Below are positions 1 through 64,000 of a DNA stretch of 64,000 bases, one piece after another. Numbering within the stretch: the first letter of the stretch is position 1; each line of letters starts with the position of its first letter. The position numbers and the translations under genes were made by a program. Under the pieces are notes generated by a model. That model saw nothing but the letters and a program-made list of their open reading frames with translations, was not told the DNA's origin and searched no databases. This DNA comes from Candidatus Curtissbacteria bacterium (GTDB taxonomy: Bacteria > Patescibacteriota > Microgenomatia > Curtissbacterales > GWA2-41-24). Location of the stretch: contig JANLHP010000022.1 of NCBI GenBank assembly GCA_024654445.1, positions 15,332 to 79,331 of the forward strand. The letters run 5' to 3'.

Positions 1-1
1 A

Positions 2-1039
2 ATCTCTACAAAATCCAAATTTAAATCAGGTATTTCTATTAGGATAGAAGGCGTTTCATCTTATCTCAAGTCTCAAGGAATACAAACTGTAATTGTCGAC
101 AAAATAAGGACGCCTAGAAAAGCAGATTATACGTACTTGTTGGTAAGTACCAAAAAAGACTCTATTAGCTACTCCGCGGCTCGTAACATTGAAGACAAAA
201 GTAAGGTGATCGTCGATCTTTACACTCCGCTAATCTTAGAAAAAGAGTTAACCTTTTCAAAATACAAACCTTTTGATTGGGTTAAAAAAAATAGCCAAAA
301 AGACAATATTAAACTAATACTTTCAAAAGGGTCTCATTTTTTCGTTGCAAACAAACGACAAAAGGAATATTGGTTAACTTTTTCCGAACAAGAAAGTTTG
401 AACTTAACCAACAGACAGATCTCAGTTATCCCTACGGGTTATTCACAAAAAAGTATTAAACCCTCACCCCAAAAGAAAATTCTCTGGTTCGGAGGAATTT
501 ACCCTTGGATGAATCCTTATCCTTTAATTGAAGCATTCAAAAAAATAACGGACAGCGATCAAGAGTGGAAGTTAAAAATTCTAGGAGGCTTTCATCCAGA
601 AACTGGTTATCAAAAGATATACAAAGACGTAACTTCAAAATTAAAAACAATCCCTAAAAACCGTCTAGAAATTCTTCCTTGGCTTCCTGCAAAAGACCTT
701 AACAAGAATCTCGCAGATGTTTCTTTCTGTGTTAACCTAGTAAAGGAGTCGAAAGAGGATTTCTACTCGCATCGCGTCAGGCTCCTTACAGTTCTTAACG
801 CTGGAATACCAATATTGACGAATGGTAAAGATACGATAAGTGACCTTGCTGTTGAAAAACTAGCAGGGGAGAAAGTGCATGCTAGAGTCAATGAACTCTA
901 CGAAAAAATGAGTAGTCTAATCAACAATAAGAGACTGGTCAAAAAAATGCGAGACAATGCCCTGAAAGTCCAAAATGATTTTATTAAGGAAAATTTATCA
1001 GATAAAAATTTTAAATCATTTGTCAAAAAAAGTGCCTGA
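2..1039 (+). CDS. GT-B (GT4-like) glycosyltransferase, 5'-truncated at the window edge. The reading frame is open from position 2, and the ORF-track start at 137 is only the first TTG.
   Basis: C-terminal GT4-type motif region (ILWFGGIYPWMNPYPLIEAF...). There is no in-frame stop between position 2 and 137, so the N-terminal domain lies upstream of the window. Confidence 0.5.
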   Translation: MSTKSKFKSGISIRIEGVSSYLKSQGIQTVIVDKIRTPRKADYTYLLVSTKKDSISYSAARNIEDKSKVIVDLYTPLILEKELTFSKYKPFDWVKKNSQKDNIKLILSKGSHFFVANKRQKEYWLTFSEQESLNLTNRQISVIPTGYSQKSIKPSPQKKILWFGGIYPWMNPYPLIEAFKKITDSDQEWKLKILGGFHPETGYQKIYKDVTSKLKTIPKNRLEILPWLPAKDLNKNLADVSFCVNLVKESKEDFYSHRVRLLTVLNAGIPILTNGKDTISDLAVEKLAGEKVHARVNELYEKMSSLINNKRLVKKMRDNALKVQNDFIKENLSDKNFKSFVKKSA

Positions 1040-2621
1040 GGTTTCTAAAGAAAACCTTATTATCTTAACATTCGGGCTTCTAATTGGCTTCGTAGTCTCG
1101 CTCCCCCACATTTTAGGCAGTATTGATAATAAAGGAGCTTATCAGCCCTTTTCCGTCAATTCTGCGGTTTCCTACTCCAAAGAGGAAGCCTATACTTATG
1201 CTGCCCAAGTACAGCACCTTGTCAAAGGTTATTTGATTGGAGACCCATATATATGGGAATACAGAAACGGGCTCTCTCCCTATCTTGGAGAACTAGGTAG
1301 TATTGTTCCTGTATCCATCCTCTCAATACTTTTATCTAGCGTCCCCAAGGGATTTATGGCATCAGACTTTGTCTTTCCGTTTACTCTTTTCTTATTAATC
1401 TCGAAAAATTTAAAAAATTTAGGATTTAATTTAAGTTTCACCCTTTTTGCCGCAAGCGCAGTTCTAGTAATCCCCTTTTTGTCTGTGCTGATACCGAAAA
1501 TCACAAGTTATGGAACTGTTTTAACCGGGATAGAAAATGGGCCGTTGCTCTTTACGAGAACACCTCACCCACAAATATCTGATGTTTACCTTTTTTGCGC
1601 CATCTTCACGTCAATTTGGTTTTTGAAGTCAAAAAATCCCAAAAGAGTAATAATTCTACCAATAATCCTTGGGCTCTCGCTTTACTCTTCTGTCTATGTC
1701 GCATCAACAATTATCTTAGCATCGCTGATCATCGCACCTTTTGCCGCAAAAAACTTGGACAAAAAGCAAATAACAAAAATCTTAATTATTGGGGCGATAG
1801 TTTCGCTGCCTCTGCTTTTAAATTTTTACCTGACACGGGAAATTCTCTCGAAGGAGTTCATTCTACGGTTTTCTCAAGAAAAAAATTTTCTCTTCCCAAT
1901 CCAAATTAGGTACCTTTTAATTGCATTCCTTCTGTATAAATTTAGGCCTCGCGACCCCATCTACAAAGTTTTATTTATATATGTAGTTTGCGCTGCAGTT
2001 CTTATTGATTTTCACCAAATTATTCTCGGAAGAGATTTACAAGGAGACCACTGGATAACAAGAGTTATAGCTCCTTTGGCTACGCTCTCTCTTTTATTAA
2101 TCACCTATACTTTTTTCAAAAAGGCAAATTACCGACTTTGGACTTTGGCTACGCTCTCGATTTTAATTTTTGGCTTTTACGTCCAGAATAACTGGTATCA
2201 GAACAACAAAAGTTATTTAACGCAAGACACCAGAACTGCGTCATTGATAATGCAAATAAACACAATGGGCAACAATTACGTAGTGGGCACTTTGAACACC
2301 AGCCTAGGAGACGAAATTAGAGCAACTACGGGAATCTGGACTTATCTTTCACCCGGGGATAGGTCTTATATAAGTACCGCAGAACAAATCCAGAGAGCTT
2401 GCGACCTTTTAGTTTTACAAAAGGGTACATCAACTCTAGAAGAAGCAAACGAAGCGCTACTATATGAGTTAGGTCTCGAGGCTAAGAATAAAAAAACTGT
2501 GGAAAAAGTGCAAAGAGAATTATCGCAGTGTGCACAAAAAAACAATACAACGCCCTCCTTTAAACTAGACTACTTAATAGTCGAAAGCGAAAATGGAGAG
2601 TACTCCTTAAAAAAGATCTAG
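975..2621 (+). CDS. Polytopic integral membrane protein with a C-terminal soluble domain; putative GT-C-type glycosyltransferase or polymerase. The start is uncertain (ATG at 975 or GTG at 1032).
   Basis: Ten or more predicted hydrophobic helices followed by a roughly 150 aa hydrophilic tail. It sits next to other GT-C-like genes. Confidence 0.4.
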   Translation: MILLRKIYQIKILNHLSKKVPEVSKENLIILTFGLLIGFVVSLPHILGSIDNKGAYQPFSVNSAVSYSKEEAYTYAAQVQHLVKGYLIGDPYIWEYRNGLSPYLGELGSIVPVSILSILLSSVPKGFMASDFVFPFTLFLLISKNLKNLGFNLSFTLFAASAVLVIPFLSVLIPKITSYGTVLTGIENGPLLFTRTPHPQISDVYLFCAIFTSIWFLKSKNPKRVIILPIILGLSLYSSVYVASTIILASLIIAPFAAKNLDKKQITKILIIGAIVSLPLLLNFYLTREILSKEFILRFSQEKNFLFPIQIRYLLIAFLLYKFRPRDPIYKVLFIYVVCAAVLIDFHQIILGRDLQGDHWITRVIAPLATLSLLLITYTFFKKANYRLWTLATLSILIFGFYVQNNWYQNNKSYLTQDTRTASLIMQINTMGNNYVVGTLNTSLGDEIRATTGIWTYLSPGDRSYISTAEQIQRACDLLVLQKGTSTLEEANEALLYELGLEAKNKKTVEKVQRELSQCAQKNNTTPSFKLDYLIVESENGEYSLKKI

Positions 2622-2622
2622 A

Positions 2623-4119
2623 ATGACAAAGATCGTAAAGATTCAACTCATTTTATTCTCAGCGTTATTGATATTATGGAATATTTTTACACCTATTCTA
2701 GAAGGCGCCGATGAATCCGGACATTTTTGTCACGCTGACTATATTGCGCATAAAGGGAAAATTCCTAACATTAAAATCCAAGACGGTTGCTATCTTTGGC
2801 ACCCACCATTCTATTATTCAATGTTGGCACCAATCATAAAAGTGTTTGGCTTGCCAGAGTATCCCCAAAGCCAATTAGAGATGAATCCCAACTTCAACTT
2901 ACTTAGAAAAGGAGAGTATTCTCAGTTTGTACACACTAAGGAAGAATTGATGCTTGGCTGGGGACGCCTCGAATTCTTAGTCCATACTTTAAGATTATTT
3001 TCTGTACTTTGCGCCATTGGCATCTTTTTGATTGCAGTTCAATTATTAAAATTCACCTTGAAAAACGAAAGCCAAAGAACCCTAAGCCTACTCTTTCTTT
3101 TCAACCCCATGTTTATTCATATTTTTACCACGCTTACAAACGTAACCCTATTAAGTTTTATTTCCGCACTTTTTCTTTTTATTGAATTAAAATACTTCAA
3201 AAGCTTAAAACCTGCAAAAATTCACGTCCTTCAAGGCTTTTTACTGGGTATCGGATTTTTAACTAAAATAACCTTCGTTGCAGCCGGAGCGTTCTATTTA
3301 AGTGTTGCTTTGTTAAAATTAAGAAACAGACCTGAAAGCCTTAGAAGAAGTGCAATAGAAATATTAATCTTTATATCGACTTTCATGATCGTCACTGGAT
3401 GGTACTTGGCAAGAGCTCTCACTCTTTATGACACGCCTCTGGAAATTAACGCGCTCACTCAAGCGCAAGGAGGAGACCACCATTTAGATCTTCTAGAAAA
3501 TATTGGCCCTTTAAATTATTGGAATAGTTTTGCCTTAACACTGTTTAGAACTTTTTGGTCTGGGTATGGAGCGCTGACAGTACGCTTTCCTGAAATATTA
3601 AATTTAGTTTTACTTATCAGCGTTATGCTCGTAATAATAGCAGCAATTAAAAAATGGAAAAGAACAAATGCTTACTTCAAATTGTCAGCACTTTACTTAG
3701 CGGTAACTTTCATAACTCTAATCATCGGAAATTTCACACTATCTGCAATGCATGCAAAGGATCTATTCCCCGCGTACTTACCAATCTCTTTCTTATTCGC
3801 TTATGGGGCGAGCAATTTGACAAAAGTATTTAAAAAAAACGGAAAAATGATTTTTTTGGGAATTCCCGTAGCGATCTATTTTTTTGCACAAAACGAAGTT
3901 GTTGGAATTCTAAAATTACTGTTCTTCCAAGAATCTCAAGGGGCTTACTTAAAACCTCTAATTGTTAAGGTGACGACTGTTCTAGCTCTGTATGGTCTTA
4001 TTTATCAAGGGCTAAAAAAATTAAAGATAAATAACAGGTGGCATATCAAAATTACGTTTACTTTATTTGTCGCCAATATTGTAATTCTAGCAATTTCCAC
4101 CTACTTATTTTACAGCTGA
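2623..4119 (+). CDS. Polytopic membrane protein, DUF2142/GT-C-like putative glycosyltransferase.
   Basis: An acidic DE-x-x-H motif in the first extracytoplasmic loop (ADESGHFCHADYIAH) and many TM helices. It is a paralog of the ORF at 58124..59707 (PDEQAHF). Confidence 0.45.
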   Translation: MTKIVKIQLILFSALLILWNIFTPILEGADESGHFCHADYIAHKGKIPNIKIQDGCYLWHPPFYYSMLAPIIKVFGLPEYPQSQLEMNPNFNLLRKGEYSQFVHTKEELMLGWGRLEFLVHTLRLFSVLCAIGIFLIAVQLLKFTLKNESQRTLSLLFLFNPMFIHIFTTLTNVTLLSFISALFLFIELKYFKSLKPAKIHVLQGFLLGIGFLTKITFVAAGAFYLSVALLKLRNRPESLRRSAIEILIFISTFMIVTGWYLARALTLYDTPLEINALTQAQGGDHHLDLLENIGPLNYWNSFALTLFRTFWSGYGALTVRFPEILNLVLLISVMLVIIAAIKKWKRTNAYFKLSALYLAVTFITLIIGNFTLSAMHAKDLFPAYLPISFLFAYGASNLTKVFKKNGKMIFLGIPVAIYFFAQNEVVGILKLLFFQESQGAYLKPLIVKVTTVLALYGLIYQGLKKLKINNRWHIKITFTLFVANIVILAISTYLFYS

Positions 4120-5045
4120 GGTTTTTTAATAATGTATTCAAGTTTCATCGGAAGAATTCCGACTTCAGAAAACGCAGCGCGCAGCAGCTTCTTCGGTAAA
4201 GAAATTAAAACTAGCAGCAGTTGATTTTTAGACCTTTTTTGGTTCCAGTGCTTTTTAATTTGTCCTGACAAGTCACGGTTGGCCTCGACAGACGACCACT
4301 CAATTTCTAGCTTGTTTGCTCTGCACAACCTTTCAATTAGCCTGTTGTTTGTGTAATTAAGCGAGAAAACAAAGTCTTTTACTACGGAGTAGTCTCTTTC
4401 TCTTACCCAATTAACCTTTCTAATATTTAAAAACTTCAACGCAAAAAGTGCCCACAGCGAAAAAACCCTCTTTGGCATTAAAGGAAAGTATGGTAAATGA
4501 TAATGTTGTTCTACAGGGAAAAAATAATTAGGACAACTCAAATATATAAATCCGCCAGGTTTTAATATTCTCGCAAGTTCCTTCAGAGACTTCTCCGGAT
4601 CTTGAACATGCTCCAAGACCTGAGAAAAGACGCATAGATCAACGACCCCACTTTTTAGAGGTATCTTTTCAGCGGTGCCATCAATTACTTTTAACCGCCC
4701 CTTTTTCTTTCGAAGCTTATTGTAATAGTACTTAATAATTTTTCTATCTTTAGTGCTTGGCTCTATCGCAACGACCTCAAATCCAAGCGATACTAAATTC
4801 AAAGAAAATTGCCCATATCCGGCCCCAATGTCTGCAATCAATCCCGGAGTTTTGTTCGTATTAGATAATATGTGCCTAACAGTCCTTGCCGTCAGCTTAA
4901 AGGACTCCGCGAAAAACTTTTCCAAAGACTCGGTCGACCCATTCCAATATTTGTTATTTAATTCAACCCATAGCTTATCTTTGTCTTCGGCCTTCGAATA
5001 CATTAAGTCGACCGGAAGATTTTTGCGTCGAGTATCAGAAGTCAT
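4110..5045 (-). CDS. Class I SAM-dependent methyltransferase.
   Basis: Motif I DIGAGYG, motif post-I VVAIEPS and motif II LKPGGFIYLS, as in the Methyltransf_11/12 family. Confidence 0.8.
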   Translation of the reverse strand: MTSDTRRKNLPVDLMYSKAEDKDKLWVELNNKYWNGSTESLEKFFAESFKLTARTVRHILSNTNKTPGLIADIGAGYGQFSLNLVSLGFEVVAIEPSTKDRKIIKYYYNKLRKKKGRLKVIDGTAEKIPLKSGVVDLCVFSQVLEHVQDPEKSLKELARILKPGGFIYLSCPNYFFPVEQHYHLPYFPLMPKRVFSLWALFALKFLNIRKVNWVRERDYSVVKDFVFSLNYTNNRLIERLCRANKLEIEWSSVEANRDLSGQIKKHWNQKRSKNQLLLVLISLPKKLLRAAFSEVGILPMKLEYIIKKPQL

Positions 5046-5068
5046 ATTTACTTAAATAAATTATTCAT

Positions 5069-5210
5069 GGACTAAAGCCCATGATTAGGCCCGGAATCAC
5101 ATTTAGTTACATAAATATGACGAGGACCGCATGGCACTGTAGGTTTTGACATTCGCTTAAAGAATCACTCTCAGCCTCAACTTGAAAGCTGGGGCTTCTC
5201 GCTCACAATA
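5069..5210 (+). repeat. Intergenic repeat element, copy A (forward). Its 3' part overlaps the C-terminal codons of the ORF 5177..6709.
   Basis: Shares ggactaaag..ttaggcccgga..GACGAGGACCGCAyGGCAyTGTA..ttttgaYATTCGCT..ctcgctcaYaata with copies at 17461, 35631 and 63582. Confidence 0.8.
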
Positions 5211-6709
5211 ACCTTGTTTATAAATTTGTCGATCTCCATAAAAGATTTGATGCCAAAAGCAGAAACATAATGATTCGAAAATTTATTTTGATAAAATCTC
5301 TGCCTTTTTAGTTTATTTTTGTCGTATAAAATCTTTTTAATGCCAACATCAATATCTTCAAGCTGATCAAATTTTATGTTTATCGAGCTCTTACTTTTAA
5401 CAAAAGGATCCCCGAATTTTCCAGACAGAAATGAATTATCGAAGTAGAGTGTTGGCTTATTTTTCAAAATTGCAATCAGACCCGCAGTTGTCGCGCCTGT
5501 TATTACAACGTCACTCTTATTAATAACATTTTCTACCTTACTTGAATTATCCACCTTTACATTTGCGGGAAGTTCCAGATCGTCAAGGTCGTCCCTTAAA
5601 GAATAAGAAGGGTGGTTTCTCAGAATAATTCTAAATCCCGAATCTAATTTTGAAAGCCCTTTAACTAGCTTTTCAATCGATTGTTTATTCGAGTACCTTA
5701 AAAAAAGAGACAAAGTTCCAAAAATAGGTGCCCATAAAACTAAAACGTTTATGATCTTTTTTTCTTTCAAGTTAACATGATTAATGTGTTTCGGCCTTTT
5801 ATAATACGGACAGCCGGCTATATATGCATTTTTAGGGTGGATCATTTTCGCCAGTCTGCCCCATACCAAATAATAATCAGAAAAGTAAAAATCAGATTCA
5901 ATTATTTCCCAGGTCGCTATTCCATGTTGAATTTCAGCAACCTTTATTCCAAATGACTTCGCCATTAAAGCAAAAGCTGAGCCAAATGTATCATTGCTCG
6001 TTGAAGTTAAAATAACTTGAGGTTTCGCTCGTAAATAAAGATAAAAGGCAAAATTTAAAAAAGAAACAATTTCAGGAAACAAAAAAAGCCTTAAATACCA
6101 TAATCTGAGCGTCCAGGGTCGACCGGCAAGAAGTGCATTCTCATTTTCTACCCGCCATCTTCTAAAGACAAAAAAAGATAAGGCTTTCAACCGCTCGCGT
6201 CGTGATTGGTACCTTTGAGTGTTGGTGAGATTTAAAAATGAAATATTGATACTTTTCAGATATTTTTGATCAACCTCTGTTATTTTCCCGACGACTAAAA
6301 CCTTCCTCCTCTTTGAGAGGTACTTAATGAGTGGCAAAAGACCACTTAGGTGCCTGCCGCTAGCCACTATTAAAACCTCAGATGCCACATGTGGCCATTT
6401 AATTTTTGCCCTTGGCGCCACAATCAATTTAAGAAGGTGAGTAAGCTTTGATGCATATTTAAGTGCCTTTCGGCCGGGACTTAAGGAGTAAGCAAACGTT
6501 TGTGGGTATTGTCCCCAAACGTCATCTATAGGCTGCTTTTGTAAAAGCGACGAAAAAAAATGATGCTGAGAGAAAGCCTGAATTTTTTCCAGTGATATGC
6601 CATAAAACTTATAATTATTATTCGGATAATACTTGGAGATCCAGTTTTTCGACAAATCAACTGAATAGTCGTACAAGTTTTTTGACTTATTAAATGAGGA
6701 AGCAATCAC
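5177..6709 (-). CDS. GT-B-like protein with an HP motif; putative CMP-ulosonic-acid (sialyl/Kdo-type) transferase. A TagF-like glycerophosphotransferase is the alternative.
   Basis: It carries an RNHPSY (HP) motif and a GCPYY motif, and is paralogous to 15055..16371 (RPHPW, GTPRFE). It lies between a methyltransferase and the nonulosonate synthase operon. Confidence 0.35.
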   Translation of the reverse strand: MIASSFNKSKNLYDYSVDLSKNWISKYYPNNNYKFYGISLEKIQAFSQHHFFSSLLQKQPIDDVWGQYPQTFAYSLSPGRKALKYASKLTHLLKLIVAPRAKIKWPHVASEVLIVASGRHLSGLLPLIKYLSKRRKVLVVGKITEVDQKYLKSINISFLNLTNTQRYQSRRERLKALSFFVFRRWRVENENALLAGRPWTLRLWYLRLFLFPEIVSFLNFAFYLYLRAKPQVILTSTSNDTFGSAFALMAKSFGIKVAEIQHGIATWEIIESDFYFSDYYLVWGRLAKMIHPKNAYIAGCPYYKRPKHINHVNLKEKKIINVLVLWAPIFGTLSLFLRYSNKQSIEKLVKGLSKLDSGFRIILRNHPSYSLRDDLDDLELPANVKVDNSSKVENVINKSDVVITGATTAGLIAILKNKPTLYFDNSFLSGKFGDPFVKSKSSINIKFDQLEDIDVGIKKILYDKNKLKRQRFYQNKFSNHYVSAFGIKSFMEIDKFINKVIVSEKPQLSS

Positions 6710-8250
6710 TTTTCTATTAGGTCCCAGGAAAGGGGGGTGCCGAGCTCTATATCGTAGAGTGCCCGACTGCCTATAATATCATCCCACTCTCGAGGAGGCA
6801 ATCCATTACTAGGTCTTACCGTTTTAATATTTCTTGAAGAGAATTTCTCACCCTTCTTAATATCCTTAGAGACAAAAATAGAAGGCCTAAACCGCATGTT
6901 ATATTCCTCGGCACTATTTAACGGGCCATATTTAACCTCGCCCTTCGCCCCTTCATTTCTTCTTATCTTTTTCACCATTTGCCCAAATTCTTCTGGCTCT
7001 AATGAAAATCTGGAGTCCGGCCCTCCGCGAGAGCGTTTTGTAATTAAATGCTTTTCAATGATTGAAGCACCCATAGTTGCCGCAATCGTTGGGGCTATGA
7101 TTCCCGCGTTGTTGTCGGAGAAACCGCTAACCACCCCAAACTTCTCCTGAAGGTCACCTATTGTCCTAAGATTCATGCTGGAAAGTAGGGGACTGGCAGA
7201 ATACTGAGTTACGCAATGCAAAAGAGCAATTTCACCAGAACCATATTTTTTTAACGTATCAACTGCAAGCTCAATTTCCCAAAGGGCCGCAAAACCAACA
7301 GACATAATGACGGGTTTTTTAGTTTGAGCAACCTTTCTTATTAAAGGAATGTCTACAACTTCATAAGAGGCGATCTTATAACAGGGAACCTTCAACTTTT
7401 CCAAAAAATCCACAGCGGTCTCGTCAAAGGGAGTTGAAAAAAAAATTAGGCCTAACTCTTCCGCAACTTTTTTGAGCTTAGTGTGCCACTCCCAGGGAGT
7501 ATAGGCAGTCTTATAAAGGTCGTAAAGCGTTTCATTCTTCCAAGCCTCAGGAGTCTTTTTGCCTCTGACAATAAACCATTCCTTATTCGACTTAAGTGTT
7601 ATTGTGTCAGGCGTGTACGTCTGAATCTTCACCGCGTCCGCTCCCGCTTCTGCGGCTGCTTTAATTAACCTTACAGCCTCCTCAAATTTTTGGTTATGAT
7701 TACCCGAAATTTCGGCAACGACAAAACAAGGGAATTGAGAACCAATACTCCTAGTTCCAAGTTTTATAAACGGTTTTTTAATATTTCCATATTTCTTTTT
7801 AAATAAAACCATTTCAATCGCCTTTTCTTTTTCCCTAGACTTCAGGCCCGTGCTCACAAAACCGGCGTCTAAAAAACTCTTTTTCGAGCTAATATTTATG
7901 GGCTTTATATATGCTCTGATTTCACGAAGAGCTGCGGAATTTTCAAAAGCATAATCACATGCTTTCTGAATTAAAACAGGACCGTATCCACGGCCGCGGT
8001 ACTTATTAACCAGAGAGATACTAATTTCGCCAACGTCTCTATTTAAATCAACTCTGACCTGACCGGCAGGAAGGCCGTCAACCTCCGCGACAAATAAGTA
8101 AGTATTTTTATCACCTAACTTACCCATAAACCACTTAGTGTGATCATCAAGCTTAACTGGGCTACTATTAAAGCTGTTTTCCTTGACAGTTGGATCATTC
8201 CTTAAGCTGTAAAAAAAGGCAAGATCAAATTTATTCGCTTTTCGCAGCAT
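6706..8250 (-). CDS. Fusion of a GNAT N-acetyltransferase and a NeuB-family nonulosonic acid synthase (PseH-PseI-like), with a C-terminal SAF domain. The ORF-track start at 8358 is probably too far upstream; the likely start is MLRKANKF.
   Basis: The N-terminus has GNAT motifs (RGRGYG). The middle section FVVAEISGNHNQKFEEA...AGADAVKIQTY is the NeuB/PseI TIM-barrel signature. The C-terminal SAF domain is present. Confidence 0.8.
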   Translation of the reverse strand: MLRKANKFDLAFFYSLRNDPTVKENSFNSSPVKLDDHTKWFMGKLGDKNTYLFVAEVDGLPAGQVRVDLNRDVGEISISLVNKYRGRGYGPVLIQKACDYAFENSAALREIRAYIKPINISSKKSFLDAGFVSTGLKSREKEKAIEMVLFKKKYGNIKKPFIKLGTRSIGSQFPCFVVAEISGNHNQKFEEAVRLIKAAAEAGADAVKIQTYTPDTITLKSNKEWFIVRGKKTPEAWKNETLYDLYKTAYTPWEWHTKLKKVAEELGLIFFSTPFDETAVDFLEKLKVPCYKIASYEVVDIPLIRKVAQTKKPVIMSVGFAALWEIELAVDTLKKYGSGEIALLHCVTQYSASPLLSSMNLRTIGDLQEKFGVVSGFSDNNAGIIAPTIAATMGASIIEKHLITKRSRGGPDSRFSLEPEEFGQMVKKIRRNEGAKGEVKYGPLNSAEEYNMRFRPSIFVSKDIKKGEKFSSRNIKTVRPSNGLPPREWDDIIGSRALYDIELGTPLSWDLIEK

Positions 8251-8260
8251 TAGCTTGCTG

Positions 8261-9388
8261 TCAATTTTTTTCTTCATCCCAAATATTATCTTTTTCCCAC
8301 TTCCCTTTGTTTTTTCTCCATACTCTCGCATCTCGAAATTGGTCAGCAGTTTTATCAAACTCTTTTTCCTTCATTCCGACATATTGCAACCATCGTTTGA
8401 GATCACGAGGTTTGACATGATCATATTTTCTTACCAAATCTATGGCTTTTTTTCTTGTAATATAACCGCTCCTTATATCTTTACATGCATGATCAGTAGC
8501 TCTTCCATAACCAAATTTGACAAACTTTAAATAGTCATGCACACCATTTTCATGCATGTCGTCAAGATTGGAAAATCTACGGTAAGTTCTGTCAAATGGC
8601 TTCTTAGATTGTTGCCAATTGTATAATCTTTGCATCAATTTGTATTGCTTATTTGCGTCCCAGTCAACGTAATTTCCTAAATATATACCTCTAACTTCAG
8701 ATTCCTCGAGTTCTTCTTCGGTCGGATATTTGGCCCAAAGCAAGTCTTGCTCCTTCAAACCTTCTTCACCTACCATATCGTACCAATCAAAGCCCCTTAA
8801 GGCGTGTTCAAACCTATACTTCGCTGTCATCTCGGGAAATTCATCTGCTCTATACATTCCCCCCAGGTCGGTATATCCATGTTCTCCCCAGACGATTAAC
8901 TTAATTTTAAATTTAACCGCAATTTGCACCGGATATGTAAAGATGCCGCAATGAGCATGCCAGTTCATGTCGCCCATCTTCTTGAAACAAATACGGTTCA
9001 GTTTAACCAAAACGTCAACATTAGGTTTGAATATGATGTGATCCACGTTAAACACATGATGCATACGATTCAAGTTATATTCTCCCTCAGGAAGATAATT
9101 ATTTCCGTGGTAAGTGACAAGAAGCGGTTTTAATTTTAATACCTTTGTAACATAGTGAGTTTGAAAGTAACTATCTTTCCCTCCGGAAACGGGAATAATG
9201 CAATCATAATTTGAGCCGTTAGAAACACGAGAGTCTTCTGCTAAACTCTCAAGTAATTTAGCCCTTTTTCTCCAATTAATTTTTTTCCGTGCTTCTGAAA
9301 CTCGGCAACCAGAACAAACTCCGTCATTGTCGAAAGTTAATTTAACAGCAGAGGAAATTGGGTAAACACATTTAGTACAGTACTGCAT
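8261..9388 (-). CDS. N-acetyl sugar amidotransferase (PseA/WbuX/LpsA family, PP-loop ATP pyrophosphatase).
   Basis: PP-loop SGGKDS and an N-terminal CxxC...C zinc-ribbon-like start (MQYCTKCVYP...GVCSGC). It is adjacent to HisH/HisF paralogs. Confidence 0.85.
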   Translation of the reverse strand: MQYCTKCVYPISSAVKLTFDNDGVCSGCRVSEARKKINWRKRAKLLESLAEDSRVSNGSNYDCIIPVSGGKDSYFQTHYVTKVLKLKPLLVTYHGNNYLPEGEYNLNRMHHVFNVDHIIFKPNVDVLVKLNRICFKKMGDMNWHAHCGIFTYPVQIAVKFKIKLIVWGEHGYTDLGGMYRADEFPEMTAKYRFEHALRGFDWYDMVGEEGLKEQDLLWAKYPTEEELEESEVRGIYLGNYVDWDANKQYKLMQRLYNWQQSKKPFDRTYRRFSNLDDMHENGVHDYLKFVKFGYGRATDHACKDIRSGYITRKKAIDLVRKYDHVKPRDLKRWLQYVGMKEKEFDKTADQFRDARVWRKNKGKWEKDNIWDEEKN

Positions 9389-9397
9389 AACTTATGT

Positions 9398-10192
9398 CTA
9401 AAACCTAACGTCCAGCCCAGCATCTACCATGAATTTTTTAGCGTGCCTTGTCGATTGCTCTGTGAAGTGAAAAATATTAGCTGCAGACACAGCACTCGCA
9501 CCGCCAATTTTTATACCGTCTACTAGATTTTGCCAGTTTCCAACGCCCCCGCAAGCAATCACAGGAACGTTAACTTTATTCGTAATTTGTTTTAAAAGAG
9601 GTAGATCATAACCCTTTAGAGTCCCATCTCTATCGATAGAATTCAAGAATATCTCGCCAGCTCCTAGTCTTTCTGCCCTTATCGCCCAAGACTTTGGGTC
9701 CAGACCGGTTGCTTCTGTGCCGTGATTTATAAAAACCTCATATTTATCCTTGCCAATAGTCTTCGCGTCAATAGAAACTACAACCGCTTGACTGCCAAAT
9801 AGCCTAGCCGCTTCGGTAATTAAAGAAGGATTTCTAACAGCCATAGTGTTGATAATAATTTTATCAACACCACTTTTAAATAAAATATGCATATCGTCAA
9901 CAGACTTGATACCTCCGCCCGCCGCCAGGGGAACGAAACAGGTTTTCGCGCACTCTTTTATAATTTCTACAAAATCCTCAAGCATCTTAAAGTTATAGTC
10001 AGTCCTAATCAACTTTTGATATTCCTTTGTTTTACTGATGTCCAAAAAAATTATTTCATCGACGGACCAAGCATTGAAGTATTGAATCGCAACCTTTGGA
10101 TTGCCGACGATCTGGTATTCAGAAAACTTCAGGCTCTTAACAAGCTGCCCATTCTGGAGAAGTAAGCATGGAGCGAGTCTCTTTTTAAGCAT
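9398..10192 (-). CDS. Imidazole glycerol phosphate synthase cyclase-subunit paralog (HisF-like, WbuZ-type).
   Basis: HisF (beta/alpha)8 signatures (LDISKT..., GGGIKS, ACGGVG). No other his genes are present, and it is coupled to the amidotransferase. Confidence 0.85.
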   Translation of the reverse strand: MLKKRLAPCLLLQNGQLVKSLKFSEYQIVGNPKVAIQYFNAWSVDEIIFLDISKTKEYQKLIRTDYNFKMLEDFVEIIKECAKTCFVPLAAGGGIKSVDDMHILFKSGVDKIIINTMAVRNPSLITEAARLFGSQAVVVSIDAKTIGKDKYEVFINHGTEATGLDPKSWAIRAERLGAGEIFLNSIDRDGTLKGYDLPLLKQITNKVNVPVIACGGVGNWQNLVDGIKIGGASAVSAANIFHFTEQSTRHAKKFMVDAGLDVRF

Positions 10193-10802
10193 CCTTAAAA
10201 TTTAGAAAATTTTCAAGAATTCTAAGACCACTTTTTTGACTACGCTCGGGGTGAAATTGGACTCCAAACAAATTATCCACCGCAACAGATGCTGTAAATT
10301 CCTCTCCGTATTCACAAGTTGCTGTCACTACGCCGCTTTCGTCAGGAGCTAAGCAGTAACTATGTATAAAATAAAAAACACTGGGTTTAACATTTTCAAA
10401 AAGAAGAGAGTTATCGGCGGGGTAAACGTCATTCCATCCAATGTGGGGTAGCCTGAAGTGTTTTTTGCTCACGCTCAATTTTCGAGTTTTACCCTTAACC
10501 CAACCCAAACCTTTATGCAATCCACCTTCTTCGCCGACTTCCGCCAGAAGTTGCATGCCTAAACATATACCCAAGAAGGCCTTTTTATTCTTCAGGACCT
10601 GCCCTTCCAATGTTTTTATAAGACCTCTCTCCGCCAGCTTATTCATGCCGTCACTAAAAGTTCCCACCCCGGGTAAAATTATATGAGTCGCTCTGTCAAA
10701 ATCTTTCGATTCCCTTGAAATTTTGCTCTCTGCACCTAAAGCATCCAAAGCGTTTTTTACCGAAGCTACATTCCCCATGTCATAGTCAACAATAATCACC
10801 AT
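10185..10802 (-). CDS. Glutamine amidotransferase HisH paralog (WbuY-type).
   Basis: Class I GATase catalytic triad region (GICLGMQLL, HPE near the C-terminus). Its start overlaps the HisF-like gene by 8 nt. Confidence 0.85.
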   Translation of the reverse strand: MVIIVDYDMGNVASVKNALDALGAESKISRESKDFDRATHIILPGVGTFSDGMNKLAERGLIKTLEGQVLKNKKAFLGICLGMQLLAEVGEEGGLHKGLGWVKGKTRKLSVSKKHFRLPHIGWNDVYPADNSLLFENVKPSVFYFIHSYCLAPDESGVVTATCEYGEEFTASVAVDNLFGVQFHPERSQKSGLRILENFLNFKDA

Positions 10803-11581
10803 TTGCGCAAGACCTTCCAAGACTGCTGTTCGAGTTTTATATTCAACATCGCGAGTTCTTGATTTTGGTCCAAATATCTAAGAACCTTTTTAACATCAAC
10901 AATCGCATTTTCCCTGAAGAAGTTATCATAAATTTTCCTCATTAACAATAAATCTTTTTCCCAGTCAACCGTCAGTCTGTAATTTCGGTAGTAGTTTGGA
11001 TCTAATTTTGGCGTCTTTCCTATAATAAACTCTCGATTTCGGTTAAACCACATATAAGGGGTCACATGTTCTTTCTCGTAGGAAGTTTTAGCGGCCCTAT
11101 AAGCCTTAAAAAGCGCATTAGAAGAAAATACTTCGACATCTAGGCCAATAGGCAAACTCCTTGTTACGTGGTCTGTGGTACTTAAATAATCAACTTTACC
11201 TCTTATAAATTCTCGAATACATACATCAATAATCTGGGGATCAATCAAGGGATTGTCGGCAGTTATCCTTACAATAATCCCGCAATCAAATTTTTTTGCG
11301 GTATTGTAAAATCTTGATAAAACGTTTTTCTTATTGCCACGAAAACATTGCAATTGTTCTTCTTTTGCGAACTTTTCTAGAATATCATTGTCTTTTGATC
11401 TAGGAATTGAAACAATAATATGCTTTATCCTTTTAGAATATTTTAATCTATTACAAATATGCCAAAGTAGAGGCTTTCCGGCTAATTCTGCCAAAATCTT
11501 GCCCGGTAGCCTCTCCGAATCAAATCTCGCTTGAATTATCGCACAAACGCTTTGTATATTATCCGTTCGTCCCCTCACCAT
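10796..11581 (-). CDS. Cytidylyltransferase of the CMP-nonulosonate synthetase type (PseF/SpsF-like).
   Basis: N-terminal AIIQARFDSERLPGKIL nucleotide-binding motif, typical of the acylneuraminate cytidylyltransferase/SpsF family. Confidence 0.7.
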   Translation of the reverse strand: MVRGRTDNIQSVCAIIQARFDSERLPGKILAELAGKPLLWHICNRLKYSKRIKHIIVSIPRSKDNDILEKFAKEEQLQCFRGNKKNVLSRFYNTAKKFDCGIIVRITADNPLIDPQIIDVCIREFIRGKVDYLSTTDHVTRSLPIGLDVEVFSSNALFKAYRAAKTSYEKEHVTPYMWFNRNREFIIGKTPKLDPNYYRNYRLTVDWEKDLLLMRKIYDNFFRENAIVDVKKVLRYLDQNQELAMLNIKLEQQSWKVLRKW

Positions 11582-12372
11582 GAAGTCCAGCCCCCATCAA
11601 CAACGAAATTCTCTCCTGTGATAAAACCGGAAGCATCACTTGAGAGCAGCGCAAACAAGCCTTTCAAGTCCTCGGGATTACCCAACTTATCAAGCATTGT
11701 CTTGCTTTTTAGCCTCTCACCGAATTTCTTGTCCCGAGCCACGTTTTCTTTAGGAAAAGGCCCTGGAGAAATTGAATTTACACGGATACCATACCTACCC
11801 CAGTAAGAAGCCAGATATTTTGTAAGCTGAATAATCCCCGCTTTGGCGATTGTGTACGTCGGTGGAATATTGAAATTATTGTCAGTGTATAGCCTCCAAT
11901 CCGGCGATTGAAGTCCGTACATTGAAGATATATTAATAATTGAACCTTTCGCCTCTCTCTTCATAAGAGGGAAAACAAGCTGGCTGCACCTCAGTGTACT
12001 CCAAAGAACACCGTTTAAACTACTCTCAAATTCGTCATAAGCTAAGTTGGTGGATACCTTTTCCTGATGAATAGCGTTATTTATAAGAATGGCTATGGAC
12101 GGGAGCCCTTTTATTTCATTGGAAAACTTAAGAAAAGAATTGCTGCTTGTAAAATCCAAGTCTTTAACAATAACTCTGGATTCTCCAAATTCCTTGAGCA
12201 ATCCACGAGCGACGGTAGCTCTTTTTTTAGCAGTCTTCTGCGTTGTAGTTACAACAACAGTTGCTCCTAATTCAAGAAGTGTTTCTGTCGCGGCTAAGCC
12301 TAAATGTCCCAAACCACCCGTCACAATCGCTGTCCTATTTTCTAAACTGATTAAGTCCGCCAGGCTTCTCAT
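11575..12372 (-). CDS. Short-chain dehydrogenase/reductase (SDR).
   Basis: TGGLGHLG Rossmann motif, NAIH, and YTIAKAG (YxxxK) active site. Confidence 0.75.
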   Translation of the reverse strand: MRSLADLISLENRTAIVTGGLGHLGLAATETLLELGATVVVTTTQKTAKKRATVARGLLKEFGESRVIVKDLDFTSSNSFLKFSNEIKGLPSIAILINNAIHQEKVSTNLAYDEFESSLNGVLWSTLRCSQLVFPLMKREAKGSIINISSMYGLQSPDWRLYTDNNFNIPPTYTIAKAGIIQLTKYLASYWGRYGIRVNSISPGPFPKENVARDKKFGERLKSKTMLDKLGNPEDLKGLFALLSSDASGFITGENFVVDGGWTSW

Positions 12373-13274
12373 AGCTGCAAGTTCCAACAGGCAGGGTTTG
12401 TGTACTTCTCTTCCAAAATGGGAATGCGTTGTGCAAGTTTATCAAATACTACTTGATCAATGTGAGCCTCAAAAGCAGACACGTCCGTCTCTAACTGTTT
12501 TGGCGAGGTTATCCCTATTACTAAAGGACCAAAGTTCTTGTTTGCAATGAATTGAATAAGTAACTCTTCGCGCGGTACTTTATATGAGTCCAAATATTTA
12601 TAGAACGTGTTCAGCTTACCCTTTACGTCCCCAAAGTATTCCGGTAAATTTTTAGTGCTCATCAGTAGCACTCCTTGAAGAAACACACTCCTTTGAACAA
12701 TGAGCTTACCCTTTTTCTGCAGTAATTTCATTTTGCCTTGGCTTTCAAAGTCCCGACTTAGGATATTATGGGGGATTTGATAAACATCAATCTCATCATA
12801 TTTAAGCGCTCTGTCCACATCTCCTGGATCATATAAGGAGATACCGATATATCTGATTAGACCCCGCTTTTTATAGTCATATAAAATATCCAAAAAAATA
12901 TCAGGATTTGCAAAAAAACCTTCGAAATCGTGGATATAAATAATATCCAAATGCTTTCTGTGAAGTCGACCCAGAGAAGTCTTCAACGAGTCCAAAATTT
13001 CCTTAGAGGAATCTTTAGATTTAAACGCAGTCAGCTTAGTGGCAATTATTACATTTCGTCTTCCAAGAACTTCCCCTATTATTTTTTCACTCCCCCCGTA
13101 GCTACTCGCAGTGTCAAAAAAGTTAATTCCGCGGTCAAGTGCAGCGTTTAGTATACACTTGGTTGTGTTCGTTGAAACTTGGTTCTTATTGGCGATACCG
13201 TATTGTTGTCCAAATTGAGCGCATCCCAAACAAAAGGAAGAAAGCTCTAAATCTTTGTATTTAAATACATTCAT
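12369..13274 (-). CDS. Aldo/keto reductase.
   Basis: AKR TIM-barrel signatures (FFDTASSYGGSE, IGISLYDP). Confidence 0.8.
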   Translation of the reverse strand: MNVFKYKDLELSSFCLGCAQFGQQYGIANKNQVSTNTTKCILNAALDRGINFFDTASSYGGSEKIIGEVLGRRNVIIATKLTAFKSKDSSKEILDSLKTSLGRLHRKHLDIIYIHDFEGFFANPDIFLDILYDYKKRGLIRYIGISLYDPGDVDRALKYDEIDVYQIPHNILSRDFESQGKMKLLQKKGKLIVQRSVFLQGVLLMSTKNLPEYFGDVKGKLNTFYKYLDSYKVPREELLIQFIANKNFGPLVIGITSPKQLETDVSAFEAHIDQVVFDKLAQRIPILEEKYTNPACWNLQL

Positions 13275-13933
13275 GTTAAATCTTTTTTCATAAAATATTT
13301 TATAATTTTACCAATTTCGGATTTAATTTCCTCTGGATTCATTCCTCTTCTGTCTAGTAGAAAAAATTCGTAATCTTTTTTACCCAAATACTTTCGCGCA
13401 TATCTTGCAGATCGCGGGCCGTGGTATGCATGAGTGACAATGGCCAACTTTTTAAAATTTAATTTACCCAACTCTTTAAATTGGTCAAGCGTTGAAATTA
13501 GAGGGACTGGGGGCATATTAGACAACTTTATTACGTTTGAAGAATCAATGTTTTTTGCCAGTTTTCTCATCAAATCATTTTGTGCTTCAGTGCCTGTTAA
13601 AACTAACTTTGGGCCCCGGCTACTAAAACTTGCTAGCTTCTTATAGATCGTAAGCCCGTAAGCTGTTCGTTGTTCTGTGTCTCTTAAATTTGTTTTAAGT
13701 GCCGGATCACCGCTTTCACCCGAAAGTATAGCAACAGCTTCAATTCCAGCATCGATTTTGGGATCAACAGAGTTTCTTACTGATTCGAATTCTTGCTTTA
13801 ATTTATTTTCGACTTCAAGAAAATCCAGGCCTATCAGGCCTCGGATGAATTGAAGAGAAAACATACTTTTGAGCCTGAAAGGCGAATATCGAGGGCTTTT
13901 AGCCCTCGGAAGTTTATCTCGAATATTCACCAA
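13271..13933 (-). CDS. DUF218/YdcF-like protein.
   Basis: LAIVTHAYHGPRSARYARK resembles the conserved DUF218 motif. Confidence 0.4.
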   Translation of the reverse strand: MVNIRDKLPRAKSPRYSPFRLKSMFSLQFIRGLIGLDFLEVENKLKQEFESVRNSVDPKIDAGIEAVAILSGESGDPALKTNLRDTEQRTAYGLTIYKKLASFSSRGPKLVLTGTEAQNDLMRKLAKNIDSSNVIKLSNMPPVPLISTLDQFKELGKLNFKKLAIVTHAYHGPRSARYARKYLGKKDYEFFLLDRRGMNPEEIKSEIGKIIKYFMKKDLT

Positions 13934-15071
13934 TCACATCCTTAAAAGTTTTTATTACATAATCTATTTGTTTTTTTGACAAATCCGGAAAAAGCGGTAA
14001 CGAGATTTCCGATTCATAAACAGATTCGGAAATTGGAAAATCACCTCTTTTAAATCCAAATTTTTTTCGATAATATGGCTGAAGATGGACGGGAATATAA
14101 TGGACCTGAACACCGAGCCCTCGATCCTTCAGCTCGTCAAAAATCCTCTTCCTTGAAACTTTAATCTCGTCCAGCTTTAAAAGCGCAGTAAACAAATGCC
14201 AAACGGCAAAACTAGAATTGTTTTCCTTCGGCACATCAATAGGCAAGTCACTAAATGCTTTCCTATACACATCAACGACCAATCTACGCGCTCCAATGAA
14301 CCTTTCTATCCTCGAGAGTTGTGACACACCAAGGGCGGCTTGAAAATCGGTTAGTCGAAAATTTAAACCAAGTTCCTGCATCTCATAATACCAACCGCCA
14401 ACATTATTTTGTAAATTCTTTCTTGTGATCCCATGGTTTCTAAAAATAAGAAGCTTTTCCCATAACTTTTTGTCGTTTGTGACCGCCATACCTCCTTCAC
14501 CAGTCGTTATTGTTTTAACAGGATGGAAAGAAAAACATGTTATATCAGCAATTGTTCCTATCATCCTCCCTTTATATTTAGAGCCGATCGAGTGAGCCGC
14601 GTCATCAATTGTTACAAGGCCATAATTTTTAGCGATTCTTTTGATTCTATCCCAATCACAGGGATTACCGGCGAAATCAACCGCCAAAATCGCCTTTGTC
14701 TTCTTATTTATCGCCTGCTCAATCCGATCAGCATTAATGTTTAAGGTTGCAAAGTCAATGTCGACGAATTTGGGAATTCCTCCGAACCAGACAAAACAAT
14801 TGCTTGATGCTGCGAATGTGTAAGGTGTGGTTATTACTTCATCGCCCGAACCGATTCCGGAGGCGAAACAACTTGCAACAAGAGCGGATGCGCCGGAATT
14901 AAACGCTACAGCGTATTTTGCTCCGACGTAATTCGCAACCGCATTTTCAAATTCAAGAACCTCGGGTCCTTGGGTAATAAAATCAGATTTTAAAACTCTG
15001 GTCACTGCCTCGATATCTTTCTGGTTAATCGATTGGTGAGAGTAGGGGATCAGCTTAAGCGGTCTTTTCAT
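13914..15071 (-). CDS. DegT/DnrJ/EryC1-family PLP aminotransferase (PseC-like UDP-4-keto-sugar transaminase).
   Basis: SFHPVKTITTGEGGMAVTN contains the PLP Lys and is typical of the sugar aminotransferase class. Confidence 0.85.
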   Translation of the reverse strand: MKRPLKLIPYSHQSINQKDIEAVTRVLKSDFITQGPEVLEFENAVANYVGAKYAVAFNSGASALVASCFASGIGSGDEVITTPYTFAASSNCFVWFGGIPKFVDIDFATLNINADRIEQAINKKTKAILAVDFAGNPCDWDRIKRIAKNYGLVTIDDAAHSIGSKYKGRMIGTIADITCFSFHPVKTITTGEGGMAVTNDKKLWEKLLIFRNHGITRKNLQNNVGGWYYEMQELGLNFRLTDFQAALGVSQLSRIERFIGARRLVVDVYRKAFSDLPIDVPKENNSSFAVWHLFTALLKLDEIKVSRKRIFDELKDRGLGVQVHYIPVHLQPYYRKKFGFKRGDFPISESVYESEISLPLFPDLSKKQIDYVIKTFKDVIGEYSR

Positions 15072-16371
15072 TCTCCTTCTGGATAATTGTCTCGCATAAC
15101 CTTTTCAGATTTAAAGAATAATTCCTTGTATCTTCCGAAAGATAATAGTTGAGATTGCTATATTTACTCTTAGAATTAACCTTTGCATTAGAAATGTTGG
15201 GATTATTAAATATGTACTTCAACTTTTCTATTTTGTCGACAATTATGACATTTGGTAACTGTTCGATTTTCCGGAAATGTTCATAATATTTAAAAGCGTT
15301 TTTCGGCGATGTTAGATGAATTCCATCATCGTAAGTAATAACAAAAACTTTTTTATTAAAAATTAGCCCTTCAATCAGCATTGTAGATAGGGGACATATC
15401 ATAAACTCCATATTAGAAAGAAGCCTTGGATAATAATCCAAGCCCGGGATAATATTGTTCTGCTCCCTTTTGTAATAAGCTCTGGCATCAGTGTCTAAAA
15501 TAACATTTTTAAAATCCCAATCAAAAAATGTATCAAAAGATTTTCGTGGATGTCTCCAAGGATGTGGCCTGTAAACGATCTTAATTTGATCCTCTAAATG
15601 ACTTATTATTCCATCAAGCTCCCTCAAAGTTGAAATCTCGTCAAAAGGAATTGCATTGCCCGAAAAAAGAGCAAAGCGGAATGGGTAAGGAGAAGGTAGC
15701 TTTTCACTCCTTTGCCGAAAATAGCTTTCAAATCTCGGCGTCCCAAGAACAAAGACTCTCTCGCGGTCGACGTTATGAATTCTCATAGTATGTTCGACCG
15801 ACTGTTTTCCCCAAACAGCCAAGTAATCCGGACGTCTTGTAAATATCGTCTTGCTGCAAAGATTGTCCCAATTATCAATTAAAAGGCATACCGGAATTTG
15901 ATACTTTTTTGCAATCCTAATAAACTCAAAAGTGACACCTTCAAATCCGCTTGATGGGATTAAAATTAAGGATGGTTTAGTTTTTTCAATTAACTCTTCC
16001 AATTCTTTATCTTTAGTACCAAGAAAAACGTAAAGTTTAAATAAGTCATAAATAACAGGAAATGAGAGCAGTGAGTATTTAATCTTAAGAAATTTAGGCA
16101 GCCTCATAAAACGGAACTTAAAAGTTAAACTCCTATTTCCGTATCTTCGGGTATTTGTGTTGAATAAGTGAAAATGTAGTCTTGCCTTTTCTTTTGAGTA
16201 AGAGAATTCTAAAACTCTATCCCTTTTAGCCTGAGGAATTTGCTTTCGTGTCAAATCCTTATTTAAAAGAAAAGTGCAGTCGGCTTTAATTTCAGAAAGG
16301 CAATTAGAAGTTATATAGTTTCTATAATACTCGTTCGTATTTATAACAAAGACAATGTTATTTTTAGACAT
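15055..16371 (-). CDS. GT-B-like protein with an HP motif, paralogous to 5177..6709; putative CMP-ulosonate transferase or TagF-like transferase.
   Basis: RPHPWRHP and GTPRFE motifs. It is embedded in the Pse-type operon between the aminotransferase and the 4,6-dehydratase. Confidence 0.35.
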   Translation of the reverse strand: MSKNNIVFVINTNEYYRNYITSNCLSEIKADCTFLLNKDLTRKQIPQAKRDRVLEFSYSKEKARLHFHLFNTNTRRYGNRSLTFKFRFMRLPKFLKIKYSLLSFPVIYDLFKLYVFLGTKDKELEELIEKTKPSLILIPSSGFEGVTFEFIRIAKKYQIPVCLLIDNWDNLCSKTIFTRRPDYLAVWGKQSVEHTMRIHNVDRERVFVLGTPRFESYFRQRSEKLPSPYPFRFALFSGNAIPFDEISTLRELDGIISHLEDQIKIVYRPHPWRHPRKSFDTFFDWDFKNVILDTDARAYYKREQNNIIPGLDYYPRLLSNMEFMICPLSTMLIEGLIFNKKVFVITYDDGIHLTSPKNAFKYYEHFRKIEQLPNVIIVDKIEKLKYIFNNPNISNAKVNSKSKYSNLNYYLSEDTRNYSLNLKRLCETIIQKENEKTA

Positions 16372-16380
16372 AAAACGAAG

Positions 16381-17376
16381 TTAATAACCTGCGCCATCTG
16401 AAGCTATATCAGAAATAAGTGTTTTAATCTTCTCCGCGCTAAGCCATTTGTTATTGTTGTCGCTGCTATACATAAATCCGTCAACTGGCTTCTTTTTAAC
16501 TTTACTGCTACCGGCCCACCAGTCGAATTCCGGTTCAATTAAAAAATAGTTCTTAAATTCCCTTGTATGTCTTGATTCGTCAAAACTAATCAACGCTTCG
16601 TGGAGCTTTTCACCGGGTCTTATTCCAACAATTCTAATTTTAGAATTTGGAGAAATAGCCTTTGCAACTTCAGTAATCCTGACACTTGGAATTTTTGGTA
16701 CGAATATCTCTCCGCCCTTCATTTTTCCAAGTGTATTTATAACCAGCTCAACCCCCTGCTCCAAGGTAATCCAGAATCTTGTCATTCTAATGTCGGTTAT
16801 CGTAATGTGATTATTTTTCGCTTGAGAAATAAAAACAGGAACAACACTACCACGCGAGCCCATTACATTTCCGTACCTTACAACACTAAACTTCGTACTC
16901 TTTTCCCCTCCATAAGAATTCGCTTGAATGAAAATTTTCTCGGCAACCATTTTAGTGGCACCGTATAAGTTTACTGGAGAAACTGCTTTATCTGAAGAAA
17001 TTAAAATAACTTTTGAAACATTTTCATCAAGCGAAGCCTCAATGACATTCTCACTCCCCATAATGTTTGTGTGAATTGCTTCAAAAGGGTTATACTCTAA
17101 AAGAGGCACCTGCTTAAGGGCCGCGGCGTGTATTACATAATCTACGCCAACAATTGCTCGCTTTAATCTTCTTAAGTCCCTTACATCTCCCAATAAAAAT
17201 CTTAACCTTTTGTCTCCCTGATATTTCGCCATAAGTGCGTGTTGCTTAAATTCATCCCTGGAATAAATTCTAATAACACCCTTAAAAGTTTTTTGCGAAA
17301 GTAGATGAGCGATAAATGCTTTTCCAAATGATCCAGTGCCGCCTGTTAGAAGAATTGTTTGTTTTGTTAAATTCAT
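16381..17376 (-). CDS. pseB: UDP-N-acetylglucosamine 4,6-dehydratase (PseB/FlaA1/CapD family).
   Basis: LLTGGTGSFGKAF Rossmann motif and YGATKMVAEK catalytic YxxxK. Length and domain order match PseB/FlaA1. Confidence 0.8.
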   Translation of the reverse strand: MNLTKQTILLTGGTGSFGKAFIAHLLSQKTFKGVIRIYSRDEFKQHALMAKYQGDKRLRFLLGDVRDLRRLKRAIVGVDYVIHAAALKQVPLLEYNPFEAIHTNIMGSENVIEASLDENVSKVILISSDKAVSPVNLYGATKMVAEKIFIQANSYGGEKSTKFSVVRYGNVMGSRGSVVPVFISQAKNNHITITDIRMTRFWITLEQGVELVINTLGKMKGGEIFVPKIPSVRITEVAKAISPNSKIRIVGIRPGEKLHEALISFDESRHTREFKNYFLIEPEFDWWAGSSKVKKKPVDGFMYSSDNNNKWLSAEKIKTLISDIASDGAGY

Positions 17377-17460
17377 GAAGTCAAAAGTCTCCGTATTTTA
17401 TGCGAATTGTTGCCACATTTACAAGGTGATCACATAAAGTACAGCTCAGAAGTTACTTTA

Positions 17461-17701
17461 TTATGAGCGAGAATTCCTCGGCCTTTAAAGCCGAGGATGA
17501 GAGTGAGCGAATATCAAAATATGCACTGCCCTGTGGTCCTTATCAAGTCAGACTCGACTCCAGGCTTAATCGTGGACGAAAATCCGCATGTAGTTTATCG
17601 ACTTACCAGAAGACCACGGCTTCCAGCCGTGGATGAATGGCAGGAGGCGATTCAGACCAAGCGAAGCTTGAATTGAGTTGAAAGAGGACCACGGGCTATG
17701 C
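17461..17701 (-). repeat. Intergenic repeat element, copy B (inverted, 17461-17600), plus an additional forward core-like segment at 17681-17701.
   Basis: The reverse complement of 17461-17600 aligns nearly base-for-base with copy C, including the perfect hairpin CCTCGGCC-TTTAAA-GGCCGAGG. Confidence 0.8.
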
Positions 17702-17711
17702 CTGTGGGAAT

Positions 17712-19394
17712 CTATTTTATCTTTAAAACATCAAAATATGGACCGGGTCTATCCACCAAAAATAGCGGAAAGTTATAAGGCGCGTCAAAGAAAGCTTCAG
17801 GTATTTTGTAATTATAAACAATTTCTCCGGTTGGAGAAAAATGAACAATTAATTCGAAATCAAAACTACTTGAGTTAAATAATAATCGATCATAAGAGCC
17901 AAGATAAGAATCGACTACATATTTGACAGGGTAAACAGACGATGCCCTTTGAAGATCTTCCTCTTTTGATCGTGTTTGAAATTCGTTTATATAAACCACA
18001 TTTCTAACGTTTGGCGGATATGTTTCACCCGTTAACTCCGCCGCCCGCGAGTAGAAACCTGGCCGGAATTCTCTAATTGGGGCTGACGCTCTAGCATTAG
18101 GAACGTGACCAAAATTTCTTCTAATTGTATACGCAATTGGAACTTCACTCCTTATGTTTTTATCAACCCATTCATGGACTTGAGAAAAAGTAGGTGTTTT
18201 TAAAATAAGAATATTCCAGTAAATGGAGTTAAGTGAAGCAAGCAAAAGGAGGATAGAGGCAAATATAACCGATGTAAAATTCAAATGAAGCACACGCGAT
18301 AAAACGAAACCCGAAAAAATAGGTAAAAGGGAAAAACTAATCAAAAAGTATCTAACAAAAGGAGGAAAGACTGTCACCACTAAAAGAAAGTTTAAGAAAA
18401 TAAATAAAAAAAACGGCAAATATTCCCGCCGCCAATTAGTTCTTTTGGTGAAAAATAACATTGCGCTTCCCACGATAATACCGTCGGTTTTAATTAAGTC
18501 TCCAAAAACCTTTTGCACGTTTCCTTCATTTATATAAAACCGCAAAACGTCAAATAAATTGTCCGATGCGTGGGGAAGTTTAATAAGTCCGACATTAGGA
18601 TTTCCCGGGGAAACTATTTTAAAAAAATCTCCACCAACACTCAGAAAATTAAAAACAAGAATTAAAAAAGCCCAAAGTAGCAAAGCTGATAAATTAGTAA
18701 GAATAACTTTTTTCTCAAAAAGATTTCTACTTGAAATTAACCTAAGAAGAATGATCAAAATAATAACCATGCCGCTAATCTGATGAAATCCAAATGAGAT
18801 TGCAGAAAAGATGAAGGCAAAAGTTACATTCTTGAATTCCGAATCATGCTTCTTAATACTTTTATAAGCAAACAACACGGAAAGGAGTGCGAAGAAAATA
18901 GCCGGGGACCAAGCCCTCGCTAAATGAGAAACATGAACTAAATTAAATGAAATCGCAAAAAGCGCGCTTGCCCACAAAGCGGCTTTTTTACTTTCAAAAA
19001 TTTCAACAGTTAGCTTGTAAATAACAAGCACACTTAAAACCCCAAAAAGTGCGGAAATTACGCGAGGAATAAACGTCAGGTAACCTTCTTGCGTTACGAG
19101 TAAAAATTCAAAATCGCGGATGTTGTGTACTTTTCCAGATAAAAACATAACAACAAAGGAAAGAAGAATAAATGGAATTTGCGCGTAAGATCCTAAAGGG
19201 CCGTAGTTGCCAATGCTAAAAATAGATTTTGTGGCAAGCATATTTAACGCGCTCAAATGGTAAATCGCCTCGTCGTTTGACATGTAAAGAATTGGGAATC
19301 CAACCGTAAGGTTATTGAAGCGGAGTAAAAACCCCATCAAAAGTATTAGAAGCAAAAAATATTTAGGAGATATATTTCTTAAGAAACTCATCAA
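17712..19394 (-). CDS. GT-C-fold membrane glycosyltransferase (GT39/GT83, PMT/ArnT-like).
   Basis: An acidic motif in the first loop (YMSNDEAIY), 11-13 TM helices, and a C-terminal periplasmic domain. Confidence 0.6.
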   Translation of the reverse strand: MMSFLRNISPKYFLLLILLMGFLLRFNNLTVGFPILYMSNDEAIYHLSALNMLATKSIFSIGNYGPLGSYAQIPFILLSFVVMFLSGKVHNIRDFEFLLVTQEGYLTFIPRVISALFGVLSVLVIYKLTVEIFESKKAALWASALFAISFNLVHVSHLARAWSPAIFFALLSVLFAYKSIKKHDSEFKNVTFAFIFSAISFGFHQISGMVIILIILLRLISSRNLFEKKVILTNLSALLLWAFLILVFNFLSVGGDFFKIVSPGNPNVGLIKLPHASDNLFDVLRFYINEGNVQKVFGDLIKTDGIIVGSAMLFFTKRTNWRREYLPFFLFIFLNFLLVVTVFPPFVRYFLISFSLLPIFSGFVLSRVLHLNFTSVIFASILLLLASLNSIYWNILILKTPTFSQVHEWVDKNIRSEVPIAYTIRRNFGHVPNARASAPIREFRPGFYSRAAELTGETYPPNVRNVVYINEFQTRSKEEDLQRASSVYPVKYVVDSYLGSYDRLLFNSSSFDFELIVHFSPTGEIVYNYKIPEAFFDAPYNFPLFLVDRPGPYFDVLKIK

Positions 19395-20664
19395 ATTTTA
19401 AAACGACATATTTTAACTGAATCCGATCGATACCGGGATATACACCTATCCAAAAACCAGAATCCATAACGGCATTGCTGTTTGCAAGATCACCTATTAC
19501 TCTGTATTTTATCTTTGAATAAGCAGGATGTTTTAATAAATTGCCGGCAAAAAGACTTCGAGTTTCAATCATATTTGCTTGTAAGAAATTCACAATATCG
19601 AGTCTGGCAAAAGGCGCTTCCTTTCGAACAGTCAGCATAAAACCAAACCAGCAAGGAGCAGACTTTTCCAGCCATTGTGGAAAAACAAAAAACTCCTCGT
19701 ACCTTTTTAACTTTCTATATAGATAATCAAAATTACTTCTTCTTTTTTCTATAAACTTAGGCAGTTTGTCCAATTGAGCTAGACCGATAGCAGCTTGAAT
19801 GTCTGTAGCTTTTAAGTTGTAGCCAATATGAGAATATGTATACTTATGATCGTAGCCATAAGGCAACTTGCCTAACTGAAAGGAAAATCTTCGTCCACAA
19901 CGGTTGTCCTGTCCTGTCCTGCACCAACAGTCACGACCCCATTCACAAAAAGAATTGACAAGAACGTAAAGGTCCGGATTACTAGTGACAACTGCTCCTC
20001 CTTCACCCATTGTAATCTGGTGAGCAGGATAAAAGGAAAAAGTAGCAAGATCTCCAAAGGTCGAAACGTACTTCCCCTTATACTTTGACCCCAACGCATC
20101 GCAACAGTCCTCAATAATCCAAAGATTATTCTTTTTAGCAATAGAGATAACCTTGTCAATATCAAAAGGATTACCAAGCGTATGAGCAATCATAATCGCT
20201 TTAGTTTTTTTCGAAACCGCTTTCTCAATAAGCTCTGGGACAGCATTCCTACTTTGCAAATCGATGTCTACAAAAACTGGAATTGCTCCAAACTGAATGA
20301 TTGGGTTTACTGTTGTTGGAAAAGAGCAAGCAACTGTAATCACCTCGTCGCCCTTCCTGATACGTCTTGCGCCTAGCTTAGGGGAAGTTAGAGCGCTAAA
20401 AGCCGCTAAGTTAGCGCTGGAGCCGCTATTGGTGATAGTTACATATCGAACACCCAAAAATTTCGCAAGCTTTTTAGAAAACTCTTCCGCGAAGTGCCCC
20501 TCAGTCAACCAAAACTCGAGTGATGCCAGAACTGCCTTTTCAATTTCTTTCTCGTCAAAAACCCTGCCCGACACCTTAACTTGGGTTACACCGGGAATGA
20601 AAGCTTTTTTAAAATGAAATTTAGAAAAATAATCAGAAACGAGCGACTCAATTTTCCTTTGCAT
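19363..20664 (-). CDS. rfbH: CDP-6-deoxy-D-xylo-4-hexulose-3-dehydrase (E1, RfbH/DdhC-type PMP/Fe-S enzyme).
   Basis: A DegT fold, but His replaces the PLP Lys (FSFYPAHQITMGEGG), and it carries the C-x1-C-x7-C cluster motif (CWCRTGQDNRC) diagnostic of E1. Confidence 0.8.
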   Translation of the reverse strand: MQRKIESLVSDYFSKFHFKKAFIPGVTQVKVSGRVFDEKEIEKAVLASLEFWLTEGHFAEEFSKKLAKFLGVRYVTITNSGSSANLAAFSALTSPKLGARRIRKGDEVITVACSFPTTVNPIIQFGAIPVFVDIDLQSRNAVPELIEKAVSKKTKAIMIAHTLGNPFDIDKVISIAKKNNLWIIEDCCDALGSKYKGKYVSTFGDLATFSFYPAHQITMGEGGAVVTSNPDLYVLVNSFCEWGRDCWCRTGQDNRCGRRFSFQLGKLPYGYDHKYTYSHIGYNLKATDIQAAIGLAQLDKLPKFIEKRRSNFDYLYRKLKRYEEFFVFPQWLEKSAPCWFGFMLTVRKEAPFARLDIVNFLQANMIETRSLFAGNLLKHPAYSKIKYRVIGDLANSNAVMDSGFWIGVYPGIDRIQLKYVVLKFDEFLKKYIS

Positions 20665-20706
20665 TTTCTTCTTAAGGCCATTATTATAGCAATACTGCTC
20701 TCGTGC

Positions 20707-21651
20707 ATGAAAAAATCCAAAAAGTTAATAAGTATTGTTATTCCACTCTTTAACGAAGAACAAAACGTAAAAGAACTCCACAGACGATTTAAGCAACTAT
20801 TTACCAGAGAAAAAAAGTATGATTTCGAAATCATAGCTGTCGAGCATGGGTCAACAGATTCTACATTTGAAAAACTAAACAAGTTACGTCAAATCGATAA
20901 AAGAGTAAAGATTCTTCAACTCTCCAAAAATTTTGGTAACGCGGATGCGGGAATTGTCGCTGGTCTTCACTTTGCAAACGGTGACGCCGTTGTCATTACA
21001 ACGGCCGATTTACAGGATCCGCCGGAAGTTATTCCAAAATTTCTGAGAAAATGGGAGCAAGGCTATGAGATTGTTTACGGAGTAATTAAACAAAGGGCAG
21101 ATACTAATTTCTCCAGAAAGTTTTTGTCAATTTTATTTTATAAGATACTCAATCTATCCACAGGAAATATATTTCCTGAAAACGTTTCAGACTTCAGATT
21201 GATTGATAAAAAAGTCACCGAAACCGTTAAAGGAATGCCCGAACGAAACAAGTTTTTAAGAGGAATCATAATTTGGACAGGTTTTTCTCAAACTGGAGTT
21301 AATTACGAAAGGGCAACGAGATTCGCGGGGGAGTCAAAAGCCGACTTCCTAACAGTTTTGAAAGTTGCGGCAAACGGAATTTTTTCATTTTCTTACGCAC
21401 CGTTAAAATTGGTTACATTTCTTGGTTTTTGCCTGTCGCTAGTTTCTTTTTTGTTAATCTTGTACCAAATAAGCCTATTTTTAATTGTTGGTAGGGGGCA
21501 GCCCGGCGTCACAACGATAGTCGTTCTGATGGGATTTTTATTCGGGATGCTATTTTTAATATTGGGCGTGATAGGGGAGTACTTATCCAGGATTTATGAC
21601 GAAGTAAAACAGCGTCCGACTTTTATTGTTAGGAAAAAAATCGGTCTTTAA
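20707..21651 (+). CDS. GT2 polyprenyl-phosphate sugar synthase (DPM1/GtrB/ArnC-like) with C-terminal TM helices. The ATG at 20707 is preferred over the track start at 20581.
   Basis: ISIVIPLFNEE, DAD/TADLQD (DXD) and two C-terminal TM segments. It is transcribed divergently from rfbH. Confidence 0.75.
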   Translation: MKKSKKLISIVIPLFNEEQNVKELHRRFKQLFTREKKYDFEIIAVEHGSTDSTFEKLNKLRQIDKRVKILQLSKNFGNADAGIVAGLHFANGDAVVITTADLQDPPEVIPKFLRKWEQGYEIVYGVIKQRADTNFSRKFLSILFYKILNLSTGNIFPENVSDFRLIDKKVTETVKGMPERNKFLRGIIIWTGFSQTGVNYERATRFAGESKADFLTVLKVAANGIFSFSYAPLKLVTFLGFCLSLVSFLLILYQISLFLIVGRGQPGVTTIVVLMGFLFGMLFLILGVIGEYLSRIYDEVKQRPTFIVRKKIGL

Positions 21652-22535
21652 AAATAATCCTTGATCAAATCTTTGTTTTTAATCTTGTCTTTACGCTTAA
21701 AGTACCATTCATACAGCATGTTTATTGCTTCATTAATGTCTGTAAACTTTATATCCCTAAACTCATTTCTGAGTCGCAAATTGGAAGCCGTATATTCGGG
21801 GGATAAGCCAGTCTTACGTACTCTTATTGGAACTTCGCCTTTTGAGATCGAATTAATTTTTTTGGCAACAGTTATCAAGTCTGTACCCTTCCCAGATGTT
21901 ATGTTGTAAGTTTTATATTTGAGTTTAGTTTTCAAAAATAGCTCTAAAATTCTGACTAGATCATCGATATACAGATAGTCCATAATAATATTCTGATTAA
22001 CATCAATCGGCATATTTAAAATACTTTTGCATATAGAATTAGAAATAAACCTAATTCTGTAGTCTTCATATTTCCCGAAAACCCCAAACAATCTCAAATT
22101 CACAAACTTGTTAGAATCTTCTACATACTTTGCGCAAATATATTTGTACAACCCCCAATTACTCGCGGGAACTAGTTTTCCAAAATCGACTTCACCAGCG
22201 CGCCTGATAGGTTTCTCTTTACCGTATTCAATTCCCGAGCCAAAGTAAAAAAAACGTTTAAAATACTTATCCTGTGATGCAAGGTTAAAAAACATCCTGA
22301 GACTATCCAGCGCAAACTCTCTCGAGTCACCAGTCATTCTATTACCGCCAATTATTGCTGTGTGCAAAACCGCATCAAACGGCCCGTATTTAGAAAAATA
22401 TTTATTTACCAACTCGAAATCTAAAAGATTAAGTTGCTTGTGAGAAGGTGAATAGAAATTATATTTGCCACCAAGACCTCCCAAAACATTTTTCCCAATA
22501 AACCCGCTGCCGCCACTCAAAAAAATTTTCCGCAT
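21648..22535 (-). CDS. NAD(P)-dependent epimerase/dehydratase-family reductase (candidate side-chain or 4-keto reductase, YerF-like by context).
   Basis: GGSGFIGKNV Rossmann motif and YxxxK (YKYICAK). Confidence 0.65.
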   Translation of the reverse strand: MRKIFLSGGSGFIGKNVLGGLGGKYNFYSPSHKQLNLLDFELVNKYFSKYGPFDAVLHTAIIGGNRMTGDSREFALDSLRMFFNLASQDKYFKRFFYFGSGIEYGKEKPIRRAGEVDFGKLVPASNWGLYKYICAKYVEDSNKFVNLRLFGVFGKYEDYRIRFISNSICKSILNMPIDVNQNIIMDYLYIDDLVRILELFLKTKLKYKTYNITSGKGTDLITVAKKINSISKGEVPIRVRKTGLSPEYTASNLRLRNEFRDIKFTDINEAINMLYEWYFKRKDKIKNKDLIKDYF

Positions 22536-22546
22536 AACGCTAGTTT

Positions 22547-24331
22547 TTAAACCTTCTTTGAAGAAGACATATTTTGGAGAAGCTCGTCTTTTTCTAAGAA
22601 AGGAAAAAGATCTTCATAAGGTCTTGACACAAAAGAACCGTCTGGCCTTCTTTCAGAAGCGACCCTCGGTATGATTAATTGCCAATGTGGCGACATAACT
22701 TCGCATAAAACAGGATCATCTCCCTCGAGCGCCATTTTTATCTTTTCATCTACTGCAGTAGTCGACGGAATCTTAACAAAACGCAAGCCATAAGCTTGCG
22801 CAATTTTTTCTAAGTCTGGACACAACAAACCACTCTTCGGACTCTCACCCATAAACCTCCCGCCTAAATGCGTTTTTTGCGTATGCCTAATTAAAAGATA
22901 ACCGCCGTTATTTATGACAAATATTTTGATTGGCAATTTATTTTGCTTGACTGTCGCCAGCTCCTGAATATTCATCTGCAAACTACCGTCACCCGTAATG
23001 ATTATGGTTCTCTTGCCGCTACCTATGCATGCTCCAATTCCGGCGGGCCAATAACCCATTGTCGAAATTCCGCCTGTCGTTAAAAATCTTTGACCAGACT
23101 TGATCATCCATGTTTGGGAAGCAACGTGGAAAATAGAACTTGTGTCAACAACTACGACATCCCCACGAGAAGCTAAGTCCGAAAGCTTCTCTGTAAAATA
23201 ATATGAGTTTACCAGCTTTTGTTTTTTGTAACTTGGTAAAACCATAGGATATTTTTTTCGCCACGCCTGACATGTTTTTCGCCACGCCTCGTGTTTTCCA
23301 GGCTCGTTAAATTTGCCAATTTGCAAAAACTCGCTCAAAAATTTCTTGGCATCAGTGTTTACCGTAATGTCTATATCTGCCCCTGGCTTTTCCAGTTCTT
23401 TTTTATCAACATCAACTGAAACTTTAAAAGCATTTCTTCCCCAGTCACCTGCATCGTATCCCACAATGCCGGTATCCAACCTCGCCCCAATAGAAATTAT
23501 AAAATCAGCATTCTGTACCGCAAAATTTGCCGCTCGATCGGCGTAAAGACCTGGCCTCCCAACAAAAAGTGGATTATCGCTTTCGATAAGGTCGATACCC
23601 AACCTTGTGGTTACTACCGGCACACCAAGCTTTTCATATAAAATTCTCAATTCTTCCTCAGCCCCTGCTATTCTGACCCCCTGCCCAACAAGTAAAAGGG
23701 GCCTTTTGCTTTGGCTGAAAACGGAGTAAATCTTTTTAAGCTCAGAGCTTGTGACTTGAGATATCATATTGGTGCTTTGTTCGTATTGCTTGAGTAGTTT
23801 TACAGGTACTTCCATGCGTTGAATGTCGAGAGGAACTTCAATCCAGACAGGCCCTTTTCTTCCTGACGTTGCTGCCAGGTAAGCTTCCTCCAGATTATAT
23901 CTGACATCTGAAGGATCATCTAACGTTTTAAAGTATTTGGTAACGTTCTTAACAATCGGTTCTATATTTATTCCCTGAAGGCCTAATTGTCTAATTTTAG
24001 TTTTTTGCATATAGGAAACATTGGCAAGCGAAGACTGGCCGGAGATGACCATCATTGGTGCAGAATCGACCCAGGCGCCAACAACGCCGTTTAATGCGTT
24101 TATCGCGCCAGGCCCGGCTGTAACCATAGCAACTCCAAGTTTACCGGTAATACGACCGTACGCTTCGGCTGCCATGCCGGCTGCCTGTTCATGATGGACA
24201 AAAATCCCATCAATCTTTTTATTTTTATACACGGCATCATTTAAGAACATAGCCTGACCGCCCGTTATCATAAAAACGTGTTTAACTAGTAAATCTGACA
24301 AGAATTTTACGATATAATCGGCAACCGTCAT
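22547..24331 (-). CDS. Thiamine-diphosphate-dependent enzyme of the acetolactate-synthase large-subunit family (YerE-like candidate).
   Basis: Three-domain ALS architecture with the TPP-binding GDGS...NNGGY motif region (ITGDGSLQMNIQEL...NNGGY). Confidence 0.75.
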   Translation of the reverse strand: MTVADYIVKFLSDLLVKHVFMITGGQAMFLNDAVYKNKKIDGIFVHHEQAAGMAAEAYGRITGKLGVAMVTAGPGAINALNGVVGAWVDSAPMMVISGQSSLANVSYMQKTKIRQLGLQGINIEPIVKNVTKYFKTLDDPSDVRYNLEEAYLAATSGRKGPVWIEVPLDIQRMEVPVKLLKQYEQSTNMISQVTSSELKKIYSVFSQSKRPLLLVGQGVRIAGAEEELRILYEKLGVPVVTTRLGIDLIESDNPLFVGRPGLYADRAANFAVQNADFIISIGARLDTGIVGYDAGDWGRNAFKVSVDVDKKELEKPGADIDITVNTDAKKFLSEFLQIGKFNEPGKHEAWRKTCQAWRKKYPMVLPSYKKQKLVNSYYFTEKLSDLASRGDVVVVDTSSIFHVASQTWMIKSGQRFLTTGGISTMGYWPAGIGACIGSGKRTIIITGDGSLQMNIQELATVKQNKLPIKIFVINNGGYLLIRHTQKTHLGGRFMGESPKSGLLCPDLEKIAQAYGLRFVKIPSTTAVDEKIKMALEGDDPVLCEVMSPHWQLIIPRVASERRPDGSFVSRPYEDLFPFLEKDELLQNMSSSKKV

Positions 24332-24351
24332 TATTTCTTTTTTCGAACCTG

Positions 24352-24384
24352 CTTGCCTCGCTCCGCTTGCGAAGCGGGTCGAGA
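24352..24384. terminator. GC-rich hairpin (CCGCTT-GCGA-AGCGG) in the short gap between the ALS-like and DmpG-like genes; a possible attenuator or terminator.
   Basis: Perfect 6-bp stem flanked by A/T runs. Both flanking genes are on the minus strand. Confidence 0.25.
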
Positions 24385-24398
24385 AAAAACGAACTTTT

Positions 24399-25469
24399 TC
24401 AAATTAGTGCCTCGATCAAATCTATTTGTTTTTTCAATACCCTTTTTTGCTTAAGAAGCATTGCGACCTCAATAATGATATCTTCTTGCCCCGCAACTAC
24501 CTTACGTTTTCCAAGCTCAATTAGTATATCCCTTGGGTCAACCCCAAACCTTTCAGCTACCCTTTTTGCGTGTGGCGCAAAGCCCGAAAAAACCCCAGCT
24601 AAGCCGCTTGTTAGGGAAATCGAACTAATTATTTGAGGCTTTTTCATAATTTTTGCAATTATGTCCTCGCTGTTGTCCATTAACTTATAAAGGTCGAGAT
24701 CTATGGGATAACCCATTTTGAAAAGCACTGCAACCAAGACTTCCAATTGACAGTTTCCTGCTCCGGCGCCGAGTCCCCGCGAACATGTATCAAGAATTTT
24801 AGCGCCAGCTAGAAGAGCCGTCACGGTATTCCATACAGCAAGTGAAAGATTATTGTGTGCATGAAATCCGACGTCTATTTTAAGACCGCTAGCTAAAGTT
24901 TTTACCTTCTCGCTAACGTCGCCCGGCAGATAAGCCCCCGCCGAATCCATAAGCAAAACGCCAGATGCACCATACTCCTGCATCAAAAGGGCTTGCGCAA
25001 GGAGTTCTTTGGCGCTGATCATGTGCGACATCATTAAAACTCCATAAACAGTAATTCCACGTCCACAGATGTATTCAATATGTTGCCTCGTAACTGTAGC
25101 TTCCGTGCAGTGGCAGGCAACCATCATTACGTCAACTCCAACAGAAATGGCAGGTTCAACATTTTCCTTGATCGTTCCAAACCCTGGTATCAAAAAAGCG
25201 CCGAGTTTTGTATTTTTGAGTTGCTTGCGTGCGACCCTTAACATTTCATTATCCGAAAGAAGCGAGATACCCAACTGAAGACTCGAGGCGCCCAAACCGT
25301 TTCCGTGGCCAACCATCAAAATTGGTATTTTTGCGTCTTCCGCACCTTTTGAATAATTCGAAATGTCTTCTGCCGTAAACTGGTGAGAAACAGCATGCGA
25401 ACCATCTCTTAGTGTTGAATCTACAATAATCGGGCTAAGTTTCTTTTTGTCAGATCTTGCGTTTGGCAT
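24399..25469 (-). CDS. 4-hydroxy-2-oxovalerate aldolase-like class II pyruvate aldolase (DmpG/BphI family).
   Basis: N-terminal DSTLRDGSHA, HxH metal site (GFHAHNN), and the C-terminal communication domain typical of DmpG. Confidence 0.85.
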   Translation of the reverse strand: MPNARSDKKKLSPIIVDSTLRDGSHAVSHQFTAEDISNYSKGAEDAKIPILMVGHGNGLGASSLQLGISLLSDNEMLRVARKQLKNTKLGAFLIPGFGTIKENVEPAISVGVDVMMVACHCTEATVTRQHIEYICGRGITVYGVLMMSHMISAKELLAQALLMQEYGASGVLLMDSAGAYLPGDVSEKVKTLASGLKIDVGFHAHNNLSLAVWNTVTALLAGAKILDTCSRGLGAGAGNCQLEVLVAVLFKMGYPIDLDLYKLMDNSEDIIAKIMKKPQIISSISLTSGLAGVFSGFAPHAKRVAERFGVDPRDILIELGKRKVVAGQEDIIIEVAMLLKQKRVLKKQIDLIEALI

Positions 25470-26316
25470 ATTCTTCGGCGACTAAAACAGCAGCGCTGTT
25501 TATAATATCCAAATTACCCGCATAAGTTGGTAAAAAATCTCCTCTCCCTAAAACCTCGTTCATAAACGTAAGACGGCCATTTTCAGTTACTGGCTTCATC
25601 GTTAGTTTGTATCCGGGTACGTACTTCCTTATTTCGAAAATAAATTTATTAAGTTCTTTCTCGATTAATTTTATTTTCGGTTTTGCGACTTTTGCAAAAA
25701 TCGTGTTATGCATCACAATCGGCGGCTCGGAAGGGTTAAGGATAATAATCGCTTTCGCGCCTTTAACATGTGTAAATTTTTGGATCGCGTCGCTTGTCGT
25801 TTGCGTATATTCATCAATATTATTTCTAGTGCCAATTCCAGCGGATCTTGACGCAATACTGGCAACAATTTCTACATATTCAATTTCCGGATGTATCTTC
25901 ATTAGGGCGGTAACCAATGGGGTAGTAGCTTGTCCTCCACACGTGACCATATTTACGTTTTTTTCCCTCAGACCTTCTTCTAAATTTAAAATCGGAATAC
26001 ACATTTTGCCTACCCTTGAAGGTGTCATATCGATCGTGAATTTACCGAGCTTTGCAAGAATTGGTGCGTGAACTTTATGTGCCTCCGCGCTTGTTGCATC
26101 AAAAACTATCTCACAAAAGTCAGGATTTTTAACAATCGAGTTAATCGAGTCGTAAGAAGTATTAACTCCCATCGCCTTTGCTCTCTTTATTCCTTCGGAC
26201 ATCATATTGTGTCCGGCAAAAATCCCACAATCCAAAAGTTTGGACCTCCTAATCTTCATTAAAAGATCTGATCCGATGTTTCCTGTACCAATTATTCCGA
26301 CCTTAATCCGCTTACT
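25450..26316 (-). CDS. Acetaldehyde dehydrogenase (acylating), DmpF/MhpF family.
   Basis: VGIIGTGNIGSDL NAD-binding motif and catalytic Cys region (MVTCGGQAT). Its start overlaps the DmpG-like gene, as in dmpFG operons. Confidence 0.85.
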   Translation of the reverse strand, partial: SKRIKVGIIGTGNIGSDLLMKIRRSKLLDCGIFAGHNMMSEGIKRAKAMGVNTSYDSINSIVKNPDFCEIVFDATSAEAHKVHAPILAKLGKFTIDMTPSRVGKMCIPILNLEEGLREKNVNMVTCGGQATTPLVTALMKIHPEIEYVEIVASIASRSAGIGTRNNIDEYTQTTSDAIQKFTHVKGAKAIIILNPSEPPIVMHNTIFAKVAKPKIKLIEKELNKFIFEIRKYVPGYKLTMKPVTENGRLTFMNEVLGRGDFLPTYAGNLDIINSAAVLVAEEYAKRKI

Positions 26317-26365
26317 CATCGACTTTGTAAAACTCGGGAAAACTATTGTACACCTCAAAAGGAAA

Positions 26366-27322
26366 CTAATGAAGATCGAAATACTCTCGATACCATGTTA
26401 ATATGTCTCCCATTGAAGTTTTAAAGTTGTGATTTGGCTTCCAGCCAAAAGCTTTTCTTATTTTATTAAAATTTACAGATTGGGTCGGTATTTCGTTTAC
26501 AGCGGTAGAAAGAATCCTATATTTGATTTTCTCACCAAGAATGTTTTCGACACGCTTTACAACGTCAATAACAGAAAGGTTTTCAAGGGAAGAAACATTA
26601 AAAGCTTCTCCTTGTACCTTTGATATATTGTTCGCAAGAGTCAATGTGGCGTCAACAACGTCTTTTACGTAAACATAGTCACGAATATACTTTCCATTGC
26701 TTCTTATTTTTAACTCTTTATTTTTAACAACAGACTCCATTATTCCCGGAATTAGTCTGTTGAAATTTAAATCACCCTCGCCGTAGACATTCCCAAAACG
26801 CGTGACAACAACCGGCAAGTTGTAAGTTTTAAAATAAGACCTTGCAATTAAATCTGCTGAGGACTTAGACACTTCATAAGGATGATCGCCCGAGATGGGA
26901 TTTTTCTCACTTACCCTCGGCAGCTTGCCGTATGCCTTGTCTGTTGACGTAAACAAGACGCCCTCCACCTTTCCATACAGCCTGCAAGACTCAAGAACAT
27001 TTGTGGTACCAACAACATTCGAAATAACAGTTTGCCGGGGGTTATGAAAGGCGGCATCAACTGTAGTTACGGCAGCAAGATGAAAAACCAAATCGATTTC
27101 ATTTTTGGTGATGACGGAATTTATATGATCAAAATTCCCAATATCACAATATTCAAAAACTACTTTCTCGTCAAGCTTTTGTTGAAGGAAATAAGATTTT
27201 GGGTGTATCAGCAAATCTGTTACAAAAACATTGCACCCCAGATTCACCAACCGTTCTACTAAATGTCCTCCGTAAAAACCGCAGCCTCCGGTGACTAATA
27301 CATTTTTCCCCCTTAGCGCCAT
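26366..27322 (-). CDS. rfbG: CDP-glucose 4,6-dehydratase (RfbG/DdhB-like SDR).
   Basis: VLVTGGCGFYGGHL Rossmann motif and YEVSKSSAD catalytic motif. It is adjacent to rfbF. Confidence 0.7.
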   Translation of the reverse strand: MALRGKNVLVTGGCGFYGGHLVERLVNLGCNVFVTDLLIHPKSYFLQQKLDEKVVFEYCDIGNFDHINSVITKNEIDLVFHLAAVTTVDAAFHNPRQTVISNVVGTTNVLESCRLYGKVEGVLFTSTDKAYGKLPRVSEKNPISGDHPYEVSKSSADLIARSYFKTYNLPVVVTRFGNVYGEGDLNFNRLIPGIMESVVKNKELKIRSNGKYIRDYVYVKDVVDATLTLANNISKVQGEAFNVSSLENLSVIDVVKRVENILGEKIKYRILSTAVNEIPTQSVNFNKIRKAFGWKPNHNFKTSMGDILTWYREYFDLH

Positions 27323-28083
27323 ATTTTCCAGGCAGGATTTTCCCTCCACATCTCGTTTAAATCGTTCATGTCCTGGTAAGTATCCATCGCGTGGAAAAAT
27401 CCGCGATGCTCATACAAAGCTAATTGTCTCTTACTAACAAGTGGCTCAAAAACTTCTTCAATCATCGAATCTGGTTTTATGTAGTTGAACACACCCTTTT
27501 TAAAAACCATAAACCCTCCGTTGATCAATTGTCTTATCTTGGCCTTTTTCTCAAAATCGCTAACTAGGCCGTCTCCGTTGGCATCCAGACCTCCATATTT
27601 GAGTTGCGGATAAACACCAGTCACGGTCCCAAGTGTTTTTTTACGCATATGAAATTTAACTAAATCGCGGATGTTGATGTCGGAAAGCCCGTCACCATAA
27701 GTCACCATAAAATAATTCCCATCTATATAATTCTTAACTCTTCTTAACCTCTCACCTGTCTTCGATTCAAGGCCAGTGTCGACAAAGGTAATATTCATTT
27801 TCTCCAGCAAACCGTTCTTGTGCTTTACCTTATGCGTTGAAGTATTTATCGTGAAGTCGTTATCGTAGTATTTCTTATTTATAAAATAATCTTTTACTAA
27901 GTTACCTTTGTATCCCAGGGCAATGATAAAATCATTAAACCCCCAGTGTGAGTACATTTTCAAAATGTGCCAGAGAATTGGCCTTCCGCCGACTTCGACC
28001 ATAGGCTTTGGTTTAAATTCTGTTTCCTCTTTTAACCTGTAACCTATGCCTCCGCAAAGAATAACCGTTTTAATTTTTGCCAT
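27313..28083 (-). CDS. rfbF: Glucose-1-phosphate cytidylyltransferase.
   Basis: ILCGGIGYRLKEETEFKPKPMVEVGGRPILWHI is the classic RfbF N-terminal signature. Confidence 0.9.
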   Translation of the reverse strand: MAKIKTVILCGGIGYRLKEETEFKPKPMVEVGGRPILWHILKMYSHWGFNDFIIALGYKGNLVKDYFINKKYYDNDFTINTSTHKVKHKNGLLEKMNITFVDTGLESKTGERLRRVKNYIDGNYFMVTYGDGLSDINIRDLVKFHMRKKTLGTVTGVYPQLKYGGLDANGDGLVSDFEKKAKIRQLINGGFMVFKKGVFNYIKPDSMIEEVFEPLVSKRQLALYEHRGFFHAMDTYQDMNDLNEMWRENPAWKIWR

Positions 28084-30007
28084 TCTTGTCTAAAACTTTT
28101 TTAACTAATTTCGCTATCGAGCCAGAATCTAATTGGTGGTGTTTCAAAACATCCAAATTTTGGCCGCACACGGGAACTTCTTTCAAGCCAAGTGAAATTA
28201 ACTTTTCAGGCCGCACCTTAAGTTTTAAAATCGCAGAAGCAATCATGTCCCCCTGACCCATTTTCAAATAGTGATTATCTATTGTAAAAATTACCGGGAA
28301 TTTTGCAACAACCTTTTTCAGCCAGTTGCTATCAATCTCATTTAGCCAGGGTAAATTATACACGCCAACAGACAAATTTTGAGCAACAACGCTACGGGCA
28401 GCTTTATATGCTTCACTAAGCATCACAGGACCATAAGAAATAATAGCGACATCGTGGCCCTTCAAAATCTCAACTCCACGACCTTTTTGGAGATGATAAT
28501 TTGCACGTAGACTGTAAGGAATTTGACAAGGGACGCTGACGAGCCTTATATAGGTGCTTCCGCTATTTTTTTCGACCGCCCACCTTATGGCGATTCGAGC
28601 CTCTTGCTCACACGAAGGTTCAATGATTGTAAGATTAGGTATGCTTCCGAGAGTTGAAATATCTCTCACACTTTGATGGGAGTGACCGGGACCACCGGGA
28701 ACAAGACCAGCAAGCGACCCAACATAAATAATTTTTGTATTTTCCGTCGCATTGTTGTAAATTTGCTCATTCGGTCTTGTAGATAAAAAACAAGCAAAAG
28801 AGTGAACAACGGGCAACTTCCCTGACAACGCAAGTCCTCCGGCCATAGAAGCCATATGTTGTTCCGCGATTCCGCACTCAATATACCTTTGCGGGAATTT
28901 ATTTTTAAACGGTATAAGTCCGGTGTCTAAAACCAGATCCGCGTCCATGGCTATGATGTTTTTATTTCTTCTTGAAATTTTTACAAGTTCATCCCCATAC
29001 GCTGTAACTAACCTTTGTGGTTTTTCAAAAACAGTTCTTACGGGCAGATCTGTTGTGTCAAATTTAATTGCCTTCAGCCCAAATTTCTCCAGTTTCAAAT
29101 TTATTCTTTTTGCGATTTCCTTTTGCGCACTCAAATAAATTTCAATAGCAGGCGCCCCGCTGTGAAATTTGTAATATCCGTCTTCTCCCACCTTTTCCAT
29201 AAACGAAACACCCTTGCCTTTTACCGTATCGGCAATTAGGATTTGTGGTTTATTCTTGACCTTTGCAAATTTATCAAACACTCTCTTAAGCTGGCCAAAA
29301 TCATGACCGCTGCATCTTTCAACTTCCCAACCAAACGCTTTTAATTTACCTTCTAGGTCTCCAAGATCACTAACGTCTCTAACCCAGGTATCGGATTGGA
29401 TTTTATTGTGGTCGACAATTACCGTGATCTCATTAAATTTTCCGTTTACGGCAGGTTGAAGCGATTCCCAAAAAGCGCCTTCTTGCAATTCTCCATCGCC
29501 ACACATAACGTAAACCTTCCCGGATTTACCGTCCATTCTCCTTGCCTTCACCATTCCCATCGCTTTCGAAACACCCATCCCCAAAGAACCAGTATTTGCA
29601 GCAATATAAGGCGTATTCACATCTGGATGACCTGGAAGGCCATCAACCTCCCTTAATTTATGGATAAAATTAAAAGAAATTCGTTCACTGCCAATCAATA
29701 TACTGTATAGAGCAGGAACGTCGTGACCTTTCGAGGAAAAATAAATATCAAAATTGTTCCTCTGCCATTCGTTTGGAAACTTAAGTTGATGAAGCCACAA
29801 CCAAGTTGCTATATCTATTGAGCTAAAACTGGTTCCGACGTGCCCAGATCCAGCTCTCTCTATCATATAAAGAGTATTTATTCTAAAAATATCAGAAAGT
29901 ATCTGGCAAAAATGTTTGGGATTTTTTACTCGCGATTTTATTCGCTTAATTTCACCTATTGGAGTATATGATAATTTTCTATTATATTTCGAATCCTTTT
30001 TTGGCAT
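28070..30007 (-). CDS. Transketolase-like TPP enzyme (N- and C-terminal halves fused).
   Basis: N-terminal TPP-binding domain (GSGHVGTSFS, GDGELQEG) plus a Pyr domain and the transketolase C-terminal domain. Confidence 0.8.
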   Translation of the reverse strand: MPKKDSKYNRKLSYTPIGEIKRIKSRVKNPKHFCQILSDIFRINTLYMIERAGSGHVGTSFSSIDIATWLWLHQLKFPNEWQRNNFDIYFSSKGHDVPALYSILIGSERISFNFIHKLREVDGLPGHPDVNTPYIAANTGSLGMGVSKAMGMVKARRMDGKSGKVYVMCGDGELQEGAFWESLQPAVNGKFNEITVIVDHNKIQSDTWVRDVSDLGDLEGKLKAFGWEVERCSGHDFGQLKRVFDKFAKVKNKPQILIADTVKGKGVSFMEKVGEDGYYKFHSGAPAIEIYLSAQKEIAKRINLKLEKFGLKAIKFDTTDLPVRTVFEKPQRLVTAYGDELVKISRRNKNIIAMDADLVLDTGLIPFKNKFPQRYIECGIAEQHMASMAGGLALSGKLPVVHSFACFLSTRPNEQIYNNATENTKIIYVGSLAGLVPGGPGHSHQSVRDISTLGSIPNLTIIEPSCEQEARIAIRWAVEKNSGSTYIRLVSVPCQIPYSLRANYHLQKGRGVEILKGHDVAIISYGPVMLSEAYKAARSVVAQNLSVGVYNLPWLNEIDSNWLKKVVAKFPVIFTIDNHYLKMGQGDMIASAILKLKVRPEKLISLGLKEVPVCGQNLDVLKHHQLDSGSIAKLVKKVLDKNGKN

Positions 30008-30745
30008 TTACAAGTTATTTTTTAAAACTAGCTCTGCGAGCTGAAAATCAATTTCATTATCTATATCAACAGAACTGTTCTCATCAAGCATCACAAACCT
30101 TATGCGTTTACCAGTTAACAATTTATCTTTCATTAAAGTTTCGTATCTTACGGCAATAACGTCTACATGGGCAAACGCCTGCGGCAAGAGTTGTCTGGCA
30201 ATATTAGAAGGCTCATTAAAACCTGTTAATTCTTTCGGCACAAAAGGTTTTAATTCCACGCCGTCAACACGCCAGAGCTTGTAAGGATGTTTAGGGGCAG
30301 TTTTAATAGTTCTTGCGGAAGTTGCTTTTTTGTCATTTAACAAAAGCTCGATACATGCGTCAATAGAGTCTGTCCTACAAAGTGGAGCAGTAGGGGGGAG
30401 ACGCAAAATAATATTAGGGATCCAACCCTCATTTTTTTCAAGCCATCGAACCGCATGAGTAAGATAGGTAATATCATCCGCCCGATCGCCGGCGTACTTC
30501 TTCGGTCTTAAAAATGGGACCTCGGCCCCATAATTTTTCCCAATTTTTGCGTACTTATGACTATCAGTAGAAAGTACCAAGCGTGTAATATACTTTGATC
30601 TTTTAGCGGCCTCAATAATCCAAGCCATAAGCGGTTTTCCCAAAAGTGGTTTAATGTTTTTATTCGGAATACTTCTCGACCCGCTTCTGGCGCCGACAAC
30701 TCCAAGCACTTTTAAATTTTTGCCTTTAGATATTTTCTGGGTCAT
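30008..30745 (-). CDS. CMP-ulosonic acid synthetase (acylneuraminate cytidylyltransferase/KdsB family).
   Basis: GVVGARSGSRSIPNKNIKPLLGKPLMAW P-loop-like motif of NeuA/KdsB. Confidence 0.8.
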   Translation of the reverse strand: MTQKISKGKNLKVLGVVGARSGSRSIPNKNIKPLLGKPLMAWIIEAAKRSKYITRLVLSTDSHKYAKIGKNYGAEVPFLRPKKYAGDRADDITYLTHAVRWLEKNEGWIPNIILRLPPTAPLCRTDSIDACIELLLNDKKATSARTIKTAPKHPYKLWRVDGVELKPFVPKELTGFNEPSNIARQLLPQAFAHVDVIAVRYETLMKDKLLTGKRIRFVMLDENSSVDIDNEIDFQLAELVLKNNL

Positions 30746-32189
30746 GTTTTATATAAACAGTTTTCCATTCCGAATAAACATCCAGTGCCTCCGTTCCAGG
30801 TTCCCGGAACCCATTGCCGGAATTTTTAAATCCGCCAAAAGGCATGTGAGGCTCGCTACCATGAGTTGGCCCATTTATCGAAATAACACCCGCTTGTATT
30901 TCGCTTCTGAAAACTTCAGCACGATCAATGCTTTTAGTGTGAATTGCAGCAGTCAAACCATAAACTGAATTGTTTGCAAGCTTTAGGGCCTCTGCAAAAT
31001 CTTTCACCCTAAAAAGAATGGTGATGGGCCCAAAAAGCTCGTCTTGCGAAATACTAGCTCTCTCATTCGCGTTTTCAATAATCGTTGGCACCATATAATA
31101 CCCATTTTTATGACTGGAATCGACAAGTCGTAATCCTCCGCATAAAACTCTTACGCCTTCACTTCTAGCCTTCTCTACGGCAAGCAGCATTTGTTCTAGC
31201 TGTCCGCTATTTATAACAGGGCCTAAATCATCACTATCAGAGTTCCCTAATTTCAAATTCTTAGTTTTTACAACCAACATCTTCTTAAACTTTTCATAAA
31301 CATTGTCAAAAACAATAATCCTGCTTCCGGAGGCACACCTTTGGCCTGCATTCGAAAAAGCGGAAAGAACAGCAGCATCGCAGGCTGCGTCAAGGTCAGC
31401 GTCATCGCAAACTACAAAAGGATTTTTTCCTCCAAGCTCAAGACAAACCTTTGCAAGTCTTTCTCCAGCAGTACTTTGAATATACTTTCCGACAGGAACA
31501 GAACCTGTAAAACTTACAAGGTCGACTCGGCTATCCTCAACTAAAGCTACACCGGCTTCCTCACCAAATCCCAGTATTACATTGAAAATACCTAATGGTA
31601 ACCCCGCCTCTTTTAGCACCCTTGCAAACCAAATAGCGGTATATGGGGTATCTTCCGATGGTTTCATAACAGCGGCATTTCCACACAGAAGAGCGGGGTA
31701 AGCCTTCCATGCGACATTAGCAATGGGGGTGTTGGCGGCAACTATGAGGGCGCAAACCCCAATAGGGGAACGTACTGTCATCGCGAAACGATTTAAGACC
31801 GCGCTTGTTGTAGTCCTCCCGTAAAATCTTCGCCCCTCACCGCTTATAAAAAAACCAAGCTCAACTGCAGCCAATACTTCCCCCAAAGCATCTTTCAAAG
31901 ATTTGCCTGTTTCAACAGACACGATCTGCGCAATCTCTTTTCTCCTCTGACCCATAATTACAGTCGCGTTTCTTAAAATTAATGATCTTTCGACAACTGA
32001 AATTTTTCTCCAACCATCAAGTGCCTTTGATGCTACAGTAATAGCCTTATCAACATCCTGACCATTTCCTCTTGCAACATCCGCAATAACTCTTCCAGAA
32101 TCTGGGTTTATCTTTGAAAAAAAACGTTCTGAAGCAGAAGTAATTTCCTTATTACCTACAAAGTGAAAGATTTTCTTGGGATAAACCAT
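30726..32189 (-). CDS. NAD(P)+-dependent aldehyde dehydrogenase.
   Basis: ALDH signatures (LELGGKNP, FSNAGQRCASGSR with catalytic Cys, and the EELFGPI glutamate site). Confidence 0.85.
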   Translation of the reverse strand: MVYPKKIFHFVGNKEITSASERFFSKINPDSGRVIADVARGNGQDVDKAITVASKALDGWRKISVVERSLILRNATVIMGQRRKEIAQIVSVETGKSLKDALGEVLAAVELGFFISGEGRRFYGRTTTSAVLNRFAMTVRSPIGVCALIVAANTPIANVAWKAYPALLCGNAAVMKPSEDTPYTAIWFARVLKEAGLPLGIFNVILGFGEEAGVALVEDSRVDLVSFTGSVPVGKYIQSTAGERLAKVCLELGGKNPFVVCDDADLDAACDAAVLSAFSNAGQRCASGSRIIVFDNVYEKFKKMLVVKTKNLKLGNSDSDDLGPVINSGQLEQMLLAVEKARSEGVRVLCGGLRLVDSSHKNGYYMVPTIIENANERASISQDELFGPITILFRVKDFAEALKLANNSVYGLTAAIHTKSIDRAEVFRSEIQAGVISINGPTHGSEPHMPFGGFKNSGNGFREPGTEALDVYSEWKTVYIKHDPENI

Positions 32190-32202
32190 ACTTTAAAAAA
32201 GA

Positions 32203-33018
32203 CTATAAAGCGGTAAAGCCACCATCAACTTTAATATTTTCTCCTGTGATGTAACGAGATGCGTCAGAGGCCATAAAAACTAATGGGCCTGCGATATCTT
32301 CACTTCGAGCCATGCGACGCAAGGGAACCCGAGCGTTAAATTTTTTAACAAAACGTCTGTCTTGATTATTGAAAACCCCACCTGGAGAAATCACATTTAC
32401 CCTGACGTTATATTTGCCCCACATCACAGCAACATATTTTGTCAAATTCAAAAGAGCCGCCTTAGAGGGGCCATACATAGGTGGTTTCAAAAATGGAGGA
32501 TCCACATCTATATGATCATAAAAATGTGGATCAGGGGAAACCGAAGCGTACAGCGAACCAACATTAATTATTGATCCTTTTTTTGCCCTCGCCATTTCGC
32601 TTCCAAAAACTTGAATCATTAAAAAAGCGCCGAGGACATTAACTGTCAATATTTTTTCACCTATCTCGTATGGTATATCTTCAAATTTGTATCCCTCCTG
32701 AACTTTCGTCGGAGGTTGGTCAATTCCTGCGTTATTAACAAGAATTAAAGGAAGACCGAACTTTGTCTTGCAATCTAAAAATGCTTTTTCAACTTGTTTT
32801 CTGTTTAAAACGTCTGCCCTTAAAAGACCTAACTTATTGCCATATTCTTCCTGTAGGAGCGAAAAAGTTTTTGGAATCACCGCATATTTCTGATCCACAC
32901 CAACAACTGTTGCCCCAGCTTCCAGAAGGGCCCTCGACCAAACAGGCCCCAAAAGCCCAAGGGCCCCAGTAACAACGGCCACTTTCCCTTCCAGATTAAA
33001 AAGATTAAGAACTGCCAT
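32203..33018 (-). CDS. Short-chain dehydrogenase/reductase (SDR).
   Basis: VVTGALGLLG, NNAG, and YGPSKAA (YxxxK). Confidence 0.8.
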   Translation of the reverse strand: MAVLNLFNLEGKVAVVTGALGLLGPVWSRALLEAGATVVGVDQKYAVIPKTFSLLQEEYGNKLGLLRADVLNRKQVEKAFLDCKTKFGLPLILVNNAGIDQPPTKVQEGYKFEDIPYEIGEKILTVNVLGAFLMIQVFGSEMARAKKGSIINVGSLYASVSPDPHFYDHIDVDPPFLKPPMYGPSKAALLNLTKYVAVMWGKYNVRVNVISPGGVFNNQDRRFVKKFNARVPLRRMARSEDIAGPLVFMASDASRYITGENIKVDGGFTAL

Positions 33019-33511
33019 TTTTAGAAGTGACTATCAAATCGCATATTTCCCTAACCGCACCCAAACCCCCGGCTTTTTGCGTGATGTAAAGAGAAACAGC
33101 CTTTACTTCTTCGTATGCGTCTGAGACGCTAATTGGAAGTCCAACTGCAGTCATACACTCCAGATCATTAATATCATTTCCGACATAAGCAGTATTTTTG
33201 TGTTCTATGTTTAACCTTTTCAATAATTGTTCGAGAGCTAATCTTTTTTCATCTACACCGGTCAAGCATGGTATCTTTAGCTTTCTGCACCTCAACCTAA
33301 CTACAGGATTTTTCTCTTTTGAAATAACCCAGGACAATATCCCTGCCTTGCGTAGCTTAGAAAGGCCGATTCCGTCGCATCTATTACACCTAACCGCCTC
33401 GCTGCCGTCTTCAAATACCCAAACAGTGTTGTCTGTAAAAACGCCATCAAAATCGAAAACTACAAGTTTGACTTCCCGGGCCCTTACACCAACAAGCTGT
33501 CGTTTAGACAT
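33005..33511 (-). CDS. HAD-IIIA KdsC-type phosphatase (ulosonate-phosphate phosphatase).
   Basis: LVVFDFDGVFTDN motif I and GND motif IV. The size (168 aa) is typical of KdsC/Kdn-9-P phosphatases. Confidence 0.85.
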   Translation of the reverse strand: MSKRQLVGVRAREVKLVVFDFDGVFTDNTVWVFEDGSEAVRCNRCDGIGLSKLRKAGILSWVISKEKNPVVRLRCRKLKIPCLTGVDEKRLALEQLLKRLNIEHKNTAYVGNDINDLECMTAVGLPISVSDAYEEVKAVSLYITQKAGGLGAVREICDLIVTSKNGSS

Positions 33512-34571
33512 ACTCGAGCGTAAGTTCTTGATCAGGTCTCAAATTTACTTTCAATACTTTTCCGTAAAATTCTTCGGCGAGGTAAGGCGGAATACCTGTT
33601 CCAGGGGATTTAAATGCAAGATCGTCCTGTTTTATTTTCTGTCCCGCCAAGAGTTTTCGTGCGGCAACGACACTTTTACCCATTTTTTGCTTGCCCCCTT
33701 CCTCTTCTTCATACGCCTTCTTTATCCCGTCACCTAAAGCCTCTCTAACTCTTTTCAGATCCCTGACCAATTTTTTCATGCCAACGGGTTCCAAAGAAAA
33801 AGCATGATCTGTTCCCCTCATCGATCTGTCAAGCGTGAAATGCTTTTCAATAATTCTCGCTCCCATCGTATAAGCGACGGGGTCAACAGAAATACCATTA
33901 AAATGGTTTGAAAAACCAATAACGATATCTGGGAATTCTCTCCGGTAAGTTTCTATAACTTTTAGGTTCAATAAGTGAGCCGGAGCGGGGTAAACAGCAG
34001 TGCAATGTAGAATTGCTAGTTTTTTATTGTATTTGACAATTGTCTCGTAAGCCCGTCTGACGTCATCAAGTGTGCCCGTTCCCGTACTGACAATCATAGG
34101 TTTTTTAAACTTGGCGACGTATGAAAGTAGGGGAGTATTTGTAATATCGCCTGAAGCTATCTTAAAGCAGTCGACGTCGATGTCTTCGAGAAAGTCAGCG
34201 CTTTTGTGGTCGAATGCCGTCGCGAAAAAAATTAGTCCAAGTTTTTTTGCATGTCTTTTTAAATGGAGATACTGACGTTTACCGAACTCTAGTGCCTGTC
34301 TGTGTAAACCATAAGTCGGACCGAAGGCATTTTCGCTATTATAAGGGGAGTTAAAAAATTTTTGAGTGTATAAAAATCTATTATTTCTCTTTTGAAGTTT
34401 TACCGCATCGACCCCACAGAATTTCGCCATCTCGAACATTCTTTCACAAGTTTCGATGTCTCCTTGATGGTTATTCCCAATTTCTGCAACAACAAAACAA
34501 TCCGAGCCGTCCGAAATTAATCTATCGCCGATCTGTAGTTTTCTGTTTGAGGTTACTGAAGCTTTCGGCAT
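33504..34571 (-). CDS. neuB: NeuB-family (sialic acid/Kdn-9-P-type) synthase with a C-terminal SAF domain.
   Basis: FVVAEIGNNHQGD...GVDAVKLQK TIM-barrel signature plus a SAF antifreeze-like C-terminus. Confidence 0.85.
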   Translation of the reverse strand: MPKASVTSNRKLQIGDRLISDGSDCFVVAEIGNNHQGDIETCERMFEMAKFCGVDAVKLQKRNNRFLYTQKFFNSPYNSENAFGPTYGLHRQALEFGKRQYLHLKRHAKKLGLIFFATAFDHKSADFLEDIDVDCFKIASGDITNTPLLSYVAKFKKPMIVSTGTGTLDDVRRAYETIVKYNKKLAILHCTAVYPAPAHLLNLKVIETYRREFPDIVIGFSNHFNGISVDPVAYTMGARIIEKHFTLDRSMRGTDHAFSLEPVGMKKLVRDLKRVREALGDGIKKAYEEEEGGKQKMGKSVVAARKLLAGQKIKQDDLAFKSPGTGIPPYLAEEFYGKVLKVNLRPDQELTLEYV

Positions 34572-34718
34572 TGAAGTATGAAGTTGTAAACTTTACTTAC
34601 AATAGTACAGAGGCAATTAAAATGCAATATGGCAACTTTATTTAGTCTGTTGATCCTAACAAAAATACAAAAAAGTAATTAAAATTAGTAAATTTGCAAA
34701 AAATAAGTTTTGAAGAAA

Positions 34719-35630
34719 TTAACTAAAATCCCCATCCCAGCGTAAAATAGGCATTTTCGTTCCGAGGTTTTTCTTTATCATAACTACCCTGATTGGGAAC
34801 AATAGAACCCTTAAAAGAGGACTTCTTTCGACACTCGATCTAAACATTCTAAATCTTGACTTTAAATAGTTTTTAATCCGAAATGTATAATAAAACTTAG
34901 CCGAACAATATTGTTTCATCAGTTCATAAGAATCACGCTCTGCAAATTTTGAATTCTTAATTATTGTGCTGTTCGCCTTTACTTTATGCACAAAAAGGTT
35001 AACCCTGCAAAATCTAACTTTCCCTCCTCTCTCTAAGGATTGGAGGGCGTAAGCGACGTCAGAACTTACTCTTGATGGATATAAGCCGATTAAGGGGATG
35101 GAACTTCGCCTCGTTATAAACCCAACTCCGCATGCACCATAATTGAAAAAGTCCTCGTAATTTTTGCCGTATTCAATACCCGGAGGAACATAAACTTGTC
35201 TTATGTTTCTGCCGATCATTTTTGATCCACCGCAGATTAATAGATCGATATCCTTATTTTTTCCCAGAACCTTAATGGCTTTTTCCATCGCCTCCGGATA
35301 AATAATATCGTCGTCGCTTATATTTTTGATATATTTTCCTCTCGCTAGCATGATCCCCTTGTTGAAGGCATGTGTAGGGCTTATATCAGGTTCGGAAATA
35401 TACACATTTACAAGTTTTCTGTATTTTTTCATAAATGCAGCAGGATCAATTTTAGACAAGCTATCAACAACTATTAACTCATCTGATGAGTTCAAAAGCC
35501 CCTCGATATTTTTAAGTATTGCCTCGATCGATTTTCCTCTATTTTTAATTGTCAAAATATAGGAGATTCTTTTTTTTGAGTAGGAATCAAAACTTGGGCG
35601 CCCTTGCATCAGTGGAAATAAACTACACAC
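34719..35630 (-). CDS. GT2-family glycosyltransferase (GTG start).
   Basis: ISYILTIKNRG and SDDDIIYPE (DXD) GT-A motifs. Confidence 0.65.
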   Translation of the reverse strand: MCSLFPLMQGRPSFDSYSKKRISYILTIKNRGKSIEAILKNIEGLLNSSDELIVVDSLSKIDPAAFMKKYRKLVNVYISEPDISPTHAFNKGIMLARGKYIKNISDDDIIYPEAMEKAIKVLGKNKDIDLLICGGSKMIGRNIRQVYVPPGIEYGKNYEDFFNYGACGVGFITRRSSIPLIGLYPSRVSSDVAYALQSLERGGKVRFCRVNLFVHKVKANSTIIKNSKFAERDSYELMKQYCSAKFYYTFRIKNYLKSRFRMFRSSVERSPLLRVLLFPIRVVMIKKNLGTKMPILRWDGDFS

Positions 35631-35763
35631 GGACTAAAGTCCGTGGTTAGGCCCGGAGTCGAGTCTGACTCGACGAGGACCGCACGGCATTGTATATTTT
35701 GATATTCGCTCATAGATTCACCCTCGTCCGGGTTTAAAAGCCGAGGTTTTCTTGCTCATAATA
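35631..35763 (+). repeat. Intergenic repeat element, copy C (forward). It lies in the divergent region between the GT2 gene and gmhA, directly abutting the GTG start of the GT2 gene.
   Basis: Contains GACGAGGACCGCACGGCATTGTATATTTTGATATTCGCT and the ggactaaagtcc and gtcgag..ctcgac hairpins. Confidence 0.8.
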
Positions 35764-35789
35764 ATATCAGATCTTACTAGAAATTAAAA

Positions 35790-36395
35790 TTGATTTATGC
35801 AAAAATAGACTTCCTGTCCTCGCTAATGTCCGACCCAGATTTTTTTCATGACATAATCTCAGATCACGTTAAGGTTGTTCTCGAACTGCCAACAGAAGAG
35901 ATTAACGATTTAGCAGCCGACATTCAAGAAACTCTTAGGCGAGGCGGCAAAGTAATTTTCTTTGGTAATGGCGGTTCGGCTACTCAAGCTGCCCATTGGG
36001 CAGAGGAATTTGTCGGAAGATTTGTTAAAAAAAGAAAACCTCTCGCTTGCTTGGCACTTGGAACAAGCTCCGCCAACTTAACAGGAATCGCTAATGATTT
36101 CGGGTTCGATGAGGTATTCGCAAGAGAGTTGGAAGTTTTAGGAAACAAAAAAGACCTAGCAATAGGCGTATCAACATCTGGAAACTCGCCAAATATTTTA
36201 AACGGATTGCAAACTGCTAAGAAAAAGGGAATAAAATCCTGGATATTAACAGGCAAAAGTAAAAACAAAGCAAAAAAATTAGCAGACAAATCTCTTTCGG
36301 TCGCCTCGGACAAAACGGCAAGAATTCAAGAAATTCATGCTCTTGTAATCCACATGGTTTGCGAAAAGATTGACGAAAAAGTAAAAGCAAATTAA
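35790..36395 (+). CDS. gmhA: Sedoheptulose-7-phosphate isomerase (SIS domain).
   Basis: KVIFFGNGGSATQAAHWAEEF and STSGNS SIS motifs. Length is about 200 aa. Confidence 0.85.
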   Translation: MIYAKIDFLSSLMSDPDFFHDIISDHVKVVLELPTEEINDLAADIQETLRRGGKVIFFGNGGSATQAAHWAEEFVGRFVKKRKPLACLALGTSSANLTGIANDFGFDEVFARELEVLGNKKDLAIGVSTSGNSPNILNGLQTAKKKGIKSWILTGKSKNKAKKLADKSLSVASDKTARIQEIHALVIHMVCEKIDEKVKAN

Positions 36396-37699
36396 AGCAG
36401 CATCGAAACAGCTCTGTACAGATTTCTCGTCACAACTGTATCTTCCGGCACAGCGTATCGCCCGTCAGATAATCCGTAACCGGTTTCCACTGCAATGAAC
36501 TTCAAGCCTGCTCTCTTTGCGCACTCTGCATCCACAGTCGAATCTCCGATAAAATAGCTCGAATTAAGATCAATATTAAAATCTCTTACAGCCTGTCTTA
36601 TCATCCCAATTTTAGGCTTTCTGCAACTGCAGTTTATTTTCAGTTCTGCCAACTCCCGATAAAAACCTTTTTCCGGATGATGCGGGCAGTAATAAATGGC
36701 ATCCACTTTTATCCCTTCTCGTCCAAGTTCCGTCTCCATTTTTTTATGGATTCTATCTAGCTCTTCCACTCTGATAAAACCTTTTGCGATAGCTGGCTGA
36801 TTAGTGATTACTATCGCTAAAAAATCCGATTTATTAATCTTTTTAATAGCCTGAGCCGTAAATGGGTATAATTTAAAACTGGAAAACCTCACATTATGAG
36901 TCCCATCATGCTCATTTATTGTTCCGTCTCTGTCTAAAAAAATTGCTTTTCTTTTGTTTTTCAAATTTAATCTAGTGATCTTTCCAGAAGAATAGTCCGC
37001 TCTTACCCTTTTAAGCCTTGCGATAGTACCCACATCTTTAAGGTACTCAGGAGTGTTGTAGGCGAAGATCTTACCGCCACTCTTTAATACTGCCTCAAAT
37101 ATATCTTTTTCAAGATCAGATTTCTCCTTCTTCTTAATATATTTAAAGATCTCTGGCGAAAAGATGAAAATACCGGCATTAGTTAAGTTTTTAAACAACA
37201 GGCTTTTCGGATGAACTTTGTCCTTTCTTACCAGAAAAGAAATTACTTGATTGTTGGTGTCAGTCTCGACTAAATCAGAATCAAATGGGTGATCGTTCGG
37301 ATGGACGACAATTGTCGCGACAGAACCTTTATGGGCTTTATGGAATTTAGTCAGGCGATAAAGATCGATATCAAGCATTACATCGCCGGAAAATAAAACA
37401 AAATCATCTTTAACAAGCAATTCGAGTTGTTTCATAGCCCCAGCCGTACCCAGTGGTACCGCTTCTGTTAAATGGTGAATCCTTAACCCCCACCTTTCAC
37501 CGTCTTCGAAGTAATCTTCAATTTGGTCTCCTAAATGGCCTGAAAGAATCCAGAGGTTTTTTACCCCAGATCTTTTTAATAGAAAAATTTGATGCTCAAG
37601 AAGAGGTTTGTTACCAATTTTAATAAGAGGTTTAGGTGTATTGGATGTTAGCCTCCCTAACCTTTCACCCTTACCCCCTGCAAGTATTACAGCATCCAT
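36392..37699 (-). CDS. Bifunctional D-glycero-alpha-D-manno-heptose-1-phosphate nucleotidyltransferase (HddC-like) fused to HAD D,D-heptose-1,7-bisphosphate phosphatase (GmhB-like).
   Basis: N-terminus AVILAGGKGERLG...KPLI (NTP_transferase). C-terminus AIFLDRDGTIN and the CSCRKP zinc motif of GmhB. Confidence 0.8.
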   Translation of the reverse strand: MDAVILAGGKGERLGRLTSNTPKPLIKIGNKPLLEHQIFLLKRSGVKNLWILSGHLGDQIEDYFEDGERWGLRIHHLTEAVPLGTAGAMKQLELLVKDDFVLFSGDVMLDIDLYRLTKFHKAHKGSVATIVVHPNDHPFDSDLVETDTNNQVISFLVRKDKVHPKSLLFKNLTNAGIFIFSPEIFKYIKKKEKSDLEKDIFEAVLKSGGKIFAYNTPEYLKDVGTIARLKRVRADYSSGKITRLNLKNKRKAIFLDRDGTINEHDGTHNVRFSSFKLYPFTAQAIKKINKSDFLAIVITNQPAIAKGFIRVEELDRIHKKMETELGREGIKVDAIYYCPHHPEKGFYRELAELKINCSCRKPKIGMIRQAVRDFNIDLNSSYFIGDSTVDAECAKRAGLKFIAVETGYGLSDGRYAVPEDTVVTRNLYRAVSMLL

Positions 37700-37701
37700 G
37701 T

Positions 37702-38700
37702 TTAAAAATCATTCGGCATCTTGTAGATTATTTGACTACCATTGCTCTCGAATTTAAATGGCACAAATAGTAGCCTCTTAAGTTTTGCCCTTACCTTTTC
37801 CTGCTCTTCAGGCTTTACAAAAAGAAGCATAAAGCCACCCCCCCCCGCTCCTAACAGTTTGCCTCCCAAAGCTCCGGCTTCTTTTGCACTCAGATAAAGG
37901 TCGTCGATAACTTTATTAGAAATTTTAGTCGTTAGGCTCCTCTTAATTGCCCACGATTCATCAAGAAGCCGACCAAAGTCCTCAATTGGCGCTTTTGTGC
38001 TAACCAATATTTTTTGAGCATCATCAACAAGTCGAAGCATTTTTTTAAGCTCTCTTTTTTTCTTCGATGTTGCCTTAATCTGGCTTTTGGCTACATCGGA
38101 AGCATTCCTGGAAAACCCGGTAAAAAAAAGCATCAAGTGGTCAAGAAGTAAATTTTGTCTACCCTGGTTCATCATAATTGGAGTCACCTTTATTGTGGGA
38201 CCAGCAGAAAATTCAATTCTGTTCAAACCTCCAAAAGCTGCGATTGTTTGATCTTGAGAACCGACGTTTTCTTTTATCAATTTTTGCTCAACATATATAG
38301 CATCCTGCGCAAGTTGAAGTTTATCCACCATTTTTCCTTCGAGGCCATAGAGAGAATTCAAAAAACCAACCGTAAAAGAAGAGCTTGACCCCAATCCGGA
38401 CATTGCTGGAAGGTCCGCATTGTGTTGCATTTCCAGCCCCGACTCATGGCCTACAAACTTTAGGCACTCGCGAACCGAAGGATGATTTATTTGACTAATA
38501 TTCCTTTTATGCTCCTGTTTTGTATACCTAATTCTATAGTTGTATTTGAAAAAAGGCGGCAAGTGACGGCATGTAACGTAACAATATTTATTAATCGAAG
38601 CGGCAATAACAGCACCGCCGCCATTTTTTTCATACCACGCCGGATAATCAGTACCACCGCCGAAAAATGAAATCCTAAAAGGAGTTCTTGAAATTACCAT
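37702..38700 (-). CDS. hddA: GHMP sugar kinase (D-glycero-alpha-D-manno-heptose-7-phosphate kinase HddA-like).
   Basis: ISRTPFRISFFGGGTDYP N-terminus and the GHMP motif PAMSGLGSSSS. Confidence 0.8.
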   Translation of the reverse strand: MVISRTPFRISFFGGGTDYPAWYEKNGGGAVIAASINKYCYVTCRHLPPFFKYNYRIRYTKQEHKRNISQINHPSVRECLKFVGHESGLEMQHNADLPAMSGLGSSSSFTVGFLNSLYGLEGKMVDKLQLAQDAIYVEQKLIKENVGSQDQTIAAFGGLNRIEFSAGPTIKVTPIMMNQGRQNLLLDHLMLFFTGFSRNASDVAKSQIKATSKKKRELKKMLRLVDDAQKILVSTKAPIEDFGRLLDESWAIKRSLTTKISNKVIDDLYLSAKEAGALGGKLLGAGGGGFMLLFVKPEEQEKVRAKLKRLLFVPFKFESNGSQIIYKMPNDF

Positions 38701-39661
38701 TTTGCTTGTACCATTCTACAGTCTTCTGCAACCCTTCCCTCAAAGTAGTATTTGATTTAAAGCCTACCAGCCTCCTCGCAAGGGAAACATCAATCAGTCT
38801 CTTTTTTATCATCGTCGGTTTAGTTTTATCAAAAACAATCTTGGCGTCATCAAAATTTTCAACTTCTATTAGAATTTTCAAAACATCCCTAACGCTCACC
38901 GGAATACCCGTGCCGATATTGAGCGGCTTAAACTTTTTAAGTTTCGTGACTACGAGCATTACTCCTTCGATAAAATCGTCAACATACATTAAGTCCTTCA
39001 CATCTCGTCCGTCACCCCAAACTTCGATCGGATTATGCCTCTCGATAACCTTTCTCACAAGAGCCGGGACTACATGCGACGTTTCCCAAGCAAAGTCGTC
39101 ATAAGGACCATAAAGATTTGCGGGTCTGACAACAACAACATTCATCGGATCCTTTATTTTAGTTGCGTAAATCTCGCAAAGAATCTCACTATATCTCTTC
39201 ATCCAGGCAACCGGAAAATATTTGAAAAAAGGCTCTCCGTTCATCATTTCACTTTCGCGAACTGGGTGATTAGTTACAGGGTAAACGGTATTACTGCTTA
39301 TAAAAAGAAACTTCTTGGCTTTTGCTTCATAAGCGGCTTCGAGCATTAGGGAGTTCATTATGATATTCCCGGTAACATGAACAAGTGGGGTCTTTTCGAT
39401 AACCGCGGCACCCGACGTGTTTGCAGCACACATAAAAACATAATCAGCCCCACGAACTATCTTTCTGCAAAAATCCCCTTTTGTTAAATCGCCTCTTACA
39501 TAATCGATTTTAGAATTAATTATTTGTGGAGATTTTTTATGAACCGTAGCTTTAATCGTTGCTCCTTCACTCAATAACCTATTGATCAAATTTGATCCTA
39601 CAAAGCCAGCTCCGCCAGCAATGACAACTCTTTTATTTTTAAACAATCCTGCCCTCCTCAT
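38675..39661 (-). CDS. NAD(P)-dependent epimerase/reductase of the GDP-L-fucose-synthase type (candidate GDP-4-keto-heptose reductase). The start is trimmed to MRRAGLF.
   Basis: VVIAGGAGFVGSNL Rossmann motif and YPVTNHP...YxxxK-like site. It is paralogous to 41223..42242. Confidence 0.65.
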   Translation of the reverse strand: MRRAGLFKNKRVVIAGGAGFVGSNLINRLLSEGATIKATVHKKSPQIINSKIDYVRGDLTKGDFCRKIVRGADYVFMCAANTSGAAVIEKTPLVHVTGNIIMNSLMLEAAYEAKAKKFLFISSNTVYPVTNHPVRESEMMNGEPFFKYFPVAWMKRYSEILCEIYATKIKDPMNVVVVRPANLYGPYDDFAWETSHVVPALVRKVIERHNPIEVWGDGRDVKDLMYVDDFIEGVMLVVTKLKKFKPLNIGTGIPVSVRDVLKILIEVENFDDAKIVFDKTKPTMIKKRLIDVSLARRLVGFKSNTTLREGLQKTVEWYKQNGNFKNSF

Positions 39662-40205
39662 CTCTCCTGGAAATAATGGGGTTTTTGACAGGCCACCAAA
39701 TATTATATTTAGGATCATTCCATTTTATTGTGAACTGATTTTTTGGGTCGTAGTAAGAAGATTGTTTATAGTGATAAATGTCGTAAGTTGAAAGAACTAG
39801 ATGGCCATTGCCATATAGAGGGGGAATTAAAATTTGAACCCTATTTTTATCGGAAAGTGTAAAGCCTTCCCATTTGCCGAAGTCTTTTGAGTTTTTGTTA
39901 CAGTTAACAACTACAATGTAGAATTTTCCATAAAGACACGAGATCAACTTCCAAGTACGACGATCGCCATGAATCCCTTTCAATACCCCTCGAGATCCAG
40001 TCGAAATATCATCCTCCACAAACTTCAACTTTGAAGCATCTTTTTCGTAGATAGTTCCTTTTAAGTTTTTTTTAATTTCACGAATATACAAATTCTCGTT
40101 GAACAACTCTACATACTCTCCACGAAAATCTTCAAAGGGGTCAAGGTTAAAGAGCAAAAGTCCCTCAAGTTTCGTTTTTAAAATCTTCATTTTCGTAAAA
40201 TTCAA
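39639..40205 (-). CDS. RmlC-like cupin sugar-nucleotide 3,5-epimerase (GDP-heptose epimerase candidate).
   Basis: dTDP-4-dehydrorhamnose 3,5-epimerase fold motifs (FEDFRGEY, GVLKGIHGD). Length is 188 aa. Confidence 0.75.
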   Translation of the reverse strand: MNFTKMKILKTKLEGLLLFNLDPFEDFRGEYVELFNENLYIREIKKNLKGTIYEKDASKLKFVEDDISTGSRGVLKGIHGDRRTWKLISCLYGKFYIVVVNCNKNSKDFGKWEGFTLSDKNRVQILIPPLYGNGHLVLSTYDIYHYKQSSYYDPKNQFTIKWNDPKYNIWWPVKNPIISRRDEEGRIV

Positions 40206-40212
40206 TTTCGAA

Positions 40213-41223
40213 TTATATCAGCTCTCGCTTCGCTCGCCTGATGTAATCTCTCGCTTCGCTCGGAATTATACTACTTAAAATATCCTTAATGGTCCTGTTA
40301 GTCTCGGACTTCTTTTTTTGATTATCTGCTACTTTTACTAAGAATTCTCCCGTGTCTTTATCACCAACAAGCTTTAAACGTCTGGCGGTTTGAAGAACTT
40401 CAATTGAACAGTCAATCAAACCAAAAATCTCCATGAACGACGCAAGCTTTAAAAGTCTTACCTCGTTCCAGAATTTGCTTCTCGAGTTTTTGGCTTTTAG
40501 AATTTCACCAACAGCGTCTCTGAAATAGAGAACATGAGCCGAGATTACTTGCCCACTATCTTGAATGCCTGGTGATTTAAATATTGATTTTCTGCCCAAT
40601 CTAATCGGTGAAAGATCAAAAAGCTCAAATCCTAGGTTCCTCAGAAATACATCAAGATCGCTAAATAAAGGTTGCGACTCGAGGGTTCTTGAAAAAGCAA
40701 TTTCTGCAGAAACACCCAGCACATTTTTTGAAAGCGTTTCTACTGCACCTTTTAAAGCAAAAAGCTCTCCACCCTCTATGTCCAATTTAATAAAATCTAC
40801 ATAGGGAACCTCGTTATCTTTTGCAAATGTGTCAAGAGTTGTAGTTTGCACTTCGATGACCTTTTTAACCCTGAGATTCACTTCGTCCGGGAATCTTTGC
40901 AAAAAAAATGACCTGGCTTTTAGAAATGAGGAGGATGGTAAATTTTTTGTAACGTAAAATTTCTTCTTTTGTGCAGTCTCCCATAAAGCGTAAGGGAAGT
41001 AAGTAGTTTTATTGTCGGAGTATTTATTTAAACGTAAGCATTCCGCCCTGTCAGGGTCAAAGCCGATTATCTCTATATAAGGCTTATAAGCCTCCCAAAA
41101 ATATTCACGTCCGCCCCTTGCCCCAACGTCTACCAAGCGAACCGGTTCATCTTTCAGGATCTTTTTCCTCAGTAAGTATTGAACCAAAAGGGGATTTGAA
41201 TTAATTTTTTCGAATGAACTCAT
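40213..41223 (-). CDS. FkbM-family SAM-dependent methyltransferase (sugar O-methyltransferase candidate).
   Basis: VDVGARGG...IGFDPD and LDIEGGE motifs of the FkbM domain. Confidence 0.7.
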   Translation of the reverse strand: MSSFEKINSNPLLVQYLLRKKILKDEPVRLVDVGARGGREYFWEAYKPYIEIIGFDPDRAECLRLNKYSDNKTTYFPYALWETAQKKKFYVTKNLPSSSFLKARSFFLQRFPDEVNLRVKKVIEVQTTTLDTFAKDNEVPYVDFIKLDIEGGELFALKGAVETLSKNVLGVSAEIAFSRTLESQPLFSDLDVFLRNLGFELFDLSPIRLGRKSIFKSPGIQDSGQVISAHVLYFRDAVGEILKAKNSRSKFWNEVRLLKLASFMEIFGLIDCSIEVLQTARRLKLVGDKDTGEFLVKVADNQKKKSETNRTIKDILSSIIPSEARDYIRRAKRELI

Positions 41224-42242
41224 TAATTAGATTTAAAGTAATTTTTTCTCTTCAAAAACTCTTCCGTGTTTTTCAAATACCAGTTCCATGTTTCCTTAAG
41301 CCCCTCATTAAGTGTCGTAGTGGGATTGTAGTGAATTATTTCTCTTGCAAGGGAAATGTCCATAACTCGTTTTGGAAAACCTGCCGGTTTAGAAGAATCA
41401 AATCGAAAGTTAAAATCAACAACGGTTCGCATGGTCGCAACTAGTTTTTTAATTGTTACTCCTTTACCACTGCCCAAATTTACAAAGCCTCCTTTTGTAC
41501 CAAAGTGAAGCGCTAAAATTACACCTTCGGCGACGTCTCGACTATAAGCAAAATCGCGTATAGCACTTCCGTCACCCCAAACAACAACAGGATCTTCTCC
41601 ATTGTGAATCCTGCTCATGAGGGAAGGGATAACCATTGCGTTCTCCGGGTCAAAGTTATCTCCCGGTCCGTAAACATTGCAAGGCCTGACAACGGCAAAG
41701 CTATCTAGGCCATACTGAGTTTTATAAGCTTTTATTTGTAATTCAGCCATTCGTTTTGCCCATCCCGGATACATGTCCATAGGGGGACCCTCGAATTCTT
41801 CACTTTCATTTTTTTCTTTAAAAACCGACGCGCTTGAATACGCCCCAATAGAACTTGTATACACAACCTTCTTAACACCATTAACTCTACAGGCTTCAAG
41901 AATATTAGTATTCATCATAAGAAGCGGTACGAAAAAACTTGCTGGCTTCGACTTTGTTACTTCGATTGATCCCTTAATCCCGGCAAGGTGAAAGGCAAAA
42001 TCTACTCTCTTTGCTATTTTTTTACAAAATTCAAAACTACTTAAATCTCCGTAAATATGGCGAGCATGTTTATTCACATTAATTTTATCGAGAGAAACAA
42101 TATTCACTTGAGCGCCTGCTCCAACTAAAATATCGACAACTTGTCTGCCTATTAGTCCCGTACCCCCGGTAACCAAGACCCTCCTGTTCCTAAAATTATT
42201 TAATACTTTTTTTTCTAACATGTTGCCCTTCTGTCCTCTCAA
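41223..42242 (-). CDS. NAD(P)-dependent epimerase/reductase of the GDP-L-fucose-synthase type, paralog of 38675..39661.
   Basis: VLVTGGTGLIGRQV and YTSSIGAY motifs, and a C-terminal substrate-binding domain. Confidence 0.65.
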   Translation of the reverse strand: MRGQKGNMLEKKVLNNFRNRRVLVTGGTGLIGRQVVDILVGAGAQVNIVSLDKINVNKHARHIYGDLSSFEFCKKIAKRVDFAFHLAGIKGSIEVTKSKPASFFVPLLMMNTNILEACRVNGVKKVVYTSSIGAYSSASVFKEKNESEEFEGPPMDMYPGWAKRMAELQIKAYKTQYGLDSFAVVRPCNVYGPGDNFDPENAMVIPSLMSRIHNGEDPVVVWGDGSAIRDFAYSRDVAEGVILALHFGTKGGFVNLGSGKGVTIKKLVATMRTVVDFNFRFDSSKPAGFPKRVMDISLAREIIHYNPTTTLNEGLKETWNWYLKNTEEFLKRKNYFKSN

Positions 42243-42263
42243 AAATGCGTGGGAAAATTACCT

Positions 42264-43037
42264 TTATTCAAATACAAAATACGAAGTTCTCGATGTAATG
42301 GGAAGCCTTCTTAATTTAATGTTGTTAAGGCCCAGTACTTCTTTTAGTGCGAGCGTTTCTCCCGGGGAATCATGATCATTAAGTTCGTCAAACGCCACTA
42401 CGCTTCCTTTTACAAGGTGGGGTAAAATTGCCTGCAGACAGTTTTTTGTTGGTTCATATATGTCGAAATCAAAATAGGCGAGCGCGACTATCGTCTCCGG
42501 ACGCTCTTTGAGATATTTAACTGTTTCGACCGAAGCATCTCCTTTTCGTAGCTCATATTTTTTAATATGTGAAAGAGGATTAGAGCCTTCTTGAAATTTC
42601 ATTACCCTGTCAAGATAGTCTTCATAGTTTTTAGTAACAGAAATATTGCCGGCAGTCATCAAGTCCGACCGTCCATCTTTCCTCGATATTCTTGGAAATC
42701 CGCTAAACGTATCAAAACCAACAATCAATTTGTGTCTATTAAAGGGTTCGTAAATTCCTCGCAGTGCTGAAAATATCGCCATATTGTGTCCCCACCTAGT
42801 GCCAAAATCCATAACCACTCCCTGCAGGTCAATTATCTGACGGTACAAAAAATCCATAAAAAGAATTCTGGACAAATCTTTAGAATTTAAAAATAATCCT
42901 AGATTTGAAAAAATTTGATCGTCCGGAATAGGGGAGCTCTTAAAGAGGTCGACAGCCCCCTCGTAGTTAACCGCCTCCTCGCCGCTTAAGTATCTTTTAA
43001 TTCCGACTTTCCCACTCATTCTGTAAATTTTTCGCAT
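42264..43037 (-). CDS. TylF/MycF-family SAM-dependent O-methyltransferase.
   Basis: GVVMDFGTRWGHN and FDTFSGFP motifs characteristic of the macrocin-O-methyltransferase family. Confidence 0.7.
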   Translation of the reverse strand: MRKIYRMSGKVGIKRYLSGEEAVNYEGAVDLFKSSPIPDDQIFSNLGLFLNSKDLSRILFMDFLYRQIIDLQGVVMDFGTRWGHNMAIFSALRGIYEPFNRHKLIVGFDTFSGFPRISRKDGRSDLMTAGNISVTKNYEDYLDRVMKFQEGSNPLSHIKKYELRKGDASVETVKYLKERPETIVALAYFDFDIYEPTKNCLQAILPHLVKGSVVAFDELNDHDSPGETLALKEVLGLNNIKLRRLPITSRTSYFVFE

Positions 43038-43062
43038 TATATCAAAGAGAGTAAAAAGAGAG

Positions 43063-44172
43063 TTAAATATATTCCCTTACATGCGCCGGTATTGGCCTTT
43101 TTCCCTCATACGCAATTACCCAGGCCCAATAACGTATCCTTCCACTAATCAAATCAAAATCATATTTATTCGAACCTTTGGCACGTACCAGCCTTACTGG
43201 TTTCAACAAACCTCCTTCTTTGATGACATCAGCAAGTTCCTTTGGGCTCGGATTAAAGTTGAGTTTATTCTCGAGGGCTTCATCAATAGTTTGGTAAACC
43301 CGACTATCCCGTTCACCATGCGCAGACACCCTTATCTTTTCAACCGGAACGCTCAGAAGCTTAGCAAAAAATGCTTTATCTATTTTGTCGTATTCACTTT
43401 TAGTCATTACAAACGAAGCAGCAAGAGAATTTTCGATAAGGTGACTTTCATTAAGCGTCATTGGTACTCCTGTGACGTAGCGATTTTTTGTTAACCAATT
43501 AAGAATTATTTGGGACCCGGATTTTCCGTATTTAATCGCCAACCCTTCAATTAATTCTTTCTGAAGAGGGCTCATAGAGCCAATTCGTCCCTGGTCCAAA
43601 GGACTAAAAGCAACAAGCTGCAAATTATTTTGTTGGCAATAATCGAAGACCCCGTTATATTCGACGGATCTCTCGAAAATATTATATTCCGATTGGATCG
43701 AAGCGAGCTTGATTTTTCCGAGTAACTTGCTTGCTCTTTGAAGCTCAGTTTGCGAGAAGTTACCAACACCAATATATCTTACCTTCCCGTCACCAACTAA
43801 ATCGGAAAGCGCCCTAAAGGTCTCCTCAAAAGATACAGAATAGTTCGGCCAGTGAACCTGATATAAGTCAATATAGTCTGTACTAAGCCTCTCAAGGCTC
43901 GCGTTGCAAGCCGCAATTACAGAGCCATAAGAACTGTGTTCTGGAGAAAATTTAGTACCAACAATTACGTGAGCTCTATTTTTTTTAATTGCGGCTCCAA
44001 CAAGCTTTTCGGCAAGTCCGTCTCCATAGCTCTCTGCCGTATCGATAAAAGTCATTCCAAGTGAAACCCCTTTCTGGAGTAAATAGATAAATTTCTTTTG
44101 GGAAACTTTACTAAAATCAAAACCCGTTCCTTGTCCAATTGGGGGAAGTTTTAAAAAACTACTCTTTTGCAT
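43063..44172 (-). CDS. Aldo/keto reductase fused to a C-terminal ParB/sulfiredoxin-like (ParBc) domain. The start is trimmed to MQKSSFLKL.
   Basis: An AKR barrel (FIDTAESYGDG...) followed by GLLKPVRLVRAKGSNKYDFDLISGRIRYWAWVIAYEGKRPIPAHV, which matches the ParB N-domain GxRR box. Confidence 0.65.
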   Translation of the reverse strand: MQKSSFLKLPPIGQGTGFDFSKVSQKKFIYLLQKGVSLGMTFIDTAESYGDGLAEKLVGAAIKKNRAHVIVGTKFSPEHSSYGSVIAACNASLERLSTDYIDLYQVHWPNYSVSFEETFRALSDLVGDGKVRYIGVGNFSQTELQRASKLLGKIKLASIQSEYNIFERSVEYNGVFDYCQQNNLQLVAFSPLDQGRIGSMSPLQKELIEGLAIKYGKSGSQIILNWLTKNRYVTGVPMTLNESHLIENSLAASFVMTKSEYDKIDKAFFAKLLSVPVEKIRVSAHGERDSRVYQTIDEALENKLNFNPSPKELADVIKEGGLLKPVRLVRAKGSNKYDFDLISGRIRYWAWVIAYEGKRPIPAHVREYI

Positions 44173-45094
44173 ATCTAGAAATTTCCTTGGTGAGGCTTCG
44201 GTTGTCAAGACCGTTTTGTAAAAGCAGCCATTCTCGGCTACCGAAAACGGAAAATTGTTTGTCTGCAACTGCTAGTTTGTTCAAAGTTATTTTATTTTTT
44301 GCTTGTGAAATTATGTCAGCAACTATAGTTCCTAAACCGCCGATTTCCGAGTTCTCTTCAATAGTTATTAATTTTGAGGATTTTTTTAAAATGTCAGCAA
44401 GCTCCATACTTACTGGTTTAAGTCTGAAAACATCGATAAGGCCAACATCTATGCCGCGAGTTACCAATTCCTCGCAGACTTCAAAAGCCCTCGACGTCAT
44501 ATAACCTGTGCTTATAACATTTACACTCCTGAGCCCTCTTAAAATACTAAAACCATTTTTGAAATCTCTACTGTTTTTATAAAAATTCGGAAAGCATCCT
44601 TTGTCGAGTCTTATATACGAAGGCCCATTCATTTTATATGAACTTTGAACACTAAATGCCGCCGTTTTATTATCACAAGGATTATAAATAGTAATTTCCG
44701 GAAGTATCCTCATCGCTCCAATATCCATAACTCCGTGGTGCGTTGGTCCGTCAAAGCTGAATGAAAAACCTGCGCCGACGCCAATAATGGTAACGGGCAA
44801 ATTCATACTACAGACGCTGAACTTTATCTGCTCGAAGCACCTCAGCGTAACGTATGAGCAAATACCGTAGCAAAAAACCTTTTTCCCGGAAGCAGCAAGC
44901 CCCGCCGAAACGTCAATCATATTTTGTTCAGCAACACCGATATTAATAAATTGCTCGGGGAAGTCTTTTTTGAATTTTCTTAAAACGAATGCGTCCAAAT
45001 CATCCGATATAAACAGAACGTTCTTGTCTCTTTTACCCAGATTGTATATTTCTTCAAAAAAAGCGTCACGGATGTCAACTTTAGAAACCTTCAC
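44159..45094 (-). CDS. Transketolase C-terminal subunit (Pyr plus C-terminal domains).
   Basis: Split-transketolase C-terminal section motifs (NIGVAEQNM, EDGPTHHG-like FDGPTHHG). Confidence 0.85.
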   Translation of the reverse strand: MKVSKVDIRDAFFEEIYNLGKRDKNVLFISDDLDAFVLRKFKKDFPEQFINIGVAEQNMIDVSAGLAASGKKVFCYGICSYVTLRCFEQIKFSVCSMNLPVTIIGVGAGFSFSFDGPTHHGVMDIGAMRILPEITIYNPCDNKTAAFSVQSSYKMNGPSYIRLDKGCFPNFYKNSRDFKNGFSILRGLRSVNVISTGYMTSRAFEVCEELVTRGIDVGLIDVFRLKPVSMELADILKKSSKLITIEENSEIGGLGTIVADIISQAKNKITLNKLAVADKQFSVFGSREWLLLQNGLDNRSLTKEISRYAKE

Positions 45095-45095
45095 A

Positions 45096-45965
45096 TCATC
45101 CCTCTATAATTTCTTTTCTCGCCGCCCTTAGCTCTTCTTCGGAAAGCGCCGCGTTATGCCACCTTAAATTATTTTCCATAAACGAAACACCCTTACCCTT
45201 TATTGTGTTAGCGATAACAACTACCGGCTTTTTAGAAAGTTCAATCTTGCCAAATGTGCCCAGAATCTCACCAAAATCGTGACCGTTAATTTCAAAAATA
45301 TTCCACCCAAAGCTCATCATTTTCTCCTTAAAGTTTTTATACAGTCCTTCGTCATCGATGACATCAGTTACCATTAATCTGTTTCTGTCTATAATTACGA
45401 CTAAATTATTGAGTTTGTAATCACTTGCGAAAATAACCGATTCCCAAATAGAACCCTCGAAAGGCTCAGAATCGCCGATAATAGTATATGCTCTGTAATT
45501 TTCCCCGTTTTTTTTAGCAGCGAGAGCAATGCCGGCAGCAACCCCAACCGAATGACCAATTGAACCCGTGTTAAAATCCACCCCGTTTATCCATGTTTCC
45601 AGCTGACCTCCAAGTCCACCATTTTCGCCGTAAGAGCTATACATCTCTTTTGAAATTATTCCTAAATCTAAAAAGATTGCGTAAAGAGCGGTACAGGCAT
45701 GTCCCTTACTTAAGATAAACCGATCCCTATTTTCCCAGTTCAAATTATTCGTTTTATAACGTAAAATTTTTCCGTAATACAAAGCCACCAGTAATTCGAC
45801 GCAAGAATAAGTTCCTCCAAGATGAGCCTTACCGCTTTTCGCGGCCGCGTTTAAAACCTCGAGTCGTACCCACCTTGATTTATCTTTAAGATCGGCTTTT
45901 AGGCCCGCAGTCGAAGACGAGGACCGCAAGCCCCGCTTCTTCGCAGAAAGGCTTTGCTTCTTCAT
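45096..45965 (-). CDS. Transketolase N-terminal subunit (TPP-binding).
   Basis: GHxG...GDSE...ESV TPP-binding motif (TIIGDSEPFEGSIWES). Confidence 0.85.
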   Translation of the reverse strand: MKKQSLSAKKRGLRSSSSTAGLKADLKDKSRWVRLEVLNAAAKSGKAHLGGTYSCVELLVALYYGKILRYKTNNLNWENRDRFILSKGHACTALYAIFLDLGIISKEMYSSYGENGGLGGQLETWINGVDFNTGSIGHSVGVAAGIALAAKKNGENYRAYTIIGDSEPFEGSIWESVIFASDYKLNNLVVIIDRNRLMVTDVIDDEGLYKNFKEKMMSFGWNIFEINGHDFGEILGTFGKIELSKKPVVVIANTIKGKGVSFMENNLRWHNAALSEEELRAARKEIIEG

Positions 45966-47683
45966 ATTTGCATGTCATTTGGACTAATAGGCTCGATAAG
46001 CTTTTGCTTACTGTCGCAAACTACTTCGACAAAAATTGGGTTGTCGTCAGCCATGATTTTTTTAAGTTTTTCACTAATATCCTGCCACCTGTCGATGATT
46101 TCATAGTTCAGGTCAAAAGCCTCGGCAACTCGCCTTAAATTTAAAACCGCTATCCCCGTTTTATCATCCGAGCCGATACGCCTCCCTTCAAAAAAAGTAT
46201 CCTGCCATCTCCTCATAGAAACATAGCCGCCATTATTGATTACAAAGACCTTTACATTAAGTCCATAATAAGAAATTGTCTTCAATTCCTGAATATTGAG
46301 CTCAAGTGAACCATCTCCCGTCACCGCAAGAATTTGAGAATTCTTATCTTCGACACTCGCGCCGATTGCCAAAGGAATACTAAGCCCCATGGCCCCAAAA
46401 GTGCCGGATGTTATTTCTCTTTGGCCGCTATTAAATTGCCACACCTGACCGCCTATGTAATAATTCGACCCTGAATCTGTCACCATAACGTGGTTTTTAT
46501 TGGCCATCTGATCCAATTTGTACATGAAGTAATAAAGATCAATTGGATTCCTTTTCATACTCTTGTCAACTGCCGGATATTTAGCTTTCAGTTCCTGACA
46601 ACTTTTGAGCCAAGCTCGTCTCTCAACTGAAATTTTCCTTGGAAGTTTTAGGTAAAGGTGCTCGATAAAATCTTTGACATCGTAGTTCAAAGAAATATCA
46701 ATTTTGACACCAGGTTTTTTCAGTTCATCGCCCTCTATGTCAACGACTGCTATTTTTGCGCGCCTGTCAAAGCAATCCAAGTTAGGACCGACAAAAGGAA
46801 TTGCGAGTCTGCTTCCAAGAACAAAAACAAAATCGGCCTGTTTCATAACTTGATTGGAAAAACGATTTCCCCTAATCCCCGCGAGCCCCATATTGTGCTC
46901 ATCACTATAAGGAAGAATATCTATACCCAGCCTGGAAAAAGCAACAGGCGCACCGCAGGAGTCGACAAGTTTTTTAAAAGATCCAATTGCTTTTCCTTGT
47001 CTAATTCCGTGTCCGGCGACAATTAGAGGCCTCTTTGATTTGCCAAACATCGTCAGTACTCTTGAAACATCTCTTTGGAGATTCCTGTTTAAATTGTTCT
47101 TGGGCACCTTAAAACCCTTAAGGCTGAGGGGGTCAACAAGGGCACTCTGGACATCGTGGGGAATGTCGAGCCAAACCGGGCCGGGTCTTCCACTTGTTGC
47201 CAAATAAAGCGCTTTTTCTAAATGATATCTGATTGAAGTTGGGTTTGTGATTATTTGTGCGTATTTTGTCATAGGTTTTACAACCGGGATAATATTAATT
47301 TCTGCCGTACCGAAACTCCTCAAGCTCTTAAGGTTAACCTTATGAGTTGTGTGTCTTAATTCCACTTGTCCTGAAATCACTAAAACAGGAGCAGCGTCTA
47401 CCCAAGCTTCTGCAAGACCGGGAATTGCGTTCGTTGCTCCCGGCCCCGCTGTTAGGCAAACCACGCCTGGGGACTGTTTTAACCTCGCATACGCTTCGGC
47501 CATCATCGGAGATGCTGCCTCATTTCGTACGCAATAGTAATTAATTTTTTTCTCCTTTGCTATCGCATCGTTCAAATACATAGCGCCGTAACCGGTCAAG
47601 AGAAAAATGTCTCTCATCCGGTTCTTGACTAAAAATTGCACGACATAATCGGCAACTCTAATTTTTTTGGGAGAATGCTTCAC
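45962..47683 (-). CDS. Thiamine-diphosphate-dependent enzyme of the acetolactate-synthase family (second copy).
   Basis: ALS three-domain layout with the TPP motif VTGDGSLELNIQEL...NNGGY. Confidence 0.8.
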   Translation of the reverse strand: MKHSPKKIRVADYVVQFLVKNRMRDIFLLTGYGAMYLNDAIAKEKKINYYCVRNEAASPMMAEAYARLKQSPGVVCLTAGPGATNAIPGLAEAWVDAAPVLVISGQVELRHTTHKVNLKSLRSFGTAEINIIPVVKPMTKYAQIITNPTSIRYHLEKALYLATSGRPGPVWLDIPHDVQSALVDPLSLKGFKVPKNNLNRNLQRDVSRVLTMFGKSKRPLIVAGHGIRQGKAIGSFKKLVDSCGAPVAFSRLGIDILPYSDEHNMGLAGIRGNRFSNQVMKQADFVFVLGSRLAIPFVGPNLDCFDRRAKIAVVDIEGDELKKPGVKIDISLNYDVKDFIEHLYLKLPRKISVERRAWLKSCQELKAKYPAVDKSMKRNPIDLYYFMYKLDQMANKNHVMVTDSGSNYYIGGQVWQFNSGQREITSGTFGAMGLSIPLAIGASVEDKNSQILAVTGDGSLELNIQELKTISYYGLNVKVFVINNGGYVSMRRWQDTFFEGRRIGSDDKTGIAVLNLRRVAEAFDLNYEIIDRWQDISEKLKKIMADDNPIFVEVVCDSKQKLIEPISPNDMQI

Positions 47684-48726
47684 TAGAAAGGTCCCCTAAA
47701 CTTATTTTCGTAAGTGAAAAACTCTTCGCCTTTCAGGTTAGTGGATTTAAGTCCTAATTTCTCCTCAACCGACCGTACTATCACCTCGGCATTTGGATAA
47801 AAAAGATTTTCCAAAGGTCTCGTGCACGGTGCCGGCGCGAAAGCGAACCCGAGGCGTTTTACTGGAGATTTTAAACTTGAAAAACTTTTTTCAGAAATGA
47901 TTGCCGCCACCTCGGCGCTAAAACCACAAAAAGTCCAGTCATAGTCAGCAACAATTACATGTCCTGTTTTTTCGACCGATTTTAGAATCGTCTCGCTGTC
48001 AAAAGGATAAATCGACCGGGCGTCTACTACTTCTGCACTAATTCCTCGCTTCTTCAAAATATTTGCGGCGTGGATTGCCTCCACATTCATATAAGATGTA
48101 GCAACAATCGTGATGTCACCTCCGCGCCTCAACACATTCGCTTTACCAAGCGGAACTAGCTTATTTTCATCGTCAACTTTATCCACAACGTCATAAAGCA
48201 TGCGATGCTCAAGAACGATAACCGGATTTTCGTCTCTTATTGCAGAGATCAAAAGCCCTTTCGCGTCATGGGGAGTAGTTGGCATCACAACTTTAAGTCC
48301 CGGTAAATGGGCAAAATATGATTGAAGGCTTTTACTGTGTTGATAAGCCTGACCCCACCCTTTTCCGATAATCGCCCTGATAACAAGCGGCACCTTAAGC
48401 TTACCCCCGGAACCGTAATGGAAACTCGACACCATATTTGCAAGCTGGTTCATTGCAAGCAGCAAAAAATCAACCCTTATGTGGACATTTATAGGTTTAA
48501 GTCCTGACACTGCTGCGCCTAGCCCAAAACCCACAAGGGAATCTTCACAAAGAGGAGTGCTAAAAACCCTATCGCCGAATTCCTCTTTCAGTCCAATCGT
48601 TGAACCGAAAATGCCTTTAAAGTCAGCAACATCTATTCCGTAAATAAAAACGTTTTTATCGCGCTTCATTTCTTCCTGAAGCCCTTCCCTTATTGCATCT
48701 CTATAACTGATTCTTCTACTTTTCAT
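47683..48726 (-). CDS. 2-oxoacid dehydrogenase E1 component beta-subunit homolog (transketolase-like Pyr and C-terminal domains). The start is trimmed to MKSRRISY.
   Basis: YRDAIREGLQEEM N-terminus typical of E1-beta, and a C-terminal TKC domain. Confidence 0.8.
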   Translation of the reverse strand: MKSRRISYRDAIREGLQEEMKRDKNVFIYGIDVADFKGIFGSTIGLKEEFGDRVFSTPLCEDSLVGFGLGAAVSGLKPINVHIRVDFLLLAMNQLANMVSSFHYGSGGKLKVPLVIRAIIGKGWGQAYQHSKSLQSYFAHLPGLKVVMPTTPHDAKGLLISAIRDENPVIVLEHRMLYDVVDKVDDENKLVPLGKANVLRRGGDITIVATSYMNVEAIHAANILKKRGISAEVVDARSIYPFDSETILKSVEKTGHVIVADYDWTFCGFSAEVAAIISEKSFSSLKSPVKRLGFAFAPAPCTRPLENLFYPNAEVIVRSVEEKLGLKSTNLKGEEFFTYENKFRGPF

Positions 48727-49684
48727 GAAATACGTTTTTATAAAGTTCCGCAGGATTAGGGAAAGCTGAATTCCTGGCTTTTTTAAAGGATCTTTCGACC
48801 GCAAGATCAATGTCCTTGCAAATTTTATCCAGTTCCCCCTTGCCGACCCCCAGCTTTTTGAGTTTTGACGCCAGAATTTTTAAAGGATCGACTTTAAGCC
48901 ATTTCTGGTACTCCTCTTGTGATCTGTAACCGGCACTAAAATCTTCGTGGGTACCTACATGTTCCAGATATCTATAGTACTTTAGGTAAATAAATGCTGG
49001 GGTCTGTTTTGCAAAAATTGCATTTTTAGCACGGCTTGCAAGATTAAAGACGACTTCAGCGTCCGTCGAAGTGGAAGAAAAAACGGAACAGTTAAACCTT
49101 GAAACAATAGCCGAAATCGATTTATATCCATGTCTAAGCGCGGGTGGCGTATGAACGGCAAAACCATTGTCTTCGCAAACAAAGAGAACAGGAAGCTTAA
49201 AAAGGCTTGCCATATTTAAACTCTCCCAAAAACTACCTTCATCTATTGCCCCATCCCCAAAAAAAACGGCGCTTACGCCTCTTGTTCCTTTCTTTTTCAG
49301 CGCATAAGCTGACCCAACCGCAACAGGAATAGTGCTTGCAACAACCGCAGAAGTTGCAACCAAACCCCGATCCGGATCAGACAGATGCATCGAACCACCT
49401 TTACCGCGAACAACCCCGCTCTCCCGCCCAAACATTTCAGAAAAAAACCTAAAAGTATCTCCGCTTCTTGCCAGATAAAGGCCATGACTTCTATAAGTTC
49501 CAAAAAGAAGATCAAGGCCGGATAGGGCGCTGGCTACCCCAGAAACAATTGCCTCTTCACCCATAGACATGTGCATGGGTGTTTTCATTTCATTACTATC
49601 GTAGACTTCTATAATTTTTTCCTCAGCTCTTCTGATAAGATAGGCTTTTTCGAAGAGTTTAAGGTTTAAATTTTTGCGAGTCAT
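48716..49684 (-). CDS. 2-oxoacid (pyruvate) dehydrogenase E1 component alpha-subunit homolog (TPP-binding).
   Basis: GDGAIDEGSFWESLNMA TPP motif and the YRSHG... E1-alpha motifs. Confidence 0.8.
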   Translation of the reverse strand: MTRKNLNLKLFEKAYLIRRAEEKIIEVYDSNEMKTPMHMSMGEEAIVSGVASALSGLDLLFGTYRSHGLYLARSGDTFRFFSEMFGRESGVVRGKGGSMHLSDPDRGLVATSAVVASTIPVAVGSAYALKKKGTRGVSAVFFGDGAIDEGSFWESLNMASLFKLPVLFVCEDNGFAVHTPPALRHGYKSISAIVSRFNCSVFSSTSTDAEVVFNLASRAKNAIFAKQTPAFIYLKYYRYLEHVGTHEDFSAGYRSQEEYQKWLKVDPLKILASKLKKLGVGKGELDKICKDIDLAVERSFKKARNSAFPNPAELYKNVFHEK

Positions 49685-50674
49685 TTATCTTGCATAGTAA
49701 TCTCTCCAGTAATCGAGCATATCAAGAAGCGTTTTTTCAAAGGGAATTTCAGCCTTCCAACCGGTTTCGCGACTAAACTTACCAACAGCAGGAATTTGAA
49801 GTGTGACATCAGAAGGCCTCAACCTTTTTTTGTCAACTATGATTTTTATATCATCTCGCGTCGACATTTTTATTAGCTTATTTAACATCTGCCCAATAGT
49901 CATCGTTTCAACTCCGCCAATATTATAAACTTCGCCTGCTCTACACCTGGTAACCAAAAGCCAGTAAGCGCGAACAGCATCCCTCACGTCCATAAAAGTT
50001 CTGACGCTTTTTAAATTTCCGACATACACAGTTGGCTTTTGTTTGCCAGCCTCGATGGCTGCAACTTGCTTTGCGAAATTCGAGGGCGCAAAAACTTCAC
50101 CCCTTCTTGGACCCTCGTGTGTAAACATGCGTGTTCTTATCGCCCTAATTTTCCAAGACGACCAATACTGAAAACCCAACATGTCCTCTGCAACTTTAGA
50201 AACCGCGTAAGGCGATGCCGGCCTAAAAGGATTAGTTTCGACAATAGGTATTTCGCTTTTCAAAACCTGTCCGTAAACTTCGGAAGAGCTGCAAACATGA
50301 ATAATTGGGTCATAACCCTTTTCATCTTTTAGCTGTTTAACATTCTCCAAAAGATTGCCCGTTCCAATAACATTCGCTTCAAGCGTCCCAATTGGAGCGA
50401 TAAAACTAAAATCTACATAAGATTGCGCGGCAAGATGAAAAATAACGTCGGGCTTATGTTTTAAAAGTACACCGCGAGTGGAAAAGGGATCAACCAAATC
50501 GCCGTATTCTAAAATTACACGATCCAAAACGTGCTTTATGTTATCTTTTGGAGATCTCCACCTGACGAATCCGACAACTTCAACTCCCGGCTGGTTCTCT
50601 AGAATATAATCCACCATATGACTTCCCACAAATCCGGTTATACCCGTAATTAATACTTTTTTGATTTGTCCCAT
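49685..50674 (-). CDS. GDP-mannose 4,6-dehydratase family enzyme (Gmd/Rmd/GDP-heptose dehydratase type).
   Basis: ITGITGFVGSH, SSSEVYG, and SPYAVSK...THEGPRRGE motifs of the GMD family. Confidence 0.75.
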   Translation of the reverse strand: MGQIKKVLITGITGFVGSHMVDYILENQPGVEVVGFVRWRSPKDNIKHVLDRVILEYGDLVDPFSTRGVLLKHKPDVIFHLAAQSYVDFSFIAPIGTLEANVIGTGNLLENVKQLKDEKGYDPIIHVCSSSEVYGQVLKSEIPIVETNPFRPASPYAVSKVAEDMLGFQYWSSWKIRAIRTRMFTHEGPRRGEVFAPSNFAKQVAAIEAGKQKPTVYVGNLKSVRTFMDVRDAVRAYWLLVTRCRAGEVYNIGGVETMTIGQMLNKLIKMSTRDDIKIIVDKKRLRPSDVTLQIPAVGKFSRETGWKAEIPFEKTLLDMLDYWRDYYAR

Positions 50675-50747
50675 TGTCTAAAGATTTGAAAGGCAGAAAG
50701 TGATCTTGCTAACATTAGTTTTAAAAACTAAATATATACCCATTTTG

Positions 50748-52031
50748 TTAATCATTCAATGAATGTCTCTGCCATTTAAGCATGGGCCTTACGACGCCAG
50801 GATAAAATCCTGTTGAGTGTCCGCGAACCGAGTTTCCTTCAGTCGGATCAACTACATCAAAAACAACCGCGTCAGGAACATCGACCTCTCGCGTCTTGCC
50901 ACTCTCCTCATCAACGACAGTAACCCTAGCAGAAAAAACTCCTTCAGATAAAAAATTTCCCGGAATCACACATCTACTTTTATATTTTCCACTTTTTTTC
51001 ATTCTGATTTTCCTGTCTATATCCTCAGCAGAATTAAAAATGGTTAGGCCTTCACTATTTATAATTTGTAAATTGCATCCGACCCAGCGGTCCCCATTCG
51101 CAGAAAAGCTCTGCTTATTTTTCAAAACCTCAAATTCGACTTCTACGGTTATAGGTTTTCGTATATCAAAAGTATTAGACAAGCGATTATGCTTATCCAA
51201 GGCTTTGACGTTGATAAGCCGCACAACATTATTCGCAAACATACGGCTCGCAACCCTTTTTTTAAGTGAAGCATTGCTCCTTGTTTCTTCCAAATACCTC
51301 GAGACTATTTTTTCAGCGTTGCCGTCTGCAACAATTTTTCCGTCTTTTAAATAGATAACGCGCCGACAGATATTTATAACTGCAGGCAGATTATGAGAAA
51401 CAAAAAGGACAGTTCTGCCCTGCTTACTTACATCCTGCATTTTCCCCAGACTTTTCGATTGAAACGCTGCATCACCCACCGAAAGAACCTCATCGACAAT
51501 AAGTATTTCGGGTTCCAAATGAGCAGCCACAGCAAAAGCCAGCCTTGTATACATTCCAGAAGAATAATGTTTAACCGGCAGATCTAAAAATTTCTCCATC
51601 TCGGCAAAAGAAACAATCTCGTCAAATTTAGACTTTATTTCCAATCGAGTCATGCCCAAAATGGAACCATTTAAAAAAATATTCTCTCGTCCTGTCAGCT
51701 CCGGATGAAATCCGGTCCCAACTTCAAGCAAACTCGCAGTACGCCCCCTGAGTGTAATTTTTCCTTTTGTGGGAGGAGTAATCTGAGAAAGAATCTTCAG
51801 TAGCGTGCTTTTGCCGGCGCCATTTTTACCGATAATACCGACAACTTCGCCAGCGCCAACGTTGAAAGAAACGTTCTTTAGAGGCCAGAACTCATCTTCT
51901 CTTTTTGAACTAAAAACAGATAAAGGGTTTTTGGCAATTTGAGCAATCGAGTCACGAAGTGAATAATATTGTTGTCTTTCCGCAACCCTATATTTTTTAG
52001 AAACCGATTTAACTTCGATAATCGAACTCAT
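50748..52031 (-). CDS. wzt: ABC transporter ATP-binding protein of polysaccharide exporters (Wzt-like) with a C-terminal glycan-binding extension.
   Basis: Walker A GKNGAGKST, signature YSSGM, Walker B LIVDE, and a roughly 180 aa C-terminal beta-rich domain. Confidence 0.85.
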   Translation of the reverse strand: MSSIIEVKSVSKKYRVAERQQYYSLRDSIAQIAKNPLSVFSSKREDEFWPLKNVSFNVGAGEVVGIIGKNGAGKSTLLKILSQITPPTKGKITLRGRTASLLEVGTGFHPELTGRENIFLNGSILGMTRLEIKSKFDEIVSFAEMEKFLDLPVKHYSSGMYTRLAFAVAAHLEPEILIVDEVLSVGDAAFQSKSLGKMQDVSKQGRTVLFVSHNLPAVINICRRVIYLKDGKIVADGNAEKIVSRYLEETRSNASLKKRVASRMFANNVVRLINVKALDKHNRLSNTFDIRKPITVEVEFEVLKNKQSFSANGDRWVGCNLQIINSEGLTIFNSAEDIDRKIRMKKSGKYKSRCVIPGNFLSEGVFSARVTVVDEESGKTREVDVPDAVVFDVVDPTEGNSVRGHSTGFYPGVVRPMLKWQRHSLND

Positions 52032-52894
52032 GCAATATCGGCAAAGAATCTTTCTGTCACCCTAAAATAAGTGAGACCAATAACAAACACGATTAACGAA
52101 AAAACTGAGGATATAAAAAGCACGCCCAAGTCTACCCTGCCTGATCCGGAAAGGACTATCCTCATGGTCTCAATTACACCAGTCATTGGGTTGAAGGCTA
52201 AAATAGGTCTAAAAGAATCCCTTACAACCGCAGAGGGATAAATAACGGGAGTCAAAAAAAGCATAGATTGAATAAAAAAAGGCAAAATGTATCTAACGTC
52301 CCTGTACCTCACATTAAATGAAGCAAGAAAAAGGCCAATTCCGGAAGAAGTCAAAAAAATAATCAGAATTACAATTGGCAAATAAATAAAAATGGTAGGC
52401 GAAGGAACGAACCCAAAATAAAAAGTAACAATCAAAACAACCAAAAACGCAATCGCAAAATCAACAAACGAGGTAATGATTGCTGAAATTGGAAGTATTT
52501 CCCTCGGAAAATAAACCTTCTTTATTATATTGACATTTTCGACCATCGAATTACTCGCTGCAGTTACACTTGCGGAAAAAAATATCCAAAATACAAGACC
52601 AATAAATACAAATAATTCATAAGGCAAATTTCCGGAAGGAATATTGGCAAGCCTGCCAAAAAAAATAGTAAATATTCCTGTCGTTGCCAGGGGTTGGAAA
52701 ATAACCCAAATTATTCCAAGGAAAGTCTGCTTATAGCGTACTTTGATGTCTCTCCAGGAAAGAATAAAAAAAAGTTCTCTATATCGCCACAATTCTTTTA
52801 AACTTACCAAATGCCATTTTTGTTTTGGTGCAATTGTAAGCTCATAATTTTTCATTGTCGGTGTTAGCCTTCTTGTTATTGTGCTCTTAACCAT
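52028..52894 (-). CDS. wzm: ABC-2 type polysaccharide export permease (Wzm-like).
   Basis: Six TM helices and the WRDIKVRYKQTFLGIIW N-terminal signature of Wzm/KpsM. It overlaps wzt by 4 nt. Confidence 0.85.
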   Translation of the reverse strand: MVKSTITRRLTPTMKNYELTIAPKQKWHLVSLKELWRYRELFFILSWRDIKVRYKQTFLGIIWVIFQPLATTGIFTIFFGRLANIPSGNLPYELFVFIGLVFWIFFSASVTAASNSMVENVNIIKKVYFPREILPISAIITSFVDFAIAFLVVLIVTFYFGFVPSPTIFIYLPIVILIIFLTSSGIGLFLASFNVRYRDVRYILPFFIQSMLFLTPVIYPSAVVRDSFRPILAFNPMTGVIETMRIVLSGSGRVDLGVLFISSVFSLIVFVIGLTYFRVTERFFADIA

Positions 52895-53823
52895 TCAACA
52901 TATTTTGTAAGGCCCGCAGTAAACTGAACTTTTGGCTCCCACCCCAAAAGTTTTTTAGCTTTTACAATATTTGCCCATGTATTTTCAACATCACCGTTTT
53001 GCATAGGCATATTTTTAATAACAGCTTTTAAAGAAAGCAACTTTTCTAAAGTTTCAATAAACTCATTTAATGAAACCGGGTTACTGTTTCCCAAATTTAT
53101 GATCTCAAAATCCAAGTCAGTTTCGAGAGTTTTTACTATGCCGTCAATAATATCATCAATGTACGTATAATCTCGACTGCTATCTCCCTCGCCAAACTTT
53201 ATAATGGGTTTGTCTTCAAGTATGGCGTTAGTAAAAAGTGAAGGCGCCATGTCAACTCTACCCTTCGGACCATAGACCGTAAAAAATCGCAAAATTACAA
53301 TTTTAAGGCCGAAATTTTTATGAAAGCTCCTAGCAAAAAACTCTGCAGCTCTCTTAGAAGCTCCGTATGGAGAAACAATATTTTCGCAAAGATCATCTTC
53401 GGTGAACGGAATTTGCTTGCTGTTTCCATAAACGGAAGAAGAAGAGCCGAATATAAACTGCTTCACGTTCATGTCGCTAGCTGCCTTTAGAAGATTTGTT
53501 GTTCCCAAAACATTCACTTGTGAATACAGAAGCGGGTCCTCTATTGAAGGACGAACACCGGCCCTCGCCGCCAAATGGATAATCTTGTCAAATTTTTCGA
53601 CTTTAAATATCTCAGTAAGCTTTTTAAAGTCCAATATGTCAGCGCGAAACAATTTAAAATTTTTAGAACCAAGAACGTGATCAAGATTCCTCTCTTTAAT
53701 TTGTGGGTCGTAATAATTATTAAAGTTGTCAATTCCAACTACAGCATGTCCATCGCCAAGGAGTCTCTCAACAAGAGTCGAACCGACAAAACCTGCACAA
53801 CCTGTTACTAATATTTTGTGCAT
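52876..53823 (-). CDS. NAD-dependent nucleotide-sugar epimerase (UDP-glucuronate 4-epimerase-like).
   Basis: ILVTGCAGFVGS and YGASKRAAE catalytic motif. Confidence 0.65.
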   Translation of the reverse strand: MHKILVTGCAGFVGSTLVERLLGDGHAVVGIDNFNNYYDPQIKERNLDHVLGSKNFKLFRADILDFKKLTEIFKVEKFDKIIHLAARAGVRPSIEDPLLYSQVNVLGTTNLLKAASDMNVKQFIFGSSSSVYGNSKQIPFTEDDLCENIVSPYGASKRAAEFFARSFHKNFGLKIVILRFFTVYGPKGRVDMAPSLFTNAILEDKPIIKFGEGDSSRDYTYIDDIIDGIVKTLETDLDFEIINLGNSNPVSLNEFIETLEKLLSLKAVIKNMPMQNGDVENTWANIVKAKKLLGWEPKVQFTAGLTKYVEWLRAQ

Positions 53824-53825
53824 AT

Positions 53826-54782
53826 TTACGAAGTTGATCTGAAGTATTCGATGGTTTTCTGAAGACCTTCCTCAAGCGGTATTTTTGGTTGCCACCCGAG
53901 GTCTCTTTTCGCTTTGTTCGTATTAGGCTTCCTGATAAGAGGGTCATCTTCAGGTAAAGGCTCGGAAAAAATAATTTCGCTGGAGCTATTAGTAAGCGCC
54001 TTTATCATTTGCGCAAACTGTAAAATTGTTTTTTCGTCGTCATTACCAAGATTATATATCTCTCCACTACTGCCTTCTTCCATTGCGGCAATTTGTCCCT
54101 CTATTTGATCGTCAACGTAACAAAAAGATCTCGTCTGTTTTCCGTCGCCATATATAGTAATTCGTTCCCCAGAAAGTGCCTGATTTATAAAATTAACAAC
54201 CGCTCTCCCTTCGCTTGGATTCATCCTTGGGCCATAAGTATTAAAAATTCTGGTGATTCGCCCATCAAGTCCTTTCTTTCTCACAAAAGCGGAAACAATT
54301 GTCTCCCCAAATCTTTTTGCCTCATCGTAAACCGATCTTGGGCCAATCGTTGAAACATTTCCCCTGTAATCCTCACCCTGAGGAGACCTTTCCGGGTCGC
54401 CATACACCTCGCTCGTCGAGGCAAAACTTAATTTAGCGCCATGACGAGCGGCAAGCTCACACATATTCCAAGTTCCCGTTGTGTTTACGAGCATCGTTTC
54501 AAAAGGATGAGCCAAATAAGAAAATGGCGAGTTGGAATTTGGATCAGCCGGGGAAGCGAGGTGGTAAATCTTATTAAATTTAAATTTACGATTCGAAAAA
54601 GGTTTTATTACATCATGGTTTATGAAAGTAAAGTTCTTATCGTTAAGAAGATGCGCAATATTCTTTTGAGAACCTGTTATCAAATTGTCAACGCAAACAA
54701 CTTCGCTTCCCTCACCAAGCAATTTTTCAGAAAGGTGACTTCCTAAAAATCCAGCCCCACCAGTTACAAGCACCGTCTCCAT
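53826..54782 (-). CDS. UDP-glucuronate decarboxylase (UXS/ArnA-C-terminal-domain type; UDP-xylose or UDP-4-keto-pentose synthase).
   Basis: VLVTGGAGFLGSHL...VVCVDNLITGSQKNIAHLLNDKNFTFINHDV closely matches the UXS consensus. Confidence 0.85.
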   Translation of the reverse strand: METVLVTGGAGFLGSHLSEKLLGEGSEVVCVDNLITGSQKNIAHLLNDKNFTFINHDVIKPFSNRKFKFNKIYHLASPADPNSNSPFSYLAHPFETMLVNTTGTWNMCELAARHGAKLSFASTSEVYGDPERSPQGEDYRGNVSTIGPRSVYDEAKRFGETIVSAFVRKKGLDGRITRIFNTYGPRMNPSEGRAVVNFINQALSGERITIYGDGKQTRSFCYVDDQIEGQIAAMEEGSSGEIYNLGNDDEKTILQFAQMIKALTNSSSEIIFSEPLPEDDPLIRKPNTNKAKRDLGWQPKIPLEEGLQKTIEYFRSTS

Positions 54783-54817
54783 GTAATCATATTTTAACAG
54801 GATGAATTAACTTTTTA

Positions 54818-55954
54818 CTAAACAACTTTTTCAAGAACTGCGGCAATGTAATCCATTTCAGACTTTTTAAGTTTGGGATACATTGGAAGCCTTATCAATG
54901 TTGCCGCGATCTCTTCCGTCACTGGCAAGTCTCCCGCTTTATATCCCATCTTCCTACCCATCACAGAAGTATGAAGTGGTAAATAATGGAAAGAGGCTTC
55001 AATTCCATACGACCTAAGAGATTTTATAACTCGAGCCCTTGCTAGCCTTGGAACGCGAATTGCGAAAATATGCCAATCACACTCAAGATTCTCATCCCTG
55101 AACGGAAGAATCAGTTTAGACGATAATGGTTCCAACTTTTTTAAAAAGTACTCTGCATTCTTTCTTCTCATTTCAGTAATTGTGTCTAATTTTTTGATTT
55201 GTTCAAGCGCAATCGCGCTCAGGATATCGGAAAGAACAAGACTTCTGCCAACACTTACCCAGGAATATTTTTTCTTCTCCCCCCTCATAAACGAAGATCT
55301 ATCCGTCCCTTTTTCTCTTATAATTTCCGCCATTCTGTGAAGCTTCAAATCGCCCGTTACAAAAATACCCCCTTCGCCGCTCGCCGCGTTTTTTGTTCCA
55401 TGAAAAGAATAACAACCCACTTTACCTATCGTTCCTAAAAATTTACCATTATATTTTGATCCGAGCGCATGAGCAGCATCTTCCACAACATACAAATTAT
55501 GTTTTTTTGCGATTTGGTTAATTTTGTCCATGTCGCACGCGAGCCCCGCGTAGTGGACTACCATAATTGCTTTAGTCTTTTTTGTAATAAGTTTTTCAAT
55601 TTCTAGTGGGTTAATATTGTAAGTATTTATATCGATGTCACAAAAAACCGGTTTTGCTCCCGCAAGCAAAACAGCGTTAGCACAAGAAGAAAATGTAAAA
55701 CTTGGCAAAATGACTTCATCTCCACTCTTCAGTAAGCAAGCACACGCAAGCTCTAGCGCTGCTGTTCCAGAGTTTGTGGGGAGGACAAACTTTATACCAA
55801 ATTTATCAGAAATAGTTTTAGCCAGAACCTCGCCAAAAGAAAGGTCGCCAACGCCGGTGCCACTTCTCATCGCGGAAATTGCGGCTCTTTCTTCCTCTCT
55901 TCCCCAAAATGGCTTGTGAAGGGGAATGGTATAAGGAGTTGGCGTTAAATTCAT
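54818..55954 (-). CDS. DegT-family PLP aminotransferase (ArnB-like UDP-4-keto-pentose transaminase). The start is trimmed to MNLTPTPY.
   Basis: SFHGTKNAASGEGG PLP-Lys motif. The trimmed start overlaps the ArnC-like gene by 4 nt. Confidence 0.85.
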   Translation of the reverse strand: MNLTPTPYTIPLHKPFWGREEERAAISAMRSGTGVGDLSFGEVLAKTISDKFGIKFVLPTNSGTAALELACACLLKSGDEVILPSFTFSSCANAVLLAGAKPVFCDIDINTYNINPLEIEKLITKKTKAIMVVHYAGLACDMDKINQIAKKHNLYVVEDAAHALGSKYNGKFLGTIGKVGCYSFHGTKNAASGEGGIFVTGDLKLHRMAEIIREKGTDRSSFMRGEKKKYSWVSVGRSLVLSDILSAIALEQIKKLDTITEMRRKNAEYFLKKLEPLSSKLILPFRDENLECDWHIFAIRVPRLARARVIKSLRSYGIEASFHYLPLHTSVMGRKMGYKAGDLPVTEEIAATLIRLPMYPKLKKSEMDYIAAVLEKVV

Positions 55955-56670
55955 CTCAAATCTTGGGAGAATTTTTGCCTGAATTGAACAAGTTTTCTCA
56001 TATACTCGATTGAATCGGGAATTAATCTCACCGTCGATTTCTTGTCTGGTCTTTTTATAAACAGGACCGGAATCTCCGTTATTTTCAGATTTGCAACCAG
56101 TGCCCTTGCGCAAATTTCGGTATCAAAAAACCAACCATGGTCGCGAGTTTTTGAAAGAACGGGCAAAATTTTCTTCCTATTAAAAAATTTGTATCCCGCC
56201 TCTGTATCCTTAAACGGAAGGCTGATTATTTTAGAAACTAGTGCGCAGTATGATTTCGACGCCACAACTCTCATTACACTTCCAGAGCTTATTTCGTAAT
56301 AGCGAGTGGCAATCGCCATATCACTCCCATTTTCAATTTCTTCAATAAACAGAGGAATATAACTTGGGGAAATTTCACAGTCAACGTCAATAAAGCCACA
56401 TATAGTCCCATCTGCAGCCTTTATTCCATCGCTAACAGACTTACCTCTGCCTTGATTTTTCTTGTGATATATCGCTTTAAAGTTTTTATCAGACGCGACA
56501 AATTTTTCAATAGACCTTTTTGTTTCGTCGACGCTTTTGTCTTCGACAAAAATAATTTCCCAGTTGATTTTTAACAATTTAAGGACCAAAAAGATTGACT
56601 GGACGCTTTCTTCAAAAGTAGGGCCTTCGTTATAGCAGGCAAGAATTAAAGAGAAGTCAACTTTTACCAT
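55951..56670 (-). CDS. GT2 polyprenyl-phosphate aminosugar transferase-like (ArnC/DPM1-like catalytic domain with no C-terminal TM helices).
   Basis: FSLILACYNEG, FVEDKSVD and IDVDCE motifs of the GT-A fold. Confidence 0.7.
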   Translation of the reverse strand: MVKVDFSLILACYNEGPTFEESVQSIFLVLKLLKINWEIIFVEDKSVDETKRSIEKFVASDKNFKAIYHKKNQGRGKSVSDGIKAADGTICGFIDVDCEISPSYIPLFIEEIENGSDMAIATRYYEISSGSVMRVVASKSYCALVSKIISLPFKDTEAGYKFFNRKKILPVLSKTRDHGWFFDTEICARALVANLKITEIPVLFIKRPDKKSTVRLIPDSIEYMRKLVQFRQKFSQDLR

Positions 56671-56688
56671 ATCAACTGATCTTGTATT

Positions 56689-58089
56689 CTAAGGTAATTC
56701 GGGGCAGTTCTCAAATTCAACAAAACAGTACTTATAATTTTTTTCCCTGAACCAGAAATCTATTGCCTTTCCGGTACCTAAAGAAATGTACTGATCCTGT
56801 GAAGATGCATTATTCGCACCATCAAAAATTAACATAGAACCACTTGGTAAATTTTTGTCTTTTACATTTTTAATCGCTTCTTTTGCGACGATACTTCTTG
56901 CAATAACCCAGCTGTTTTTCATCGCAAGTGTTTGTCCATAAGTTGCAATAATCAAAAATAAAAGAGCAAGAGAAACTAAGTGAGATGACTTCAGTTTTTG
57001 AACAGCAAAGCCGATAATCCCGCTCAACCCAAATGCGCTGATTACCATGTAATGCGCACCCAGGTGACTCGGTATCAAAACAAACGGGAAAAGGCCAACA
57101 ACTGTTATAAAACAAAGAAATATAAATGTTCGTAAGTCGTCTTTGTTTCTAAACCCCCGAATATATATAAGGCAAATCACAAAAAGGTATGAAATAAGAG
57201 CAAGCGAAAAAAGACTCTTCCCTTGGCCTTCAACAAAACCGAGTATCCTTAACAGATAAAATCTAAAAGTGAAAATTGTCCTTTGCGAAATCTCGAGGAC
57301 GTAAACATTCAAAGTATCGGGGGGAGTAAAAAATAAAAGCTTTACTCCCGAAAAGAGAACAGTCAACGCAAAAAGTGCTGATAAAAAAGAAAAGTCACTC
57401 TTTATTCCGAGCGAAAAATTCCGGCTTTTAAGCCGGGGATGAAGCGAATCTTTGAGCGAGGAAGAGAGAACCACGGCCGAAAGAACGTGGGAATCTATCC
57501 TTTTAAGAAAAACAGAAGTCGCGACAAATATTAAAATACCAACAACTATCGCTTCCGTTGCAAGCAATGAAAGAAAATAAAATAAAAATGCCCCAAGCTT
57601 TCTTTTTATAATAAAAAGATAAAGGCTAAGAGAAAAGAACAGAAATCCAATATTCACCGCTCCTCCGGAAATCCAGAATAGGGAAGTGAAGTGCAAGGGG
57701 TGAGTAGCGTAAACAACAGACGCGAAAAAACCAGAAATATTATTTTTGAAAAGTTTTCCAAAAACCAAAAAAACCATAAATGCGCAAAGAGTGTGAATGA
57801 GAAGAATTACTACGTGGTAAGCAGGGTAAAATTTCCCAAAAAGATTACCTGTTATAAGAAAAAACAAGTTATGTATAGGTCGCCAGTGAGTAACTTCTGG
57901 AGGACCGAATACATTTTGTAAATCCACCAAAAAGGAATTTTGAGAAAAATTATTTATTAAAATAAAATCATCTTGAGCGAAGAAATTAAAAAGAGATCTA
58001 AACCATACTACGACAATAACTAAAGTTAAAATCAAAAAAACAACCGAGTTTTTACTCACAGTTTTAATTCTATCATCGAAGAATGGCAA
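56689..58089 (-). CDS. GT-C-fold membrane glycosyltransferase (ArnT/PMT-like).
   Basis: An acidic first-loop motif (FAQDDFIL) and more than 10 TM helices. It sits downstream of the ArnB/ArnC-like genes. Confidence 0.6.
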   Translation of the reverse strand: MPFFDDRIKTVSKNSVVFLILTLVIVVVWFRSLFNFFAQDDFILINNFSQNSFLVDLQNVFGPPEVTHWRPIHNLFFLITGNLFGKFYPAYHVVILLIHTLCAFMVFLVFGKLFKNNISGFFASVVYATHPLHFTSLFWISGGAVNIGFLFFSLSLYLFIIKRKLGAFLFYFLSLLATEAIVVGILIFVATSVFLKRIDSHVLSAVVLSSSLKDSLHPRLKSRNFSLGIKSDFSFLSALFALTVLFSGVKLLFFTPPDTLNVYVLEISQRTIFTFRFYLLRILGFVEGQGKSLFSLALISYLFVICLIYIRGFRNKDDLRTFIFLCFITVVGLFPFVLIPSHLGAHYMVISAFGLSGIIGFAVQKLKSSHLVSLALLFLIIATYGQTLAMKNSWVIARSIVAKEAIKNVKDKNLPSGSMLIFDGANNASSQDQYISLGTGKAIDFWFREKNYKYCFVEFENCPELP

Positions 58090-58123
58090 AAATATGAATT
58101 CTGCCTGATATAATCAAGTTTAA

Positions 58124-59707
58124 GTGAATGGACTCCTTAAACTACTTATCGCGGCTGCTCTTTTAAACTCTTTGTCGTGGATTATTTTAACTCCCGTTTG
58201 GCAATACCCGGATGAACAAGCGCATTTTTCTCAAGTACAGGATATGGCGGAAATTGGATATGTACCAACAAGCCTAAACACGTCCCAAGAAGTTTCCCTC
58301 TCTGAACAAATACTTGAAACCGAAAGAAACAACCTTGGAAACAACAAATTCACGTATCACCCGGAATATAAAATTAATTATGGCAACGGTTGGTATGGCC
58401 CCAGAGAACGGGAGCTTGCGCAATTACAAGAGTCAGAGCGCACAAACTTTGTAAAAAATGAAGCAACTCAAAACCCTCCTTTTTACTACACGCTCGCATC
58501 TATTTTTTATAACATCTTTGACGGTGGCAGTATCCTCAATCGCGTGTACGCGGTAAGGTTTATGTCTGCATTACTTTTTGTCGCAAATATTTATGTCGCG
58601 GCAAAAATTGGAAACATTGTCTTCCCTAAAGAGAAAATTTTAGCTTTCACAATTCCCACGCTTGTTGCTTTCAAGCCAATGCTTGTCCATGCGTCAACCG
58701 GAGTACTTCCCGACACGCTCACGAATCTCCTATTCAGCGCAGTACTGCTCGTTTGTTTAAAGATCATGACAGTTGGATTAAAAACAAAGTTCCTCCTTAT
58801 AGGGATTGTGCTCATAACAGCAGGAGTTTTTACTAGGCAGCAATTTCTTCTCGCAGTTCCAATTTTGGCAATAAGCGCCGCATTTAGCGTTTGGAAAAAG
58901 AAGAAGGTTCTTTCCTTGACAATCGCCTCAATTCTAATTATTGCAATTTGCCTTCTTGAAGCAGGTTACAGGTTTGCGTCAACCCCTTTTATTTCTTATT
59001 TTCGAATCCCGGAATTAAGTCTTATCAAAGTAGAATCTCTCGCAAGCGAATCAATTATCGATTATTTGAAATGGTCAATAAGGCAAACCATAGCTCAAAC
59101 TCTGCCTTGGTATTGGGGAGTCTACAAATGGCTGTCTTTAACAGTGCCGCATTTAAATTATCAAATTATAAATAGAATCATAATAGTCTCAGTCGTAGGA
59201 GTACTTCTAAGGTATTTCTTAGCCTTCCGTAACCGAAAATTTACCCAACAAGACGTATTGTTGACGTTTTTGATTATCGCAAGCCTTGTTTACTTTGCCC
59301 TCTTTTTAGTCTGGGATTACTTTTTCGTTCAAACTCACAATTTCCCATTTGGTTTTCAGGGAAGATATTTTTTTCCGCTCGTAGTTGCACATATAACGAT
59401 TCTATTGCTTGGGCTTATGGAAATTGCCCGATTAATTTTAAAAGACAGGGCGTGGCTTTTGGCACCTTTACTTGTCGCGGCGATGATTATTTTTAATTGG
59501 GTTTCTCTGTTTACCGTTGCTTCCTCATACTACGGCACATCAAATCTTAACCTTTTTATAGATCAGGCCAGTCAGTACAAACCCGAAATCGTAAAGGGTA
59601 ATGCAATCCTTCTTATACTGCTGCTATCAATTGTGTCCCAAATAATCCTCGTTTTAAATTTTTCTAAATTTACTCTCAAGCATCCTAAATGGCAAACAGA
59701 AAGGTAA
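58124..59707 (+). CDS. DUF2142/GT-C-like polytopic membrane protein (GTG start).
   Basis: YPDEQAHF motif near the N-terminus and many TM helices. It is a paralog of 2623..4119. Confidence 0.45.
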   Translation: MNGLLKLLIAAALLNSLSWIILTPVWQYPDEQAHFSQVQDMAEIGYVPTSLNTSQEVSLSEQILETERNNLGNNKFTYHPEYKINYGNGWYGPRERELAQLQESERTNFVKNEATQNPPFYYTLASIFYNIFDGGSILNRVYAVRFMSALLFVANIYVAAKIGNIVFPKEKILAFTIPTLVAFKPMLVHASTGVLPDTLTNLLFSAVLLVCLKIMTVGLKTKFLLIGIVLITAGVFTRQQFLLAVPILAISAAFSVWKKKKVLSLTIASILIIAICLLEAGYRFASTPFISYFRIPELSLIKVESLASESIIDYLKWSIRQTIAQTLPWYWGVYKWLSLTVPHLNYQIINRIIIVSVVGVLLRYFLAFRNRKFTQQDVLLTFLIIASLVYFALFLVWDYFFVQTHNFPFGFQGRYFFPLVVAHITILLLGLMEIARLILKDRAWLLAPLLVAAMIIFNWVSLFTVASSYYGTSNLNLFIDQASQYKPEIVKGNAILLILLLSIVSQIILVLNFSKFTLKHPKWQTER

Positions 59708-60849
59708 CCCTCGACGTTAAAAGAAATTTAGCAGTCATACTGCTTTTAGTTTTCGCAACTGCCCAATTCATTTTAATCCTGCGCCACAAAAATCCATACG
59801 TTTCAGACAGTTATTTTTATAAGCATACATACTATCAACTTAAAGGTTTAAGCTACGACGAGGCCCAAGCAAAAATCATTAGCGAAGTAGACCTGATAGC
59901 AGCGGACGAAATTACCAGAAATTTTTTTCAAAACAAGGAAACTTACGCTAATTCGTATTCATTTTTCCAAAAAAGACCCTTTTACCCTCTTACCGCGTAT
60001 TTGGCAAGCCTATTTAATCTCAACGATTATTTATCTTTTCAAATACCCGTATTTACCGCTTATATCTTAAGCGTTATTCTTGTGTTCCGCCTGTCAAAAG
60101 AAGGACTGGGCTACTTTTTTGCTATCATTTCAACTGCACTTTTTGTTTCTTTCTATCCGTTTCTTGACAGTTCAACTTATTTTTTAACAGACACAATCGG
60201 TTTTGCCTTTTGGTTAAGCCAGATATTCACGATTTACAATTACATCAAAAGTAAAAAGAGCAAATGGCTTATATTCTTCTTTATCTCTCTCTCAATCTCC
60301 CTCTTAAACAGAGAGCAAAGCGTTCTCATGGCGCCACTACTTATGAGCGCTTTAGTCCTTCAAAAACTCCTCTTACTAAAAGGCGCGAGTCAAATTAAAA
60401 AATTGCTCTTTGTTTCCTTCATCCCAATAATCTTATTCATCACTGTCTCCTTTATGTTAAAACTCCCAAATATATACGACACCATCAGCTACACTCAAAA
60501 TAATTACGGCTTGCGTTCAAACAAATTTACAGCGGAAGAAACTTTTAGGTATATGGCAAACGCGATTAAGATATCACATTATGTTTTTATAAGAGACATC
60601 GTCAGTCACCACTGGTGGTTACTCTTGTCCGCGCTGGCAGCAGTTAGTGCTTTGAGGTCTTTGGTAAAAGGGAAAAGAAATAATTTGGACATCCTTATTG
60701 TAAGCTCGGCCCTAGCTTCGTATCTGGCTATTTTTATCTATCCCGTTTTAAGTTACAGATATTTCTTGCCAATAGTTTTCGCTGTTTCATACTTCAGCGT
60801 AAAAATACTCCGAGATTATAATAAGGAAGTTATGTCAAAAAACAAATGA
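59689..60849 (+). CDS. Polytopic membrane protein of unknown function (polymerase, ligase or GT-C-like).
   Basis: Ten or more hydrophobic helices. It lies in an operon with a GT-C and an acetyltransferase. Confidence 0.35.
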   Translation: MANRKVTLDVKRNLAVILLLVFATAQFILILRHKNPYVSDSYFYKHTYYQLKGLSYDEAQAKIISEVDLIAADEITRNFFQNKETYANSYSFFQKRPFYPLTAYLASLFNLNDYLSFQIPVFTAYILSVILVFRLSKEGLGYFFAIISTALFVSFYPFLDSSTYFLTDTIGFAFWLSQIFTIYNYIKSKKSKWLIFFFISLSISLLNREQSVLMAPLLMSALVLQKLLLLKGASQIKKLLFVSFIPIILFITVSFMLKLPNIYDTISYTQNNYGLRSNKFTAEETFRYMANAIKISHYVFIRDIVSHHWWLLLSALAAVSALRSLVKGKRNNLDILIVSSALASYLAIFIYPVLSYRYFLPIVFAVSYFSVKILRDYNKEVMSKNK

Positions 60850-61385
60850 AAGCCAGGGAAGAGCTAGGCACTAAAAAAATTCTAGAGTTTGCGTTTTTTT
60901 CCTTTCTCCAACTGATTTATTGCCTCCTGTTTTTACCGCCTTTAAAAAAGATTTCCCTGGAGCTTTTGGGCGCCCGAATAGGGCAGGGGACAGTCATCAT
61001 GAATGCCAAATTTTTCAACTTGCACCACAATGGACTTAAAGGGTTCAAAACGGGAAGAGATTGTTTTATTGCCGATGATGTCCTTATCGATCTTTACGAC
61101 AACGTAACTCTCGAAGACCAAGTAACTCTGGCACAAAGAGTAACTGTGCTTACACATCTAAATGTGGGGTACAAAGATCATCCGCTTCAAAAGTATTTCC
61201 CGAAAAGATCAGAACCTGTAGTCTTTAAAAACGGTTGTGTAGTTGGCGCAAGTTCAACAATTCTCAGTGGCGTGACAATTGGAGAAAAATCCTTTGTTGC
61301 TGCCGCAAGCCTTGTAACAGAAAATGTGCCACCAAATACATTAGTTGGCGGAGTACCCGCGAAAATAATTAGGAAAATTAAATGA
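60846..61385 (+). CDS. Hexapeptide-repeat (left-handed beta-helix) acetyltransferase, sugar O-acetyltransferase type.
   Basis: Tandem hexapeptide repeats near the C-terminus (GCVVGASSTILSGVTIGEKSFVAAASLV). Confidence 0.8.
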   Translation: MKAREELGTKKILEFAFFSFLQLIYCLLFLPPLKKISLELLGARIGQGTVIMNAKFFNLHHNGLKGFKTGRDCFIADDVLIDLYDNVTLEDQVTLAQRVTVLTHLNVGYKDHPLQKYFPKRSEPVVFKNGCVVGASSTILSGVTIGEKSFVAAASLVTENVPPNTLVGGVPAKIIRKIK

Positions 61386-61945
61386 TGATTCCATTCTATG
61401 AATCATTAAGGCCACTCATCCTGCCTTTAAGTCAGATAGACAGCCTTCTGCCAAAGCAAGGAACAATCGTTGAGCTTGGATGTGGTCAAGCAGTAATTGC
61501 AATCTATCTGGCAAAAAACAAAAAAAGAAAAGTAATTGGAGTCGACCAAGACACTTCGAGGCTTCCAAAAAATTCCACAAAAAATCTAAAGTTTATAAAT
61601 GCCGATATCAGAACTTACAAATTGGAAAAAGCGGACGGGGTAGTAATATCAGATGTCCTTCATCATATCAGTTCAAAAGACCAAGAAAAAATCCTCCAAA
61701 ACATTGCAAATTCTTTAAGAAAGGGCAAGATATTGATTATAAAAGAGATCGACACGGAAGAGAAAGTTAGAAGCAAGTTATCACGTCTCTGGGATTTTAT
61801 CCTTTACCCTAGGGACCACATCGACTACTGGAGCTCGAGCGCCCTTAAGTCTCAGCTTGAGCGGTTAGGCTTCAGGGTTGAAATAAAAAGAACTATAAGA
61901 CCGTTTCCGGCGTCAACCACCCTATTTATTTGTATAAAAATGTAA
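61382..61945 (+). CDS. Class I SAM-dependent methyltransferase.
   Basis: TIVELGCGQAV motif I and the acidic post-I VIGVDQD. Confidence 0.75.
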   Translation: MMIPFYESLRPLILPLSQIDSLLPKQGTIVELGCGQAVIAIYLAKNKKRKVIGVDQDTSRLPKNSTKNLKFINADIRTYKLEKADGVVISDVLHHISSKDQEKILQNIANSLRKGKILIIKEIDTEEKVRSKLSRLWDFILYPRDHIDYWSSSALKSQLERLGFRVEIKRTIRPFPASTTLFICIKM

Positions 61946-61982
61946 TTTTTCCTAATAAATATGTGAGAAACTCATTTTTCAT

Positions 61983-63581
61983 ATGTACAAAAATTTAATC
62001 CGACATTGGCCACTATTGCTGATTGTAATTCTGGCATTTGTCTTAAGAGTTGTAAATCTAGAAAAACTTTTTTACTTCACATACGATGAATCTATACCTG
62101 CCTTCGTCGGAAGGAGACTGATTCTCACAAACCACATACCACTTATCGGGGGAGTAACACCCTTTGGATTCCACCTTGGACCATACTTTTACTGGCTCTT
62201 GGCACTGCTCTTATATATTGGCAAGTTAAATCCAATCGTGTGGGGAATTGCGGGGGCTCTTTTAGGAAGCGCCACAACTTTTATGGCGTATGTTGCGGGA
62301 CAAAAGTTCCTGAACAAAAAAGCCGGCGTAACGGCTGCCGTGTTTTGGGCATTTTCTTTTCTTGCGAATCTGTACGACAGACACTTTTGGGCTTTGTCTT
62401 GGGGTCCAATTATTTCACTGATCGTGTTGTTTTCTCTTCATGGAATAATCAAAGGAAATTCAAGATTTGTTTATCCACTCGCTGTCTCTGTCGCTTTTGG
62501 TATCCACGCCGACCCTTCCAACCTCGTATTTGTATTGCTCGTTGGGCTGGTGTGGGCAATCTACAAGTTGCCAATTACAAGACACACGCTTCTTGCCACG
62601 AGCTTAATTATTTTCTCATTCCTTCCCCTTGTCGCTTTCGACCTTAGACATGATTTTGCAAATACTCGACCTATGATTTCTCATTTCAAAAACTTTTCAA
62701 ACCGGCAGCCAGATCAAAAAACACTTTCACAAAGAGCGACTGACAACGCTATCATATTTCCCGCGGCCTTCGCGAGACTCGTTTATACTCTTGGAGACAA
62801 CGAAGTCTCTAAACAATACTCATACTGTGGAAATTACGTCGCCGAAAAAACAAGAATTATTCCAGTGTATTTGATACTACTGGCATCATCCCTCCTTACC
62901 GGCTTTGCGCTTTGGGGATTCAACCAAAAAACCAAAAACCCCGCCATCTTTATATCAGCCCTTCTTCTCGTAGTTTATTTTCTTGGCATCCAACTTTATG
63001 GAACCCTTGCAAAAGCGGATATTTTTGAACATTACATTTCAGGGACTTTCGCGATTTTTCTTTTAATTTTGGCAAAGGTTGTAAGCAAATTACCAAGAAA
63101 GCTTTGGCTCGTCGTACTGGCAATCTTTGTTGGCGCTAATCTCTACAAGCTGTTAATTGCCACCAACTCGCATGGGCTAACACAAAAGAGAGAGGCAATA
63201 GAATATGTTAATTCCAGAGTAGGGGACGCGCCTTTCTCCCTAGAATCAGTTTCTACGTGCTGGAAATACAATGGCTACAGATACCTGTTTACAGTTTTTG
63301 GCAAAGAACCCGTCAAAAGTTACGTCGACCCAAATTTCGCTTACCTTTATGGAACGACGACAGTTTGGGAAACCCACCCCGGCACGGTAATCGCTTTTGT
63401 TACTCACGACTTTTCTGAGGAGACCGAAGAGTTTTATAAAAGATATGCGCTTTTAAAATCCCACGAGGTGAGTTCGGGAATCTTCGGTAATATAGAAGTT
63501 ATAATGATGGATAACCAGATAAAATGGTTCGATGACATTAACACTAGTGTTAAACCGCCTTCTTTTGAACAACAGCGCTAA
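61983..63581 (+). CDS. GT-C-fold membrane glycosyltransferase (GT39/GT83-like).
   Basis: First-loop YDESIPAFVGRR acidic motif, more than 11 TM helices, and a C-terminal soluble domain. Confidence 0.6.
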   Translation: MYKNLIRHWPLLLIVILAFVLRVVNLEKLFYFTYDESIPAFVGRRLILTNHIPLIGGVTPFGFHLGPYFYWLLALLLYIGKLNPIVWGIAGALLGSATTFMAYVAGQKFLNKKAGVTAAVFWAFSFLANLYDRHFWALSWGPIISLIVLFSLHGIIKGNSRFVYPLAVSVAFGIHADPSNLVFVLLVGLVWAIYKLPITRHTLLATSLIIFSFLPLVAFDLRHDFANTRPMISHFKNFSNRQPDQKTLSQRATDNAIIFPAAFARLVYTLGDNEVSKQYSYCGNYVAEKTRIIPVYLILLASSLLTGFALWGFNQKTKNPAIFISALLLVVYFLGIQLYGTLAKADIFEHYISGTFAIFLLILAKVVSKLPRKLWLVVLAIFVGANLYKLLIATNSHGLTQKREAIEYVNSRVGDAPFSLESVSTCWKYNGYRYLFTVFGKEPVKSYVDPNFAYLYGTTTVWETHPGTVIAFVTHDFSEETEEFYKRYALLKSHEVSSGIFGNIEVIMMDNQIKWFDDINTSVKPPSFEQQR

Positions 63582-63672
63582 GACCGCATGCCACGGCCCT
63601 GAGTAATCGAAGGGGCTCTATATTAGGCCCGCAGTGTTTTGACGAGGACCGCAAGCTTTGCTTATACTCAAC
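63582..63672 (+). repeat. Intergenic repeat element, copy D (forward, shortened), upstream of the Wzx-like gene. Internally it forms a sigma70-like TTGACG-17nt-TTATAC arrangement.
   Basis: ttaggcccg...ttttGACGAGGACCGCAagc core, plus a second degenerate gaccgcatgccacggcc half-copy. Confidence 0.6.
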
Positions 63673-63679
63673 GAAGTAA

Positions 63680-64000
63680 ATGCTGACAAAGTTTAAAAAC
63701 CTTCTTTTCACAAAAACCGGCAAAGATACAGGCATAGTGTTAGCAGGAACAGTAATAAATGTTATCGCCGGAGGTTTATTCTTTGTGATTGCCCCTAGAC
63801 TCCTTGGCCCGGGAGATTTCGGAATATTTTCAACTGTAGTCGGAACTTGCTTGCTCGCAGTTTCAATTTCAAGCTTTGGAATAGACACCGGCATATTAAA
63901 ATTTGCTACCCGAACATCACCGAATGCGCCTTTCATCTTATCCGTTGCTCTGAAATCATATTTAGTTATCGGAGCGACAGTCGCGATCGTCGGGGTGTCT
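63680..64000 (+). CDS. Polysaccharide biosynthesis protein/flippase (Wzx/MOP family), 3'-truncated at the window edge.
   Basis: The N-terminus MLTKFKNLLFTKTGKDTGIVLAGTVINVIAGGLFFVIAPRLLGPGDFGIF is typical of MOP-flippase TM1-TM2. The reading frame is open to the window end. Confidence 0.5.
   Translation, partial: MLTKFKNLLFTKTGKDTGIVLAGTVINVIAGGLFFVIAPRLLGPGDFGIFSTVVGTCLLAVSISSFGIDTGILKFATRTSPNAPFILSVALKSYLVIGATVAIVGVS

Follow-up and report, generated by a model that had tools for sequence, protein, structure and literature searches.

Candidate CMP-ulosonate transferases of the GT-B fold in a Candidatus Curtissbacteria glycan gene island

Two open reading frames, ORF A and ORF B, in a 64,000-nucleotide stretch of Candidatus Curtissbacteria DNA (hereafter the window) probably encode CMP-ulosonate transferases, A for a pseudaminic acid (Pse) derivative and B for the product of a second ulosonate cassette. 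Both are identical to hypothetical proteins of a Candidatus Curtissbacteria MAG in the NCBI collection (NUV69_04095 and NUV69_04150, respectively). They lie on the minus strand at the positions given by an earlier sequence-only reading (Table 1), which had taken them for paralogous HP-motif proteins with a GT-B-like fold and for the best candidates to move two nonulosonic acids. The core of this idea is supported by fold, motif and matches to the BFO_1060 family; close paralogy and a pairing operon by operon are not. We are inclined to place A and B, as distantly related GT-B proteins, in a superfamily of cytidine-nucleotide-dependent HP-motif enzymes together with the Tannerella Pse/Leg transferases, the TagF-like enzymes and the GT38 polysialyltransferases.

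Table 1. Positions in the window of ORF A, ORF B, their motifs and the surrounding genes
Feature	Position	Strand	Remark
ORF A	5177..6709	-	510 aa, GTG start; GT-B fold, candidate CMP-pseudaminic-acid-derivative transferase
A: R364-N-H366-P367, (K/R)xHP motif	5609..5620	-	residues 364-367, then SY; translation checked
A: E259-I-Q-H262-G263, N-domain loop	5921..5935	-	invariant Glu, His, Gly
A: T407-T-A-G410 loop, N-terminus of C-domain helix	5480..5491	-	invariant; position checked
A: basic, aromatic helical N-domain insert	6020..6232	-	residues 160-230; composition and model
Class I SAM methyltransferase	4110..5045	-	directly downstream of ORF A; Pfam Methyltransf_11 1.3e-20
ORF B	15055..16371	-	438 aa, ATG start; GT-B fold, candidate transferase for NeuB2-cassette product
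B: R268-P-H270-P271, (K/R)xHP motif	15559..15570	-	residues 268-271, then W; position checked
B: D166-N-W168-D169-N-L-C-S-K174	15850..15876	-	most conserved N-domain motif
B: S329-T330-M331-L-I-E334, C-domain loop and helix start	15370..15387	-	conservation and alignment
B: basic, aromatic helical insert	16012..16200	-	residues 58-120; composition and model
Pse-type biosynthesis operon enclosing both ORFs	6706..17376	-	NCBIfam and Pfam; gene overlaps
PseB	16381-17376	-	Pse operon; ORF B next
PseC	13914-15071	-	476 bits, cut-off 423.5
DUF218	13271-13933	-	Pse operon
AKR	12369-13274	-	Pse operon
SDR	11575-12387	-	Pse operon
Cytidylyltransferase	10796-11581	-	Pse operon
HisH	10185-10820	-	Pse operon
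WbuZ/HisF	9398-10192	-	Pse operon
WbuX amidotransferase	8261-9388	-	346 bits
GNAT(PseH-like)-PseI fusion	6706-8358	-	PseI 434 bits, cut-off 340
Second ulosonate cassette	28070..34571	-	Pfam and NCBIfam matches
NeuB2	33504-34571	-	NeuB model 304.7 bits, cut-off 399.65
HAD phosphatase	33005-33511	-	second cassette
SDR	32203-33018	-	second cassette
Aldehyde dehydrogenase	30726-32189	-	second cassette
Cytidylyltransferase	30008-30745	-	second cassette
Transketolase-like	28070-30007	-	second cassette

Relatedness, fold and motifs

Pairwise BLASTP aligns the two proteins with 22% identity over 258 aa (E = 5e-4). Both boxes which the sequence-only reading had described as common are present and in register, namely the HP motifs and GCPYY of A (residues 299-303, nt 5801-5815) with GTPRF(E) of B (GTPRF, residues 210-214, nt 15730-15744; both checked by translation). 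Comparison of the two families with hhalign gives 89.3% probability (E = 2e-6, 190 columns) and also aligns the D-Y-x-x-V-W-G motif and an [ST]-T loop. Within the window the family HMM of A does not detect ORF B, nor the B HMM ORF A. As far as sequence comparison goes, the likeness exceeds chance but is remote. The BLASTP and hhalign results therefore make A and B distant members of one superfamily and not recent paralogues.

The AlphaFold models (pLDDT 87 for A and 93.5 for B) confidently predict a classical two-Rossmann GT-B fold for both proteins. Their best structural neighbours are NeuC and UDP-GlcNAc 2-epimerases, MurG and GT4 enzymes and not sialyltransferases; a polysialyltransferase ranks 21st among the neighbours of B.

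The motifs RNHP of A and RPHP of B conform to (K/R)xHP, which is common to the sialyltransferase families GT29/38/42/52/80 and the retaining Kdo transferases GT99/107 and whose K/R contacts cytosine (PMC12887879); the earlier reading had named GT38/52/80 and KpsC/KpsS. In A the motif closes the first strand of the C-terminal Rossmann domain (strand 359-365 precedes it in the model), and all A-family sequences (9/9) have R364 and H366. The B family conserves R268 and P269 in 62/62, H270 in 55/62 and P271 in 54/62 members; a subclade of seven has RPx[ILVAQ]TQH/R in place of RPHP and lacks H270. The motif alone is no proof of a CMP-ulosonate donor because TagF-like enzymes and 2-epimerases also place a histidine there.

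Three further elements are shared. The E259-I-Q-H262-G263 loop of A, a candidate general base, aligns with the QHG of a Bacillus TagF-like protein and, in B, with the D166-N-W-D169 loop. The latter belongs to a motif with invariant W168 and D169 (K174 60/62, D166 54/62) which is a candidate acceptor or base loop; with its pattern as query, 32 genome loci were recovered. In the C-domain, the T407-T-A-G410 loop of A, a candidate phosphate-binding loop, aligns to S329-T330-M331 of B. There M331 and E334 are invariant, T330 is found in 56/62 sequences, and the stretch, which also aligns to DSGGiqEE of WecB, is a candidate for phosphate or ribose binding. Finally, both proteins carry a basic, aromatic insert. 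In A it has 13 K/R versus 4 D/E, 15 aromatics among 71 residues and modelled helices at 170-181 and 197-228, and is a putative membrane-interface element; in B it has 14 K/R versus 2 D/E, 14 aromatics among 63 residues and modelled helices at 60-76, 82-89, 93-102 and 105-118.

Comparison with known families

With every Pfam and NCBIfam model, both A and B stay below the cut-off. The sole significant curated-model matches, all sub-threshold, are to the BFO_1060 family (NF046086) and TIGR04396. The BFO_1060 model covers half of A (33.7 bits, E = 2e-8) and half of B (28.8 bits, E = 6e-7) at a cut-off of 200 bits, so that A and B are remote relatives and not members. BFO_1060, from strain 92A2, is homologous to Tanf_01245 and TFUB4_00887 of T. 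forsythia; when these genes are deleted the terminal Pse or Leg derivative is lost, and each enzyme is specific for its donor, Pse5Am7Gra for Tanf_01245 and a Leg derivative for TFUB4_00887 (PMC5420450). Like A and B, both are GT-B/TagB-like proteins with an HP motif; they have about 440 aa, and A is extended at its N-terminus by a helical region of about 100 aa. As with A, the transferase gene directly follows the NulO synthase (order PseG-PseI-transferase; PMC5378307). In strain UB4 a methyltransferase is located between the Leg locus and the transferase (PMC5420450), and a methyltransferase also follows A, in loci L003 and L037 as in the window. The acetamidino-type Pse of T. forsythia resembles the donor proposed for A. 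In contrast to the Curtissbacteria Pse operon, the T. forsythia clusters contain a canonical PseG or LegG. Both A and B are also related to a Bacillus mycoides protein (hhalign 95.4% for A, 94.3% for B) whose gene directly precedes a complete Pse cluster.

The T. forsythia transferases also match the TagB superfamily (PMC5420450), and A and B could accordingly be TagF/TagB-like phosphotransferases which move a polyol- or sugar-phosphate from a CDP donor to a wall- or lipid-linked glycan and release CMP. TagF, TagB and TarL (PF04464) share with A and B a GT-B-like fold and a histidine after the first C-domain strand, and also have the cytidine-nucleotide donor with CMP as leaving group and the membrane-associated helices that are proposed for A and B. 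A shows the two-histidine pattern of TagF-like enzymes (H262 in the N-domain, H366 in the C-domain), and CPR cells have a Gram-positive-like envelope. Distant A relatives pass the Pfam Glyphos_transf threshold (P0142 with 31.2 bits, the Bacillus protein with 30.1 bits). We nevertheless regard this alternative, which the sequence-only reading had also raised, as improbable. Neither A nor B matches Glyphos_transf even at E<=10, and only 4/62 B-family members do (best E = 0.0033). A CPR protein above the threshold of Pfam A-2_8-polyST (PF07388) aligns with the B family in hhalign at 97.3% (E = 1.8e-11). At the position of the N-domain histidine B has an aspartate. The gene neighbourhood supplies CMP-ulosonates and not CDP-glycerol or CDP-ribitol, since it conserves NeuB-type synthases and CTP_transf_3 (NeuA/KdsB-type) enzymes instead of TagD or TarI/TarJ-type CDP-polyol synthases. 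Moreover, the TagB-like T. forsythia proteins proved to be needed for NulO transfer (PMC5420450).

The GT38 polysialyltransferases (PF07388; Mannheimia haemolytica SiaD, PDB 5wc6) use CMP-sialic acid and resemble B in the GT-B fold, the HP motif and an acidic N-domain motif. ORF B itself has no PF07388 match, and its D-D-G triplet (348-350) follows the HP motif and does not precede it as in GT38. CMP-ulosonate donors and (K/R)xHP are likewise found in KpsC/KpsS (GT107), WbbB (GT99), KrkA (GT140) and the Pse transferase KpsS1 (GT118) (PMC12887879). In these the N-domain is reduced and accompanied by an alpha-helical subdomain, and the nucleophile lies in a QxxxD motif. Unlike these retaining enzymes, A and B are predicted to be classical two-Rossmann proteins, have no Capsule_synth match, and do not show QxxxD among their conserved motifs (B has Q190-S-V-E-H).

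Gene neighbourhood and pairing with the pathways

ORF A and ORF B are part of one tightly packed minus-strand array of 13 genes (17376 to 4110) with mostly overlapping stop and start codons and a single Pse pathway. Thus both proteins are co-operonic with a Pse pathway as had been claimed, but not with separate pathways. The second NeuB-type pathway lies 11.7 kb upstream of B, which it does not adjoin in the window; its NeuB2 scores below the model cut-off and is therefore a divergent synthase.

It is solely through synteny in other genomes that B appears paired with this second pathway. In many phyla the gene order is NeuB2-HAD-SDR-ALDH-CMP-transferase-transketolase-B, with B in the last place. 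A NeuB-type synthase and a CTP_transf_3 cytidylyltransferase are found within about 10 kb of B in 26/35 distinct loci from many phyla, and the full cassette in 12/35. Directly upstream of B on the same strand is a transketolase gene in 10 and a cytidylyltransferase gene in 5 loci (15/35). Some B homologues, for example in L002 and L021, have no NulO genes within 10 kb. In the stretches examined, Vampirovibrio and a Melainabacteria MAG have two B paralogues and one cassette, a pattern typical of transferases and not of pathway enzymes. ORF A directly follows the NeuB-type synthase in the window and in the CPR loci L003, L004 and L037; in L038 and L039, also from CPR bacteria, a single tailoring gene stands between the two. 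Locus L004 (21 kb) has a Pse cluster and A but neither B nor the cassette, which fits a pairing of A with Pse and of B with the cassette.

In the window no other A- or B-like gene and no Pfam match to a sialyltransferase family was detected, in line with the earlier reading. Pathways for CDP-hexose, heptose and dTDP/GDP-type sugars are also present in the 60-kb glycan island, next to few recognisable glycosyltransferases (three GT2 and one GT4). Conceivably, A and B are ordinary GT-B glycosyltransferases acting on a UDP-, GDP- or CDP-hexose or -heptose from elsewhere in the island, and the nearness to the NulO genes merely reflects the building of the same glycan. We give this little credence. 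NeuB and a cytidylyltransferase accompany the B family across phyla whose other glycan genes differ, the RxHP motif is conserved, and the sequence links lead to the HP-motif cytidine-nucleotide families; A, B and the B family have no Glycos_transf_1 or Glyco_trans_28 matches.

PseG (TIGR03590 / PF04101) was detected neither in the window nor in any of five related CPR NulO loci. Some gene must supply this step in the Pse operon, and A or B could do so. One of them, most plausibly A, would then be a nucleotide-sugar hydrolase, as a non-orthologous replacement of PseG or, for B, a NeuC/LegG-like enzyme, and would release the free hexose for the condensation with PEP by the NeuB-type synthase rather than transfer a sugar. 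PseG and NeuC are GT-B proteins themselves, A is the sole GT-B gene in the otherwise complete-looking Pse cluster of L004, and SAR116, Pelagibacter and Prochlorococcus have minimal NeuB2-CTP2-B trios that resemble NeuB-NeuA-NeuC operons. Still, we consider a hydrolase unlikely. Canonical PseG aligns with the A and B families at 0.1% hhalign probability, and neither protein matches TIGR03590 or PF02350. In contrast to the UDP-GlcNAc 2-epimerases (NeuC/LegG, WecB; PF02350), B lacks the catalytic carboxylates of WecB: in a tentative alignment (34% probability) D95, E117 and E131 of the E. coli enzyme correspond to the non-acidic S141, K157 and N170, the first two of which are not conserved. For A no alignment to WecB was obtained. 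Relatives of A and B coexist with a true PseG in T. forsythia (PMC5378307) and in Bacillus mycoides, where the relative is encoded just upstream of a complete Pse cluster with its own PseG. The second cassette has a HAD phosphatase but lacks a nucleotidyltransferase that would make an NDP-hexose, which points to a sugar-phosphate route without need for an NDP-sugar hydrolase. The basic, aromatic inserts would be superfluous in a soluble hydrolase. A separate candidate for the missing step is the DUF218 gene, which is kept in these Pse clusters and in two of them is fused to PseF or PseC.

Proposed transfer reaction

We suggest that A and B, as transferases, each move a CMP-activated ulosonic acid, the product of neighbouring genes, onto a membrane-anchored intermediate of a surface glycan at the cytoplasmic face and release CMP. 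The donor of A would be the Pse derivative of the surrounding operon, probably in its acetamidino form because WbuX, WbuZ and HisH genes are present; the donor of B would be the sugar produced by the NeuB2 cassette. The C-terminal Rossmann domain may hold the donor, with the cytosine paired to the arginine of RxHP and the phosphate leaving group held by the histidine and the [ST]-T loop. In the N-domain, H262 (or E259) of A and D166 or D169 of B could serve as the base that activates the acceptor hydroxyl, while the basic, aromatic helical insert would bring the enzyme to the membrane. Once complete, the glycan might be exported via the ABC-2 transporter at 50748-52894.

Beyond this organism, ORF B represents a large and widespread protein family, hitherto without a Pfam or any other curated database model.

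Genomic setting of the two proteins

Proteins A and B are intact open reading frames, identical to the hypothetical proteins NUV69_04095 and NUV69_04150 of a Candidatus Curtissbacteria MAG (CPR/Patescibacteria). Both belong to one tight minus-strand array in which stop and start codons mostly overlap. Two genes of the array score above their cut-offs, PseC with 476 bits and a GNAT–PseI fusion with 434 bits, and the array is a single pseudaminic acid (Pse) pathway with an acetamidino derivative as its likely product. The sequence-only reading had given each ORF a NeuB/Pse-type pathway of its own. For the window as it stands this is wrong, since A and B share the one Pse array. A second, divergent NeuB-type pathway is found elsewhere in the window as a cassette whose synthase scores below both the NeuB and the PseI cut-offs.

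Location of A, B and associated features in the window and in loci (L numbers) fetched around relatives of A and B
Feature	Location	Description
A	window 5177-6709 (-)	510 aa; conserved SGRH117-120, N239-D240, E259/H262/G263, D278/W283, R364-x-H366, T407-T-A-G410
B	window 15055-16371 (-)	438 aa; conserved W168-D169 in DNWDNLSSK, P181-D182, W187/Q190, G210-x-P212, R268-P269, T330-M331/E334, D348-D349
Pse array, in order	window 17376 to 4110 (-)	PseB-like dehydratase, B, PseC, DUF218 protein, aldo-keto reductase, SDR, NeuA/KdsB-type cytidylyltransferase, HisH, WbuZ/HisF, WbuX amidotransferase, GNAT(PseH-like)-PseI fusion, A, methyltransferase
GNAT-PseI fusion	window 6706-8358 (-)	550 aa
DUF218 protein	window 13271-13933 (-); L003 12430-12999; L004 4401-5696; L037 2829-4544	standalone in window and L003; fused to cytidylyltransferase (PseF-like) in L004, to PseC aminotransferase in L037
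Second NeuB-type pathway (cassette)	window 28070-34571 (-)	NeuB-like synthase (NeuB2), YrbI-size HAD phosphatase (168 aa), SDR, aldehyde dehydrogenase, NeuA-like cytidylyltransferase, transketolase-like ThDP enzyme; then B in other genomes
Segment between transketolase and B	window 16381-28083	~11.7 kb; PseB, PMT_2 protein, CDP-sugar genes
CDP-hexose-like pathway	window 19363-28083	nucleotidyltransferase, 4,6-dehydratase, RfbH-like DegT protein, acetolactate-synthase-like ThDP enzyme, DmpG/DmpF-like aldolase + acetaldehyde dehydrogenase pair
Heptose nucleotide-sugar pathway	window 35790-38700	GmhA isomerase, bifunctional nucleotidyltransferase/HAD phosphatase, GHMP kinase
Further ThDP/E1-type genes	window 44159-49684
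ABC-2 exporter (Wzm/Wzt-type)	window 50748-52894 (-)	ATPase 427 aa, ABC domain in residues 51-182 only
Multi-pass membrane proteins near A	window 17712-19394 (-), 2623-4119 (+), 975-2621 (+); also L003, L004, L037, L038	some PMT_2 (GT-C)-like
Two candidates in one CPR NulO cluster	L038 5070-6086 and 10001-11542	338-aa protein and A homologue P0126, respectively
Bacillus mycoides 'CDP-glycerol glycerophosphotransferase'	L040 2660-4063, plasmid NZ_CP131925.1	directly upstream of complete Pse cluster

Beyond these two pathways the window forms one large glycan island: pathways for CDP-hexose, heptose and other sugars are accompanied by three GT2 enzymes, one GT4 enzyme, membrane proteins of the GT-C/PMT_2-like type and an ABC-2 exporter. 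The CDP-hexose genes look like a pathway for a branched or 3,6-dideoxy-type sugar with several ThDP enzymes; more ThDP/E1-type genes are located at 44159-49684, a concentration unusual for a reduced CPR genome. The heptose pathway has the second NeuB cassette on one side and dTDP-sugar genes on the other. The exporter ATPase has a long unassigned C-terminal region, which could be a domain that binds the glycan terminus, like that of O-antigen Wzt proteins. The GNAT and PseI parts fused in the window are separate genes in L003 and L004, and the annotated TTG start of the fusion overlaps WbuX by 98 nt, so that the real start may be further downstream. Large multi-pass membrane proteins flank A in every CPR locus examined; this suggests a GT-C-type transfer of the NulO-bearing glycan outside the membrane.

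Homology and family relationships

The conserved boxes by which the two proteins had been called paralogous are present in both and fall into register in a pairwise BLASTP alignment (E = 5e-4, 22% identity over 258 aa). Profile–profile comparison of the two families gives a probability of 89.3% (E = 2e-6, 190 columns), and the same alignment also pairs a D-Y-x-x-V-W-G box and an [ST]-T loop. Thus A and B are real but remote homologues. The HMM of the A family does not match B, nor does that of the B family match A.

The two families differ in size. For A only eight close relatives were found in 5.8 billion clusters; repeating the search from the A alignment yielded the same nine proteins and nothing further, and a scan of the JGI metagenomes gave no relatives. 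With the A-family profile, about 2,000 more remote proteins are detected, mostly of about 600 aa. B has more than 525 homologue clusters, and its relatives, found in the genomes of 32 GTDB species, are spread over many phyla, among them Vampirovibrionales, Latescibacterota, Bacteroidota, Rhodobacteraceae, SAR86, SAR116, Pelagibacteraceae and Prochlorococcus. The B family is therefore large and widely distributed, has no Pfam or NCBIfam model and is in practice undescribed.

Both A and B stand outside every curated family. No Pfam model matches either protein, even at E ≤ 10, and this includes PF07388 (GT38 polysialyltransferase; gathering score 23.3 bits) and PF02350 (UDP-GlcNAc 2-epimerase/NeuC). 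Among all 62 aligned B members, any one Pfam family is matched by four at most. In NCBIfam the only matches are NF046086, TIGR04396 and TIGR04326, all far under the family cut-offs. NF046086 (BFO_1060 family glycosyltransferase, the Tannerella NulO transferases; cut-off 200 bits) is matched with E = 2e-8 by A (33.7 bits, residues 341–476 vs profile 203–344) and with E = 6e-7 by B (28.8 bits, residues 115–217 vs profile 31–141). Since these E-values are significant but the scores stay below the cut-off, A and B are remote homologues of this family and not members. On TIGR04396 (surface carbohydrate biosynthesis protein; cut-off 125 bits) and TIGR04326 (250 bits), A reaches 30.6 and 21.2 bits and B 12.9 bits. 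Most of ten scanned distant A relatives of about 600 aa match the same three models, likewise below the cut-offs.

The KpsC/KpsS-like enzymes (PF05159, GT107; GT99/GT118/GT140) have a Capsule_synth domain, a reduced N-domain with a helical subdomain and a QxxxD nucleophile motif. Membership of A and B is ruled out, as a Capsule_synth match is absent, the fold variant is different and no QxxxD was seen in the conserved motifs; KpsC/WbbB-type structures are missing from the top 60 structural matches of A and of B. The top structural neighbours of A are MurG (17.8), NeuC (17.5), GT4 enzymes (~17) and TarL (16.3), and Foldseek against the PDB returned for A only generic GT1 and epimerase neighbours. 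When PDB sequences were searched by profile, B had no match and A had matches at noise level only. That A and B are ordinary NDP-sugar glycosyltransferases we regard as improbable. The pointer to CMP-ulosonate donors is their genomic association with NeuB-type synthases and cytidylyltransferases.

The HP motif noticed at the outset proved to be conserved in the nucleotide-binding domain of both proteins. With the motif defined as (K/R)xHP (PMC12887879, PMC5420450), A carries R364-N-H366-P367, the R and the H being invariant in 9/9 sequences, and B carries R268-P-H270-P271, where 62/62 members have the R and 55/62 the H. In both, the motif directly follows the first strand of the C-terminal domain. 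It is conserved in sialyltransferases of GT29/38/42/52/80 and in the retaining Kdo transferases of GT99/107, where the K/R contacts cytosine (PMC12887879). A subclade of seven B members (P0031, P0032, P0034, P0036, P0040, P0044, P0046) lacks H270 and reads RPx[ILVAQ]TQH/R instead of RPHPW; R268-P269 is kept, and six of the seven have a His four residues further on. Thus the motif His is not universal or strictly required in the B family, or it is shifted.

Sialyltransferases have a D/E-D/E-G N-terminal to the HP motif which supplies the catalytic base. In B, D166-N-W-D169 is conserved in the N-domain, and D348-D349-G350 lies after, not before, the HP motif; A has E259-x-x-H262-G263 in its N-domain. 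The N-domain of each protein also contains a helical insert that is aromatic and strongly basic and may be a membrane-interface element.

TagF enzymes use two conserved His, one as base in the N-domain and one that contacts phosphate in the C-domain. Judged from sequence, A has two invariant His, H262 and H366, as candidate counterparts; B has H270, and the aligned N-domain position is an Asp (D166). A TagF-like phosphotransferase had been named as the alternative, and there is indeed superfamily kinship: the Bacillus mycoides 'CDP-glycerol glycerophosphotransferase' aligns by hhalign with the A family at 95.4% and with the B family at 94.3%. This protein shows marginal simultaneous matches to Glyphos_transf, Epimerase_2 and Capsule_synth, and may itself be a mis-annotated Pse transferase. 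CMP is expelled both by TagF enzymes and by CMP-ulosonate transferases, which is a plausible reason for the kinship. The conserved neighbours of A and B provide CMP-ulosonates, not CDP-polyols. A confident assignment to TagF is rejected, as neither protein matches PF04464 (gathering score 22.1 bits) at E ≤ 10; in the B family 4/62 members match it, with a best E of 0.0033. We therefore consider TagF-like activity unlikely.

One CPR nonulosonic acid cluster, L038, contains two candidates. The A homologue (P0126) has HL in place of HP. The other, a 338-aa protein, passes the Pfam A-2_8-polyST threshold (GT38-like; 27.4 bits on PF07388), matches the B-family profile and aligns with the B family at 97.3% (hhalign). 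A tie of B to the GT38 polysialyltransferases would run only indirectly, via this protein. A 422-aa protein beside a second NeuB in L001, considered as a third family member, turned out to be unrelated.

Gene order across genomes and the PseG step

We fetched the loci around relatives of A and B and scored their ORFs against the window proteins. B lies directly 3′ of the cassette, with gene order and strand unchanged, in seven loci (L003, L007, L010, L011, L013, L015, L022), and L006 has the same cassette order with a 2.7-kb gap ahead of B. Six more loci (L001, L008, L012, L020, L031, L033) carry the cassette genes in rearranged form, while SAR116, Pelagibacter and Prochlorococcus have reduced NeuB2–cytidylyltransferase–B groups. 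Among the 35 distinct B loci, 26 combine a NeuB-type synthase with a CTP_transf_3 gene and 12 have the full cassette. The gene immediately upstream of B on the same strand is a transketolase (10) or a cytidylyltransferase (5) in 15/35 loci. In the closest CPR relatives, L003 and L037, the order is cassette–transketolase–B–PseC, whereas in the window the transketolase and B are separated. This synteny argues that B is functionally part of the second pathway. The order and strand of cassette plus B are conserved across CPR, Melainabacteria, Bacteroidota, Latescibacterota, Nitrosomonadaceae, Oligoflexales and SAR86. A literature search on the seven-gene cassette found no paper describing it.

A follows a NeuB-type synthase, directly or after one tailoring gene, in the window and in L003, L004, L037, L038 and L039; after A there is usually a methyltransferase or a GT-C-like membrane protein. 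Locus L004 has the Pse cluster and A, and neither B nor the cassette within 21 kb. Thus the idea of two sugars with one transferase each, which the window does not display as a separate pathway per ORF, is rescued by the comparison of genomes: A pairs with Pse and B with the cassette product. In Tannerella forsythia the local order is PseG–PseI–transferase, the same as for A (PMC5378307).

A recognisable PseG is absent from the Pse operon, TIGR03590 and PF04101 being unmatched in all ORFs scanned, A and B included (E ≤ 10). With Bacillus and Rhizobium PseG as queries phmmer found nothing in the window, and five related CPR loci have no PF04101 gene. In the fetched loci two canonical PseG sequences recovered only the controls, in a search of low single-sequence sensitivity. 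The PseG step could in principle fall to A or B acting as a hydrolase, since PseG and NeuC likewise belong to the GT-B enzymes and no structure matches better than NeuC. Several observations speak against this. Against Bacillus PseG, hhalign gives 0.1% for the A and the B family alike. Compared with E. coli WecB, B has S141, K157 and N170 for the catalytic D95, E117 and E131 (hhalign 34%, register tentative), and A fails to align. In Bacillus and Tannerella, A/B relatives occur beside a genuine PseG. The cassette works with a phosphatase and lacks an NDP-hexose step, and a single cassette accompanies duplicated B paralogues in Vampirovibrio and in a Melainabacteria MAG. There is also another candidate, the DUF218 protein. 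We thus give the hydrolase explanation a low probability.

The CPR Pse clusters keep the DUF218 protein and none has a recognisable PseG, which makes this protein a candidate for the UDP-sugar hydrolase step. As a side possibility, these CPR lineages might make Pse without PseG, via the DUF218 protein. Literature searches on DUF218 and pseudaminic acid, and on pseudaminic acid in Patescibacteria, gave nothing relevant.

Proposed function and its meaning

We suggest that A and B are probably CMP-ulosonate glycosyltransferases of the HP-motif GT-B superfamily; A would use a Pse derivative, B the sugar that the NeuB2 cassette makes. The analysis establishes the fold, the conservation of the motif, the homology links and the gene order; the donor, the acceptor, the catalytic residues and the docking at the membrane are predictions. 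The likeness to CMP-sugar transferases comes from the BFO_1060 matches and from the alignment of the B family with the CPR protein that passes the polysialyltransferase threshold. Members of the BFO_1060 family in T. forsythia are needed, in a donor-specific manner, to add the terminal Pse or Leg derivative (PMC5420450). Both enzymes would work at the membrane, with a lipid-linked glycan as acceptor that the ABC-2 system could later export.

It is possible, though we hold it only tentatively, that the B family is a new glycosyltransferase family dedicated to an ulosonic acid not yet described. The SDR and the aldehyde dehydrogenase of the cassette suggest that the product is oxidised; it may be, for instance, a dicarboxylic 'ulosaric' sugar or a Kdn-type sugar with unusual acylation.

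To our knowledge very few transferases for bacterial sialic-acid-like sugars have been described, namely Maf, FlmG, KpsS1 and the Tannerella enzymes, and most Pse, Leg and Kdn gene clusters are therefore left with no assigned transferase. Since TagB-like HP-motif NulO transferases are already known from Tannerella, the finding is not categorically new. Both proteins nevertheless lie outside the curated families, and the B family is tied to a conserved cassette. If our assignment is true, two new sequence families join the cytidine-nucleotide GT-B superfamily, and hundreds of uncharacterised genes would gain an annotation handle, including those of the abundant marine SAR11, SAR86, SAR116 and Prochlorococcus. 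This handle would extend to the ultra-small CPR bacteria, about whose surface glycans hardly anything is known, and the conserved cassette ending in B points to an undescribed activated sugar.

Follow-up and report, generated by a model that had tools for sequence, protein, structure and literature searches.

A 13-gene operon in Candidatus Curtissbacteria, a member of the CPR/Patescibacteria, probably (roughly 0.65) specifies an acetamidino-modified pseudaminic acid that is activated with CMP and attached to a surface glycan. That the core of the sugar is of the Pse type and bears an acetamidino group is very likely. The operon lacks PseG, and a DUF218 protein may stand in for it. The host is uncultured and tiny, and the window, which here means the whole 64-kb stretch of DNA that was analysed, is taken from a MAG. 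The operon lies on the minus strand and runs from 17376 to 4110; its about 13 co-directional genes overlap for the most part (Table 1). All genes named in an earlier, sequence-only reading are found in the window, each on the minus strand, but the interval given there takes in only five of the co-directional genes. The core gene set recurs syntenically in many loci, for instance L001, L031, L046, L049, and L053. The scanned ORFs of the window included no flagellar genes.

Table 1. Genes of the operon, in the direction of transcription.
Gene	Coordinates	Strand	Remarks
pseB	16381..17376	-	operon gene 1; UDP-GlcNAc 4,6-dehydratase (inverting)
U438	15055..16371	-	438 aa, GT-B fold, no Pfam family
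pseC	13914..15071	-	UDP-4-amino-4,6-dideoxy-β-L-AltNAc aminotransferase
DUF218/YdcF-family gene	13271..13864	-	197 aa from ATG; ORF reaches 13933
AKR (aldo/keto reductase)	12369..13274	-	Pfam Aldo_ket_red, 149 bits
SDR (short-chain dehydrogenase/reductase)	11575..12387	-	Pfam adh_short_C2, 131 bits
cytidylyltransferase	10796..11581	-	Pfam CTP_transf_3, 112 bits
HisH-type glutamine amidotransferase (WbuY-like)	10185..10820	-	TIGR01855, 235 bits; Pfam GATase
HisF paralogue (WbuZ/AglZ-like)	9398..10192	-	best model WbuZ TIGR03572
WbuX/PseA-type N-acetyl-sugar amidotransferase	8261..9388	-	TIGR03573
GNAT::PseI fusion	6706..8277	-	one ORF; longest open frame begins at 8358
U510	5177..6709	-	510 aa, probable GT-B glycosyltransferase
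class I SAM methyltransferase	4110..5045	-	Pfam Methyltransf_11, 74 bits; final co-directional gene

By family membership PseB and PseC would convert UDP-GlcNAc to UDP-4-amino-4,6-dideoxy-β-L-AltNAc, and PseI would condense the free hexose with PEP. The expected PseB- and PseC-like enzymes are indeed found upstream together with a cytidylyltransferase, and both pass their equivalog cut-offs (PseB, TIGR03589, 467.7 bits against 407.75; PseC, TIGR03588, 476 bits against 423.5). The pseB product also matches Pfam Polysacc_synt_2. The GNAT domain and PseI are encoded by one uninterrupted ORF (8358→6706), and the claim that the two are translationally fused stands. Translation probably starts at the ATG at 8277 or at that at 8250, since the stretch 8358-8261 is shared with the upstream gene. 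The domains of the ORF are GNAT at aa 36-173 (47 bits with Pfam Acetyltransf_3), NeuB at 231-475, and SAF at 492-549. The synthase part reaches 434 bits with the PseI model TIGR03586 (cut-off 340), while it stays at 286 bits with the NeuB model TIGR03569 (cut-off 400), and it is thus not a housekeeping NeuB. The public record contains only the PseI part of 368 aa (P0001, 100% identical), so the fusion is missing from the deposited annotation. The GNAT domain scores 26 bits with the PseH model TIGR03585 (cut-off 93), has relatives (59 bits) in the GNAT halves of the PseG::PseH fusions found in Bacteroidota (L031, L036), and has SpeG-like proteins as its nearest solved relatives. As a PseH analogue it would perform the N-acetylation.

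One N-acetyl group, at N5 or N7, would be converted to an acetamidino group by the PP-loop amidotransferase, HisH as the glutaminase and ammonia donor, and the HisF paralogue, again as judged by family membership. The amidotransferase obtains 346 bits with its model (cut-off 203), and the HisH translation shows the motifs GICLGMQ and HPE. The HisF paralogue scores 276 bits with the WbuZ model, just missing the cut-off of 299.7, 243 with AglZ/HisF2, and 241 with hisF. In an alignment to HisF-LUCA (4EVZ), it has a Leu at the position of HisF Asp11 (CLDV→CLLL), a catalytic residue of HisF, while Asp130 is retained. Judged from these scores and this replacement, the HisF paralogue is a predicted partner of HisH and WbuX and not a histidine-pathway cyclase, and the pair does not represent a true histidine pathway. 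The three genes adjoin the fused gene as had been described, but since the operon is transcribed from right to left they are situated upstream of it, not downstream. The amidination would occur at or near the level of the CMP-sugar, as has been suggested for Campylobacter. PseA has been described as a CMP-Pse5Ac7Am acetamidino-synthase (PMC13317340), and the Am modification has been placed at the CMP-sugar stage (PMC13317340, PMC5378307).

The cytidylyltransferase gives no match to the PseF model TIGR03584, and in the PDB it matches 6OEW 'Cytidylyltransferase' best (E 3.8e-31). A protein of this CTP_transf_3 type is the sole cytidylyltransferase of the minimal cluster L047, and it adjoins the amidotransferase trio in L001, L006, L007, L008, L031, L046, and L049. 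As it is found without AKR or SDR in L001, L046, and L047, it is probably a general CMP-Pse synthetase. It is presumed to be a CMP-pseudaminate synthetase outside the PseF family, and would be the enzyme making the CMP-sugar.

No role had been assigned to the AKR and the SDR. Together with the cytidylyltransferase they have a published precedent in EpaA and EpaB of an Acinetobacter baumannii prophage, which convert Pse5Ac7Ac to 8-epi-Pse5Ac7Ac (PMC12053666). EpaA is a CTP_transf_3::Aldo_ket_red fusion (PMC12053666), while EpaB is an adh_short_C2 SDR of 262 aa. These three domains are found in the window too, in neighbouring but separate genes (AKR, then SDR, then cytidylyltransferase), and the likeness is one of domain architecture only. 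The AKR may be a tailoring reductase with EpaA's C-terminal domain as its counterpart, and the SDR (143 bits with NCBIfam PRK09186, against 255) is a candidate EpaB- or PtmA-like oxidoreductase. They might form a redox pair that 8-epimerises the sugar or tailors it otherwise; 8-epimerisation as such, argued from shared architecture, must be regarded as doubtful. Other pse loci also contain an AKR: L009 and L033, where it adjoins the cytidylyltransferase, and also L027, L028, and L034.

The two GT-B paralogues U438 and U510 are probably Pse transferases and would transfer the CMP-sugar. Both lie within a NulO biosynthesis locus and weakly match the model of BFO_1060, one of the Tannerella forsythia NulO transferases (Tanf_01245, TFUB4_00887, BFO_1060); with 29-34 bits (U510 33.7) against a cut-off of 200 they are candidate members at most. 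U510 also gives a weak match (30.6 bits) to TIGR04396, a surface carbohydrate biosynthesis protein. It is weakly related to a family of ~500 aa in which the members that were tested have Pfam Capsule_synth. This Capsule_synth-like family joins pse genes in many loci whether PseG is present or not (e.g. the PseG-positive L031). An orthologue of U510 has the same position in L046, where it is followed by an orthologue of the methyltransferase. The methyltransferase might act in tailoring, either of the sugar or of the glycan.

A PseG-like hydrolase had been reported as missing, and this holds for the entire window: a jackhmmer profile made from PseG sequences of related loci found none among all ORFs of at least 60 aa in the 64 kb, and no TIGR03590 match was obtained for the 40 ORFs scanned with NCBIfam (137-43037). 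The DUF218 gene, previously listed as an extra without an assigned role, turns out to take, as a conserved feature, the place of PseG in the pse clusters of CPR bacteria. Its Pfam score is marginal (27.0 bits against 27.6). Ten contexts were recovered for its subfamily, every one of them a pse cluster; the gene directly follows pseC in eight of them, and in the other two the contig begins at the DUF218 gene. Among 39 loci ascertained by PseI, PseG is found in 12, DUF218 in nine, and a TIM-barrel family in six, and no locus has two of these. The cluster L047 consists of only six genes, encoding PseB, cytidylyltransferase, PseC, DUF218, PseI, and GNAT. It has one gene for each canonical step, which leaves DUF218 for the PseG step.

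DUF218 is further found fused to PseC (P0254, whose PseC part is 59% identical to that of the window), to NeuB/SAF (P0308), to cytidylyltransferases in both orders (L044, L052, P0255, P0264, P0268, P0304), and to GNAT (L008). The last of these has its counterpart in the PseG::PseH fusions of L031 and L036. PseG and DUF218 thus share pathway position and fusion partners (GNAT, cytidylyltransferase), but there is no relationship in sequence or fold, PseG (TIGR03590) being a two-domain GT-B enzyme and DUF218 a single YdcF-like α/β domain. Helicobacter pylori HP0326 is a PseF::PseG fusion. Other DUF218 proteins are E. coli YdcF, SanA, and ElyC, of which SanA and ElyC are membrane-anchored and periplasmic. 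In contrast to these two, the protein of the window belongs to a nucleotide-sugar pathway and its translation, judged by eye, has no obvious N-terminal hydrophobic segment, so that a cytoplasmic location is likely. The essential Thr and His of SanA are kept, while the third residue, E182, has no aligned acidic counterpart. On balance, gene context and fusions point to DUF218 as a putative non-homologous substitute for PseG, which would strip UDP from UDP-2,4-diacetamido-2,4,6-trideoxy-L-altrose.

It is unlikely that the genome has a canonical PseG gene in another place and that DUF218 has another job in the pathway, such as tailoring, regulation, or hydrolysis of another diphosphate-linked intermediate. 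Only 64 kb of the genome, from a contig of 97.9 kb, were examined, so PseG could lie outside them; the pse genes of some organisms, Helicobacter among them, are dispersed, and three loci with GNAT-PseI fusions (L001, L043, L045) have neither gene within reach. However, the same profile detected PseG within ±10 kb in none of the 15 loci counted as Patescibacteria/CPR (including L008, labelled only 'bacterium') but in 12 of the 24 remaining loci, these 12 being non-CPR. The strict mutual exclusion of PseG and DUF218, the single gene per step in L047, and the fusions of DUF218 to four types of Pse-pathway enzymes also argue for a substitution. A competing candidate for UDP removal is U438, encoded between pseB and pseC, since its best structural neighbours are hydrolysing NDP-sugar 2-epimerases; it would then be a PseG analogue or even a hydrolysing 2-epimerase, with DUF218 as an accessory. 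This, too, is improbable. Most pse loci that lack PseG are without this family, the window, L046, and L052 being the only ones in which it was detected. In L056 a member has a cytidylyltransferase on either side; this is another cluster, of the NeuB type, and neither pseB nor pseC adjoins the gene. Pfam Epimerase_2 and the NeuC models give no match to U438, whereas the BFO_1060 family gives the weak one mentioned above, and the family consensus of U438 includes RPHPW, which is similar to the HP motif described for the transferases of Tannerella. U438 is probably a CMP-nonulosonate glycosyltransferase, with a PseG-like hydrolase as the alternative.

The structural likeness of U438 to LegG/NeuC-type enzymes and the lack of PseG could also be read in favour of a GDP-dependent legionaminic-acid-like route to Leg5Am7Ac, the variant suggested by the sequence-only reading. 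This is highly improbable, as the equivalog cut-offs are passed by PseB (an inverting enzyme), by PseC, and by PseI but not by LegB (TIGR04180, 64 bits against 475), LegC (231 against 420), or NeuB, and the operon has no sequence match to NeuC/LegG and no PtmE-like guanylyltransferase gene. Of the CMP-acetamidino-nonulosonates then predicted, acetamidino-pseudaminic acid remains the best prediction. An artefact of assembly or sequencing, in which a lost stop codon joins GNAT to PseI, is likewise very unlikely, although the sequence is from a MAG annotated by NCBI with the PseI part only, and the closest relative found, L046, has the two as separate genes 4 nt apart. The ORF of the window shows no frame disruption, and its junction aligns uninterruptedly with independently sequenced fused homologues (P0002, P0006, P0007, P0009; 520-530 aa, 50-55% identity). 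The same in-frame fusion with aligned linkers occurs in independent metagenomes (P0002-P0009, L001, L044, L045), and L043 has the opposite order, PseI::GNAT.

The flagellar glycosylation locus of C. jejuni has the same PseB, PseC, and PseI core, with a PseA/WbuX-type amidotransferase and HisH/HisF paralogues beside the synthase, and the same product class, CMP-acetamidino-pseudaminic acid (there CMP-Pse5Ac7Am). The Campylobacter locus comprises pseB, pseC, pseH, pseG, pseI, and pseF with pseA-hisH-hisF. The window differs in lacking PseG, in having a different GNAT that is fused to PseI and a cytidylyltransferase outside the PseF family, in the additional DUF218, AKR, SDR, and two GT-B genes, and in its CPR host. 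The parts list is nearly that of the O-antigen cluster of Legionella pneumophila serogroup 6/12, Lp6_762-772, whose block contains GNAT, cytidylyltransferase, HisF, HisH, an 'LPS biosynthesis protein', an AKR-like oxidoreductase, DegT, and CapD (PMC3694923). That cluster, however, has PseG and a class-III aminotransferase, and neither DUF218 nor a GNAT-synthase fusion. The three-protein amidotransferase module is also shared with WbuX/WbuY/WbuZ of E. coli O145, WbpG/HisH2/HisF2 of P. aeruginosa, and AglX/Y/Z of Methanococcus, where, unlike in the window, the substrates are hexosamine or uronic-acid derivatives.

A non-homologous replacement of PseG would be typical of the pse clusters of CPR bacteria, and it gives the uncharacterised DUF218/YdcF family a testable function.

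The genes under study form a co-directional run on the minus strand from position 17376 down to 4110, most of them overlapping (see the table). The sequence-only reading had drawn the operon at 6706-11581, a stretch that holds only the fusion gene and those for the WbuX-type amidotransferase, the HisF and HisH paralogues and the cytidylyltransferase. When 3800-18000 was scanned for promoters and terminators, 41 promoter-like (34±6 expected) and 13 terminator-like sites (12±4 expected) were found; both counts are at chance level, and the sites were not used for defining the ends of the operon. The operon adds a new member to a well-known class, the clusters for pseudaminic acid (Pse) with an acetamidino group, and resembles those of Campylobacter and of Legionella serogroup 6 (PMC3694923). 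Its architecture is new in three respects: a fusion joins GNAT and PseI, the cytidylyltransferase comes from outside the PseF family and, above all, a DUF218 gene stands in the place of PseG, the canonical UDP-sugar hydrolase.

Genes of the operon in order of transcription, and two gene families of related loci
Feature	Position	Strand	Remark
pseB	16381-17376	-	transcribed first
U438 (438 aa)	15055-16371	-	second
pseC	13914-15071	-	third
DUF218 gene	13271-13864/13933	-	fourth, right after pseC
aldo/keto reductase (AKR)	12369-13274	-	fifth
SDR	11575-12387	-	sixth
CTP_transf_3 cytidylyltransferase (CT)	10796-11581	-	seventh
hisH-like	10185-10820	-	eighth
hisF-like	9398-10192	-	ninth
WbuX-type amidotransferase	8261-9388	-	tenth
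GNAT::PseI fusion	6706-8277	-	eleventh
U510 (510 aa)	5177-6709	-	twelfth
methyltransferase	4110-5045	-	last co-directional gene
~255-aa family	L020:8491-9255, L021:9204-9974, L030:9192-9980, L028:6485-7273, L024:82-858, L007:6991-7794		
second, divergent NeuB-like gene	L007:792-1883, L008:5207-7024, L043:6214-7269, L053:8653-9700		

The core enzymes are those of the Pse pathway. PseB, an inverting UDP-GlcNAc 4,6-dehydratase (TIGR03589; 467.7 bits, cut-off 407.75), PseC (TIGR03588; 476 bits, cut-off 423.5) and PseI (TIGR03586; 433.9 bits, cut-off 340.25) all pass their models. The models for LegB (64 bits against 475), LegC (231 against 420) and, on the synthase, NeuB (286 against 399.65) fail, and scans of the operon gave no match to the NeuC model and no PtmE-like match. 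The GDP-dependent legionaminic-like route that had been suggested from the sequence is therefore rejected; by the same scores PseB is of the inverting rather than the retaining type, and the synthase is not a housekeeping NeuB.

The fusion of GNAT and synthase, also part of that reading, is real. The open reading frame is uninterrupted, with the GNAT at amino acids 36-173 and the NeuB and SAF domains at 231-549, and its junction aligns with independently found fused homologues of 520-530 amino acids from other metagenomes (P0002-P0009), the loci of such homologues including L001, L044 and L045. The opposite order, PseI::GNAT, is present in L043. In L046, the closest relative found, GNAT and PseI are separate genes 4 nt apart, which argues that the fusion is recent and recurrent. 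In GTDB genomes, many tblastn matches that seemed to span the whole fusion were in fact two neighbouring genes (PseI followed by GNAT or the reverse); the true fusions were obtained from metagenome protein matches. The best database match to the synthase is a 100% identical, 368-aa 'pseudaminic acid synthase [Candidatus Curtissbacteria bacterium]' (P0001) encoded on a 97.9-kb MAG contig, which places the window in a genome of the Candidate Phyla Radiation (Patescibacteria). For 6706-8358 the deposited annotation consists of this PseI only, starting at an internal Met, so that the GNAT half lies outside the annotated protein. The GNAT domain, for which the PDB offers SpeG-like proteins as the best relatives, fails the PseH model (TIGR03585; 26.2 bits, cut-off 93.1). 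L031 and L036 encode PseG::PseH fusions whose GNAT half, itself below the PseH cut-off, is related to it, and because of this relationship the domain is treated as a putative functional analogue of PseH.

The PseF model (TIGR03584) does not match the cytidylyltransferase of the operon, which is recognized by CTP_transf_3 and KdsB-like models only; elsewhere in the window, at 30008-30745, a PseF-like gene reaches 120.5 bits (cut-off 205.7). In Acinetobacter, EpaA (SBS22546.1), a fusion of CTP_transf_3 and Aldo_ket_red, and EpaB (SBS22545.1), an SDR of the adh_short_C2 family, turn Pse5Ac7Ac into its 8-epimer (PMC12053666). The same three domains are found in the operon, but in neighbouring genes, and this match, which is one of architecture only, suggests by analogy that AKR, SDR and CT could perform an 8-epimerisation or a similar redox tailoring step. 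A tblastn search of a phage collection with the AKR, aimed at EpaA, returned generic aldo/keto reductases only. Since CT occurs without AKR or SDR in L001, L046, and L047, it is probably a general CMP-Pse synthetase.

The predicted acetamidino-forming trio was largely borne out. The WbuX PP-loop N-acetyl-sugar amidotransferase passes its model with 346.1 bits (TIGR03573; cut-off 203.2), and the adjacent HisH, a class I glutamine amidotransferase, scores 235 bits with TIGR01855. The HisF paralogue is matched best by WbuZ (TIGR03572), at 276.1 bits just under the cut-off of 299.7, and scores 243 against 310 with AglZ (NF038364) and 241 against 294.55 with hisF (TIGR00735). Asp11 and Asp130 are the catalytic residues of the HisF cyclase; the paralogue has Leu at the Asp11 position (CLDV to CLLL), keeps Asp130, and carries a 12-residue insertion. 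No equivalog of the histidine pathway scored above its cut-off among the window ORFs scanned, where the sole his-related matches were HAD/histidinol-phosphatase-type models on the GmhB-like half of 36392-37699, and a true histidine pathway is rejected. The genes for CT, HisH, HisF, and WbuX overlap or abut in that order, and this synteny, in the same order or permuted, is kept in more than 10 pse loci. In the literature PseA is described as the CMP-Pse5Ac7Am acetamidino-synthase and its modification is assigned to the CMP-sugar stage (PMC13317340; PMC5378307), which fits the constant adjacency of cytidylyltransferase and trio. A divergent second NeuB-like gene accompanies the cytidylyltransferase and the WbuX/HisH/HisF module in several loci, and in L008 it forms one protein of 606 amino acids with the cytidylyltransferase.

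PseG was sought with a profile made from two PseG::PseH fusions, those of L031 and L036, confirmed by NCBIfam at 163 and 195 bits (cut-off 153.6). The profile recovers 13 PseG genes in 12 loci from outside the Candidate Phyla Radiation (CPR), and matches neither any window ORF of at least 60 amino acids nor any CPR locus; TIGR03590 likewise had no match in the NCBIfam scans of window ORFs. The lack of a PseG-like gene noticed earlier thus holds within the 64-kb window. Among 39 loci ascertained only via PseI, PseG was found in 12, DUF218 in nine, and an AP_endonuc_2 TIM-barrel family in six, and no locus had two of them. By a hypergeometric hand calculation, PseG and DUF218 would fail to overlap by chance with a probability of about 0.02, a figure confounded by phylogeny since every locus with DUF218 is CPR or CPR-like. 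A DUF218 gene encoding about 224 amino acids adjoins pseI in six CPR loci, immediately upstream in five of them (two scanned members score 55-62 bits with Pfam), while three further CPR or CPR-like loci have more divergent DUF218 genes near pseI.

The DUF218 protein of the window, named 'YdcF family protein' by NCBI (P0121), belongs to a small subfamily: a search of 1.84 billion proteins yields 190 cluster representatives at E <= 1e-3. Every recovered context of this subfamily (L046-L048, L049-L055; 10 of 10) is a pse cluster; the gene directly follows pseC in eight, and the contig begins at it in the other two. L047 encodes PseB, CT, PseC, DUF218, PseI, and GNAT, six genes for the six canonical steps, and this leaves the PseG step for DUF218. 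Several fusions tie DUF218 to enzymes of the pathway. P0254 is a PseC::DUF218 protein whose PseC part is 59% identical to that of the window, and P0308 a NeuB/SAF::DUF218 protein whose synthase part shares just 32% identity with the window PseI. The GNAT::DUF218 fusion in L008 mirrors PseG::PseH, and fusions with CT in both orders (L044, L052, P0255, P0264, P0268, P0304) mirror the PseF::PseG fusion of H. pylori. Distant members of the subfamily (P0299, of 510 amino acids, P0309, P0324, and P0327) are fused to NUDIX or NAD-dependent nucleotide-sugar epimerase/dehydratase domains, which are further links of DUF218 to nucleoside-diphosphate-sugar chemistry.

The window protein itself is a marginal match to PF02698 (27.0 bits, gathering score 27.6); those of related pse clusters score 30.7-62 bits. 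A fold search showed the YdcF fold and was the only source of the link: when PDB sequences were searched with a profile built from three DUF218 subfamilies, nothing matched, not even YdcF. In an alignment with E. coli SanA, T125, H148, and R151 of the window protein correspond to SanA T125, H149, and R152, while SanA E182 is unmatched, being aligned with R154. The residues that SanA cannot do without are a Thr-His-Glu set, T125 and H149 (PMC12176290) together with E182. No link between DUF218 and pseudaminic acid was found in the papers searched, where the biochemical function of the family is described as unknown.

The main rival for the PseG role, ranked second, is U438, a GT-B-fold protein without a Pfam family, which provides the only structural resemblance to NeuC in the operon. 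However, its distribution is restricted, in L056 its family is flanked on both sides by cytidylyltransferases and has neither pseB nor pseC alongside, and it weakly matches a family of Tannerella NulO transferases. U510, a probable GT-B glycosyltransferase, is a weak paralogue of U438 and weakly related to a Capsule_synth-like family of about 500 amino acids, which accompanies pse genes with or without PseG; neither U438 nor U510 had more than chance-level matches when the PDB was searched by sequence. Judged by its genomic context, its mutual exclusivity with PseG, and the several fusions, the DUF218 protein would fill the PseG role with a probability of about 0.55-0.6. That it represents a new, non-homologous class of UDP-sugar hydrolase replacing PseG in CPR bacteria is given even odds.

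A family of about 255 amino acids is found in six PseG-less pse loci, and its two scanned members, from L020 and L021, match AP_endonuc_2, a xylose-isomerase-like TIM barrel. Among the hosts are a Dependentiae bacterium, Elusimicrobium posterum, a Planctomycetota MAG, and a Treponemataceae MAG. The gene sits directly between pseC and GNAT/pseI in L020, L021, and L030, and in the loci examined it never occurs together with PseG or DUF218; it may be a third, independent PseG substitute.

Nearly all window ORFs scanned belong to a sugar- or glycan-related family or have no family match, and the host genome is expected to be very small. A second ulosonic-acid-like module lies at 28070-34571 on the minus strand, with a NeuB-like synthase (NeuB 305 against 400, PseI 231 against 340), a KdsC/KDN-9-P-phosphatase-like HAD protein, an SDR, an aldehyde dehydrogenase, a transketolase, and the PseF-like cytidylyltransferase; the same module is also present in the CPR loci L046 and L056. 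CDP-hexose pathway genes at 19363-28083 (glucose-1-phosphate cytidylyltransferase, CDP-glucose 4,6-dehydratase-like, RfbH/E1) occur with an acetolactate-synthase-like TPP enzyme, a 4-hydroxy-2-oxovalerate aldolase, and an acylating acetaldehyde dehydrogenase, and together they may lead to a sugar of the branched or 3,6-dideoxy type, which is unusual in a CPR genome. At 35790-42242 a GDP-heptose set (GmhA, an HddC::GmhB fusion, an HddA-like kinase) is accompanied by two GDP-fucose-synthase-like reductases, an RmlC-like epimerase, and an FkbM methyltransferase, a combination that suggests a heptose in modified or deoxy form. Further glycan genes at 43063-58089 encode another AKR, two split transketolases, a TPP enzyme, an E1 dehydrogenase, three NDP-sugar dehydratases/epimerases, a DegT aminotransferase, and a GT2, and a Wzm/Wzt-type ABC transporter is found at 50748-52894. 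The operon is flanked by large polytopic membrane proteins, candidates for glycan transfer outside the membrane: those at 17712-19394 (-) and 59689-60849 (+) match PMT_2 (ArnT/PMT-like glycosyltransferases), that at 58124-59707 matches DUF2142, and that at 2623-4119 (+) has no family match.

A genome-reduced CPR bacterium gives at least 64 kb to complex surface sugars, which bears on the interaction between episymbiont and host. If DUF218 does replace PseG, the DUF218 superfamily would gain its first assigned biochemical activity, and Pse biosynthesis across the CPR would prove to be overlooked by annotation pipelines that demand PseG. Pse pathways are drug and vaccine targets and are used in chemoenzymatic synthesis, where a small single-domain PseG substitute would be a new biocatalyst. 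SanA, ElyC, and YdcF have known envelope phenotypes, and for the DUF218 family to which they belong the operon supplies a defined substrate that can be used in a simple in vitro assay. By analogy, periplasmic SanA and ElyC might then cleave diphosphate-linked sugar intermediates, such as the undecaprenyl-PP-linked precursors of peptidoglycan and ECA, which would account for their phenotypes.

Follow-up and report, generated by a model that had tools for sequence, protein, structure and literature searches.

Erwiniose is a 3,6,8-trideoxy-4-C-(1-hydroxyethyl)-octose, that is, a 3,6-dideoxyhexose bearing a 1,3-dihydroxybutyl group at C4. Its biosynthesis in the phytopathogen Pectobacterium atrosepticum (ErwE/F/I/J) was described by Steitz et al. 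(2022, PMC9306805). The cluster of strain SCRI1043 combines genes for CDP-4-keto-3,6-dideoxyglucose with a ThDP-dependent carboligase (ErwE, WP_011093010), a reductase (ErwF, WP_011093011), a DmpF/BphJ-type dehydrogenase (ErwJ, WP_011093012) and a DmpG/BphI-type aldolase (ErwI, WP_011093013). In vitro, ErwE accepts 4-hydroxy-2-oxopentanoate, uses the (R)-acid as donor and rejects pyruvate (PMC9306805). In the yersiniose A pathway of Yersinia pseudotuberculosis (AscA-D/DdhA-D, YerE, YerF), a ThDP enzyme likewise places an acyl anion equivalent on C4 of CDP-4-keto-3,6-dideoxyglucose and a ketoreductase follows, but YerE takes pyruvate, which yields a C2 branch without any aldolase or dehydrogenase. 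JanthE of Janthinobacterium sp. HH01 (8rph/8rpi/8rpj), a YerE-like ThDP enzyme able to use ketones as acceptors, takes 4-hydroxy-2-oxovalerate. The caryophyllose and gastriose clusters (Mycobacterium marinum MMAR_2331-2333; M. gastri MyGE/MygI/MygF) and a cluster of Rhodopseudomonas palustris CGA009 also modify a 3,6-dideoxy-4-ketohexose by means of a YerE-like enzyme and a reductase, with a hydroxylated 2-oxo acid supplied by an aldolase. However, they rely on aldolases of the HpcH/citrate-lyase family and on longer donors (C6-C7), and a DmpF-type dehydrogenase has been reported in none of them. According to a review (PMC12247030), a 2024 survey counted more than 200 YerE-like gene clusters.

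Layout of the cassette

We analyzed a 64-kb stretch of DNA (hereafter, the window) from a metagenome-assembled genome of Candidatus Curtissbacteria, a member of the CPR/Patescibacteria. Positions 17712-28083 likely form a self-contained cassette for an erwiniose-type CDP-3,6-dideoxyhexose with a four-carbon acyl-derived branch at C4, and for displaying it on the cell surface. The sequence evidence comprises family assignments, active-site residues and conservation of gene order; from it we infer what each protein acts on and produces, as well as the reductase that assists E1 and the final acceptor. Open reading frames and Pfam/NCBIfam profiles confirmed every gene named in a preliminary description of this DNA, including an acetolactate synthase (ALS)-like enzyme, an SDR, the DmpF/DmpG pair, rfbF and a transketolase. 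The description knew of no pathway with such a combination of genes; the erwiniose route had been published in 2022, and the pathway of the Curtissbacteria cassette is thus not new.

All genes but one lie on the minus strand; the exception, a GT2 gene, is read from the plus strand and separates the SDR gene from that of E1. The locus is therefore not the single minus-strand operon first described, and because the GT2 gene is antisense, E1 and the GT-C gene beyond it may be transcribed separately. The GT-C gene (17712-19394), which the description had left out, is part of the cassette, and the widest stretch between genes in the region (17377-17711) comes just after it. The rest of the window encodes glycan biosynthesis throughout. 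A second, triple-ThDP cassette is located at 44159-50674 and represents a more novel lead than the erwiniose-type cassette. As the description stated for the surroundings of DmpFG, genes of aromatic catabolism are absent, including any hydratase or dioxygenase in the whole 64 kb.

Proposed synthesis of the acceptor sugar

The first gene of the cassette (27313-28083, minus strand) encodes an RfbF-like glucose-1-phosphate cytidylyltransferase, which aligns over its full length (1-255/255) to TIGR02623 with 277 bits, just below the cut-off of 300. When considering the 48 related loci with at least 6 kb on each side, an RfbF homolog adjoins the cassette in 38. The next gene (26366-27349, minus strand) overlaps rfbF and encodes an extended SDR of the NDP-hexose 4,6-dehydratase type (Pfam Epimerase/GDP_Man_Dehyd), with a GTG start in an ORF whose start codon is uncertain. 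This protein scores below the cut-offs of both the dTDP- and CDP-glucose dehydratase families (TIGR01181, 187 bits; TIGR02622, 163 bits), and its top PDB matches are dTDP-glucose 4,6-dehydratases (141 bits vs 95 bits for the CDP-glucose 4,6-dehydratase 1rkx). The same position is occupied by a homolog in loci L001 and L003. The rfbF/rfbG pair of the preliminary description thus stands as a cytidylyltransferase and a 4,6-dehydratase-type SDR, but not as a canonical rfbG: the enzyme would be a CDP-glucose 4,6-dehydratase of non-canonical type, in which the cassette differs from the erwiniose cluster.

E1 (RfbH/DdhC/AscC; 19363-20664, minus strand), the PMP- and [2Fe-2S]-dependent CDP-4-keto-6-deoxyglucose 3-dehydrase, is the bona fide enzyme that had been claimed. 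It matches NF011936 with 677 bits (cut-off 423) and is 55.6% identical to E1 of Y. pseudotuberculosis (3bcx/3bb8; 538 bits). In this alignment, His215, which replaces the PLP lysine, corresponds to His220, and Cys188/246/248/256 correspond to Cys193/251/253/261 (the C...CxCx7C motif). An E1 homolog with at least 45% identity was found within 10 kb of the cassette in 39/48 loci. No E3 reductase (AscD/DdhD) was detected in the 64-kb window, another difference from the erwiniose cluster, nor in the annotated neighborhoods of L001-L004.

The DmpF/DmpG pair and the predicted stereochemistry of the aldolase

Two adjacent genes on the minus strand encode an acylating acetaldehyde dehydrogenase (DmpF/ErwJ-like, 25450-26358) and a class II pyruvate aldolase (DmpG/ErwI-like, 24399-25469). 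The dehydrogenase reaches 374 bits against TIGR03215 (cut-off 282) and 246 bits against DmpF (1nvm_B), and its catalytic cysteine motif TCGGQAT is conserved. The aldolase reaches 390 bits against TIGR03217 (cut-off 286), and its identity to DmpG (1nvm_A) and 8ih7 is about 41%; ErwI stands at a comparable distance from the catabolic enzymes (43% identity to BphI reported). The pair shares its fold, catalytic residues, DmpG communication domain and two-gene adjacency with DmpFG, BphIJ and HsaFG of aromatic and steroid meta-cleavage, and presumably also the reaction, here run in the synthetic direction. In contrast to those systems, meta-cleavage genes are missing near the cassette and the gene order relative to the partners differs.

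The aldolase retains Arg17, Asp18, His21, His200 and His202, and the catalytic residues are kept in all 76 linked aldolases. Its pocket presents three changes relative to DmpG: L88F, L90I and Y291F. The 76 glycan-linked aldolases all carry Phe at the position of BphI Tyr290 and Phe or Tyr at that of Leu87, a departure from the catabolic enzymes. This pattern mirrors engineered variants of BphI, in which Y290F combined with L87W or L87N leads to 4R specificity, and it fits the preference of ErwE for the (R)-donor. For this reason, the product is predicted from the residues to be probably the 4R, and not the 4S, enantiomer of 4-hydroxy-2-oxopentanoate.

The ThDP carboligase and the SDR reductase

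The YerE/ErwE-like ThDP-dependent carboligase (22547-24331, minus strand) contains all three TPP domains and falls under every NCBIfam cut-off for acetohydroxyacid synthase (AHAS). Its best PDB match, and closest solved relative, is JanthE (8rph; 375 bits, ~34% identity), whereas 5ahk, which we take to be PpYerE, and AHAS score at most 238 bits. The alignment to JanthE runs through the C-terminal tail, while those to AHAS stop short of it; the two proteins differ in their ThDP motif, which is CDG in JanthE and the canonical GDG here. The enzyme is only ~30-32% identical to IlvB vs 52-69% within its own clade, and both the PDB scores and a neighbor-joining tree group it with JanthE, apart from AHAS and IlvB. 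The YerE-like affinity proposed in the preliminary description was thereby borne out. The enzyme would decarboxylate a 2-oxo acid and attach the product to the CDP-sugar at its C4 ketone. Its clade could represent a parallel recruitment rather than an ortholog of ErwE; the likeness of gene content and chemical logic between cassette and erwiniose cluster is drawn from the published description.

The SDR gene (21648-22535, minus strand; Pfam Epimerase) follows the ThDP gene at a distance of 11 nt. Its product, an ErwF/YerF-like NAD(P)H reductase, is predicted to reduce the ketone at C1' of the added branch. An SDR is found at the same position in L001 (47% identity) and L003 (51%), but it directly follows the ThDP gene in only 11/74 related loci, indicating that the tailoring step varies. 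Tailoring genes also differ among relatives, with an aminotransferase and a GNAT protein in L007 and an FkbM methyltransferase in L054.

Conservation of the gene triad

Among the related loci with enough flanking sequence, all 70 place DmpF-DmpG immediately before the ThDP gene and in the same orientation. The triad was found in Patescibacteria, Acidobacteriota, Gammaproteobacteria, Clostridia, Elusimicrobia, Omnitrophota and Planctomycetota. Such recurrence shows that the arrangement is not due to chance. Together with the YerE-like affinity of the carboligase and the aldolase signature, it supports the core of the mechanism first proposed, which matches the published erwiniose scheme: a 4-hydroxy-2-oxo acid made by DmpFG out of pyruvate and an aldehyde, decarboxylated and attached by the ALS-like enzyme to C4 of a CDP-3,6-dideoxy-4-ketohexose, followed by reduction by the SDR.

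Proposed pathway and alternatives

In the pathway that we propose, the RfbF-like enzyme would form CDP-glucose, the 4,6-dehydratase would convert it into CDP-4-keto-6-deoxyglucose, and E1, with a reductase encoded outside the window, would remove the 3-hydroxyl to give CDP-4-keto-3,6-dideoxyglucose. The DmpF-like enzyme would reduce acetyl-CoA to acetaldehyde, which the DmpG-like aldolase would condense with pyruvate into 4-hydroxy-2-oxopentanoate. Decarboxylation of this acid by the carboligase would then leave a C4 unit, which the same enzyme would join to the CDP-sugar at its C4 carbonyl. Finally, reduction of the branch ketone by the SDR would produce a 4-C-(1,3-dihydroxybutyl)-3,6-dideoxyhexose, an erwiniose-type octose, and not the caryophyllose- or shewanellose-type branch that the preliminary description had suggested.

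Homology does not fix the length of the branch, since ErwE also takes 4-hydroxy-2-oxobutanoate and 4-hydroxy-2-oxohexanoate in vitro. The cassette might then make an analogue of erwiniose, with a C5 branch or as an epimer, from another aldehyde or acyl-CoA (e.g., propionyl-CoA to propanal to 4-hydroxy-2-oxohexanoate) or through different stereochemistry or tailoring. The higher in vitro conversion of the hexanoate than of the pentanoate by ErwE (76% vs 49%), the pocket changes of the aldolase and the variable tailoring of the relatives are compatible with this, yet we consider it unlikely. Acceptance of longer aldehydes by BphI is governed by Leu89 when this residue is shrunk to Ala, and the equivalent is the similarly sized Ile in 72/76 linked aldolases. 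Moreover, the DmpF family, whose equivalog cut-off is passed, is annotated as acetaldehyde dehydrogenase, and an SDR is present here as in the erwiniose cluster.

Alternatively, the product could be a plain yersiniose-type sugar, in which pyruvate supplies an acetyl (C2) branch for the SDR to reduce, with DmpFG balancing or supplying pyruvate and acetyl-CoA, or extending the branch once attached. The cassette does follow the YerE/YerF logic and has the same pathway to the acceptor. This appears improbable, however: the invariable coupling of DmpFG to the ThDP gene would be unexpected for a metabolic bystander, ErwE comes from the sole characterized cluster with DmpFG-type genes and does not use pyruvate, and the clade-wide change in the aldolase active site matches the enantiomer that ErwE does use.

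A role in branching had also been suggested for the full-length transketolase (28070-30007, minus strand), which would add or supply a glycolaldehyde unit toward a larger sugar, of the size of caryophyllose or shewanellose. Its stop overlaps the start of rfbF by 14 nt, one relative (L084) has a split transketolase immediately before DmpF-DmpG-ThDP, and split transketolases have been proposed in the literature as keto-sugar branching enzymes. Such a role is nevertheless very doubtful, and we place the gene not in the cassette but in the NeuB-HAD-SDR-Aldedh-CMP-transferase-transketolase module next to it. Two relatives among the Curtissbacteria (L085 and L087) possess orthologs with 64-65% identity in the same block, where the branched-sugar cassette is absent and 438-aa/PseB/DegT genes come directly next. 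In L086, the transketolase occurs together with Aldedh/CTP_transf_3. The other related loci lack a fused transketolase homolog, whereas homologs with 56-65% identity are spread widely over the CPR, and the caryophyllose clusters in the literature rely on HpcH-type aldolases, not on a transketolase.

Finally, a fortuitous co-location of a housekeeping IlvB with a catabolic meta-cleavage remnant is scarcely credible, although both DmpG and DmpF pass the equivalog cut-offs of catabolic enzymes, given the low AHAS scores and IlvB identity of the ThDP enzyme, the lack of ilvN or other branched-chain amino-acid genes near it, the lack of hydratase and dioxygenase genes, the universal synteny of the triad and the absence of the Tyr290/Leu87 pair that marks catabolic DmpG/BphI.

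Proposed delivery to the surface

The erwiniose-type sugar would next be loaded onto polyprenyl phosphate by the GT2 enzyme (20707-21651, plus strand; ORF from 20581, with ATG 20707 as the probable start). This protein (Pfam Glycos_transf_2) resembles ArnC, PgfS and GtrB, with 238 bits for PgfS and 154 bits for the ArnC type, both under cut-off; L003 holds a 67% identical GT2 in the same antisense position. The last gene of the cassette, on the minus strand, encodes the PMT_2/ArnT-like GT-C membrane glycosyltransferase (Pfam PMT_2/PMT), and homologs with 44-49% identity adjoin E1 in L003, L006 and L007. Sets of GT2 and GT-C, or of GtrA, GT2 and a large membrane protein, recur beside the cassette, including in the cultured Lachnotalea glycerini. 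The ArnC/PgfS-type GT2 and GT-C (PMT_2) pair, with GtrA in the Lachnotalea version, is shared with three-component lipid-carrier systems (ArnC/ArnT, GtrA/GtrB/GtrV, PgfS-type). The cassette differs from these in that a branched dideoxy sugar linked to CDP would serve as the donor and no flippase was identified within it. In contrast to the erwiniose cluster, with its O-antigen glycosyltransferase, the host here lacks LPS and delivery apparently proceeds through the polyprenyl-phosphate GT2 and the GT-C enzyme, which would pass the sugar on from its lipid carrier to an extracytoplasmic acceptor at the cell surface.

Precursor genes of the cassette

Nearly all open reading frames of the 64 kb are concerned with glycan biosynthesis; most are on the minus strand, and among them are two NeuB genes, PseB/PseC/PseF-like genes, GDP-heptose-type activation genes, a Wzm/Wzt exporter, several GT2 and GT-C enzymes and methyltransferases. 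Family searches recovered all the genes that the preliminary description had named around its dideoxyhexose pathway, with the identities proposed there. The cassette is real and well formed, and the core mechanism suggested for it is supported.

The E1 3-dehydrase (19363-20664) had been called bona fide, and our results agree: it scored 677 bits against NF011936 (cut-off 423) and is 55.6% identical to the crystallised E1 of Y. pseudotuberculosis. In this alignment His215, which stands in place of the PLP-binding Lys, and Cys188/246/248/256, the four cysteines of the [2Fe-2S] motif (C...CxCx7C), pair with His220 and Cys193/251/253/261, respectively. Agnihotri et al. 2004 reportedly assigned these residues of the Y. 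pseudotuberculosis enzyme as cluster ligands. The cytidylyltransferase (RfbF-like) aligned over its full length and scored slightly below its family cut-off. The assignment of rfbG stood in part: a 4,6-dehydratase-type SDR is present at this position, of a non-canonical kind that fell below the cut-offs of both the CDP and the dTDP families and is closer to dTDP-type structures. No E3-type (AscD/DdhD) reductase with Fer2/FAD/NAD domains was detected among the ORFs of at least 120 aa in the window, nor was an E3 found in the annotated neighbourhoods of the related loci L001-L004.

The ThDP enzyme and the DmpF/DmpG pair

The acetolactate-synthase-like ThDP enzyme (22547-24331, minus strand) possesses all three TPP domains. 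A housekeeping IlvB/AHAS identity was rejected, since the protein missed every NCBIfam AHAS cut-off (357 bits against TIGR00118, cut-off 538, with the other AHAS models far under theirs), shares about 30% identity with IlvB, and has sugar genes as neighbors with no ilvN or ilv association. Its closest solved relative is JanthE (8rph; 375 bits), an enzyme recognized as YerE-like (PMC12188165), while 5ahk and the plant, yeast and bacterial AHAS gave at most 238 bits. The alignment with JanthE covers the C-terminal tail, and those with AHAS stop near residue 559. A search of a plasmid collection yielded only IlvB-type genes (about 30-32% identity). The clustering with IlvB that would have argued for a housekeeping role was not observed: in a simple neighbor-joining tree, built without bootstrap from reference sequences copied by hand from printed alignments, the DmpFG-linked clade, JanthE and the clade of the window's second ThDP enzyme came together, and 5ahk and AHAS stood apart.

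Both members of the aldolase–dehydrogenase pair exceeded their equivalog cut-offs (DmpG, TIGR03217, 390 bits; DmpF, TIGR03215, 374 bits) and both keep their catalytic residues. DmpFG normally belongs to aromatic meta-cleavage catabolism, and the preliminary description had noted that no such genes lie nearby; we confirmed this absence for the whole 64 kb. A catabolic DmpFG/BphIJ module was thus rejected: hydratase, dioxygenase and hydrolase genes are lacking in the 64 kb, and so is the Leu87/Tyr290 pocket (BphI numbering) on which 4S specificity depends. The aldolase is also distant from catabolic enzymes, with about 41% identity to DmpG and 8ih7 as against 52-73% within the glycan-linked set.

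In BphI, C4 of the substrate is flanked by Tyr290 and Leu87; 4S selectivity is lost in the Y290F variant, and the L87W/Y290F or L87N/Y290F variants are inverted to 4R (PMC3962088). The window aldolase presents Phe at both positions. Across 76 glycan-linked aldolases, the position of BphI-Tyr290 is Phe in every case (76/76) and that of BphI-Leu87 is either Phe (54) or Tyr (22), with the catalytic Arg, Asp and three His invariant. The catabolic structures 1nvm and 8ih7 present Leu/Tyr at these two positions. The signature predicts that the window aldolase would do in nature what the engineered BphI variants do, namely favor the 4R enantiomer. One Leptospira pan-genome study mentions the aldolase but offered nothing useful.

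Comparison with erwiniose and yersiniose

The preliminary description knew of no pathway with this gene combination. The same combination was, however, published in 2022 in Pectobacterium atrosepticum SCRI1043, where ErwE (ThDP enzyme), ErwF (reductase), ErwI (BphI-like aldolase) and ErwJ (BphJ-like acetaldehyde dehydrogenase) are encoded beside genes for CDP-4-keto-3,6-dideoxyglucose (PMC9306805). Purified ErwE coupled 4-hydroxy-2-oxopentanoate, and not pyruvate, to a ketone surrogate, with a preference for the (R)-acid (PMC9306805). The product, erwiniose, carries a 1,3-dihydroxybutyl branch on C4 of a 3,6-dideoxyhexose (PMC9306805). The window shares with this scheme a YerE-like, non-AHAS ThDP enzyme, adjacent genes of the DmpG/BphI and DmpF/BphJ types, and an SDR gene for a putative reductase (21648-22535) that starts 11 nt after the ThDP gene.

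The mechanism that had been proposed, in which DmpFG makes a 2-oxo acid that the ALS-like enzyme attaches as a branch at C4, matches the published erwiniose scheme. Since the exact gene combination appears in Steitz et al. 2022, the mechanism is supported and the pathway had already been described; the cluster therefore defines no new pathway. The Phe/Phe signature of the aldolase predicts the 4R acid, and the window ThDP enzyme would accordingly be expected to use (R)-4-hydroxy-2-oxopentanoate, in agreement with the (R)-donor preference of ErwE. On the erwiniose scheme this enzyme would reject pyruvate, and the product would be erwiniose. In the YerE/YerF route to yersiniose, in contrast, pyruvate is the direct donor without a dedicated aldolase, whereas here DmpFG is present and invariably linked. 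The window and Pectobacterium also differ in context: the Pectobacterium genes have an O-antigen context, whereas the window appears to follow a lipid-carrier/GT-C route.

Synteny and distribution of the triad

We then considered the distribution of the cassette. The order cytidylyltransferase, 4,6-dehydratase, DmpF, DmpG, ThDP enzyme, SDR, antisense GT2, E1 and sometimes PMT_2 is conserved both in an Acidoferrales MAG and in a 722-kb Patescibacteria contig from groundwater. Scanning species-representative genomes added further loci, the best 80 of which encode ThDP proteins 52-68% identical to that of the window. Their hosts are Patescibacteria, Gammaproteobacteria MAGs, Clostridia, Elusimicrobia, Omnitrophota, Phycisphaerae, Victivallaceae and others; among the Clostridia are the cultured Lachnotalea glycerini DSM 28816 (L068) and Lachnospiraceae bacterium ZAX-1 (L050). 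Pectobacterium is not among the best 80 loci listed. The triad together with E1 was also seen in cultured or gut-associated Clostridia (L068, L050 and L054, the last from Roseburia sp. CAG:303).

In every locus whose upstream sequence reaches 2.3 kb or more (70/70), DmpF and DmpG lie directly upstream of the ThDP gene on the same strand, which argues that the DmpF-DmpG-ThDP triad is a functional unit and not a coincidence. Among the 48 loci that extend 6 kb to either side, 39 have an E1 of at least 45% identity. The gene that follows is far more variable, with a reductase directly after the ThDP gene at only 11 of 74 loci. It is an SDR in the window and in the related loci L001 and L003, a DegT aminotransferase with a GNAT acetyltransferase in a Patescibacteria MAG (L007, 11826-13588), and, in Roseburia (L054, 11772-13843), an FkbM methyltransferase with an SDR after it. 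Such variation implies that these branched sugars form a family; the latter two variants suggest amino/N-acetyl and methylated forms of the C4-branched sugar.

Transketolase, flanking module and probable insertion of the cassette

The transketolase (28070-30007, minus strand) had been noted among the genes of the candidate sugar system. Its homologs are found across CPR bacteria (56-65% identity), and two other Curtissbacteria loci (L085 and L087) carry the block NeuB-HAD-SDR-Aldedh-CMP-transferase-transketolase, with proteins 57-72% identical where full-length (the HAD of L085 is truncated). Because this block is kept there without the cassette, we rejected the transketolase as a member of the cassette and assign it to the flanking module. 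A Sungiibacteriota genome (L086) conserves the module in part, with the transketolase linked to Aldedh and CTP_transf_3 genes and with a KDPG-type aldolase. The only related locus in which a transketolase-family gene touches the triad is from Magasanikbacteria (L084, 2041-3765), where a split transketolase (270 aa and 280 aa) lies directly upstream of DmpF-DmpG-ThDP. A transketolase link may thus exist elsewhere; this split enzyme is not the fused transketolase of the window.

In L085 and L087 the block is directly followed by the genes for a 438-aa protein, a PseB-like protein and DegT, which in the window lie beyond the GT-C gene. This arrangement indicates that the approximately 10.4 kb from rfbF to the GT-C gene (17712-28083) behaves as an insertion in a pre-existing nonulosonate-type locus. 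A repeat search around the cassette returned short chance matches only, and the composition profile showed no distinct compositional island at the cassette. After the GT-C gene comes a 335-nt non-coding stretch (17377-17711), the longest gap of the region. It opens with a GC-rich hairpin (17689-17707) that has no clear T-run, and it may be where the inserted cassette ends on its 3' side.

The flanking module itself (28070-34571, minus strand) encodes NeuB, a KdsC-like HAD protein, an SDR, an aldehyde dehydrogenase, a PseF-like CMP-transferase and the transketolase; a transketolase and an aldehyde dehydrogenase are unusual within a module of the nonulosonate/ulosonate type. The 438-aa ORF (15055-16371, minus strand) has no Pfam match and is 54% identical to its counterparts in L085 and L087, which adjoin genes for PseB-like and DegT proteins, with its order relative to PseB reversed in the window. 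Elsewhere in the window, a GNAT-NeuB fusion of 550 aa (6706-8358) and a HisF-like/HisH-like pair (9398-10820), whose neighbors are a second CMP-transferase, an SDR and an aldo-keto reductase, are signs of a second pathway to a nonulosonic acid, in which a modification of the acetamidino type is possible.

Transcription and putative delivery genes

The genes had been described as one minus-strand operon. The SDR and E1 genes are separated by a plus-strand GT2 gene whose probable ATG, at 20707, is 42 nt away from the divergent start of E1, so the unit is not one uninterrupted operon. Scanning 17000-35800 for promoters and terminators gave 60 promoter-like sites (42.7 ± 6.5 expected) and terminators at chance, and did not delimit the units.

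The GT-C/PMT_2 gene (17712-19394) belongs to the cassette. The antisense GT2 resembles polyprenyl-phosphate glycosyltransferases of the PgfS/ArnC type and is paired with this GT-C enzyme, a pairing also present in the related loci L003, L006 and L007. In Lachnotalea glycerini DSM 28816 the set E1-GtrA-GT2-large ORF-GT2 adjoins DmpF-DmpG-ThDP-SDR. The pairing and this set suggest that the sugar would first be loaded on a lipid carrier and then passed to an acceptor outside the cytoplasm. The surroundings of the Lachnotalea locus comprise GtrA, two GT2 genes, a 652-aa ORF without family, Glf and phosphoglucomutase.

A second ThDP cassette

Another cassette (44159-50674) adjoins the heptose-activation genes (GDP-heptose-type). 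All its genes are on the minus strand and all score below NCBIfam cut-offs; they are, in order, a 4,6-dehydratase (49685-50674), PDH-E1 alpha-like (48716-49684) and PDH-E1 beta-like (47683-48810) genes, a second YerE/JanthE-like ThDP enzyme (45962-47683; 38% identical to the first, and 322 bits to 8rph), and the N (45096-45965) and C (44159-45094) halves of a split transketolase. The series continues to 36392, likewise on the minus strand and below cut-offs, with an aldo-keto reductase, a 257-aa ORF without family, SDRs, an FkbM methyltransferase, an RmlC-like protein, a GHMP kinase and an NTP-transferase/HAD fusion.

The block from the two E1-like genes through the ThDP enzyme, both transketolase halves, the aldo-keto reductase, the unknown ORF and the SDR to the RmlC-like gene is kept on a 1.08 Mb contig (L091), where it also includes a DmpF-DmpG pair of its own that shows the Phe/Phe signature and has 64% identity to that of the window. 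An 8 Mb genome (L092) keeps the block from the ThDP gene onward, with only an E1-beta-like gene upstream. A metagenome scan with the second ThDP enzyme returned three weak loci only. To our knowledge, no described pathway has this combination of genes; the second cassette looks undescribed and is a more unusual lead than the erwiniose-type cassette.

A broader reading, which we regard as improbable, would make the erwiniose-type cassette a portable module within a surface-glycan locus of about 60 kb in an ultra-small monoderm CPR bacterium, passing an erwiniose-like octose or a new analogue to a non-LPS acceptor through the lipid-carrier/GT-C system. DmpFG may, on the same improbable reading, also feed the second YerE-like enzyme (45962-47683), whose triple-ThDP cassette would make a branched sugar of higher carbon number that has yet to be described.

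Implications

The case shows that raw sequence by itself can be enough to deduce a pathway that is very probably correct. Phe-290 together with Phe/Tyr-87 (BphI numbering) sets the glycan-linked aldolases apart from catabolic DmpG/BphI; this signature could serve in annotation, and the enzymes could be natural templates for stereo-complementary aldolases. In monoderm hosts, delivery of the sugar probably proceeds via a lipid-carrier/GT-C system. Finally, the triad is an invariant unit over at least seven phyla, including candidate-phyla-radiation bacteria and cultured gut and anaerobe Clostridia, and sugars of the erwiniose type are accordingly likely to be much commoner than the one known LPS structure would suggest.
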